Made by a program: the position numbers and the translations under genes
NCBI RefSeq assembly: GCF_002113885.1
Contig: NW_018406089.1
Coordinates: forward strand, 1,745,801 to 1,809,800
Direction: 5' to 3'
DNA: 64,000 nucleotides
From: Mizuhopecten yessoensis
Taxonomy: Eukaryota
The notes under the pieces: generated by a model
The model's database searches: none
The model's input: the letters and a program-made list of their open reading frames with translations, nothing else
What the model was told of the DNA's origin: nothing
Part shown: piece by piece, positions 1 through 64,000 of the stretch
How positions within the stretch are numbered: the first letter of the stretch is position 1
Layout: each line of letters starts with the position of its first letter

Positions 1-13700: not shown

Positions 13701-16700
13701 CATTCTAGCTCCAAATGTACAATTTCAAATTTGATATTTCATATGAAATAAGCTATATTGATAAATGAAAGAACATCGTCAGCAAGAATCACATGCAGGT
13801 CACACATACTTTATATAGTCGGTTCAGGTCACATAGTATAAATATAGGTCGTGCCGGGTGTATATATGTGACAATTGGTATGCATAGTTCACACATGGTA
13901 CAAGGTAGATAAAGATCGCATAGGGGAGATAAAGGTAAAGAAATGTAGAGATAGGTCACAGATAAAAGATAAAAATGACACACAGTAAATATAGGTACCA
14001 AAGGGTAGATATAAGTCACAGATAAAAGATAGAAATGACACACTGTAGATATAGGTAACAGAGGGTAGATATAAGTCACAGATAAAAGACAAAGGTGACA
14101 CACGGTAAATATAGGTACCAATGGGGAGATGTAAGTCACTGATAGAAGATAAAGGTGACTCACAGTAAATATAGGTACCAAAGGGTAGGTATAAGTCACA
14201 GATAGAAGATAAAGGTGACACACAGTAAATATAGGTACCAAAGGGTAGATATAAGTCACAGATAGAAGATAAATGTGACACATAGTAAATATAGGTACCA
14301 AAGGGTAGATATAAGTCACAGATAAAAGATAAAGGTGACACACAGTAAATATATCTACCAAAGGGTAGATATGAGTCACAGATAGAAGATCAAGGTGACA
14401 CACAGTAAATATAGGTACCAAAGGGTAGATATAAGTCACAGAAAAAGGTGACACACAGTAAATATAGGTACCAAAGGGTAGATATAGGTCACAGATAAAA
14501 GATAAAGGTGACACACAGTAAATATAGGTACCAAAGGGTAGATATAAGTCACAGATAAAAGGTAAAGGTGACACACAATAAATATAGGTACCAAAGGGTA
14601 GATATATGTCACAGATAGAAGATAAAGGTGACACATAGTAAATATAGGTACAAAAGGGTAGATATAGGTCACAAATAAAAGATTAAGGTGACACACAGTA
14701 AAAATAGGTACCAAAGGGTAGATATAAGTCACAGATAAAAGATAAAGGTGACACACAATAAATATAGGTACCAAAGGGTAGATATAAAATACAGATATAA
14801 GATAAAGGTGACACACAGTAAATATAGGTGCCAAAGGGTAGATATAAGTCACAGATAAAAGATGAAGGTGACACACAGTAAATATAGGTACCAAAGGGTA
14901 GATGTAAGTCACAGATAACTGATAAAGGTGACACACAGTAAATATAGGTACCAAACGGTAGGTATAAGTCACAGATACATGTGGAAAGTATAAGTCACAA
15001 CGGACAGATATAGGTCCCAAATGTTAGATTTAGGTCACAAATGGGAGATAAAGGTCACCAAGAGGAGATATATGTAAAATAGGGTGATGTAAGTCACATA
15101 GGGTGGTCACAAAGGAGAGATATATGTCACCAAGAAGAGATAAATGTAAAATAGGGTGATGTAAGTCACATAAGGTGGGCACAATGGGGAGATATATGTC
15201 ACCAAGAGGAGAAAAATGTAATAAAAATGACACACAGTAAATATAGGTACCAAAGGGTAGATATAGGTCACAGATAAAAGATAAAGGTGACACACAGTAA
15301 ATATAGGTACCAAAGGGTAGATATAGGTCACAGATAAAAGATAAAGGTGACACACAGTAAATATAGGTACCAAACGGTAGGTATAAGTCACAGATACATG
15401 TGGAAAGTATAAGTCACAACGGACAGATATAGGTCCCAAATGTTAGATTTAGGTCACAAATGGGAGATAAAGGTCACCAAGAGGAGATATATGTAAAATA
15501 GGGTGATGTAAGTCACATAGGGTGACACACAGTAAATATAGGTACCAAAGGGTAGATATAGGTCACAGATAAAAGATAAAGGTGACACACAGTAAATATA
15601 GGTACCAAAGGGTAAATATAAGTCACAGATAGAAGATAAATGTGACACATAGTAAATATAGGTACCAAAGGGTAGATATAAGTCACAGATAAAAGATAAA
15701 GGTGACACACAGTAAATATAGGTACCAAACGGTAGGTATAAGTCACAGATACATGTGGAAAGTATAAGTCACAACGGACAGATATAGGTCCCAAATGTTA
15801 GATTTAGGTCACAAATGGGAGATAAAGGTCACCAAGAGGAGATATATGTAATATAGGGTGATGTAAGTCACATAGGGTGGTCACAAAGGGGAGATATATG
15901 TCACCAAGAAGAGATAAATGTAAAATAGGGCGATGTAAGTCACATAGGTAGGTCACAAAGGGGAGATATATGTCACCAAGAGGAGATAAATGATAAGTCA
16001 CAGATAGAAGATAAAGGTGACACACAGTAAATATAGGTACCAAAGGGTAAATATAAGTCACAGATAGAAGATAAATGTGACACATAGTAAATATAGGTAC
16101 CAAAGGGTAGATATAAGTCACAGATAGAAGATAAATGTGACACATAGTAAATATAGGTACCAAAGGGTAGATATAAGTCACAGATAAAAGATAAAGGTGA
16201 CACACAGTAAATATAGGTACCAAACGGTAGGTATAAGTCACAGATACATGTGGAAAGTATAAGTCACAACGGACAGATATAGGTCCCAAATGTTAGATTT
16301 AGGTCACAAATGGGAGATAAAGGTCACCAAGAGGAGATATATGTAAAATAGGGTGATGTAAGTCACATAGGGTGGGCACAATGGGGAGATATATGTCACC
16401 AAGAGGAGATAAATGTAAATTAGGGTGATTTAAGTCACATAGGGTGGGCACAATGGGGAGATATATGTCACCAAGAGGAGATAAATGTAAAATAGGGTGA
16501 TGTAAGTCACATAGGGTTGGCACAAAGGGGAGATATATGTCACCAAGAGGAGATAAATGTAAAATAGGGTGATGTAAGTCACATAGGGTGGGTACAATGG
16601 GGAGATATATGTCACATAGGTGATACTAAGGGCCAAAACAGTAGACATCCAAATTGGTCAAAATACCATTGTGTCAGATGGGAAGGTACCTAAAGCTTGT

Positions 16701-19700
16701 TATCTGAGAGAAGTACACATTAATTTCGAATTAAATAATAATTTGAGTGTGTATATTGTTTACACAATGTTGATAGAAGTCACGAAGGCTATATGTAGGT
16801 ACGTTTGTACGTTACACAAGCTAAAATATAAGTGGCACAGGAACATGAAGGCCACACAAGCTAAAAATGTCACAGACTTTCTGAAAGTAATATTGGATAC
16901 ATGTCGGCAAACAATTATTCATAAAGGTCACACAGTGTTCATGCAGGTCAAACTGTGATCATGAAGGTCACACTGTGTTTATGAAGGTCAAACTGTGATT
17001 ATGAAGGTCACACTGTGTTCATGAGAGTCAAACTGTAATCATGATGATCACACTGTGTTCATGAAAGTCAAACAGTCTATATAGGCCACACAGGTCCTAG
17101 AGGAGCACGTGGCATACATGTAGACTGCAAAATATCCACAGAGGTCACTTAGTAATTATGAAGGTCATAAGGCTATAAAAGTCACACAGAATTTCTGGAA
17201 TTAAGATGGATTACATGTCAGCAAACAATTATCTATAAAGGTCACAGTGTTCATGAAAGTCAGCCAGGCGATGAACGTCACACGGGTCTCCTGTAAGTCA
17301 CGTGGTACATATGTATACATGAGGGTTATCAAGATCACACAGTTTTCATGAAGGTCACACACATTTTCTGAAAGTTACATAGTATGCATGTCGGACAACA
17401 GATGCTCATGAAAGTCACACAGTTTTCCTGAAGGTCACACAGGGTACACCCATCGATGACCAGGTCGTTTCGTGACGATACTGGTTGACAGGTTTGCTAC
17501 GTATTGTTGCTATGTACGTGTTGAACCAGTTGAGGATATATAGGAATACATAGCGGGGAATAATGGGCAGACGGCGGCACATCATGACTCTGTCCTCCTC
17601 TGATATATGGCGTGGCGTGCCGAGACCTCGCGGCGGTAACCTTTCCGTGTCTGTACACAGTCGCTATCACCTGCTCTCAGTCAATTTATATATATACGCG
17701 TCATTAAACAAACCTCACGAAATGATTCCTAAAAAAATAGTATTATTTCTGTACGGGGTTCTATTGGGATTTCTTGTGACTTCAGCAGATCATCGACTGC
17801 CTGTTCCCAGCCATATACAACAACAAAGCCATAAAACAATGCTTACGAGGGAAGCTTCCAAAAACGTTTGATACAAGTGTATCTGTAAATCTTTCAAATT
17901 CAGTTGTCCATGTAGCTCAATCGGTTTAAGCGATATGGTATAGCAATGTGAAGTCCATGGTTCTTTCCCGAAAAAATATTTTACACTCAGAACACGATGG
18001 TTGATTATCTTTTATTTATTTCATCTTCATTTTGTTTCCATAAAAGTCCCACAGATACTTTCCTTTTCAAAAATGATTTATCAGAGATATAGTCATGTCG
18101 GTAAAATATATTTCGAATGCAAAGTTTCATTTTTGGCAGCGTTCCGCTGGGGATCCTTAACTGGAAATCGGAGTTAGGACTAATATGGTACTACAAAGAA
18201 ACAAACTATATGAACGCCTGTCTAAAAGGTCACGTGACTTTGGACACGTGCTCAATTAAAGACCGAGAGTCATACTCGATCGAACGCAATTAATGGCGAT
18301 ATAGCTTGGAAAGAAATCTAAGAAAAATATCACAAGTATTTTATGTTCTTTGGTATGGAATGATTTGCTCGGGATGTTTTGGATTCATGGAATATTGAAT
18401 TTTAACAACAAATCGATTAACGTAGGCTGGCACGCGATCCAGTCATTAAGGACCTTTACAAATAATTGGGTACGAAAATATTCCCAGCATTTTGATTCAG
18501 TCTCTCTCTCTCTCTTAAAATATAGTCACAAATTTTTCCGAAAAGAGAAAACAAAACTTTTAAGAAATGAACGCTCGAATTCGTTAATGAAGGAGAATTT
18601 GATAGCGTATGACGGACCATTCGCAATCATAGAAATAACGGTTGATATAAAAATGCAGTTGATTCACAAAAATTAACACACAAAAAAAAAAAAAAATATC
18701 ATGTTACAAAAGTACAAATAACAGCATAAACAGAAATAAATCGTTTGATCTAACTTAAAACGGCCGACTGATCAAGACGCACGTACATATCTATTGTTTG
18801 GTAGTATGAACAACCAGTGCGATGTAAATAAACATTATCAAACAGCATAGTAACATTTCTCAACTACATGTCATTGACCCGTAAAGAATACAAAGAGATT
18901 GCAATAATGACTAAAGGGTTATAGGATGTGTTAAGGGTGTATGATACCTACTTAGGACATGTATCTCCTTTCTAAAGAGTTCCACTTTAACAGATATGTA
19001 AATAAACATTATCAACCAGCATATTAACATTTCTGTAAACAATATTGCAGTTCGTCTTAATTTTGATATGAATTGATTAAAATTAAAGCTGTCAAAACCT
19101 CAGCTTTATTTATTTTACAACGATTATCAAGCATATTTTTTTGTATGGACATGTATAAATAACTCTTTTTATCTTCTCCCTCGACAACCGACATGCGACT
19201 TCAAAAATCCTCTGGAAGAATAATAGCGTCTAACACTCTTATGTAACTATTTTAAAACAAATTTCAGATATATTGATGCCAGTTGAACCAATTTAACGGC
19301 TTTGAACGAATTTTTGAAAATTCAAATTCCTCTCATCTGCATGTCATCGACCCGTAAAGAATACAAAGAGATTGCAATAATGAATACAGTGGTCAAAGGG
19401 TTAAAGGATGTGTTAAGGGTGTATGGTACCTACTTAGGACATGTATCTCCTTTCTAAAGAGTTCCACTTTAACAGATATGTAAATAAACTTGTATAAATG
19501 GCAAGGTAGACATGAATTTTTTCATCAATTGATGATAAATGTGTACAAGAATGTCTGTATAACTAATTAGCGGTGAAACTGAATCAATCAAAATATATTA
19601 AGGGGGTTACTCTAGGGCAATGGGGGATATCTATAGCACAATTGAAAATTATGCTGTGAAAGTTAGCATTTAACGTTCTCTATTAACAATTGTATACTGT

Positions 19701-20559
19701 CATATTCAGATGATATCCATTTATCCTATGAACGCAATGAGCCGTTGTTGACGACATCATTGTTATAACATCATGGCTGTTCTGTTTGATACCACTGACT
19801 CTCACTGTAAAGACGGCTGTTCTATTCGTTGAACAAGCATAAGATAAAAATTATTTGAACGAGATGCTAAATAAAATACTTGTTAACGATTTTTATTCTG
19901 CGATATATAGGTTCAAAAAATGGTAAATATTAGAATTAATCTGCTTTCTGTTGGCATTCATATTACCTATGAATGCTAAATGAAAGTCGTCCAATGCTTA
20001 AATGTAACTCAGTCTCCAAAACTAGCTTATATAACCCTATCAAAACAAAACAAAATCAAGAAGTTAAATTGAAAGCAAAAGTACTTACATGTAGTAGCAT
20101 AACGGTCGAGATCGAACACGGGGTTGGGAGGGGAGGGGATAAAACTCGAGTTATTTTACCGTTACTTGCTCAACATTTCCGAAGATACAATGTTAACTAA
20201 CCTGTAGGTATATATGACGGCAGAACTCCAGGTCGATATTTGACCTTTCCTTGTTGGCTCACGTGACCAGATGGAGTATAGGGCTGGTCACATGACCATG
20301 TGTCACGTTGAAACATTCTCATGCCGGGGACCTCGGTATTGGGTCCGTCATTCCAGAAAGTTTTTGCTGGTACATACTTCATTCTAGTTTTAGCAATATA
20401 ATCCTGTCTAGACGCATTTGGAATGTAACACACCGGCTCCGCTCCTAGTGTCTTGGGCGGAAGTGGCTGGAGAGCTGGACCTTGTTGAAGATTTGGATAT
20501 AAGGAGTAAACCGGAAACTGTACGGAGGGACTTCCTGGGGAGTAAATTGCCTGGTCCAT
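5439..20559 (-). CDS. ETS-family transcription factor, ERG/FLI1 subfamily (PNT + ETS domains), ~402 aa; coding exons 20559-20202, 12970-12767, 7621-7475, 6587-6540, 5890-5439
   Basis: ETS domain [89 protein letters not shown] domain IPT|[16 protein letters not shown]...[16 protein letters not shown]. 48-bp exon [17 protein letters not shown] corresponds to the ERG pre-ETS DPYQ...G segment. All four introns are GT-AG phase 1 and the exon lengths sum to 1209 nt (402 codons + stop). Confidence 0.9.
7096..7341. mobile_element. MITE with TTAA TSD and GG..CC termini (Kolobok-like)
   Basis: ttaa|GGATCCCTGTTCCACTG ... CAGTTGAACAGGGATCC|ttaa (17-bp TIR, 1 mismatch). Confidence 0.75.
8310..12765. repeat. 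41-bp tandem satellite (AGATGTTGTGTATACGACCTGCATACCTTGTCTGAGACACT), ~100 near-identical copies to ~12445, degenerate copies to ~12765
   Basis: Period 41 checked (TGTATACGA at 8521 and 8562). Lies within intron 2 of the ETS gene. Confidence 0.97.
13790..16625. repeat. Complex minisatellite: ~20-bp subunits forming 60-bp units with higher-order blocks
   Basis: Unit GTCACAGATAAAAGATAAAGGTGACACACAGTAAATATAGGTACCAAAGGGTAGATATAA. A marker block CAGATACATGTGGAAAGT...GGTCCCAAATGTTAG recurs at ~14972, 15391, 15746, 16241. Confidence 0.95.
16920..17440. repeat. Degenerate 20-bp tandem repeat (ATGAAGGTCACACTGTGTTC)
   Basis: Clear units at 16920-17075, decaying copies to ~17440. Shares GGTCACA with the adjacent minisatellite. 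Confidence 0.75.
18867..19489. repeat. ~140-bp direct duplication (copies ~18867-19010 and ~19340-19489)
   Basis: CATGTCAT(T/C)GACCCGTAAAGAATACAAAGAGATTGC...GTTCCACTTTAACAGATATGTAAATAAAC occurs twice. Confidence 0.85.
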
Positions 20560-20904
20560 AGTATAGTCTACAAGCTATCTCTGGAAATACAGTAAAGGAT
20601 ATAGCCAGAATATATGCAATTCTAAAAGGACCAAAGAAAATATACCATTCTGATACATGCTTCGTAAATCCCTTTTTTAATGAATTTAATAACGTTCTAC
20701 TACGGTGTATGAGAGCCAGAATAAAGCTGAAATGAAATCGCATCAAAGACATATACTGCTCAGCGTGATTTTAAAAATGTGATATCATTTTCGCGGTGTT
20801 GTGTATGGCCAAAACATGATGCACTTAATTGAACTTCTATTGATTTGATTATGGGTTTTTTCCCACATCGGCAAATGGTTAGCAGGAATTCATGATGTTA
20901 AGAC

Positions 20905-21254
20905 AAATTGTCTAACATATATGTAAATTAGACGATTTGCCTTTTAATGAAAACCATAATTGGTTAAGCACGGAATATATTTCGTTGCTTCTGGGATAGT
21001 TTTATTGTAATTGTATTGAACGACCGTTTAAATTATGAAATAACTGTGATATGAATTGCTGTTTTAGTAAGACCAAAAATTATGTCTAAGTAGTAACGGT
21101 GATAATTATTTTATGTTCATTTATTTGCTGTGATACTACTTTGTCTTTTAAATTTACCAATTTTACTAACAGTGGACCCTGTGGAAGATTAGCTTTGCCA
21201 GGGTTTGTATCCTCAATAAATAAAGTTTATTATTATTCTTATTATTATTATTGT
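20905..21254 (+). mobile_element. 5'-truncated LINE 3' end (L2/CR1-like) flanked by a ~50-bp direct repeat
   Basis: 3' stem GGACCCTGTGGAAGATTAGC...ATCC, AATAAA and (TAT)n tail. Flanks 20854-20904 and 21255-21305 are near-identical. Confidence 0.6.
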
Positions 21255-21799
21255 GGTTTTTTTCCACATCGGCAAATGGTTAGCGGGAATTCATGATGTT
21301 AAGACCGCAAATATATACCTCGGGTTAATAACCTTTTTTTTCGATAACCGATGACACAGCTTAAACATTAAAATAACTTCTTTTCAAATAAGGATGCGAC
21401 ATAAGGGTAAGAACTAGCTCAATCACTCGTGAAAGGTCAAGTCAACAAAAGCTTTGATCTAAAGTGACTGTTGTTATTTATTAAAAAAGAAACTGGTAAA
21501 AACCAGTAAGTCTAAAAACTTCAGACTTGATTAAAGTACATGTATTTGTTTTATTATTGATATTCGTTTACCGGTAACATATATTCACATTTCCAATTTA
21601 TTCACAAACTGTTCAGCTCAAACACTTGTAAATATTCATACGTTATACTAATGGGTTTAACCTTTATAACTGACTGTTGGTGATTTAATACCTGATCTTG
21701 TAGTTATAGTGAAATTGATCAATTATTCATGAGCCACCATTTTGAGAATTGGTACGAAATGGTTGTAAAGACGGCCTGTTTACTTAGATTAGTTTAATA

Positions 21800-22021
21800 T
21801 TACAATTGTCATAGTTGCACGTGCAATAACAATATATTGGTGATGAGTACCACTATGCAGTTGGTATATAATTCAATTTTAGCTAAAGCATTGTGGTACT
21901 CATCACCAATATATTGTTAATCACAACGTAAACAGATACGTTCACCCATTATAAAATAGACACCAACATTCGCGGTTGTTTGACGGTGTTATATTGCACG
22001 TGAAACTATGACAATTGAAAT
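21800..22021. repeat. Nested inverted-repeat (foldback) element
   Basis: Outer CAATTGTCATAGTTGCACGTGCAATA / TATTGCACGTGAAACTATGACAATTG; inner AACAATATATTGGTGATGAGTACCAC / GTGGTACTCATCACCAATATATTGTT. Confidence 0.8.
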
Positions 22022-22314
22022 ATCGAACTAATATGAGATGGCCGATAAAACCTTTGTAACTTTCTGAAAAAAGTTGTGCACGCTATTTTAACCACATGCT
22101 AATATACTGAATCCAGTGCTGTCTCTAATTTATTACATGTATATATATGTTGTTCATGTAACGTTTGTATCGATCTGAGTGTTCACTCTATTCTGTACCG
22201 TTCTGTTCTTTATGACCCACCAGGGGAGTATAATACTGAACATATCCTCTAAATGTAACAATAACACATACAATGTATATAATTTACTTGTAGTATAAGT
22301 GACATCACTATATA

Positions 22315-22527
22315 TTCGAACCTGAATTCAGAGACCAACTCTGGGAGGTCCACAAAGTGGTCGCATATTGGGTGGTTTCTTAATACAGGTCCAGTTATCA
22401 TAATGCTATTTTTTGAAATAGGAAGTTTTAGAAGGGTCCTTTGACACTCATGGTCCCTTAAAACGGGTGGTCTCTTTACACAGGTGGTTTCTTTATAGAG
22501 GTGATATTTTGAGCAGGTCTGACTGTA
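22315..22527. mobile_element. Degenerate Tc1/mariner-like MITE
   Basis: Right end GCAGGTCTGACTG|TA with internal GGTGGT(C/T)TC subrepeats; left end degenerate (TTCGAACCTG). Confidence 0.5.
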
Positions 22528-23394
22528 CATTTCATATTTACATTGCATGAAATTCTTATGCCGCATGTAACTTGATTGAGCATGTATCGCAAGCGAAACA
22601 TGATTTGTTGCCGAGGAAACAAATAACCATGTTTCCTTACAAGAGCAATAAATGAACATATGAATGTCATTGATGTACACACCCAAATCCACGCACATAG
22701 TACAGCCTCTTCATGTTTAGTTTAATTCAGGACATAATTGGATTCATTACGTCTGACCTTTGCCGTCAGCGAAATTTATGTAATGTACTTTTTAATTGAT
22801 TGCGGTTTTTTGGGATGATATCAAGAATACATTGTTTGAACAAGCTACGATTTTAAATCCATTTTTCTTAGAAATAAATTCCCAACAGAAACTCATATTT
22901 TTTAATGATTGAAGAAGATTTACAATGTTCATAAGCAACTGTTCTTTATAAAGATGGAGGCAATGTCTTAATATAATAGCTATGGAATATAATTAATTGA
23001 CAATTGTAATTAACATACTTGATGTAACCTGTTTTTAATGATAAAAATTAAATGTATGATAAGTAAGTTTTATAGTGTCTCGTAGGTAAGAATTGGCCGG
23101 ATGTTTTAATATTACCTTGTGTAAATGCGGTGTTTTATGTATGTATGTTGAAACATGTGATATTTTAATAATCTATATTACTACTGTAAGTAATTAACAT
23201 TCCTAACCACCGAACCACCGAAAAGCATGCACCGGAATTAAGCCTGGGTCCTTTTCTGTTTTGGCGTAATTAATTGATATAACAGTCATGTGACATACAA
23301 ACGATTTTATTTTAATTTTTAAATCAAAAGAATATTTTTATTTTTTCTTTATTTTGCAACAATTATGAAACAAGTTTATAAAACGTCTAGTAAT

Positions 23395-23555
23395 CTCTCT
23401 TGTTGGCCCGGATGTTAGCGCTAGGGGTCTTATTGCGGGAGGAAACCGGAGAAAATGCCCACGTAGTCGGGACCATGGGGGACGGGTAACCCCGTACCTT
23501 TTTCACGTCCGGTCGTGGAATCGAACTCCGGACGCCTTGGTGAAAGGCAAGCGCA
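23395..23555 (-). mobile_element. tRNA-derived SINE fragment (second family)
   Basis: B box GGAGTTCGATTCC on minus strand and core GGTTTCCTCCC. Confidence 0.6.
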
Positions 23556-24698
23556 AACAAATCAAAAGAATTTTCCCTACACTATGTTAATTGTTAATAG
23601 GCAGACTTGTGAGAGCGAGAATATATTACATGTTTTATATTGCGCTAATTATTTGACAATGTGTTGATTTGGTAAGCTCACATATTTTATTTATTCATTT
23701 ATTTTATTTTGTTATGTTATTTTTCTGCGGGCAGGGATAGGAAGTTGGGATGTTTGTGATATATTATTCTATACACATATGTAAATTTATGAAAATTAAA
23801 AAGACCTGTTGATAAACTGATCAATTGATAAATGACCTGGTAAATATATCATTACATTTGTTTTACGCATCGAATAATACTAAAATAAGTAGAATCACCC
23901 TGCACACACATATTTACAAACGACATTTTGACTGGTACTTTATAAATGTACATAATATCATTTCAATCAAATTGCTACCATATATAATATCATTCCAATC
24001 AAATCCTTGAATCAACATTCATGTTTTTAACATAATTCACTATCTGTATTTTCTTTCAGAGGCACAAAACTGATTACAACTCGAAAAGTAAATGATTATT
24101 TTCAGCAGTTCAGAATTTGTACAGGATAAACATTTCTGGCAAAAAGCAAACTTTCTTTGGAGTTTCCTGTGTAGTTTACGAAATGCCCCCACAGCACGCG
24201 ATATAAGTTATATCAATTAAAGTTAATCTTTATTATATAGCATTAATAGATAATGTTCGCATATCTGATGTGTTTCACATGTACTCTATTTCACTTAAAA
24301 CTATGCACCGTACCAATTTCCTCTCTGTTCATAAGAAAGCTGAATACTATGGGTTTTAATTACAAATAGAAACGTGATATACATAGCTATCTAACTCTTT
24401 CATAAAACATTATGACACTCTTAACCCATTCACTCATGAAACTTAACAATGAACTATTCCAACTTTTGGACTGGAAGATTTTAAATGTGTCTTCAGGGGT
24501 GAATGAGTAAAATTTAGAAGATTAAGAGCTTATGTTTCGACATGCACGTGTCCTATTCACGTGATGTGCACGTGCGGTACTCCTCATGGCGTCATCAGTG
24601 TTCAGATGTTTATATATATGTCGACTGAACGAGTATTAGTTATTTCAGAATAAATCAAAAAAAATCTGAATTCATTTTGTATCATTAGTTTGACTTAT

Positions 24699-24851
24699 AT
24701 CTGTATTTGAGTATGGACTTATAATCCGTTATTGTTTTACAGACTTACATCTGTATTTGAGTATGGACTTATAATCCTTTTTTTTTGTTTTACAGACTTA
24801 CATCTGTATTTGAGTATGGACTTATAATCCGTTATTGTTTTACAGACTTAC
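24699..24851. repeat. ~50-bp tandem repeat x3
   Basis: ATCTGTATTTGAGTATGGACTTATAATCC...GTTTTACAGACTTAC repeated three times. Confidence 0.9.
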
Positions 24852-24862
24852 ATTATTTAAAT

Positions 24863-25363
24863 ATCACATTCATGAGAGGGCGACATTGCATATTTTCACC
24901 CCAAGGAAGCATTGTTAACCGAGGCGAAGCCTAGGTCAACAATGCTTTCCGAGGGGTGAAAATATGCAAAATCGCCCTCTCATGAATGTGATTTTTATTT
25001 TATTATACCGAGTGTCATGTTTGGGTGTTTCACCACTTCACCATTTTTAAAGGTCCTTGTGTTGATTTGGCATAAACCAAGACTTCATCTCAACAGTTGT
25101 CGAATGAACCAACCATGAATGTGATTTGATAACACCATGGCACTGGGACGAACCGTGCACGCATACGTTTGGCGCATGTAACAATTTTTGGAATAACACC
25201 CTGGCACTGGGACGAACCGTGCACGCATACGTTTGGCGCATGTGATATTTTTTGGAATGTCACCCTGTCTTCTTTATCTTTGTAAAACGAGCAAGTAACA
25301 TTGAAAATGTTCACATCTTTCTCAACCAATCAGATTACGAGATTTTAACAGAAGGTATAATAA
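24863..25363. mobile_element. Non-autonomous palindrome-bearing element: 130-bp hairpin (24863-24992) plus TTATTATACC..GGTATAATAA inverted ends
   Basis: ATCACATTCATGAGAGGGCGA...TCGCCCTCTCATGAATGTGAT with GCGAAGC at the apex. Internal ~64-bp tandem duplication at 25131-25260 and CCAATCAGA near the right end. Family assignment uncertain. Confidence 0.6.
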
Positions 25364-27599
25364 CAGTTATTGGTACACGGACTTACTCTGACATCCATTA
25401 TTGAGATAAGAACATAAACCACCATTGAAGTATACATCTTTATTTTTCATTGGATCATGAGCTTAATCCGTCGTTCGATTATGAATTTAAAACACCGTTA
25501 CATGTACCTTTGGATTGTGGAGTTAATTAGTTATTCGGTTAGGATCCTTTCCTACAGTAAGGACTAAAACCGTCATTATGTTCTCTAGACTTTCTTCATG
25601 TTTTGTTTGTAAAAAGGTTATAATATCAACCAATCAACTTGGCCAGTTACAATAAGGAATGTAAAACAGTTCTCAAAGTATATAATATTACTGTTCATCA
25701 AACAATTTTCGTGAGGGTTTTTTTCGCGAACGTTTTTCACCCTTTAAAAGACTTAGCTCTCTAAAAGAATACAATGTATCAACTACACGTTTTGCAACTG
25801 TAAAACGGATCGCTATGAAGAATGGCATACAAAATGTACATATTAACATATGATAATATTCCTCAGTCTCGGTAAATTTTTTTAACAAAAACGCATATCT
25901 ACAGCGTAAGTTCATGTCGGTGTAAACCTTTCGAAGATTTCTTTCAATATGCGTTTGTCTCTTCTAGCGAAATAACCCAAAAAGGAACACGAAAAGTAGA
26001 TATATGTATACAGTGAGTAAAACAAAAACAAAACCACGCCAGCTACATGGTTCGTGTATATAGCGTTACAATAAAGCGGTCATTATATAATAATATCAGC
26101 ATTTTTTTTTTATTGTTTTAGGTTGTTTTGGTTTTATTTTTCATTTATCGCTTTGATAACAATTATGCATACTATTTTGTTGTGTCGAATCTTTTGTTTG
26201 AAATGTTAAGAAACGTAATACGGTTGTATGATACTTGTATTAATAGTTTTCAACAAAAACGCCTCCATATCCACATTTATATTTCAAAGAATGCAATTGT
26301 ACATAATATTACACGGGAAAAGTACCGTGATTTATCTATAATTACATATTAGCGGACATTCTGGTTATAAATCGATTTTTAGTACTTGTACCTGGATTTT
26401 ATCATAACAATTCAAATTTTATTAGAATGCACCTTTGAAATTGCAAAAAACGGTTTAATAAAAAAATATAGTATCATATTCACAAATAAAAGTTTGCAAA
26501 TAATTCTGGGTTTTTTTGACAACTATAGTCTATATGCAAACAACAAAAAATGTACGGCATATTTCCGATGTATCATTAATTTTCACAATAACCAAAAACA
26601 TTGGATTTTTTTCATTTAATCTTTCTTCACCTTTTGTACATCTTTCAGTACTCTCTCCCCCATCCTCCTCTTTGCTATATACTAAAGTGTGTAATATAAG
26701 TCAGTGCTGTCCAATCGCCGCTTCGTAAAATATTGAGACAGATTAACATAAGTACGCTGTACTTGTTTTCGATTCCTATATATGCATATCATGTTTACAT
26801 TACCTAAATATTATACCGACAATAATATAAAGTTTAAACTTAAATTAGGAATATTTTCTTTTTACTTTAAAAAACCCTGGAAAATCTTACTTATTTTCCG
26901 AGTGTCTGCATTTTCTCCAATAAGTAAAACATAAGCTACATTATGTACGACCATTATTTAATGATTTATAAAATTTTACTTTATGAAATGAATAACAAAT
27001 ATATAGCGAGTATGGACCAAATTTATGTGATTTACAATCTATACCTGATACAATGTCAAAAGGGATAAATTTAGTTTGACCCGTGCTGTCTATTATAACA
27101 TAAAACAATGAAAAACTATGATAATTTCAGTTAAACATGCTTATTAAATTAATAAACACCATCAAAATTTATACTCAAAATAATGTCATTAATATCAGAG
27201 TCTATGTTGCCGTATGTAACCGTATATATCAAATTTCTTAATAACGTAGAACATTTTCCTATCAAAATTATAATTATTAATATACAAATGTAATGTTAGT
27301 TAGATTTGAATCAAATTAATGATAGATTATAAAATCAAAAATAATGCAATTTGTATTATGTACAACACTCCTAGCTTGTTCGATCATGTCCAATTACTAA
27401 TCAACATGATGCAGTGATCAATATCAGTAATTAACAATACAATGAAATTATATAAAAATTGAAATCATTCTTACAGTCAAAAACGCTACAAGTGGATTGT
27501 GTTGTTCAACCTCCTATCTGACTTGATTCTGTAGAAATACATACAGTTACATGTTGGTTGAGGTAGTTTGCCCATTGATTGAATATTAACCTTTCCTTA

Positions 27600-27870
27600 C
27601 CTTTAGCCCGGGGACTTCCTACAACCACTGCTTCCGACTCCAGATCAACTCATCGGAAATTCCAATAAACCCAGGATGCCATTAGCTCCGGAAGCTGACC
27701 CGTCAATCACCCGGGTGCCCTTGTCTTGGAAACGGAAGCCACGCCCCCTTCATCCATTACCTGACACGTGCGGTTCGTCTATTAATTGCCCAATATAATT
27801 ACAATCATGCCATTTTGTCTTTTGATTTGCTAATCGTTTCGTTTTATTATTTCCTTTCCTGATAAAGAGA
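27600..27870. promoter_or_regulatory. Candidate promoter/enhancer upstream of the ETS gene
   Basis: GC-richer island with about 6 GGA(A/T) ETS cores (ACTTCCT, GCTTCCG, CGGAAAT, CAGGATG, CCGGAAGC, ACGGAAGC), kB-like GGGGACTTCC (27610-27619), KLF CCACGCCC, E-box CACGTG, RUNX-type TGCGGT and TGATAA. A possible non-coding exon donor (GTAAGA on minus) lies near 27474. Confidence 0.45.
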
Positions 27871-30489
27871 TTGAACCTATTTGATCAGAACATGTAATGA
27901 AACAGGGACATGCGTCTCGGTAAGATGTGATTAGCTCTATAAGAATCAAACTTGGAGTCCAGTATGAAAACATTAATAATAAAAATAATATTTCAACTTG
28001 AAATAACTGACTTAATCCTTTTCAAACGGTAAAATGTCAGAAATAAATGTCCCCGAATGAATTAAAACAATTTAACAAATGATTTATTTTAATAAATCTT
28101 ATTGATTTAAGATATTGATTTTATTTTGTTTAAATCATCAATTTCTGATCACCGCTGATAAATGGGACCGATTTTATTAATGTTGTTATTCATTTTATTG
28201 CAAACACCTGTTTCTATGGTTCGCGTACTACAAATCGATTTCTTTATTAAGACAGAGATGGGAGTTTATCATGATAAAGATCATCAGAATAAAACTCAAG
28301 CATGCATCCGTTGATGGTATCTATAGAAACATTCGATTTTTTAAGTCGAGGACAAATTCTATTTCATTTCTAAACTCATGGGTTTTGTGTTTATATATGA
28401 TTATGACGCATTGACAAAAATATACATTACGGGAGCTAACATCAGATTCACGGCACCATTCATCGAATCCTACAATTGGAATTAAAAAATGTAGAAAATG
28501 ACAATTTCCTATTTTCTTGTGTTGGGTTGTAACGAATCGGAGTGTGTACCGACTCCGGACTACTTCATTAGCGTGCGTCGCCAGCTTCTGCGTGTATCGC
28601 TATCGGCCTGATCTCACCGTAACACCCATCTAGCCACGTAACTCGTATAGATTATGAATTATCTCGACACTTTCCATTTCGGAAATGTTCAACTTTAAAA
28701 GTCACGGAATCTATTTCCGCGTTAATGTGCTCGCTGAGCAGGTGCTGTGTTCTCGTGTCGCCTTGCTTCAAAGGGACAAACGCAATGGCCTGGCTCCATT
28801 GTCTTAGACAAATTGCTCTATTCCATCTCTTATCGCGGCCGCTTCATGTCTATCGTCAATGGCAATGAATATTTAATGAGCAATTGTTAAGATGTCTATT
28901 TGGTCTCCTTTTAACCTGTCTCTAGCCATATACCGCAATATAGGGAATACCTTCAGGAGAAATTGTGCGGAAAACGTCATCGGAAACTCTAAGGCTTGAA
29001 TGATTAAGACTGTAGATCCGTAAATATGTTAGGAGACGATCTTGTGAAGACGATATATTGGAGATATCACTAAACACCTCCCCGAGACGTTCGTTTTATA
29101 TAGTCCGCACTAATGGTGAGAAGATCAATCGAGTCACGTGATCTACTTAATTTATCAATTAAAATCGTTTTATGTTTAAGTACAGTTGTGCTGCTTCCTT
29201 TGTTGTGGCACTTATAACATTGATATGACCTGGATGACCAGCGTAAGGTCTGTCCTGTCTGTCCTGGGGGAAAATCTGCCGGAGCACACTGAAGAGGACG
29301 CGAGTAGACTGTGTTGAGTGATGTATATATTTGATCAGTTAATAATTTGGATAACGTGAGGGTACTTAAGATGGAACACTTTTCAAAGATATTTTTTTAT
29401 TTCGTTTCTGTTAACCATTTTTTAATGAAATAATAGATGCCTTTAGCTTAAATTTTATGTATTTCTTAAGTATACCTAGCGTGTGTGTCTATCACTAGAG
29501 CTCATTTAGTTGAGCCGGGTTCGCCTGGAAGGTTTAGCTTACCTGGTACCTAAACAGGAACATATCATCAACTTAAACTAACTGACATTATTTATTTATT
29601 TATTATTTAAATTTATTTATTTTAGGAAAGTTTGGACAATTCTGATAGTTTTTGTCAATTGTTTATTAAAATATTTATTTTAAAAAAAACCACATTTGTC
29701 TGTATTTAGAAATGTGATAAGATATTTATGTCCTCGCACCGTACTATTTCCCCGGAATAATTTTCATTTATTTATTTCTAATTTTTCAATTGAGTTACAG
29801 AGCATCGTACAAAGGGTAGGCAGATTATCTGTGCCCTAACTGCTTAAACCTGTATAAACTTTAGTTTAGACTAGATACCATTTATTTGTATTACAAAATA
29901 AAAATGCTGCATCAGATACATGTTTATGAAACGTTGTCCATTATTGATTTTAGGTACCCTAACGCTATCGTATTCCGGAAGACTCAAACCCAGATATTGA
30001 CATTTTATGAGTGATTTCCAGGAATTTTCATATATTGCTTTAAAGTCTGTAAGTTTTTTCTGTCGTTTTACTTTTTTCGAGTGAATTAATTCGTAGTGTC
30101 TGGATAAAACCATCGTCAGGACGCGTGAGGCTTTCATTTCTTTATTCCTCCAAATTGAAGAGTTGCATGTAGATGTATATGAACATAAATATAAATAAAC
30201 ACAGAAAAAGAAATCATATGTAAAGTAAAGAAAAAGGAGATATTCTAAAGTGATCGAAACCAATGTATGTAACTAGACATGTAAAAGACTACATGTTAGT
30301 GAACAAAGCAAACACATATGATTACAAAGCTTCACAAATATATGATGGAGTATAATGATAATGGTTATAAACTGTAGTAAGAAGAGTCTACAGAGGAACG
30401 CAATATATATATATATATATATAATAAAAAGTGATTAAATGTCCATGTGAAGGAAGTTAATATAGAAAAAATAAAATTAACGACCGACT

Positions 30490-30536
30490 AAAAAACTAGC
30501 TGCTTTCACCCTTCACAGGGCTCTTCAGGTTTATTC
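30490..30536 (-). ncRNA. Minimal type I hammerhead ribozyme motif in a Penelope-like terminal-repeat remnant
   Basis: Minus strand AAUAAAC CUGAAGA GCCCU GUGA AGGGU GAAA GCAGC UA GUUUUUU: conserved core, 5-bp stem II, minimal stem III, stem I AAAC/GUUU. Next to (TA)n at 30403-30423. Confidence 0.65.
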
Positions 30537-31349
30537 AAAAGAGAACAACGTCGTGACGTCACAATTACATGTCATCACACTACAATAGTAACGTGACGTC
30601 ACGAAGTACACAAGATTGGTGGACAATTTGGCGTAAAATTTTATTGTGGCCTGTTGAGACTCGGTTTTAATATTTTTATTAGTTGGTCTTCTTTCGTTTC
30701 TCTTAAAATAGTGTCTGATGAAAATAGTTGATACAAAGGTAATACATTAAATTTATCTCCAGCACATTCATGAATATGTTTGTTAACATGAAGATTTCGT
30801 AATGAATCAGTTCTAGTTTGTTGTCTATGTATATATATATATATATATATACGTGAACCTTACTGTGAATTGACATAAAGGTTTCCATGTACAATCATGT
30901 TAGAAAGCGATTTAAATTACATAAAAAAGGATAACAGACAATATAAGGATACTAGATCTACTAGAAGTGGTGTTCTCTCCAATCTCCTCTGGTATTGAAG
31001 ACAAGAAATCCGATGATAATAATAATTTCTCACCATTATTCAATTTTAAAAATTATATAGCTCGTCCATATCTGAGACGCGTCTGAAAACCCTCATCTTT
31101 TACTGTGGAGAAACAAAGTCCTATGCAAGCTATATATATATGCTTCATTTACATTACATGTAAATGCCGATGACCTGTTTTTATCCCCATTATCATTATA
31201 CCAATAATTTTCCCGTATTCTGTTAGTATTTATATATTAAACCTAGTATTTTTGTAAAATATTAGATTTCTTTTAGTTCAAACAGTTGTTGTATTCAATA
31301 CAAAAAATGTAATCCAACTAAAACATAGGACTTTTATTAGTTCAGAGGC

Positions 31350-31854
31350 AATGGAAACTGAATGACCCGAAATAATCGATCACTCTCTCGTGTTATCGAG
31401 ATATTTCTCCGATATAAACGAAATCCGTATCTTATATTAAACGGAACAAGATATCTCGTATTAACGAGATTGCTACACTTAATTATAATAACCAGATCGG
31501 GATCCATACGTGTACATGTCTTGTTACCGAGATCCGTGACACGTATTAATGAAAACAATATCTTATATATCTCGTACGAATCAGATCAATATCTCGTATT
31601 TAAGACATCTCTATCTCGTGTTACCGAGATCCGTACTTCGTTATGACGAAATCGCTTTCTCGTATTATCACTGATATCAATGTGTCGAATAATACAGCCA
31701 ACTAAAGTGTATCTCGTAATATTGAGGTCCACATCTCGGTATAATGAGATTCAGATTGTGTGTTAACGAGACCGAAATCTCGTATAAACGAGATAGAAAG
31801 AACATTTAATAGGAAAGTACACGTTATGTTAAATGGCCGGTGCAATTGTCCATA
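31350..31854. mobile_element. Degenerate IS3EU-like non-autonomous element with CTCGT..ACGAG palindromic subrepeats (second copy ~42290-42950)
   Basis: Ends ATGGCCGGTGCAATTGTCCATA (..RTA terminus) and contains repeated ATCTCGTATTAACGAGAT palindromes. Left end and TSD not clear. Confidence 0.5.
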
Positions 31855-32266
31855 GATTATATAGACTGAGGTACAAGTCTTAGTGAATACTATTCTGGTG
31901 CTATACCGGAAGTACAAAAGGATCGGGGAAATAACAGATATAAATCATACTTTTATTAACATCGTCGAACGAAATAAATTTCACCAGCTGAACACAAACA
32001 GCGACAGAGCGTATTAAATTTACAAATATCGTGCTCTGGTTCTTAACTTTTATGACTTCTTTTAAATATGTATATCCAGAGGTTAGTGCCAACCTGGTAC
32101 AAAAGATAAGGCTGAAGTAGCTAAAACAAACCCTGTAGAGGTAGACCAGTGTCTGTGTAACCGATCAGATGGCGCAATGCTTCTGAATTTTGTATTGATA
32201 TGTATGGCTTGTATTTCCGGTACTCTTGGACATACAGCGGCGTTGCATCTAAACGTCGCAGACATT

Positions 32267-32643
32267 TTGCTTCTATGAACCAGGAAAGGAAAAAATGGAT
32301 GACCAGACCGATATTCCAACCCAGGGTCCTCCCTTCGAACTCTAGACGGATGCTCTACCCATTTAGCTTACTACTCGCCGGCGAACGACCCAGTCCAGTT
32401 CCGCTACACTCCCCTTCTCTTTATAAGTTTTTTTTTTATCCTGGATTACAACTGTGAACACCATATAAGACCAAGGTTTGGCCTCTTTACAAGTATTCAC
32501 CAGGTTCTTTTAACAAAGGTCGGTAGTTGGTACCATGGTAACAAGAGATAAACAAAATACACGGCCGGACCGTGATTCGAACCCGGGACCCTCCAAAATC
32601 TAGACGGACGTTCTCCCAAATGATCCAGTTCAGTTCAGCTCCG
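32267..32643 (-). repeat. Dimeric tRNA-derived repeat (second copy ~43355-43682)
   Basis: Two tRNA-like units: AGCTAAATGGGTAGAGCATCCGTCTAGA...GGGTTGGAATA and GAACGTCCGTCTAGATTTTGGAGGGTCCCGGGTTCGAATCAC. Both are degenerate, not functional tRNAs. Confidence 0.65.
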
Positions 32644-32667
32644 CTACATATATACATCATGAATGTG

Positions 32668-33700
32668 TAGCTCACCTTGCCCAAAGGGTAAATAAAGATA
32701 GTTTATTTCGTGATGCCACGTCCGTCTTTCATTCGTCCAGTGTCAATATTTTATTTAAACGACATATCTTCTTGATAACGAAAAGACCTTCATATAAACT
32801 GATGATATTTGGCAAGTAGTCTGCCGGGATGTAATGACTTGCATCCTTATTCGAGGTCACAGGGGCCAAATGTGTTGATAACATTTAAACAATTTCTTTA
32901 TACTAACCAAAAGTATTGGCTGATAATGTTTGATCGGTAACATGCTCCGATGAAGAGCTACCATTTGTTCAAATTAATGACCTTTTCCCTTACTCAATAA
33001 ACTGCAGACACAGGATATTTACATAATAAGGCCAGAAGCATACTTTGACGAACGGCAGTCATGATAATCCAAATAAATAACCTTTACCCATATTCAAGAT
33101 CACATTGTTTGAATGTGTTAAAAATGTTTAAAACTGCTTCTTCCGAGTAACCAAAAGACCTTGGGTAATGATATTTGCTCGACAACCGTAAAATGACTTA
33201 TTTTGAATAAACTACAGGCCTAAGGCGCTAGTACAAATGGGTATCAAGATTGTATTGTGTAAATGAATGACCTTCACTCATATTCAAGTTCACATTGGTC
33301 AAATGTGTTCGATAACTTGAAACGACGTATTGTGAATAACCAAAAGACCGATGGTAATATCATTTAGCCAGTAGAATGCTGGGACGAAGATATTTCAAAA
33401 TTGTTTAAATGAATTACTTTCATATCTACTTTATATCAAAAGGACAATGGTTAAATAAGTTGAAGAACTTAAGAGCCAGATGTGCTGGAAATATTAAAAC
33501 AACTTCTCTGTACAATTTAAAGGCCTAAGGTAGGTAGTTTTGCCGTTCTTGGATGAAGGGCTACTATCGAGCTTGTTCAAGTGATTGATTTTGATCCACT
33601 TTTATTGTCACAAGGTAAAATTTGCATAAACCTTCAAGAACCTCTTCTCAATAAACAAAAACCACAGGATGATAATACATGGCAAGCATTTTCCAGTTAA
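32668..33700. mobile_element. Degenerate HINE-like MITE with internal ~150-bp repeats
   Basis: Starts TAGCTCACCTTGCCCAAAGGG, has a GTCCGTC seed and repeated TGACCTT/AAGGTCACAGGGGTCAAA motifs. Confidence 0.55.
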
Positions 33701-34012
33701 TCATTCTGATGTAAATTGCAATGCCGCTGAAACAAACATTAATTATTTTTTGAAAAATAGTTTTCTGATGTTTACCTGATAATATTTTCACATAATTCTG
33801 TTAAGTGTTTTTCAAGATAAGACACTTAAACAAAAATTTGTTGAATCTTTAAAAAATAATTTTCTAATGTTTCTCTGGTAGTAATTTTCAATATAATGCA
33901 AGTTAATCTCGGAATTAAATATTAACAATAAGATTGCGGTAAGATAAATACAAACAGACAAATAAAACAAATAACAACAAATCCTCCAACATTATCCTCA
34001 AGATCCGTATCT

Positions 34013-34689
34013 TACGGGGGAGAATAAGGGCCATGTAGAAGAAAAATGATTTCGTTATAAACTATAAACTTTCCGCATTAAAATGACCTTGATCTAATTT
34101 CAAGGTCACAGGGGTCAAATATGTTAAACAGTTCAAACAACAAATTTTAAAGGACCATACGTGCTAAAGTCATGCGACTTGGATATGTTATGAACACCAG
34201 CAGTGCAAATCTTTTTCCTAATTACAGTAATGAGGTCAAAGGTCAACTTTAAGTGCTAGTCAGGGGTCAAAAGTCTACATTGGTTAAAAGCTTTTAAAAT
34301 TTTCTTCTCAAGTTCCATAAGGCCCAGGGTAATGATATTTGGCCAGTGGGTACCTGGGATGGAATGCTCCTCATAAAAATGACATTGACCTATTTCCAAG
34401 GTCACAGGGGTCAAATATGTTAAAACCTTCAAACAACAATATCTTAAGAACCATTTGGTTTAGAGTCATGATACTTGGGTATGTTATATAGACCAGCTGT
34501 GTGAATCGTTTTCTGTATTACAGTATTGAGGTCAAAGGTCAACTTTAAGTGCTAGCCGGAGTCAGGGTTAAGGGTTGGGTTTAAAAGATTTAAAAATAAA
34601 GTTTCAAATTTCAAACAGCAATATCGTGTTATTTTCACGAAAAAACGAAACTTATTTTTTTCTACATATGACCCTAATGCTCTTCCGTA
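34013..34689. mobile_element. Non-autonomous IS3EU element (TACGG..CCGTA TIRs, 6-bp TSD) with a nested HINE-like fragment
   Basis: GTATCT|TACGGGGGAGAATAAGGGCCATGTAGAA ... TTCTACATATGACCCTAATGCTCTTCCGTA|GTATTT. Confidence 0.75.
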
Positions 34690-35598
34690 GTATTTCGTAG
34701 TAATGAGATCAATTTATCAGATGACATGTGTTGGTTTCTATATATTAAACCGACCGAGGTATATAAGTGCACACTACCCTTGTGATATATAGGAAGTATT
34801 GAAGGAATGGGAAAACATCTGGCACCAAATATTTGTTTCTTCACCAACTTAAAACCCATGAAAAACATCATCATGAAATCAGTATATAGATTGACGCCCC
34901 CTTTCCAATGATCGTGTTCTAGTTTTTATCTGGTAATGCCTACTGCTGTAAATGTTGAGATTAAGTGTCATACTAGAACAAAAGATAAGATTGGAGGAAC
35001 CTACACTAGAATTTTATGGGTAAAACACCGTCTGTGAGACCGAGATGGTTGTGATTTTTGAACTAACGAAAATGGCCGCTACTTTGGACATGTAGATTTA
35101 CTACTACTCAATTTTCAATATCTCATGACATGGCTTTGTTTTGTACATTTAAGTGAATTTTCCTGAAATGAATTTTGTCCCTACAGAAACAAAAGGGAAG
35201 GGTGCCTCTTGAAAATGATCTAAAGACAAAATGCTAACAAAATGCAAGTATGTATATCCGATGATATTGCTTTTCTGATAGACTGTGATGCGAGTCTTTA
35301 CCAGACATAAAACCGGAACTGCGAAGAAATGGGAAATGATCAGATATCAATTCTATGATAACTTACATCGTCGAACGATGTAAACTTCAACAACTTGAAA
35401 AAAAACCACAAAAAGTATTCCAACACAAAACGTATCAAAATATCAGTATGTAGATTGTCGTCCCCTTTCCAAAGGTCGTGACAACTGCTATATATGTATA
35501 TCCTTAGGTTTAGTGTTAACTTGGTACAAAAAGATAAGGCTGAAGTTATAAACTAGCGCAAGCTGCAATAATAAGTCAGTGTCTGTTAGAACGATAAG

Positions 35599-37606
35599 AT
35601 GACCACCATGTTTGTGAATCTCGTACTGATCACATGTTTGACCGGTTCTTTAGGAAATATGGTTGAAAAAGAGCTTGACCCTGATATTCCACCTCTGCTG
35701 TTGCATGTTCTTGACCCTGGCAGCCTGCCGCTATCACAAAGGGACCCAGAACCTGGAACTCCTCCCCTACAACGGCGGGACCTTAAACACGAAAATCCCG
35801 CGCTAAAACGACAGGAAGTTGACCACGGAAATTCACCTCAAGAATGGCAGGACCTTGTCACTTTCGTTAACGAGAAAATTGAAGGTATGGAACGACTACT
35901 AACCGAAAAGGACGAACGCATTGATCAACTGGAATTAAACGTAGCTATTCAGAAGACTGAAATCAAGCAGCTAAAATGGGGGTTGACGTCACTTGAGGAA
36001 GAAGTATCAGAGAAAAATGAAGTTGTCGGCAAATTGGTGGCAAGAGTATCAGCCTTAGAGGGAATGGTGATGTCTGATGCCATTACAAGTGGACGTGACA
36101 CTGTTAGATCTCAGAGGACTGAGAACGAATCTCAAACTGACCTGGTCAAAACTTCGGACTCCAGACCTGGATCTAATGCTGAGAAGATGTTAACCTCACC
36201 ACCTGCTGTTCCTAAAACCTCAAACTATCAAAATGCTAGAACTGTGCTGCCTCGCTTTGAGTATCTCCTGAATAAATCTGACGACGAAGAATATGTTGTA
36301 AACACTGATAACGGGTCCGAAGATTTATCGATAGCGAAGCACTCAAAATTCCAACAAAAACGTAAGTACATATCAGAACAAAATAGACACGATGTGTATG
36401 ATGTTTAACTGATGTCTTCATTATAACTTTAACGTATTACAGCAAATGTAATAATTTAAAGTTAATCTTAAGTGAGTAGTTCGATTATGAAAAGACTTTA
36501 TTTTGTTAATCCAATGTCTTAGCAAATGTATTGTGAATTTAATATAAGGTGTCATATTATGTATTAATCCTTCTAGCCTTATAACGCATTTGATAATCCA
36601 TATAGTCTGCATTACGAAAATTGATAATCCCTGTAGTCTGAACTGCGTAAATTGTTAATTCCTATACACTGTATTACGTAAATTAAAACATGAAAACGTA
36701 AACGAAAATATATTTATGTAAACAAAGACAATAATATAAATTTATTATCAATCTATGTATGCTGTGGATGTTGAATGAGAACCCTTCTGCGTGAGGACAC
36801 CATATTGTTCAGGGGCTGACTCCAGGGCTCCCCAACCCTGGCACCCGTATCAAAATAATTATATATGTATATATATATCTTCTTCGAAGCAGTATATTTA
36901 TATACATATTTATGAAAAAAATGGCTGGGGGAATAAAATATTTGTAAAAAAACAACAACAAAAAACAATGCTGTTGTCTTGTAAATATAAGTGTATTTTA
37001 TGTCAGAATTGAAAGCCCTATGTGATATATATGTCTTATGTTTAAAAGATAAACTATTGGAAACGCATTGCAAATCCATATATATAGCAACAAGGTTATA
37101 CATATTTGACAATGATAAAACAGCACGTTTTGAATTGCTATTATTCATTTGTAATATTTTACCTCTTACATTGTATTGTAGGCGTAACGCCTAAAGCTAC
37201 CATAGCTTTCCACGTTGCTTTGTCCACCAGTAAAGTTGTCACAGAAGACGACGTAGTAGTGTATGATCAGGAGACTCTGGACCAGGGGAATGGATACAAC
37301 CCAAGGGAAGGGCTTTACATTACCCCGGAGTCAGGGACCTACGTCCTCACCTGGACCACTCTTTGTAATGCACATGAAGCAATTCAGACTGTTCTTGTTG
37401 TGAATGGAGCTGTAAAAGGAGTATCGTGGACAGATTCGAATGAGATAAACGATTACCACCAAACTACAGCTGTCGTCGTTCTCACACTGAACCAGGGAGA
37501 TCGTGTCTTCATCCGTTTGGGGCATGCTGATGGACACGGGGCAATAGTGAGTAACAGCGCACAGTATACCGGGATATCAACCTTCTCAGGATGGAAGCTA
37601 GACTGA
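35599..37606 (+). CDS. C1qDC gene 1: secreted coiled-coil + gC1q protein, ~395 aa; exons 35599-36361 and 37182-37606
   Basis: Signal peptide, five 12-aa Pro/Asp repeats, heptad coiled coil, Ser/Thr/acidic linker, phase-1 GTAAGT..TAG intron, gC1q motifs (IAFHVAL, GNGYNPREGLY..PESGTYV, LNQGDRVFI, STFSGWKL); AATAAA at 37612. Confidence 0.93.
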
Positions 37607-37890
37607 GGAATAATAAATGGACATAAATATCAAAATAATTTCTATTTCTGGCTTTGTTACACTTACTCCCGATAAAAAACACACTTACTCCTTATGAAAT
37701 ATTGTTTCTTCTCTTTGGTTCGTTTTACTTATTAGTCAATATCAGCTTCTATCAGTGTCTGGCTAACTGTACGAAGTGTAGATACCTCACAATCAAAACA
37801 GTACAGCTGCCATTGATAGGGTTTGAATGAATCGGGTTAGGAATTACAATGTATGTGCTGTAGCATCATCAATGACAATTCATAACGTAT

Positions 37891-38072
37891 GCGCCGCGGT
37901 GGCTAAGTGGTTAATAGTCTGACTGTCCCTCCACCACTGGGTCACGGGTTCGAGGCCTACGTGAGGTAGGCGCCAGGTACTGACTGTAAGTCGGTGGTTT
38001 ATCTCCGAATCCTGGCACGTCCTTTAATGGCCAAAGATGTTAATAGGACGTTAAACACAAACAAACTAAACC
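37891..38072 (+). mobile_element. tRNA-derived SINE (same family as 3211-3435)
   Basis: A box GGTGGCTAAGTGG, B box GGGTTCGAGGCC, tail GGCACGTCCTTTAATGGCC..GTTAATAGGACGTTAAA. Confidence 0.8.
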
Positions 38073-40072
38073 AGACCATAATTTATGCGATACGCCATAT
38101 TAATTTAATCGATATCTTTGAAAGCATCGGGTAATTATTGACCGCTTCAATCTGGCTTTAAAAGATCGTGTTCGAAAGTTTTAAAAATGCTCAGATTACT
38201 TTTTTTTTTTTTTTGATGGCTAGTTCTAAAAGTTCCAAAACATTTAATGGATTCTACAGCAGTAGATATTAATTTGATTTGGTCGACAGTATAAGGTAAC
38301 TTCTTAAAATTTGTTACTTACATAATAGACAAATATATAGCCCAGCAGGGAAACATGAACTTGGATCTATCAAGATGTTTCGAAGTGTTAAATAATAACG
38401 GTAGAAAGGACTATCTATAGTTTGGCTTCTTATGACCCAAAATCCATCGAAATAAAAAATCTTTAATAGAACTTTCAAATGACTGTTTCTTCAATTTTGA
38501 TTACTTCCCCGGTACTATCATGTAAACATTTATTTGTGTTTCAATTATGGCTGCTATGGTAACCTGTTAATATTTGCATACATTTATTAAGTTTGAACAT
38601 TCAGACAGATTTTCACTTAGAAGGAACTCTTGAACAAACTTTATATTTCTCCTAAAGATGTATTATAGGTGCCTACACATTATCATTACATATTAAGTTT
38701 TTCCAAGCATGCGCTTTATAGTTTCAAGGAGAAAAACTATGCAAAATATGACAATATGCACTCAATATTCTAAATTTTCTAAATTATTCCAATCTGAACT
38801 TGTTGCGATGGCAACAATAACTAGAAAAACAAATAAATACCTTCATGATAGTATTTCGAAAGTATTCAAAATTAAAGAAACAGTCGTTTGACAGTTTATT
38901 TAAAGGTTTTGAATTTTGATGCATGTTGGGGCCAAAACGCACCCAAATCATACATACATGTAGTCCTTTGAAGCAGAACACTAAAATCTATATCTCTGAT
39001 AAGTATGGTATCATTAATGAATGGAAAGTTTTTTCTCAAAGGCTTATATGAGATTCTTAGGTTGACGTGGGTTGTTATATGGGGAAAGGTTTGTTTTATT
39101 ATCTTAGTGAATGAAGCATTAGAAATAAAAACCCATAACGAGCAGAACACACAGACCACGTACCCACTCTCCTCCTTCCTAGAAAAGAGAGATCGAGATA
39201 TTAGGCAATGTTTGATTGTTTTGTGTATTGTTATCAATAACATTAAAGGAGAAAGCGGACAGCTAACAATAACAAGCAGAACACACTGAACACGTACACA
39301 CTTTCCGGATTGTGTTGAATATTTGGGTCAGTCATTCCTTGAATATTAACCGGAAACGTATTATTTCCTTGAGAATAAATAAGTTACTGTTCGATTGTTT
39401 GATAGTAGTTATAAAAACAAAAACAAACAAAAAGGTTATTATTGTCTGCTTAACAAGAAATACATTCACTCTTTTTAAAATATATTAAAGCAATGATGTT
39501 GTAATTTTCTTTCATGGGGTATGAAATGAATTTTTAATGCAAACAGATGGAATCTGCGTAGCGGATTATTTTAAAATTTGAAAAAACAATTATTTTCATA
39601 ATCCGACGAAATTATAAAAAAACCTTCAATGTTTATAATGAATTTCAATAACCTGTCATAAAATGGAGCCATAACAAAAAAAACCCGATCAATTAATTTT
39701 TAATAGTGGCAATTTATTGCGTGCGCAATAATACATAGCGAAAGAAATTCCGAGGGCGTTGCTTTTTTTCTTTCTTTCTTAGAACAATGAAAAGAATTGT
39801 TCGACCAATCAGATTTGAGTATTTAGTATAAAAAACCCAAAGAAAATTCATTATAAATATATATTAACGATTTGTGTTGAACAATATTAACTATAATACT
39901 CACAGTTATTACATAACCCGTTTGTTCCAATCATAATTGAACAATGACTACAAATGAACATAATGAAGACTGAGATAACTGATAAAAACTGTTATTTGAA
40001 TTTTTTTCCGAGATTAACATTTTTTTTAATCGGAAATCGTATGTCAACAACTCCAAGTTGCGTCATGTAATA

Positions 40073-40546
40073 TGCTTCAGTCACATTTGCGCCGGCCGCC
40101 GACCGGTAAGTAGGAATCGGCAGGCTTCCCGGCGTCCCGGGTGCCGGGGACCTTTTTCCGATGACTGGGATTTGCCGTGAGAATAATGGTGACATTAGAT
40201 CCGGGCACCGCATGGCCCCAGCAACCAATTTGCCCGATTTAATCGAACGGACATCTGAAGGATACCGTAGGGAGACCGTCTCAAGGATACCAAAAGACTA
40301 TCTCAAGGATACCACAAGACTATCTCAAGGATACCACAAGGCTATCTGACGATGGCCGGGCTGTCGTACAGTAGCCGGAAGATGTCCGTGTGGCGGGTGG
40401 GATACGTATATAGCCCGTACGGCGTCTAAAAATTGGCCGATAATCTCCCGGCGTCCTTACGGTTCCCTGGCTAGCCGGCCGATTTTGACCAAAAAAAGTA
40501 TCGCCCGGGCGCCTTTTCGGAAATCGGCGCAAATATGACTGAGGTT
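40073..40546. mobile_element. GC-rich non-autonomous TIR element (PIF/Harbinger-like)
   Basis: TIRs CTTCAGTCACATTTGCGCCG / CGGCGCAAATATGACTGAGG; internal 22-bp tandem (CTATCTCAAGGATACCACAAGA). Confidence 0.7.
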
Positions 40547-42416
40547 TAGGCTAAAAAAAGGGTTCCATTCGGGAAATTTCACTCAGTTTTGCTAACTCTA
40601 AAGGAATACATTATGTAGGTTATTGTCAAACGATTTGTCCAAGTTAAGGAAGGTTATCAACTGAATCAGTAACAGGTGAACACGATTTATATAGTCGTCT
40701 GTCAAAGTTGGGATTGATATATGAAGGGAACTAACTCGTACAATTAAGAGAATACAAACACCAGTTGTTAGGCTCGGAGACTGAATGAGCTCGGTGTTCG
40801 TTGATTCTGGGTTAATATCGGCATAATTAACGACACAATTTGAAACAATGCATACTTATTTCAACAAATTAAAGCCACTGCATCATATTTTCGTTCATAC
40901 CCGACTCAGACAATTCAAGGAGGCTGACACATACGGAACGAATTTTCGCTTAAAATGATATTTTCTTATTTAAGTGCGTCCGAATCTTTCTTTCATTGTT
41001 GATGCAAGCGTTAACTAGGAGTTCAAAATGGTGCACGAACGTTTTTATGCTTGTTCTGGTAACCTGAGCACTTCATTAAACTTACATGTAACTTTGTTTC
41101 AGAACCATATCATAATGTGAAATCAATGTATAATGTCAATTATATCAAATAACAATAACTCAAGTTGGACTCAATGCAACTACCAAATATTAGTAGAACC
41201 TTGAAATATAGCGGCTCTCCACTTCGAGCTAGTAAAAAGATGGCTGTCGTAGACTCTCAGCTGAGCCTGCGCACCACGTCTAGACATTAATCTTCCGCGA
41301 TGACGCGTCAGAAAATTTGATATCTTATGTTTTCATCAACAAAAATAAAACATGACATTCAAAATATGTTTTTGTGTTTTGTTTCGACATAATTTGTATA
41401 TTGAACTATCAACGTACACCATCATTTTGTATGATGGTCCTTCAATGGCGAACTATATATTTTAACACTACGTAGAACTGCACAAGCTCCAGAACCTGGG
41501 ACAAACTATCAGAATGGACTTCACAAGTTCCAATTATTGAGAGGGGAAAAAAACGTTGATTGAAATATAAGGTTTGGAACTTGCTTTGGTCGATTTCATG
41601 GGGTGATGAATTGAGTTGACCTTAGAAGTTCATATTGAATTTGTTACACGCATGACAAACTCATTTCATCACCCATTGAAATCGTCATAAGCAAGATTCA
41701 ATCCTTAAACAACATTACCATGTTTTTATACGTATTGGGCATACGCATGGCCACGGGTTTATAGTGACCCGGCAGGATTTTCAGGACTTTTCATATATTG
41801 CTTTAAAGTTTGTAAGTTTTTCTGTCGTTTTACTTTTTCCGAGTGAATGATTTCGTCGTGTCTGGATAAAACCATCGTCAGGACGCGTGAGGCTTTCTGA
41901 GAGTAGGAGCGTGTGTGGTGTTCTCTTCAGTCTCCTCTGGAATTGAAGACATGAAATCAGATGAGATTAATAATTTCTCACCATTATTCAATTTAAACAA
42001 TTACATACCTCTTCATATCTGAGAAGAGTCTGAAAACCCCCATCTTTTACTGTGAATAAACAAAGTTCTATACTGTGATTAACAAAGTTCTATACACGCT
42101 ATATATGCTATGACCTGGTATTTTCCCGATTATCATCATACCAATAATTTTCCCGTATTCTGTTAGTATTTACATATTATACCTAGTATTTTTGTAAAAT
42201 GTTAAATTTCTTTTAGTTCAAACAGTTGTTGTATTCAATACAAAAAATGTAATCCAACTAAAACGTAGGACTTTTATTAGTTCAGAGGCAATGGAACCTG
42301 AATGACCCGAAATAATCGATCACTTTCTCGTGCTATCGAGATATTTCTCCTATATAAACGAAATCCGTATCTTATATTAAACGGAACAAGATATCTCGTA
42401 TTAACGAGATTGCTAT

Positions 42417-42581
42417 CACTGAGGATGATGAAGATGATGTGTGCGCGTTAGTGTGAGTGTTCTTGATGATGAGGATGATGTGTGCGATCAAGTGTGAGTG
42501 TGTCCTTGTGGGTGTCTTTGTCTTATCTGTAATTGCCATAAGTTGTAAAACTTCAACAAATAAAGAACTTGAACTTTAACT
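42417..42581 (+). mobile_element. Short LINE-like 3' end insertion specific to duplication unit 2
   Basis: Absent at the homologous site near 31477; ends AATAAAGAACTTGAACTTTAACTT. Confidence 0.55.
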
Positions 42582-44589
42582 TAATTATAATAACCAGATC
42601 GGGATCCATATGTGTCTTGTTACCGAGATCCGTGACACGTATTAATGAAAACAATATCTTATATATCTCGTACGAATCAGATCAATATCTCGTATTTAAG
42701 ACATCTCTATCTCGTATTACCGAGGGACGTACTTCGATATGACGAAATCGATTTCTCGTATTATCACTGATATCAGTGTGTCGAATAATACAGCTAACTA
42801 CAGTGTATCTCGTAATATTGAGGTCCACATCTCGGTATAATGAGATTCAGATTGTGTGTTAACGAGACCGAAATCTCGTATAAACGAGATAGAAAGTACA
42901 TTTAATAGGAAAGTACACGTTATGTTAAATGGCCGGTGCATTTGTCCATAGATTATATAGACTGAGGTACAAGTCTTAAATGAATACTATTCTGGTGCTA
43001 TACCGGAAGTACAAAAGGATCGGAGAAATAACAGATATAAATCATACTTTTACTAACATCGTCGAACGAAATATATTTCACCAGCTGAACAAAACAGCGA
43101 CAGAGCGTATTAAATTTACAAATACCGTGCTCTGGTTCTTAACTTTTCATGACTTCTTTTTAATATGTATATCCTGAGGTTAGTGCCAACATGGTACTGA
43201 AGAAGCTAAAATAAATCCTGTACAGGTAGACATGTGTCTGTGTGACCGATAAGAGGGCGCGATACTTCTGAATTTACGGCTTGCATTCCCGGTACTCTTG
43301 GACATACAGTGGCGTGTCATCTTAAAGTCGCAGACAAACAATAGATGACCATACCGAGATTCCAACCCTGGACCCTCCCTTCGAACTCTAGACGTATGCT
43401 CTACCCATTAAGCTTACTACTCGCCGGCAAACGACCCAGTCCAGTTCCGCTACACTCCCCGTTCTGTTTATAAGTTTTTATCCTGGATAACAACACCATA
43501 TAATACCAAGGTCTTTCAAAGTATTCACCAAGTACTGTTAACAAAGGTCGGTAGTTGGTCCCATGGTAACAAGAGATAAAAAAAAAATACACGGCCGGAC
43601 CGTGACTCGAACCCGGGACCCTCCACAATCTAGACGGACGTTCTCCCAAATGAGCTGATCCAGTTCAGTTCAGCTCCGCTACATATATACATGCATGTGT
43701 AGCTCACATTGAATGCGTTAAAAATGTTTAAAACTGCTTCTTCCGAGTAACCAAAAGGCCTTGGGTAATGATATTCGCTCGACAACAAGCTCAGATGAAG
43801 AGCTACCAAGTTTGCTCAAATAAATGACCTTCTCCATTACCCATGATCGAAGGAGTCAGATGAATGAAAATCATAAAATGACTTATTTTGAATAAACTAC
43901 AGGCCTAAGGCGCTAGGACAAATGGGTATCAAGGTTGTGTCAATAAATGACCTTCACTCATATTCAAATTCACATGGGTCAAATGTGTTGGATAAATTGA
44001 AACGACGTATTTTGACTAACGAAAAGACCAATGGTAATATCATTTAGCAAGTAGAATGCTGTGACGAAGATATTTCAAAATTGTTTAAATGAATTACTTT
44101 CATATATTAAAATCAAAAGGACAATGGTTAGTTAAGTTGAAGAATTAAAGAGTCAGATGTAATGAAAATATTAAAACAACTTCTCTGTACAATTCAAAGG
44201 CCTAAGGTAAGGAGAGCACAAGATGATAATATATGGCGAGCATTTTCCAGTTAATCTTTCTGATGTAAATTGCAATGCCGCTGAAACAAACATTAATTGT
44301 TTCTTGAAAAATAATTTTCTGCTGTTTACCTGATAATATTTTCATATAATTCTGTTAAGTGTTTTTTCAAGATAAGGCACTTAAACAAAAATATAATTGA
44401 ATCCTTAAAAAATAATTTTCTAATGTTTCTCTGATAGTATTTTCAAAATATTCCGTTAAGTGATTTTCAAGATAAGACAAGTTAAAATGTAATCTCGGAA
44501 TTAAATATTAACAATAAGATTGCGGTAAAATAAATACAAACAAACAAATAACTACAAATCCTCCAACATAAACCTCAAGATCAGTATCT

Positions 44590-45500
44590 TACGGAAGAGA
44601 AAAAGGGCCATGTAGAAAAAACAACATTATTTCGTTTTAAGCTCACCTGGCCCGAAGGGGTCCGTCCGTCATTTTTTTTCTTTTGAACGACTTCTTCTGA
44701 AGAATTGGATGACCTAGGGTCACGACATTTAACCAGTAGGTACGTGGGATAGGGTGCTATAAAGTTTCCTCATTAAAATGGTATTGACTTACTTTCATGG
44801 TCAAATATGTTAAACAATTCAAACAAAAATATCCTAAGAATCATTTGGACAAGAGTCATGATATTTGGATTCGTATGTACACTATCAGTGTAAATCTTTT
44901 TCTTCATTACAGTAATGGGGTCAAAGGACAATTTTAAGTGTAAGTCAGAGGTCAAAGGTCAACATGGGTTAAAAGATTTAACAATCTTCTTCTCAAGTTC
45001 CATAAGGCCAAGGGTCATGCTATTTGACAAGTGGGTACCTGGGATGGAGTGCTCCACATTAAAATGGTCTTGACCTACTTTCAAGGTCACAGGGGTCAAA
45101 TATGTTAAAAACTTCCAACAACAATATCTTAAGAACCATTTGGTTTAGAGTCATGATACTTGGGTATATTACATTGTACATGTATACCAGCTGTGTGAAT
45201 CGTTTTCTTTATTAGAGTAACGAGGTCAAAGGTAAACTTAAAGTGCTAGCCGGAGTCAGGGTTAAGGGTTTGGGTTAAAAGCTTTATAAATAAAATTTCA
45301 AATTTCAAACAACAATATCTAAGAGCCGTTTAAGAGATGTTAAAATATGTCTTAGCACGAACCTTTCTGATGATAACTTGAAGTTTCAAGATAATAACTC
45401 GAAATTTCGACTTCCTAACTTAAATTTCAAGAAAATATCTCGAAATTTCGAAATCTCGAAACTTATTTATTTTCTACATGGCCCTAAATGCTCTTCCGTA
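44590..45500. mobile_element. Non-autonomous IS3EU element (paralog of 34013-34689) with a nested HINE-like MITE
   Basis: GTATCT|TACGGAAGAGAAAAAGGGCCATGTAGAA ... TTCTACATGGCCCTAAATGCTCTTCCGTA|GTATTT; CTCGAAATTTCGA subterminal palindromes; nested element starts TTTAAGCTCACCTGGCCCGAAGGG. Confidence 0.8.
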
Positions 45501-46440
45501 GTATTTCGTATTAATGAAATCAAATTATCAGGTGACATGTGTTGGTTTCCATATATTAATCCGACCGAGGTACCAGTCTATATACACGTGTATTCTACCC
45601 ATGTGATATATCGGAAGTATTAAAGGAATGGGAAAACATCTGGCACTAAATATTTGTTTATTTACATTTTAAAACGATGTAATCATCACCAACTTAAAAC
45701 CTATGAAAAACATCAACATGAATTGTAGAAAACATATCAGTATATAGATTGACGCCCCCTTTCCAATGATCGTGTTCTAGTTTTTATCTGGTCTTGCCTA
45801 CTGCTGTAAATGTTGAGATTAAGTGTCATACTGGTACAAAAGATAAGATTGGAGGAACCTACACTAGAATTGTGTGGGTAAAACACCGTCTGTGAGACCG
45901 AGGTGATTGTGAATTTTGAACTGACACATATTTCAGGCGTTCTTTATGAAAATTTGACAAAAAATTTACACAAAACCTGTTTGACTGAAATATCTTGAAA
46001 ATGACCTAAAAAAAATAATGTTTACAAAATGCAGAAAGTACGTAATATAGTGGGAAAATACGCTTGTGACCGTAAATTTGGCTCAAGTTTGTATACCCGA
46101 AGATATTGGTGTTTTTTCTGATAGACTGTGATGCGGGACTATACCAGACATAAAACCGGAAGTACAATGGAATGGGAAATGATCAGATATCAATTCTATG
46201 ATAACTTACATCGTCGAACGATGTAAACTTCAACAACTTAAAAAAACCACACGAAAAGTATTCCAACACAAAACGTATCAAAATATCAGTATGTAGATTG
46301 TCGTCCCCTTTCCAAAGGTCGTGACAACTGCTTTATATGTATATCCTTAGGTTTACTGTCAACTTGGTACAAAAGATAAGACTAAAGTTATAAATTAGGG
46401 CAAGTTGCAAAAATAAGTCAGTGTCTGTTTGAACGACAAG

Positions 46441-48120
46441 ATGACCACCATGCTTGTGATTCTTGTACTGATCATATGTTTGACCAGTTCTTTAGGAAAT
46501 AAGGTTAGAAATGAGCTTGATCCTGATATTCCTTCTCTGCTGTTGCATGACCTTGACTCTGGCAGCCCGCCGCTAACACAGAAGGACCTTAAACACGACA
46601 TTCACCTTCAACAATGGCAAGACCTTGTCACTTTCGTTTACAGGAAAATTGAAGATATGGAACGACATCTGACTGAAAAGGACGAACGCATTGACCAACT
46701 AGAATTAAACATCGCTAGTCAGATGACTAAAATTAAGCAGCTGAAACGGGGGATGACGTCACTTGAGAAAGAAGTATCAGAGAAAAATGAAGTTGTCGGC
46801 AAATTGTTGGCAAGAGTATCAGACTTAGAGGGACTTGTGATGTCTGATGCCATTACAAGTGAACGTGACACTGTTAGATCTCAGAGGACTGAAAACGAAT
46901 CTCAAACTGACCTTGTTCAAACTTCGGACTCCAGACCTGGATCTAGTGTTAAGAAGATGTTTACCTCCCAACATTTCGTTCCTAAAACCTCAAACTATCA
47001 AAATACTAGCACTGTGCTGCCTCAATTTAATGATCTCGTGAATAAATCTGACGAGGATGAATCTGTTGTGTACACTGATAACGGGTCCGAAGATTTATCG
47101 ATAGCGAAGCACTCAAGATTCCAACAAAAACGTAAGTACATATCCGAACAAAATAGACACGATGTGTATGATGTTTAACTGATGTCTTCATTATAACTCT
47201 AACGTATAAAAGCAAATGTAAGTATTTAAAGTTAGTATTAAGTGAGTAGTTTGATCATGTCAAAAATCCTATGTCTTAACAAATGTATTGTGAATTTAAT
47301 ATAAAGTGTCTTATATTATTATGCAATAATCTTTGTAGCCTTATAACGCATTTGACAATCCCTATAGTCTGAACTACGTAAATTGTTAATTCCTATACTC
47401 TGTATTACGTAATTTGAAACATGGTAAACGTAAACGAAGATATGTTGGTGTAAACACAGACAATAATATAAACATATCAATCTATGTGTGGTTTTTTAAT
47501 TTAAATATAAGGGTATTTTATGTCCGAATTGAAAGCCCTATGTAATATATATGTCTTATGTTTAAAAAATAAACTATTGTTAACTCATTGCAAAGCCAAA
47601 TATAGAGCAGCAAGGTTATACATATTTGACAATGATAAAACAACACGTTTTGAATTACTGTTATTCATCTGTAATATGTTATCTCTTACATTGTATTGTA
47701 GGCGTAACGCCTAAAGCTACCATAGCTTTCCACGTAGCTTTGTCCTCGAATAAAGATGTCACAATAGACGTAGTAGTAGTGTATGATTTGGAGACTCTGG
47801 ACCAGGGGAATGGATACAACCCAAGGGAAGGGTTCTACACCGTCCCGGAGTCTGGAACCTACGTCCTCACCTGGACCACTATTTGTTATGTACACAATGA
47901 ATTCCAGACTGTCCTTGTGGTGAATGGGGCTGTAAGAGGGTCATCATGGACGGATGCTTTAGGGGTAAACGATTTACATCAAACTACAGCTATCGTCGTC
48001 CTCACACTGAATCAGGGAGATCGTGTCTTCATCCGTATGGGACATACGCATGGACACGGGATAATATTGAGTCAAAGCGAATTTGGACAGTCTACCTTCT
48101 CAGGATGGAAGCTTGAGTGA
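46441..48120 (+). CDS. C1qDC gene 2, ~369 aa; exons 46441-47131 and 47702-48120
   Basis: Same architecture as gene 1 with three 12-aa repeats; phase-1 intron; intact gC1q; AATAAA at 48161. Confidence 0.93.
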
Positions 48121-49050
48121 GAGATGGGGCAAAATGACGTAATTCATTTGCCTAAATGCTAATAAATGTGTTCCTACTTATTTGTTCTTTTTAACAATCA
48201 GACAGACACTCAACATATATTTAATCTCTCTTTGACGTAGTGGATGATATTTCTGCCAGTATTTGACGAAATGTGTGTGGAAGTTGAATTTTATTTTCTT
48301 AAATGTTGTATACTTATACCAGCTTATACTATTTATCAAATTATATGAGATACATGTATATCAATTATTGTTTGACTAACTGTATAAGCGATTTCAATCA
48401 GTGTTTTGCTAACTGTATACTCAATTTCAATCAGTGTTTTGCTAACTGTATGAAATACTTAAATCAGTAATTGGCTTACTGAATGAGATGCAGATACTAG
48501 AATAAACCCCAGTACAGCATTAATTATCATACGGAAAAGTGCCGAAATGTTTGCCCAAACAAGCATCTGACTTTGACGCCTAGAATGGAGTATAATATAG
48601 CCTGCATTTGGAATTACAGTCTCTAGGCTACAACATAATGTTTGACACTTTATAATATATATATGTATTCAGAATTCTTATGAAAATTATTTTATAAAGT
48701 TTTCGATTTTTTTTCTTAATAAGATAAATCTCAGACAAAACAAAGGGGGCCACTGCATTAGATGTGGACAGTATGAAGTATAATTATACCGATGTTAAGA
48801 ATGTTATCCCAATAGATAACCCACATGTCTTTCAAGGTTTTTTTCTCGCGAAAACGAATAACGGCAAAGGATTATAAACCAAAGACACTGAAATAATTGT
48901 TTACAAGTAACATCGACCTAGATCAGCTGTCGCCGAGCAGAACGCACAGAACACTTACACCATCTTCTGGTTTTTGTTGCGTCTATTTTGGAAGAAAGCC
49001 ATCGAGTTATTTCCTTCAAAACAGATAAGGCACTATTTTAATGTTGTAAA

Positions 49051-49338
49051 GTGGGAAGAAATTTTCGACACGCCAAAAAGAACATCAGAACAGTCTACTC
49101 TAGAAATACGCGGAAGACATCCGAAAAAACAATAAATAAATCAGCTATAACAGACCATGTTAATATATACAACCACATCATAGACTGGAACAACTCCAAT
49201 TTGCTTGAAAGGGAGGACAACTGGAAATGTAGGAAAATAAAAGAATCCATTTGGATTAAGAGGGAATGTAAAGCAATGAACAAAGACGAAGGGGTCACCA
49301 GCTGCATCATCTTTATGACCCATTTTAACATTCACTAA
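49051..49338 (+). mobile_element. Penelope-like element remnant (GIY-YIG endonuclease C-terminus)
   Basis: KSAITDHV...NHIIDWNN..LLEREDNWKCRKIKESIWIK...MNKDEG matches the characteristic PLE endonuclease C-terminal signature. Confidence 0.75.
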
Positions 49339-50047
49339 GGGGCCGGAAGGGGTTCACATGTAACCCGTCCTGCCAGCTGTATTAGAGTGCTTTGTAGATG
49401 AAATTTCTTGACATTTTCTGACGGGTAACTTTACTTATTCTGCACATTGAGGCTCGGCGAGTTGTTTTCAGCGGTTTAGGTTTGAGACACCGGTCATTTT
49501 CGAAAGCTTGCAAAACAAATCATTATCATCATATGATATACACATTTGATATAACGACCTATCTGCATTTAAAACAAACTTTAACATTTAATGTAAATAA
49601 TAATATTCACAGGATTTACATATTCCATTTTTTTACATCGCTTTTGGGTTTATGATATCAGGTATAGCGATTTCTGGAAAAAACGACTACAATTAGAATC
49701 AAAACGACTGAGTTAATTGTATTTAGCTGTCCATGGTAAGCCAATTGTAATACAGAATTAAATGAATGGGAAAACATCTGGTATTACATATATGTCTACT
49801 TTAATCGTTCGACAATGTTAACTTCACTAACTTGAAAATTACAAAAATAATTTCAATACAAAACGTAGTAAAACATCAGTACGTAGATAGTCGCTCCCGT
49901 TTCCAAAGATCGTGTTTTGTTCATCTAGCCGTGACAACCTGCTATATATGTATATATCCTTAGGTTTAGTGTCAATCAGGTACAAAAGATAAGACTGAAG
50001 AAATACATACGCTTCAGCTTTCATAGTAAGTCATTGTCTGTTTGAAC

Positions 50048-53000
50048 GACCACCACGCTTGTCAATTTCGTGCTGACCATATATATGTTTGACCGGTACC
50101 TTAGGACATATGGTTAGAGAAGAGATTGACCCTGACATTCCAACTTTGCCGTTGCATGACCTTGACACTGGCAGCCAGCCGCTAAAATAAAAGGATATAG
50201 AGCCTAAAATTCATCCCCTACAATGGCAGGATCTTAAACACGAAAATCCGGCGCTAAAACGACGGAACGTTGACCGTGGAAATCCACATAAACAATGGCA
50301 GGATCTTGTTACTATCGTTTACCGGAAATTGAAGGTATGGAACGACTTTTGACCGAAAAGGACGAACGCATTGACAAACTGGAATTAAACATCACTAGTC
50401 ATATGACCGAAAGTAATCAGCTAAAACGGGGGATGACGCCACTCGAGCAAATGGTCGTAGAGAAGAACGAAGTTATCAACAGGTTGGTGACGAGAGTAGC
50501 AGACTTTGAGCGGGGTGTTTATCGTCGTCAAAGTGCCCAATATTGCAAAACAAACGTAAGTACATATCCCGCAAAAAATAACAATAAATATACACAATAA
50601 ATGATGTTTATCTTCCGTAAGCAATATGATGGTCACATAGTGTTACCTTTGTTGGCATCATTTTCAGTAGCATGATACAAAATTGATATAGTAGTCCTAA
50701 TATTTATATATTTATATATAAGACATAAAGTTATACATGAAAATGAAAGAAACCCGTAATGTTATCAAAGACGAAGCTAGAGTAAAATATAAACGAAGTA
50801 TACATTAAAACGAAGACCCAAGTAAAATGCAAAATAATAAGACCCGATCAGAAATGAAATGAAGTTTTAGTGTGCAAAATATTTCTCCGGAAACGGAACA
50901 CTCATGGGAAAGTGCGTTAAATTTGCGTGCAAAAATAGATACAAAATTATTTTTTTTATGTCAAAGAACGATCTTTCATCGTTATTCGCTGATGAATATT
51001 GTTACATGGGCAGCTTTATTTTGGAAAAATTACAAAAATGTATCATATTATACGAGCGCTATTTACTTTAATTCATTTTCAGAAGCCTGATTTTTCAAAA
51101 CCAATGCAACATTGTAGAGCATGCCAGAATCTCATTGAATGTTTGAAATATTTCAAAGATATGTATCTTTTTGCTAACATAGATAGTTTATAACAAATTC
51201 TATTTCATTTGCGATGTAACGTCACTTTTCATTGTTTATAACCAAATAATAACGAAAGGAGTTATTTTCCAACGAACCATGCTCTTCCAAAAGCATTGCC
51301 TGCTAGTTTCATTTGTAGAATCAGGGTACCCGCATTTAATTTTGTGTGTATTTGAATTGTTTTGCTATTTTCAAGTAAACCTGTAGAATGTATAAATTAC
51401 CGCGAACGTTACTTGAAATAGTTTTTAACTCTGTCAAGTGCTTATTTTATGTGATGGAGAGCGATGTCGATGTTTGGGTGGATTTAATTGATGGAAATAA
51501 ATACCAGGTATAAATCATGACGTCAGTGTTAATTGTTTATCGTCTGTGGACAAAATTACAAGTGAAAATGAAAAATCTTTACAAAATACATGTATATCCA
51601 GGTTAAATAGACAAAATAGGACAACTGCCCACAAGCTTACACGTGAGAAACACGCGCATCCTGTTGTGAAACAACGATATAAAGTGATCAAGTGACAGAA
51701 CAGCCTAATTTGAATAATTAGGTGATGTAGGTCACCTTGCTTATCGCCGGCGAATGGACACTTGAGTAGACACAAAAAAGACTTTATTACATTTGACTTG
51801 GGAGAAAAGATATAATGAACATAGTTAGGTTTGTAGAAATTTTGAGAAAATAGTAAAACAAATGTGTTTCCAAATAATCGTTGACTATTTCTTAAATGCT
51901 ATCCAAATACAAACGTGTCCTTTCAGAGTAGATTACAATTATGTTTTGGATTCTTTTCACAGAACCAAGCTCCAGAGATATCACTTTGCAACAGAAAGGA
52001 AACAAGAGTACCGCGGGGCGGAACAATATACGTCCGTCGAATGCCATATTGTTTTATATACTTTCTTACATTGAAATAAGATCTGCATCATTCAAAGAGT
52101 GGTTGGTTAGCTGACATGCTATAAAAATGTAGGATAAAATTTCAGGATAAAAAATCAAATACTGAAATGAACAAAGGGCAATAACTTTTGAAAATATCGT
52201 TGAATCAAAATTCTTTTCAAGGAAACACAACTTCATATCATGATTATTGAGCCTACTAAGTGTTTAAGAGATCCGTTGAAAAATGTAGGAGGAGATTGCC
52301 GGACAAAAATCCAATACTGAAATGAACAAAGGGCAATAACTTTTGAAAATATCGTTGAATCAAAATTCTTTTCAAGGAAACACAACTTCATATCATGATT
52401 ATTGAGCCTACTAAGTGTTTAAGAGATCCGTTGAAAAATGTAGGAGGAGATTGCCGGACAAAAATCCAATACTGAAATGAACAAAGGGCAATTACTTAAA
52501 AAAAAAGTCAAATCAAAATTCTTTTCAAGGAAAGACAACTTCATATCATGATTATAATGTATACCAAGTTTCAAAGAGATCCGTTGAAAAATGTAGGAGG
52601 AGATTGCCGGACAAAAATCCAATACTGAAATGAACAAAGGGCAATTACTTAAAAAAAAAATGTCAAATAAAAATTCTTTTCAAGGAAAGACAACTTCATA
52701 TCATGATTATAATGTATACCAAGTTTCAAAGAGATCCGTTGAAAAATGTAGGAGGAGATTGCCGGACAAAAATTAAATACTGGCAATAGCATTTGGAAAA
52801 ATTGTTAAATCAAAATTCTTTTCAGGGAGACACAATTTCATATCATGATTATAATGTATACCAAGTTTCAAAGAGATCGATCGAAAAATGTAGGAGGAGA
52901 TTGCCGGACAAACAAAAGTTTACGCCGGGCGACCGGGCGGCCGGACGGACGGACAACCCCATACCATAATACTCCCGTTAAATTTGACGGGCGTATAAAA

Positions 53001-53857
53001 AGGCTTCTATATTTTCATTAGAAGTTAACAAACAGTACCGCAAGTAATAATGTGGCATACAATACGCTAATACTTGCCCTTAAATGTCCCTTCTGGGTTC
53101 ACTGATGATAGTCTGAGTTTTGAAACTTTGAGGGTAACTGATTAATTCTTAAAGTATTATAATTGTTCTTACGTAAATTGTTTTAAAATTTATGTTACGG
53201 GGTACATGATCAATAATATGATGTAAATTTTAGTATGATGGTATTTTCATAATTTTGTGCAATTTTAATATAGTCTTCTGATATGTAAGTATAATAGTAT
53301 TACACGAAGGTGTTGTGAATCAGAAACAAATATCATATTGAATGCGACACATTACCAATTGAAGTATTTGTGCAAAACTAGCTAGATTGGAACCATAATC
53401 AAATAGCTCTTATATATAATATTTTAATGTAGGTGTCGCCCCGAATGCAAAAACTTCCATAGTTTTCCACGTAGCCATGTCGAGCAGTAAAGCAGTTACT
53501 CCGGATAGCGCAGTGATATATGACCACGAGACGCTGAACAGTGGAGATGGATACAATACAGAGACCGGACTTTACACCGTCCCGGAGTCAGGCCTCTGCG
53601 TCCTCACATGGACCACGATTTGTGAAATAAATGACGCATTCCAGACTGTGCTTGTTGTGGATGAAGCTGTTAGAGGATCATCATGGACAGATGCAAACAA
53701 GACCGTCGAATACCACCAAACTACAGCTGTCGTTGTCTTCACACTGAACCCGGGAGATCATGTCTTTATCCGTATGGGACATGCGTATGGACACGGGAGG
53801 ATAGTGAGTCAAAGCTATATCGGGATATCAACCATCTCAGGATGGAAGCTTGACTAA
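50048..53857 (+). pseudogene. C1qDC gene 3: disrupted exon 1 (~50048-50555) and intact gC1q exon (53433-53857)
   Basis: Both start ATGs lost (GAACGACCACCACG vs GAACGACAAGATGACCACCATG), TAA at 50188-50190, 1-bp deletion near 50327, linker largely deleted. Exon 2 is open from its TAG acceptor to TAA. Confidence 0.85.
52130..53001. mobile_element. HINE/DINE-1-like (Helentron-associated) MITE with ~5 internal ~155-bp tandem repeats
   Basis: Repeat starts at 52158, 52313, 52468, 52621, ~52776, followed by a (GGAC)n microsatellite, hairpin CCCGTT..GACGGG and terminal GTATAAAAA. Confidence 0.8.
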
Positions 53858-54881
53858 AGAATAATTTATTTACAGACTTTTGCGTCGGTAGTAAATTACT
53901 CATACTGCTAATACAATGTATGAGATACTTCAGTATTAGTCGTAGGTTGTATATGGCTGTCTAACGTAAAACAGTATTTAATAAAGAGAGCGTATTTGAC
54001 TCATTCGATAACTGTCCAATCGGAATTAGTGGAAGGGAACTAACTCTAACACTACGCGACAATAAGAACCAGTTTTATTGTTCAGAGACCGAACTGCTCA
54101 CGTCCATATTTAGTTAAACGGCCAGTGTTCCATGGCCGAGGATCTTGCGTTGTTGCCGGGTAAATATATGCATGATAAACGATATATTTCAAAACAAAAT
54201 CAATAACATCTATTTCACGTTCTCACCTCCTAAAGTCAATAAGTTCACCATATTAAAGCCACAACAACCCTTTTTCGTTTATAACCGCCCAAGTCAATCC
54301 AGTGATGTGAGGGAATGATTTCTACACTTAAGATGATGTTGCGGTTATTATGGGTGTATACGACTCGTTCTTCCAGTGTTTATGCCACTGTTAATCGGAA
54401 GTTCACGCACGAATTGTTTACCTCAGTGTAGTTGTTCTTGTTCTAGACACCTGAGCACTCCATTTCATATCATTTTGTTTTAGTATCATATAACAGTGTG
54501 AAATCAACATATAATGTCAATTTTATCAAATGACATAATTTAAAGTATACATAGCAATACTACATTGTATAACAATCAAATTACACGACATTAAGGAGAC
54601 GGATTTACATAAGTACTATGTACTTGTTTCTTGATCCTTTTCTGTATTTATAACCATGTACTATTGTAATTAAACATCATTAAAATAAAGTTTAAACTAA
54701 ATTACACGACATAATAAAATTATCGTATTTAAAATAGTGTAAGCAGCTGTTCATATTATAACAACGCCATAACCCGACGAAATAGTAGAATAGTGATGGT
54801 AGCCTATGATATATAAATAAAAACATACTTTTTAAAGTGCAGACACTGTATATCATTAAAGTCATTGCTACAAGACAACTA

Positions 54882-55085
54882 CTGTATACCGGAAAATGTT
54901 CGCCCAATCAAACTTTCGCCCTTCGCCCATAAAATCATTTCCCCCAAGCATTAACTTCGCTCTTTACATTTAATCACTATTTATTTCATTAAGTTTTTTA
55001 TATGCTGTAATGATAAATTTGCCATCATGACCGAGGGCGAAATAAGGCGAAAGTTATACTGCAGCGAAAATTTCCCGGTGTACAG
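54882..55085. mobile_element. Tc1/mariner-like MITE with TA TSD
   Basis: TA|CTGTATACCGGAAAATGTTCGC ... GCGAAAATTTCCCGGTGTACAG|TA. Confidence 0.8.
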
Positions 55086-55247
55086 TATGTCTTTCCATAT
55101 CAACAGATATCGTCAAAATTCAGATTGATTACTCCCTTGTCTAGCCTTGACCGCTGCTATCGTCGTTATAAGGTAAAACTGGTACAAATGATAAGATAAG
55201 AGAAACGTAGGTTTAAACTGTACATGTAAACAAGTGTGAAGGATAGG

Positions 55248-57797
55248 ATGGCCGCCATGCTTGAGAAATTCGTACTTGTCATATATGTGACCGGTACTTT
55301 CGGACATATGATAACAAACCAGCCTGACGCCGGGAACCCATCCCTAAAGTCGCATGGCTTTGATCCTGATAACCCGCCTCTAACTCAGAGGCACCTGGAC
55401 CCCGATATTCCACTTCAACAATGGCAGGACCTTGTAACCTTTGTAAACGAGAACATTAAGGGTATGAAACAACTATTGACAAAAAAGGACGAGCAAATAG
55501 ATCTACTAATATTAAACATAGCCGGTCAGACGACTGAAATCCAGCAGCTTAAACAGGGGGTGACGTCAGTTGAGAAAGAATTATCACAGAACGATGAAAT
55601 TGTCGACACACTATTGGCAAGAATATCAGACTTAGAGAGAATCGTAATATCTGATACCACCCCAAGTGAACGTGAATCGAGGCAAAATATTAGATCTCAA
55701 CTTCCTAGAACTTACCACAAAAATAGACTTGGATTAGGTAAATCCTTTGACTCTAAATCTGGATCTTCTGTTAAGAAAATGTCTGCCGCACAACTCCCCA
55801 TTCCGGAATCCACTAACCATCAAAATGTTAGTATCATGCCGACTCACTCTAAACCTCGCATCGAAAATGACAATGAACGTGTCCTGAATCAATCCGACGA
55901 GGAAGAAACTGTTGCACAAAACGAGAACGAGTCGACATCAAAGATATCGAGATTCCAACACAAAGGTAAGAACACTATAAATAATGTGATAAATACGAAG
56001 CATTATCAAAATGTGTCCTGTGAACTTTGTTCAGTCTAATTAGAGAAAATGTTAATAGCATTTCATATTTTAGTAGATTCAATAAAAAATGAGTAGTGTT
56101 AGTAGGCATGGCATTCATTTTACTTCATGGTCCCCTTACATGTACCATAGTCGACAACTCTAACTATACTTTGGACACTTTCTATCGCCATGATTATAGC
56201 TTTGATATATCATTTCTGAAAGAAAATTCATCCTTATGAAGGATTTGAACACTAGCCCTCCAATTATTATAATGTCTCTCTAACTAACTATAGTACATGA
56301 TCAACGATTTGACCCTTATCCAATCGCACTTCAGTTATATCCTAATTGAAGTTAAGGAAGGGCTTTTTTATGTACAAAAACTCAATTGTCTTGTGTGTTT
56401 TACCTTAAGTCGGACTGGAATCGTTATTTAAGAAAACTAAGGTATATTGTAATATGTTCGTTTCACTTCTCCTTTCCGGTCATTTTTGTCTATACATGCA
56501 ACAGTTACTTTTTTCAATCCAGGAGGTAAAGCTAACGTAAAAGGTACCAAATGTAAACATAAGATTTCTCAAAAGTTTGGAAGAAAATTCGTCAGTTTTG
56601 ACCAAAATAAGTGCGAATTAAATAATCATATCACCCGTTTTTGAAACGAACCTGTAAGCATAATTTACACAAAACTGGTTATAATATAAGATAAAGCAAT
56701 GTTTGTTATATAATGATAACGCTGTATTCGTGTAAAGTTGAGAATAAAGCTGTATGCAAATAATGTCACTATATATTTGTGTTATCGTCTTTTAGGAAAT
56801 AGAAGTACCACAGGGACCTCAGAAATGGTTACAGCTATTTGTAGACATAAACTGAGGTAATCAAAGTGATATTTCATGTTTTAGGTTTTTGGAACAACCT
56901 CGGTAAAAATGCCACCCAAAATTATGATATATACAAGAAGGGGGAAAGGCTCTCAATTTCAAAAAATCGAACCCACCTAAAGGTTTAGTTGGTGTACAAA
57001 CAATCTTTTGTACCATTGACAAGATTGGTAATTCTTTTCATTAAGAAACCTTCTACTTCCGCAGACTGACTCTTCGTTTACTCCGACATCACACACCATT
57101 TCGATCTTTCAAAGCTGCCGCAGTCAAAGAGCCACCTTTTCCATATGCATCAGGTTAACGCCATGCTCAAACATCTAGATCTAGGTCCCTTGGTCCAAAT
57201 ATAGCTGTAACAAATTATCATGTCCCCGTGAACGGTATTGTGCAAACACGTTTATTAGGTTCAAAGTCATAAATATAGTATATGCCTAAGTATTGCTAGT
57301 AATATCACTCCTAACGCATTGGGATAACATCACTAGCATACCACTGTAAAGTCTTTTGTTGTATTGTAGGATCTACGACGCCTTCTGCTCGGCAAACCAT
57401 TGCGTTCCACGTGGTCCTCTCCAAGGACAATTTTGTTTCTAATGATGACGTAGTAGTGTATGATAACGAGACGCTGGACATTGGATACGGATACAACCCG
57501 AGGAACGGGGTGTACGTAGTACCGGAGGCAGGCACCTACGTCTTCACGTGGACGTCTATCTGCTACGGACAAGAAGAATTGCAAACAGTTCTGGTGGTTA
57601 ATTCAGCCGTGCGAGGATCATCATGGACAGATTCTGAGTTGTCAAAAGACATCCATCAAACTACAGCTGTTGTCGTCCTCACACTAAACCAGAGAGATCA
57701 TGTCTTCATCCGTATGGGGCCTCTCTATGGGCACGGGGTGTTGCTGAGTCGAACCGACGTGGCAGTGTCTACCTTCTCAGGATGGAAACTTGATTGA
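55248..57797 (+). CDS. C1qDC gene 4, ~381 aa; exons 55248-55965 and 57370-57797
   Basis: Signal peptide, three 12-aa repeats, coiled coil, linker, phase-1 GTAAGA..TAG intron, intact gC1q ending STFSGWKLD. Confidence 0.92.
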
Positions 57798-60364
57798 GCA
57801 ATCAAGTTATTTTTAAAAGAAAAAGGAATAATTCAATACATTTTTATCTGATCGAAATGTGTTTGTTATTTTTTTTCAATGAATCAGACTGTGAATATCA
57901 GCTTCAATCAATGCTTGGTTCAAGATCCTTATTCAGGAGTTGTCGCTAAAGTATTCTCTGCAGTTTCTCTTTAATATAATCGTATTTTTTCATATGTGAT
58001 TTATCGATGGAAAGTGAAAGTGGAAATAATTAATTATCTTTGTAAGCTTAAAATAAATTAAATTACAGTTTATCCAGAAATGATTTACTAAAGGAAGGTC
58101 ATTCTTGGAAATGTGAAAATGTATAGTTACAGTTTTTAGCATGGTACACGGATACTTAACGGTATAGGATATTGTTTTTCTATCAGTGTTTCGCTAATCG
58201 TGAGGGATAACTCTCTTAGTATTTGGCTAACTTTACTTTAAGTTACTTAAATCAATGTTTGACTAACTGCATGAAATACCTAACGACGGACACTGTCGCT
58301 AGTGTTTTGCATTCAAACAAATGAAAACATCTGCCTTATACAATTTGAGGGTGTGGCTGTTTGCAATATAAGCTCTTTGAAATATTATTTTCAAAATCGT
58401 GTTATGAAATAAATCGAGCGCATACCTGTTTAAAAGCAGATATCAATGATATCATGTTCAACACGTTAACATGATGTAGACAGCAATTAATTTTCTTTAC
58501 ACGTCGCAGTCCAGTTCGTATTAGTGCCTATCGCTAATATCAACAGAAACAAAAGCATTACAACTAACGTCCTAACGTCCTAAATTCGTTCTCAGTAACT
58601 ATCGTTAATTTTCACTAAATCGAGATTTGCGACTCCAAATGTTACCTCGAATCAATCCACATTTTTTGTTTGTAGGTTTGTTTTAAGGGAATATACGGTA
58701 AAATGGGAATCGTTATCACATATCCTAAAAATTTGAAATAATTTGATAAGTTGTTGATTTGATATTCTTTAATTGATGGATGAATGCAAACAATGAAAAT
58801 TAAATATTGATAATAAAACGAAATCATCAAAAAAACAACACGTGGCATAATTTAATTCTTCGCAAATCAATTAATTAAGGATCTTTTCAGCAAAAGATTT
58901 AATGATGATTGAACCAAAGGAATAGATAGTGTAACAATAACAAATATTTTGTTAAAAAATCGATGTCAACAACAGCATAAAAATCCTCAAAGTCATTCAT
59001 TCAATGGAACTCTTTCTTGCTCGCTGCATCCTGAAAAAAGTACTGCAGTCCAACATATTACATTATTCATTGCTTTTCTCCTTTGACCACCCTTTCTTCT
59101 TGTACATAGTACATCGTTTTAACCGTTTAAGTTATTTTCAAATGCATAAGATTGAAAGCATCAACACTAATCCAAGTCTGATATACAACAGTTTGATTAC
59201 AGCATATTTAGAAATATGTCGTGTTACAATAACTTTTTTAATCATAAAAGCTATGAATCTTATCAGTGACGGTGTGTTATATTAACTGGAAATGAGAAAT
59301 ATGCAACCAGAATTTAAAACAAAAAAACACACCAGTACTAATTGCATCATGCAGATTTCCATTGTTTTCGTTGGTTGAATGATTCATCAAATAGCTTCTG
59401 TGTGTACATATTGTAGAAACAATTGGTTCGATGACCAGTCATAGCACTTCAGTGTAACGGGTGATGTAGCTGTCACAGTTCCCCTGATGACGTAATATGT
59501 GTTCAATATCACTGACAAATAACTACATATATTAAATCAACTCGTGTCATCGGTGAACTGATCTCGACATAGGGGAGGGGGTGGTATTATGCAGTATGAA
59601 CGACATGTCTTCTTCCAAACACTTTTATAGCAAAAGAGAGCGCAAATATAAGAGCCATGCACTGAGGAGTGGATCTAAATCAACAAGTAGGGTGCTATTA
59701 TGCAGTACTTCAATAACAAAAAGAGAGTGAAACTATAAGAGACATGCACTGAAAGAGAGGATCTGAATCAACAATACGTCATTTTAACCCTGAGAATTCA
59801 GTCAGGAAACACACTTATAAGGCAAAACAAACTGGAATATTCTATACCTGCCTTTTTGTTAGGCAGTCCGATCTGTTTTAAGATATTCATTTTGATAGTG
59901 AACTCCGAAATGTTCAGGTTCTACTAGATGTTCTATACTAGTATTTTTCCTCTCACTTTTACCCGTCCTGGCAATGTTCTCATGAAATATTTCTGATAGT
60001 CAGGCTAAACACTCGTGTTTACTTTTATAGATTGGTTTACCTGTCTTAGTACTATTATCCTTCGGTAGGAAGCATGCTAAAATATTTAGACTAAATTGCA
60101 TATATAATTTTTCCTAGACTGTGCCCAAAAATACAAATCGGTGTCCATCGTAGCAAAGGCTGAAATTGGAAAAAATATGTTTTCTTTATCAGGACGTTCT
60201 TGTTATCGTTTTAAAAGATAATTCTGATTCGGTTTTGTGCAACCGACTCTGAATATCATTGAAAATCGTCATCTAATGGAAGAACTGACTTCATATATAA
60301 TCAGTTATGTTGAAGCAATTGTTTACTAGAACTTAATATTTGGTATCCTAGCAACAAAGCTATA

Positions 60365-61038
60365 TCAGGCTTGAGCTCCTAACGTTGAGACACTTTGGAT
60401 TTCCATCACGTTTCTTTCTTCCCTGAATGTCACGCGTTTATCAGTAGACGCCGCCTGCTTTTTCGACCCAGCTTTATCAACTTTGTTTTGTTTCGCTGGA
60501 GTCTTCTGTGGCATCGGTGATTTAGCAGTTTTTTGCGAATTCTGAGTTTTCGAAGCACCTTGTTTTTTATTTTTAGCTTCAGCAGAGATTGTACTGGCAT
60601 GAACTCTAGACGGTGAATTGTTACCTGACTGTTGTGAGTATTTGTCCGTATTTTTGTCTGTCTGTGGCGCTTCATCTACGTTAATTACAACACTTCGTTC
60701 CTTTTGTGTGTTTGAACTATTGTTTGTCCCTTGTTGCTGGTTTGCTCTTCTGGTTTTAGCAGACCAGATCCGGAACAAGTTCCTGGAGGTCTTTTTGCTT
60801 TTGTCTTTCTTTTTCATCTGTATGATGGCCAGTCGAGCTCGGATGAGTCCTTTGGTGTGGTCGCTTACGTCGCTGGCATCGTCACGAAGCACGTGCCGGT
60901 CGTAACACATATCGGCTATTTTTGCGACGACGACGGAAATAATGATGGCGGCGATGATAATGCAGACTGTGGCGATGAGTTTAGTTGATGCATCGTAATT
61001 TGTACCCGAAGATCCAGATGACGACGTTGTATTGCTTC
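60365..61038 (-). CDS. Terminal exon of an uncharacterised single-pass membrane protein
   Basis: Polypyrimidine acceptor (TTTTTATTTTTATTTTTAG) at 61039, Ser/Thr-rich stalk, TM helix LIATVCIIIAAIIISVVVA, long Lys/Gln/Ser-rich tail, TGA at 60365. Upstream exons not identified. Confidence 0.75.
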
Positions 61039-64000
61039 CTAAAAATAAAAATAAAAAAGTTGTTATAACAAAAATTGTTGTACAATGCACCTGTCCACTG
61101 TGCACGTTTTACCAAAGAGTTTATTCATAGAAATGGAATTACGACAAAGAGCTTGCCAGCCCAAAGCCTAGATATTAATACAATCGAAATTTGGGCCACA
61201 ATAGCAACCTTCAATATTCAAATTGACGTTGTCTTTTACCTTTAAGTTTGTTTGATGTTTTTATTTTGTATCAGCAGCAACCTACACCAACATGTTCGTG
61301 AAATCAGGAACATCTGGCTAGACGCTATCACTCCAGTCAATGTTGAATGCCTGTACCGATGATTCGCTGAAAGGCCTCTCACAGAGTACTAAGTAAGTTG
61401 TCATTATTTACTATAATTTCTGAATCGCATTTATTATGTTTGACAGTTGACATATTTTCCGTAACGATAGTAAACATGCCGCCATCTTATCAGAATAATA
61501 TATAAAATCATACTGGACATTGATGGTGCGGTCAGGGTTTGTATGACCAGTGAAATGTTTGAGCCATCGGCATTATTGATCAAATTAACGAAACGGAACT
61601 AAACTATATTAAACATGTAAAATATACGCTGATACTTAAGGACTTTTTGATTGTTCATACCGATATGAAACACGCAACAAACATATATTTATTATCTTTG
61701 GAGATATATGTCGTACATATAACTAAGAATTGTACACAAGAATTGCACTCCTTTAAAAGTATCTGGCAAATTTTAACTGATTTGTATACAAGAGTTATTC
61801 CCCTTAAACTGTATCCGGCACGAAGTGCATGTAACTGTTATTTGTATACCAGAGTGACTCCCCTTTAAATGTATAATTCAACCGTTATTCTCCTTCAAAG
61901 TTTTCTGACATAAGGTAACTGATTTGCATACAACAGTTTCGCCTCTTTTGGCAATGGGATACGTATCAAGGAATGGTAGCACATATAACGTTAATAACTT
62001 CATTATATTGAAGTATCTCAAGTCTTACAAAAATATACGGTATACCATGATGATTCGCTAATAAGCCTCGGCTTATTTTCATTTTTAGACAATAAGCCTT
62101 CACTTACGTGTTTTAATGCCTTCTTTTAAAGCATCAAAAGTATTAAATCACGCAGTCGTTTTTAACAAAAAACAATTGTTTTCTTTTATCAAATTGTTGC
62201 AATTTAAAACATGTAATCTGTTTAGATTTTTAAACAGTTAAGGCTTCGTTTTGAGTTACAAATACAAATACAATTGAACTTTTCCACTATCGTCACGACC
62301 CCTCTTACATGTTTGTTTACCTGTGCTCGAACATTGGAATCTGCAATTCGGTATTAAATTTCTTTCCAAATCTTCAAATCATATTTTTTAGGATTTAAAC
62401 ACGAACAGTGAATTATATTCCTTGTACACGCATACACGAAATGAAACGTTCGCGAAAAAGAAATAATCTACCGAAAGGTCGAGAATTACTTTAGGTTACA
62501 TACATAACTTGAGGCAATGTCACAAGTCCAATATTGCCTAGTACCAAAATAACTATACTGTATTCTCTTAAAATGCATAACATCTACAATTTTAAACCTT
62601 TCATAAAGTCTATGTATTTATAGTTACCAAAATCGTGCTTTGTACTCTCAAAACTACTTGTAAAGGAAGTCCTTTCTGCTGAACTACCACAAGGTTCAAT
62701 AATAGACCCTTGCTTTTCTGCTGTACTTCAATAACATAACTAATATTGCTGTCAGTTTCTTTCGTTTATTTGTTTATGTTACTACATTATCTCTCTCAGC
62801 ATATTCAGATTACAAAAAGAAATCACTATCTATAACGACCAATCGGAAACCAACAATTACCAGAAAAAAAAATTGTGTTACTTTCAATCCGAGTAAAAAA
62901 AACACACTCCTTAGTTACAATATTAATGCTAAAATGGATATCAAATTGATGTTTACTAATACAAAAATGCTTTTAACTGTATTTCTGCAATAATTAACGA
63001 CACGAAATGTAATGCATTAAGATATGCAAACGAAGTTGATTCAGGAGCAAGCACAGTATGTTTTTTACGAAACCGTACGTCTTATTCCCTCAACAGGCCT
63101 TATGATAGATTATTTAATAACACGGGCACATTGAAAACCGATAAAAATACGGAAAGGTACAAGCATCAAAATGAAGGAGTATTTATTATGCAGTAAGTTA
63201 AGTAAAACAAACAAAAAATAAACGGAAAAACATCAGTAATAATTGCGTGTGCAATGCTGTTTAGAATGATTGGACTATAACTTTGAACTAAGTGAAGTTC
63301 AATGGTTAAATGGTTATGATCATATGCCATGAACGGTATTATAGATACAATTGTAGAAAATGAAGCCGAAGAATAGAAGGGGCCCTCCACTGTAATGTTA
63401 AAAAATACAGTAAAATCTTCAATGAACCAGTAATTTTCAAAACCATAATGCAGTTACTGTACATGTATACATGCCTTATCTATGGAAAAATATTGATCTT
63501 ATCCTAATCTTCAGTTAAAAAGGAGGTTAATCACATTCATGAGAATGTGAAGTCTATAAACTGTACTGTAGACGACTTATATGATGGACTACATGTTGGA
63601 CATTGGCATATCGATTTATACACATTTAATTGTGGGAATTCTAAAACATTAAGTCCTTTAGTAAACGAATAACGTTTAACATGAACAACAACTCCGCCAC
63701 ATAATCATTTCAGCCTATAGTAACAGCATGGGTTAGAAAATCATTTAAATCGAATTCCATGTGTACTTATTTCGTCAAAGTGAAGCTAAGTTTCAATGAA
63801 CGATGACGAGGTGGTGACTTTATATTGTAGCTCAACAATCGGTTTGAGACACCGGAAGTAAAGGTGTACAGAGAATATTCAAAATTATCAAATGTGTCGC
63901 CATGATAGGATTCAGATCCAGGGTTTGTAACAGCGTCCCCACAAGTATAAAGAAAAATGTATCGACAACCCTACAGTTTATATCATCATAAGTATAACAG

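What the first reader, a model, noticed from the sequence alone, without database searches (positions are those of the whole stretch)
35599..57797. C1qDC array with mosaic ancestry: (A-B)x2 layout overwritten by recent homogenisation
Genes 1 and 2 share highly similar upstream DNA, intron and 5' part of exon 2, yet other markers pair 1 with 3 and 2 with 4. These markers are: N-terminal repeat number (5,3,5,3); GSSVKKM and LQQWQ in 2 and 4; 3' exon-2 tracts TACCACCAAACT and CGGGATATCAACC (1,3) versus CATCAAACT and GTCTACCTTC (2,4); and a downstream block shared by genes 1 (~40700-41160) and 3 (~54010-54540). This implies gene conversion or unequal crossover shuffling segments among immune-recognition paralogs.
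Basis: partly seen in the sequence, partly recalled or inferred. Interest (0 to 1): 0.7.

Follow-up and report, generated by a model that had tools for sequence, protein, structure and literature searches.

The report
Hybrid scallop C1q lectin gene
In a scallop cluster of C1q-domain genes (likely immune lectins), two neighbours share a 7-kb front end at about 90% identity that stops inside the C1q head, so one of them, most likely the first, is a hybrid probably made by recombination between copies, an ordinary event in such clusters.

Summary
The mosaic is real; the (A-B)x2 pairing of genes 2 and 4 is not supported. The window holds four two-exon C1qDC paralogs (gene 3 is a pseudogene). A fifth, broken copy (g0) lies about 87 kb away. 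Genes 1 and 2 share a 7.3-kb block at 88-92% identity. It ends inside exon 2 near 37313, where identity drops to 79%, then to 60% in the 3' flank (permutation p=0.001). Synonymous divergence doubles too (p=0.002), which argues against selection alone. With g0 included, one tree is rejected (0 of 1000 simulations); with the four window genes alone it is not (p=0.11). After the break gene 1 groups with gene 3 (93%), while gene 2 resembles g0, not gene 4. Gene 4 is an old lineage with orthologues in three other scallop genera. The (2,4) markers are ancestral states, and the downstream block also follows g0. Best reading: gene 1 is an anti-Lepore-like fusion, gene-2-type front and gene-3-like C1q head. 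Genes 1 and 2 occur in runs of two studies; gene 1 appears spliced. Known mechanism, new instance. The scan's notes held no C1qDC case, only similar chimeric arrays in other families.

The parts
30013..35598 (+). U1: upstream block duplicated with U2
   Evidence: blastn and alignment, 88.8% identity over 3997 aligned columns from 30970 on
31171..32080 (+). Low-divergence tract inside U1/U2, candidate later conversion tract
   Evidence: 31 of 796 clean columns differ (3.9%) against 8-14% elsewhere; permutation p=0.0005; only two close copies found in the genome
31905..32234 (+). Relic gene start (promoter and signal-peptide remnant); copy at 43002-43271
   Evidence: sensitive blastn to starts of genes 2 and 4
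35599..36361 (+). Gene 1 exon 1: predicted signal peptide, five 12-aa repeats, coiled-coil-like region, linker
   Evidence: translation; matches P0002/LOC110450864
37182..37606 (+). Gene 1 exon 2, gC1q domain
   Evidence: Pfam PF00386 E=2.9e-16; model pLDDT 88.5; spliced joint in two RNA-guess runs
37296..37376 (+). Breakpoint interval in gene 1 (best 37313, just after 43 bases identical in genes 1 and 2, 37270-37312)
   Evidence: LRT 22.3, permutation p=0.001; alignment; informative sites
40640..41170 (+). Downstream block, low-copy, also after gene 3 and g0
   Evidence: 3 matches in the genome; z=26-46
41466..41712 (.). High-copy palindromic repeat (MITE-like)
   Evidence: 78 matches from 40 scored of 552 candidates, both orientations
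41719..41781 (+). Relic R: fragment of the 3' end of another C1q exon 2, closest to g0
   Evidence: E=7e-7 to g0; 46 of 60 bases to g0, 42 to genes 2 and 3, 38 to gene 4, 37 to gene 1
41776..46440 (+). U2: upstream block of gene 2, with relic starts at 43002-43271 and 45612-45964
46441..47131 (+). Gene 2 exon 1, three repeats
   Evidence: P0001/LOC110450870
47702..48120 (+). Gene 2 exon 2, gC1q domain; 3' part and flank closest to g0
50049..50555 (+). Gene 3 exon 1, pseudogene: a start-codon-position ATG reads ACG, 4-bp insertion, in-frame TAA at 50188, 1-bp frameshift near 50325, linker deleted
53433..53857 (+). Gene 3 exon 2, open gC1q frame
53990..54545 (+). Downstream block after gene 3
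55248..55965 (+). Gene 4 exon 1, three repeats
   Evidence: P0008/LOC110450872
57370..57797 (+). Gene 4 exon 2; old lineage with orthologues in other scallops

Best explanation
Gene 1 is most likely a fusion gene: its 5.6 kb of upstream DNA, exon 1, intron and first ~43 residues of exon 2 are about 90% identical to gene 2, while the rest of its C1q head and its downstream DNA likely come from an older, gene-3-like paralog. SHOWN: the identity step, its position, the change of tree across it. INFERRED: one homology-directed exchange at the conserved G-x-Y motif region of the head, right after 43 identical bases. The geometry fits an anti-Lepore-type unequal crossover between an upstream paralog and gene 2, followed by loss of the intact upstream parent; a long conversion or template-switch copy would look the same. 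A later ~0.9-kb conversion probably refreshed part of the shared upstream DNA. Predicted consequence (untested): a secreted C1q-like type II lectin with gene 2's promoter, signal peptide and coiled coil but a different head (about 70% of its residues, 6 of 8 listed strands and part of a seventh). The array as a whole is ordinary birth-and-death: three intact genes, two pseudogenes, several relics.
For: Step in gene 1/gene 2 identity: LRT 22.3, p=0.001. Synonymous differences 27/185 before and 23/71 after, Fisher p=0.002, while in all 9 other pairs synonymous divergence is equal or lower after the break. Quartet g0,1,2,3: 28 of 34 informative sites pair 1+2 before, 13 of 20 pair 1+3/0+2 after; max-chi p=0.002; 0 of 1000 single-tree simulations reach it. 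AU tests on five genes: the 5' part rejects the best 3' tree (p=4e-5); the 3' part rejects two of the three trees holding 1+2 (p=0.034, 0.036) and barely keeps the third (0.071). With 10 outgroup paralogs, 1+3 has 93% support after the break and 1+2 has 98% before it. At 10 of those 13 sites genes 1+3 hold the rarer state. Direction: without gene 2 the conflict across exon 2 stays (p=0.002), without gene 1 it goes (p=0.33); the intron end of genes 1/2 is homologous to g0 (z=4.5, 8.5), not to gene 3 or 4, and gene 2's 3' flank matches g0 (z=17.9), so gene 2 is g0-like on both sides. Both genes are in DNA runs of two studies.
Against: The four window genes alone do not reject one tree. Raw identity after the break is a tie: gene 1 is 79-80% to both gene 2 and gene 3, and no closer donor was found in the assembly. 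Gene 1's immediate 3' flank does not align with gene 3's (z=0.2) and aligns weakly with gene 2's (z=4.7). No remnant of the lost upstream parent was found in window 1-30012 or in five neighbouring 10-kb loci (about 36 kb left of the window not read). Four sites after the break still pair 1+2. Protein trees do not resolve genes 0-3. The direction tests were chosen after seeing the data and rest on two pseudogenes. In exon 1 the repeats ally genes 1 and 2 with gene 3, not g0, so older exchanges blur the picture.
Confidence: 0.62

Rival explanations
1. Gene 2 is the hybrid: a copy of gene 1's front end replaced the front of a g0-like gene, and gene 1 is whole.
For: The shared block begins almost exactly where relic R is cut off (41776-41781), as an insertion junction would. 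Genes 1 and 3 share the 5-repeat N-terminus and the downstream block as well as the 3' exon. Promoter/signal segment: 1-3 81.5% against 1-g0 77.4%.
Against: Removing gene 2 leaves the conflict, removing gene 1 does not. The shared intron end and first part of exon 2 are g0-like, as is gene 2's 3' end. The first 10 shared bases look like R's own end, which would make U2 the native copy (weak).
Confidence: 0.2
2. One reading: an old (A-B) pair was duplicated to give (1,2)(3,4), and the front of gene 2 or 1 was then homogenised.
For: 1+3 affinity after the break; block after genes 1 and 3; 3' flanks of 2 and 4 align (z=9.8); the tree with 1+3 and 2+4 is not rejected on the 3' exon (AU p=0.455). 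A unit gene-block-next gene recurs three times (g0, gene 1, gene 3).
Against: Gene 4 is in a 100% cross-genus clade without gene 2; after the break 2-g0 is 83.3% and 2-4 is 74.3%; the flank of g0 also aligns with gene 4 (z=6.6) and far better with gene 2 (z=17.9); the (2,4) markers are ancestral states; relic R, in the B position after gene 1, is least like genes 1 and 4.
Confidence: 0.08
3. No exchange: genes 1 and 2 are a plain tandem duplicate whose heads diverged fast under diversifying selection.
For: Episodic positive selection on C1qDC heads is reported in oyster clusters (PMC6835236 section 2.4); pN also doubles after the break (0.084-0.112 to 0.171).
Against: Synonymous divergence doubles and the non-coding 3' flank falls to 60% while the intron stays at 89.5%; 0 of 1000 single-tree simulations with gamma rates match.
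Confidence: 0.06
4. Assembly artefact: genes 1 and 2 are two haplotypes or a misjoin.
For: The assembly has 82,659 contigs; the 43 identical bases at the break cannot be phased by short contigs, and the DNA contig starts only 30 bases before 37313.
Against: Runs X1 and X6 (two studies) each hold gene 1's 37283-37956 with 0 differences and gene 2's exon 1 and intron; gene 2's region is held at 0.92-0.96 by 10 runs of 3 studies. Swapping the phase would still leave two similar fronts joined to two dissimilar heads.
Confidence: 0.04

Closest known systems
Bivalve C1qDC tandem clusters, sC1q-like type II (Gerdol, Greco, Pallavicini 2019, PMC6835236; abstract, 10 passages and section 2.4 read)
   Same: Two-exon secreted genes with coiled coil plus C-terminal gC1q, in tandem clusters attributed to unequal crossing-over.
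   Different: That paper treats whole-gene duplication in oyster; its main text has 0 occurrences of 'conversion', 'chimeric' or 'yessoensis'. Here the duplicated block ends inside the gC1q exon.
[quoted passage not shown] 2014, PMC4041002; abstract and 12 passages read)
   Same: Fusion gene with the promoter and 5' part of the downstream paralog and the 3' part of another, lying upstream of the intact donor; parental genes are often deleted afterwards; conversion can give the same pattern.
   Different: Unrelated family; here the upstream parent is not found, no orthologous cluster was available at DNA level, and expression consequences are untested.
C1q/TNF-fold globular heads: cerebellin-1, C1QL1-3, C1q chains
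   Same: Gene 1 exon 2 matches 22 distinct PDB sequences; the model is an all-beta domain.
   Different: No collagen tail; ligand unknown.

Membership tests
C1qDC, sC1q-like type II | C-terminal gC1q domain | tested here: met
   PF00386 above gathering score in 4 of 4; PDB matches; pLDDT 88.5 model
C1qDC, sC1q-like type II | Coiled coil before the domain, no collagen tail | tested here: inconclusive
   No Gly-X-Y run in the translations; only sub-threshold coiled-coil Pfam hits in gene 1 and none in genes 2 and 4; no coiled-coil predictor was run
C1qDC, sC1q-like type II | Signal peptide | not tested
   Hydrophobic N-terminus seen by eye; no predictor run
C1qDC, sC1q-like type II | Lectin-like or immune recognition activity | not testable with these tools
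   Inferred from family knowledge (PMC6835236 abstract)
Anti-Lepore-type fusion gene | 5' part and upstream DNA from the downstream paralog, 3' part from another paralog | tested here: met
   direction about 3:1 in my estimate
Anti-Lepore-type fusion gene | Junction in homologous sequence | tested here: met
   Break at homologous exon-2 positions after 43 identical bases
Anti-Lepore-type fusion gene | Intact 3'-donor parent and a second copy of the spacer upstream | tested here: not met
   None found; needs a later deletion, which PMC4041002 reports as typical, or a different mechanism. So it works like an anti-Lepore fusion; membership by mechanism is not shown
(A-B)x2 duplicated pair array | Genes 1+3 sisters in unconverted parts | tested here: met
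   93% after the break
(A-B)x2 duplicated pair array | Genes 2+4 sisters in unconverted parts | tested here: not met
   not formally rejected by AU on 288 columns
Ongoing population-level shuffling or copy-number variation | Alternative arrangements among individuals | tested here: inconclusive
   Two DNA runs of contigs, 36950-48400 only; no gene 1/gene 2 DNA joint among 15 shown of 81 joints

The most novel reading that the evidence does not exclude
Bivalve C1qDC arrays diversify recognition by repeatedly swapping most of the C1q head at its conserved motif while keeping a shared promoter and oligomerisation stalk, so gene 1 is one product of a recurring head-swap route that is still variable among scallops.
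Probability: 0.15. Interest if true: 0.55.

Novelty: new member of a known kind. Interest (0 to 1): 0.27.

Why it matters
The C1qDC expansion in bivalves is explained as whole-gene tandem duplication plus point-mutation selection. A crossover inside the head exon gives a new head on an existing promoter and stalk in one step, and it biases trees and selection tests on these clusters. My searches found no paper on conversion in scallop C1qDC genes (0 papers; 1 general review, listing only; none of the 20 listed held 'C1qDC'), but subscription journals are largely missing from that library. One old event in one cluster is what the known mechanism predicts, so the interest is modest.

Tried and rejected
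Looked for a transposon spanning either left junction to fix the direction: the repeats end before both junctions. Looked for a close donor of gene 1's 3' end in the genome: best 79-80%. Looked for a leftover parent left of 30013: none. Protein trees of half-domains: genes 0-3 unresolved. The RNA joint 47131 to 37182 was considered as a chimeric transcript and rejected: gene 1's exon 1 lay outside the laid stretch and the contigs carry the gene 1 letter at 47117. No run was on record as RNA; X11 and X13 are guesses (no RNA holder listed). Lack of DNA contig cover at 48028-48400 in X1 is no evidence. In the coiled-coil segment 6 of 10 informative sites pair genes 1 and 4, but a tree with 1+2 is not rejected (p=0.088); not pursued. 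Five quartets were tested; only p=0.002 survives correction for five, p=0.018 does not. Left out of trees: g0's second start (g0b), the partial or broken copies in L008, L013, L014 and second copies in L002, L005, L011. No complex was predicted, since binding is not claimed. Supplements of the two papers were not read. The scan's notes had nothing near this place.
Full report
WHAT IS THERE. The region holds four same-strand, two-exon genes with a C-terminal C1q domain. Genes 1, 2 and 4 translate to 395, 369 and 381 aa and match database proteins labelled LOC110450864, LOC110450870 and LOC110450872 of Mizuhopecten yessoensis. Gene 3 is a pseudogene: ACG where genes 1 and 2 have an ATG, a 4-bp insertion, an in-frame TAA, a 1-bp frameshift and a deleted linker. 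A genome search found a fifth paralog, g0, on the same contig and opposite strand, about 87 kb from gene 1. It is also broken and has two successive starts. Other relatives on other contigs served as outgroups.

THE SHARED BLOCK. Self-comparison shows a duplication of 30013-37310 with 41776-47830. Identity is 88.8% upstream, 92.1% next to the start, 88.0% in exon 1, 89.5% in the intron and 91.5% in the first 130 nt of exon 2. It then falls to 79.3% in the rest of exon 2 and 60% in the 3' flank. The best break is at 37313 (interval 37296-37376; LRT 22.3; permutation p=0.001), right after 43 identical bases. Synonymous differences rise from 27/185 to 23/71 (p=0.002). In the 9 other pairs they stay equal or fall across the same point. 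Faster evolution of the head therefore does not explain the step.

TREE CONFLICT. For the four window genes the informative sites shift from 27:7:7 (12|34, 13|24, 14|23) to 3:7:4. That is p=0.012 at the chosen split but p=0.11 when the split is searched for, and AU tests keep all three trees on both sides. With g0 the signal is clear: quartet g0,1,2,3 shifts from 2:4:28 to 3:13:4 (p=0.002) and 0 of 1000 single-tree simulations reach it. With ten outgroup paralogs, 1+2 has 98% support before the break and 1+3 has 93% after it; 2+g0 has only 47% and 2+4 does not appear.

The (1,3) tracts hold up: at 10 of 13 sites that split 1+3 from 0+2, genes 1 and 3 carry the rarer state, five of them in the CGGGATATCA tract. 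The (2,4) markers do not: they are ancestral states or lie where gene 3 has a deletion. Repeat number is 5,3,5,3, but gene 2's third unit keeps the start of unit 4 of genes 1 and 3, so its three units likely arose by separate deletions. The downstream block has three copies in the genome search, after genes 1, 3 and g0, and is not detected after genes 2 and 4. Gene 4 forms a 100% clade with four proteins from Pecten, Argopecten and Ylistrum, so it is older than the gene 1/2 duplication and is not gene 2's twin.

WHICH GENE IS THE HYBRID. Dropping gene 1 removes the conflict across exon 2 (p=0.33); dropping gene 2 does not (p=0.002). The intron end shared by genes 1 and 2 aligns with g0's (z=8.5 and 4.5) and not with those of genes 3 or 4, and gene 2's 3' flank aligns with g0's (z=17.9). 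Gene 2 is thus g0-like on both sides, and gene 1 changes allegiance. Against this: gene 1's near flank does not match gene 3's, raw identities after the break are tied, and the shared block starts at the cut end of a 60-bp exon-2 relic at 41719-41781, which could mark an insertion of U2. I put the direction at about 3:1.

MECHANISM (inferred). A fusion with the downstream gene's promoter and 5' part, placed upstream of that gene, is the anti-Lepore geometry (PMC4041002, abstract and passages). The upstream parent and its spacer are not found, so a later deletion is needed; that paper reports such loss as typical and notes that conversion gives the same pattern. A 7.3-kb conversion or template switch cannot be excluded. 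A 0.9-kb tract at 31171-32080 with 3.9% divergence (p=0.0005) suggests a later conversion, though local constraint is possible. On the predicted fold (pLDDT 88.5) the break falls near residue 44 of 140, so the first strand is gene-2-type and the strands from 51 on are gene-3-like. That this changes ligand choice is a prediction.

IS IT REAL. Two DNA runs of different studies each hold gene 1's 37283-37956 without differences and gene 2's exon 1 and intron. Two runs guessed to be RNA show the exon 1-exon 2 joint with gene 1's letter, and contigs over gene 2's exons. Contigs cannot phase the 43 identical bases, but either phase leaves two similar fronts on two dissimilar heads. Copy-number variation was not testable.

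COMPARISON AND VERDICT. Tandem C1qDC clusters made by unequal crossing-over are established in oyster (PMC6835236; abstract, passages, section 2.4). My searches found no report of a chimeric or converted C1qDC gene in scallops (listings only except where stated), within a library that lacks most subscription journals. This is one well-supported chimeric paralog in a birth-and-death array: a new instance of a textbook process. Interest 0.27.

Noticed in passing
L001:6640-4576 (minus strand; G000 C2762 near 1.695 Mb): g0 pseudogene has two successive promoter/signal-peptide starts, about 7 N-terminal repeats after the second, a TAA in exon 1 and a 12-bp deletion in exon 2; it may itself be mosaic.
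   Followed up: partly
L001:2459-2257: A gene-4-like start remnant follows g0's downstream block, repeating the order gene 3-block-gene 4 (69%).
   Followed up: partly
window:31905-32234, 34862-34916, 43002-43271, 45612-45964: Two decayed gene starts in each copy of the upstream block, signs of further lost paralogs.
   Followed up: partly
window:46919-47100: An RNA-guess contig of X13 differs from gene 2 at 4 places; two of them appear to be gene 1's letter. One contig at depth 6: allele, small conversion or error.
   Followed up: no
window:8313-12756: Satellite of a 41-bp unit, 108 copies, 98% matches.
   Followed up: no
window:13945-16615: Compound 20/60/72-bp tandem repeats giving long open frames on the minus strand, probably by chance.
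   Followed up: no
window:5439-5912 (minus): Open frame that looks like an ETS-domain transcription factor exon (recognised from memory, not searched).
   Followed up: no
window:1052-1669 (minus): Open frame resembling a transposon-derived integrase-like protein (from memory, not searched).
   Followed up: no
window:52123-52912: 155-bp tandem repeat, 5.2 copies, in gene 3's intron.
   Followed up: no
window:60365-61108 (minus): Exon of a neighbouring gene with a hydrophobic, transmembrane-like stretch and a basic low-complexity tail.
   Followed up: no
L002-L006: Related type II-like C1q genes on C3383, C5575 and C2920 also sit in small clusters with broken copies; not tested for mosaics.
   Followed up: no
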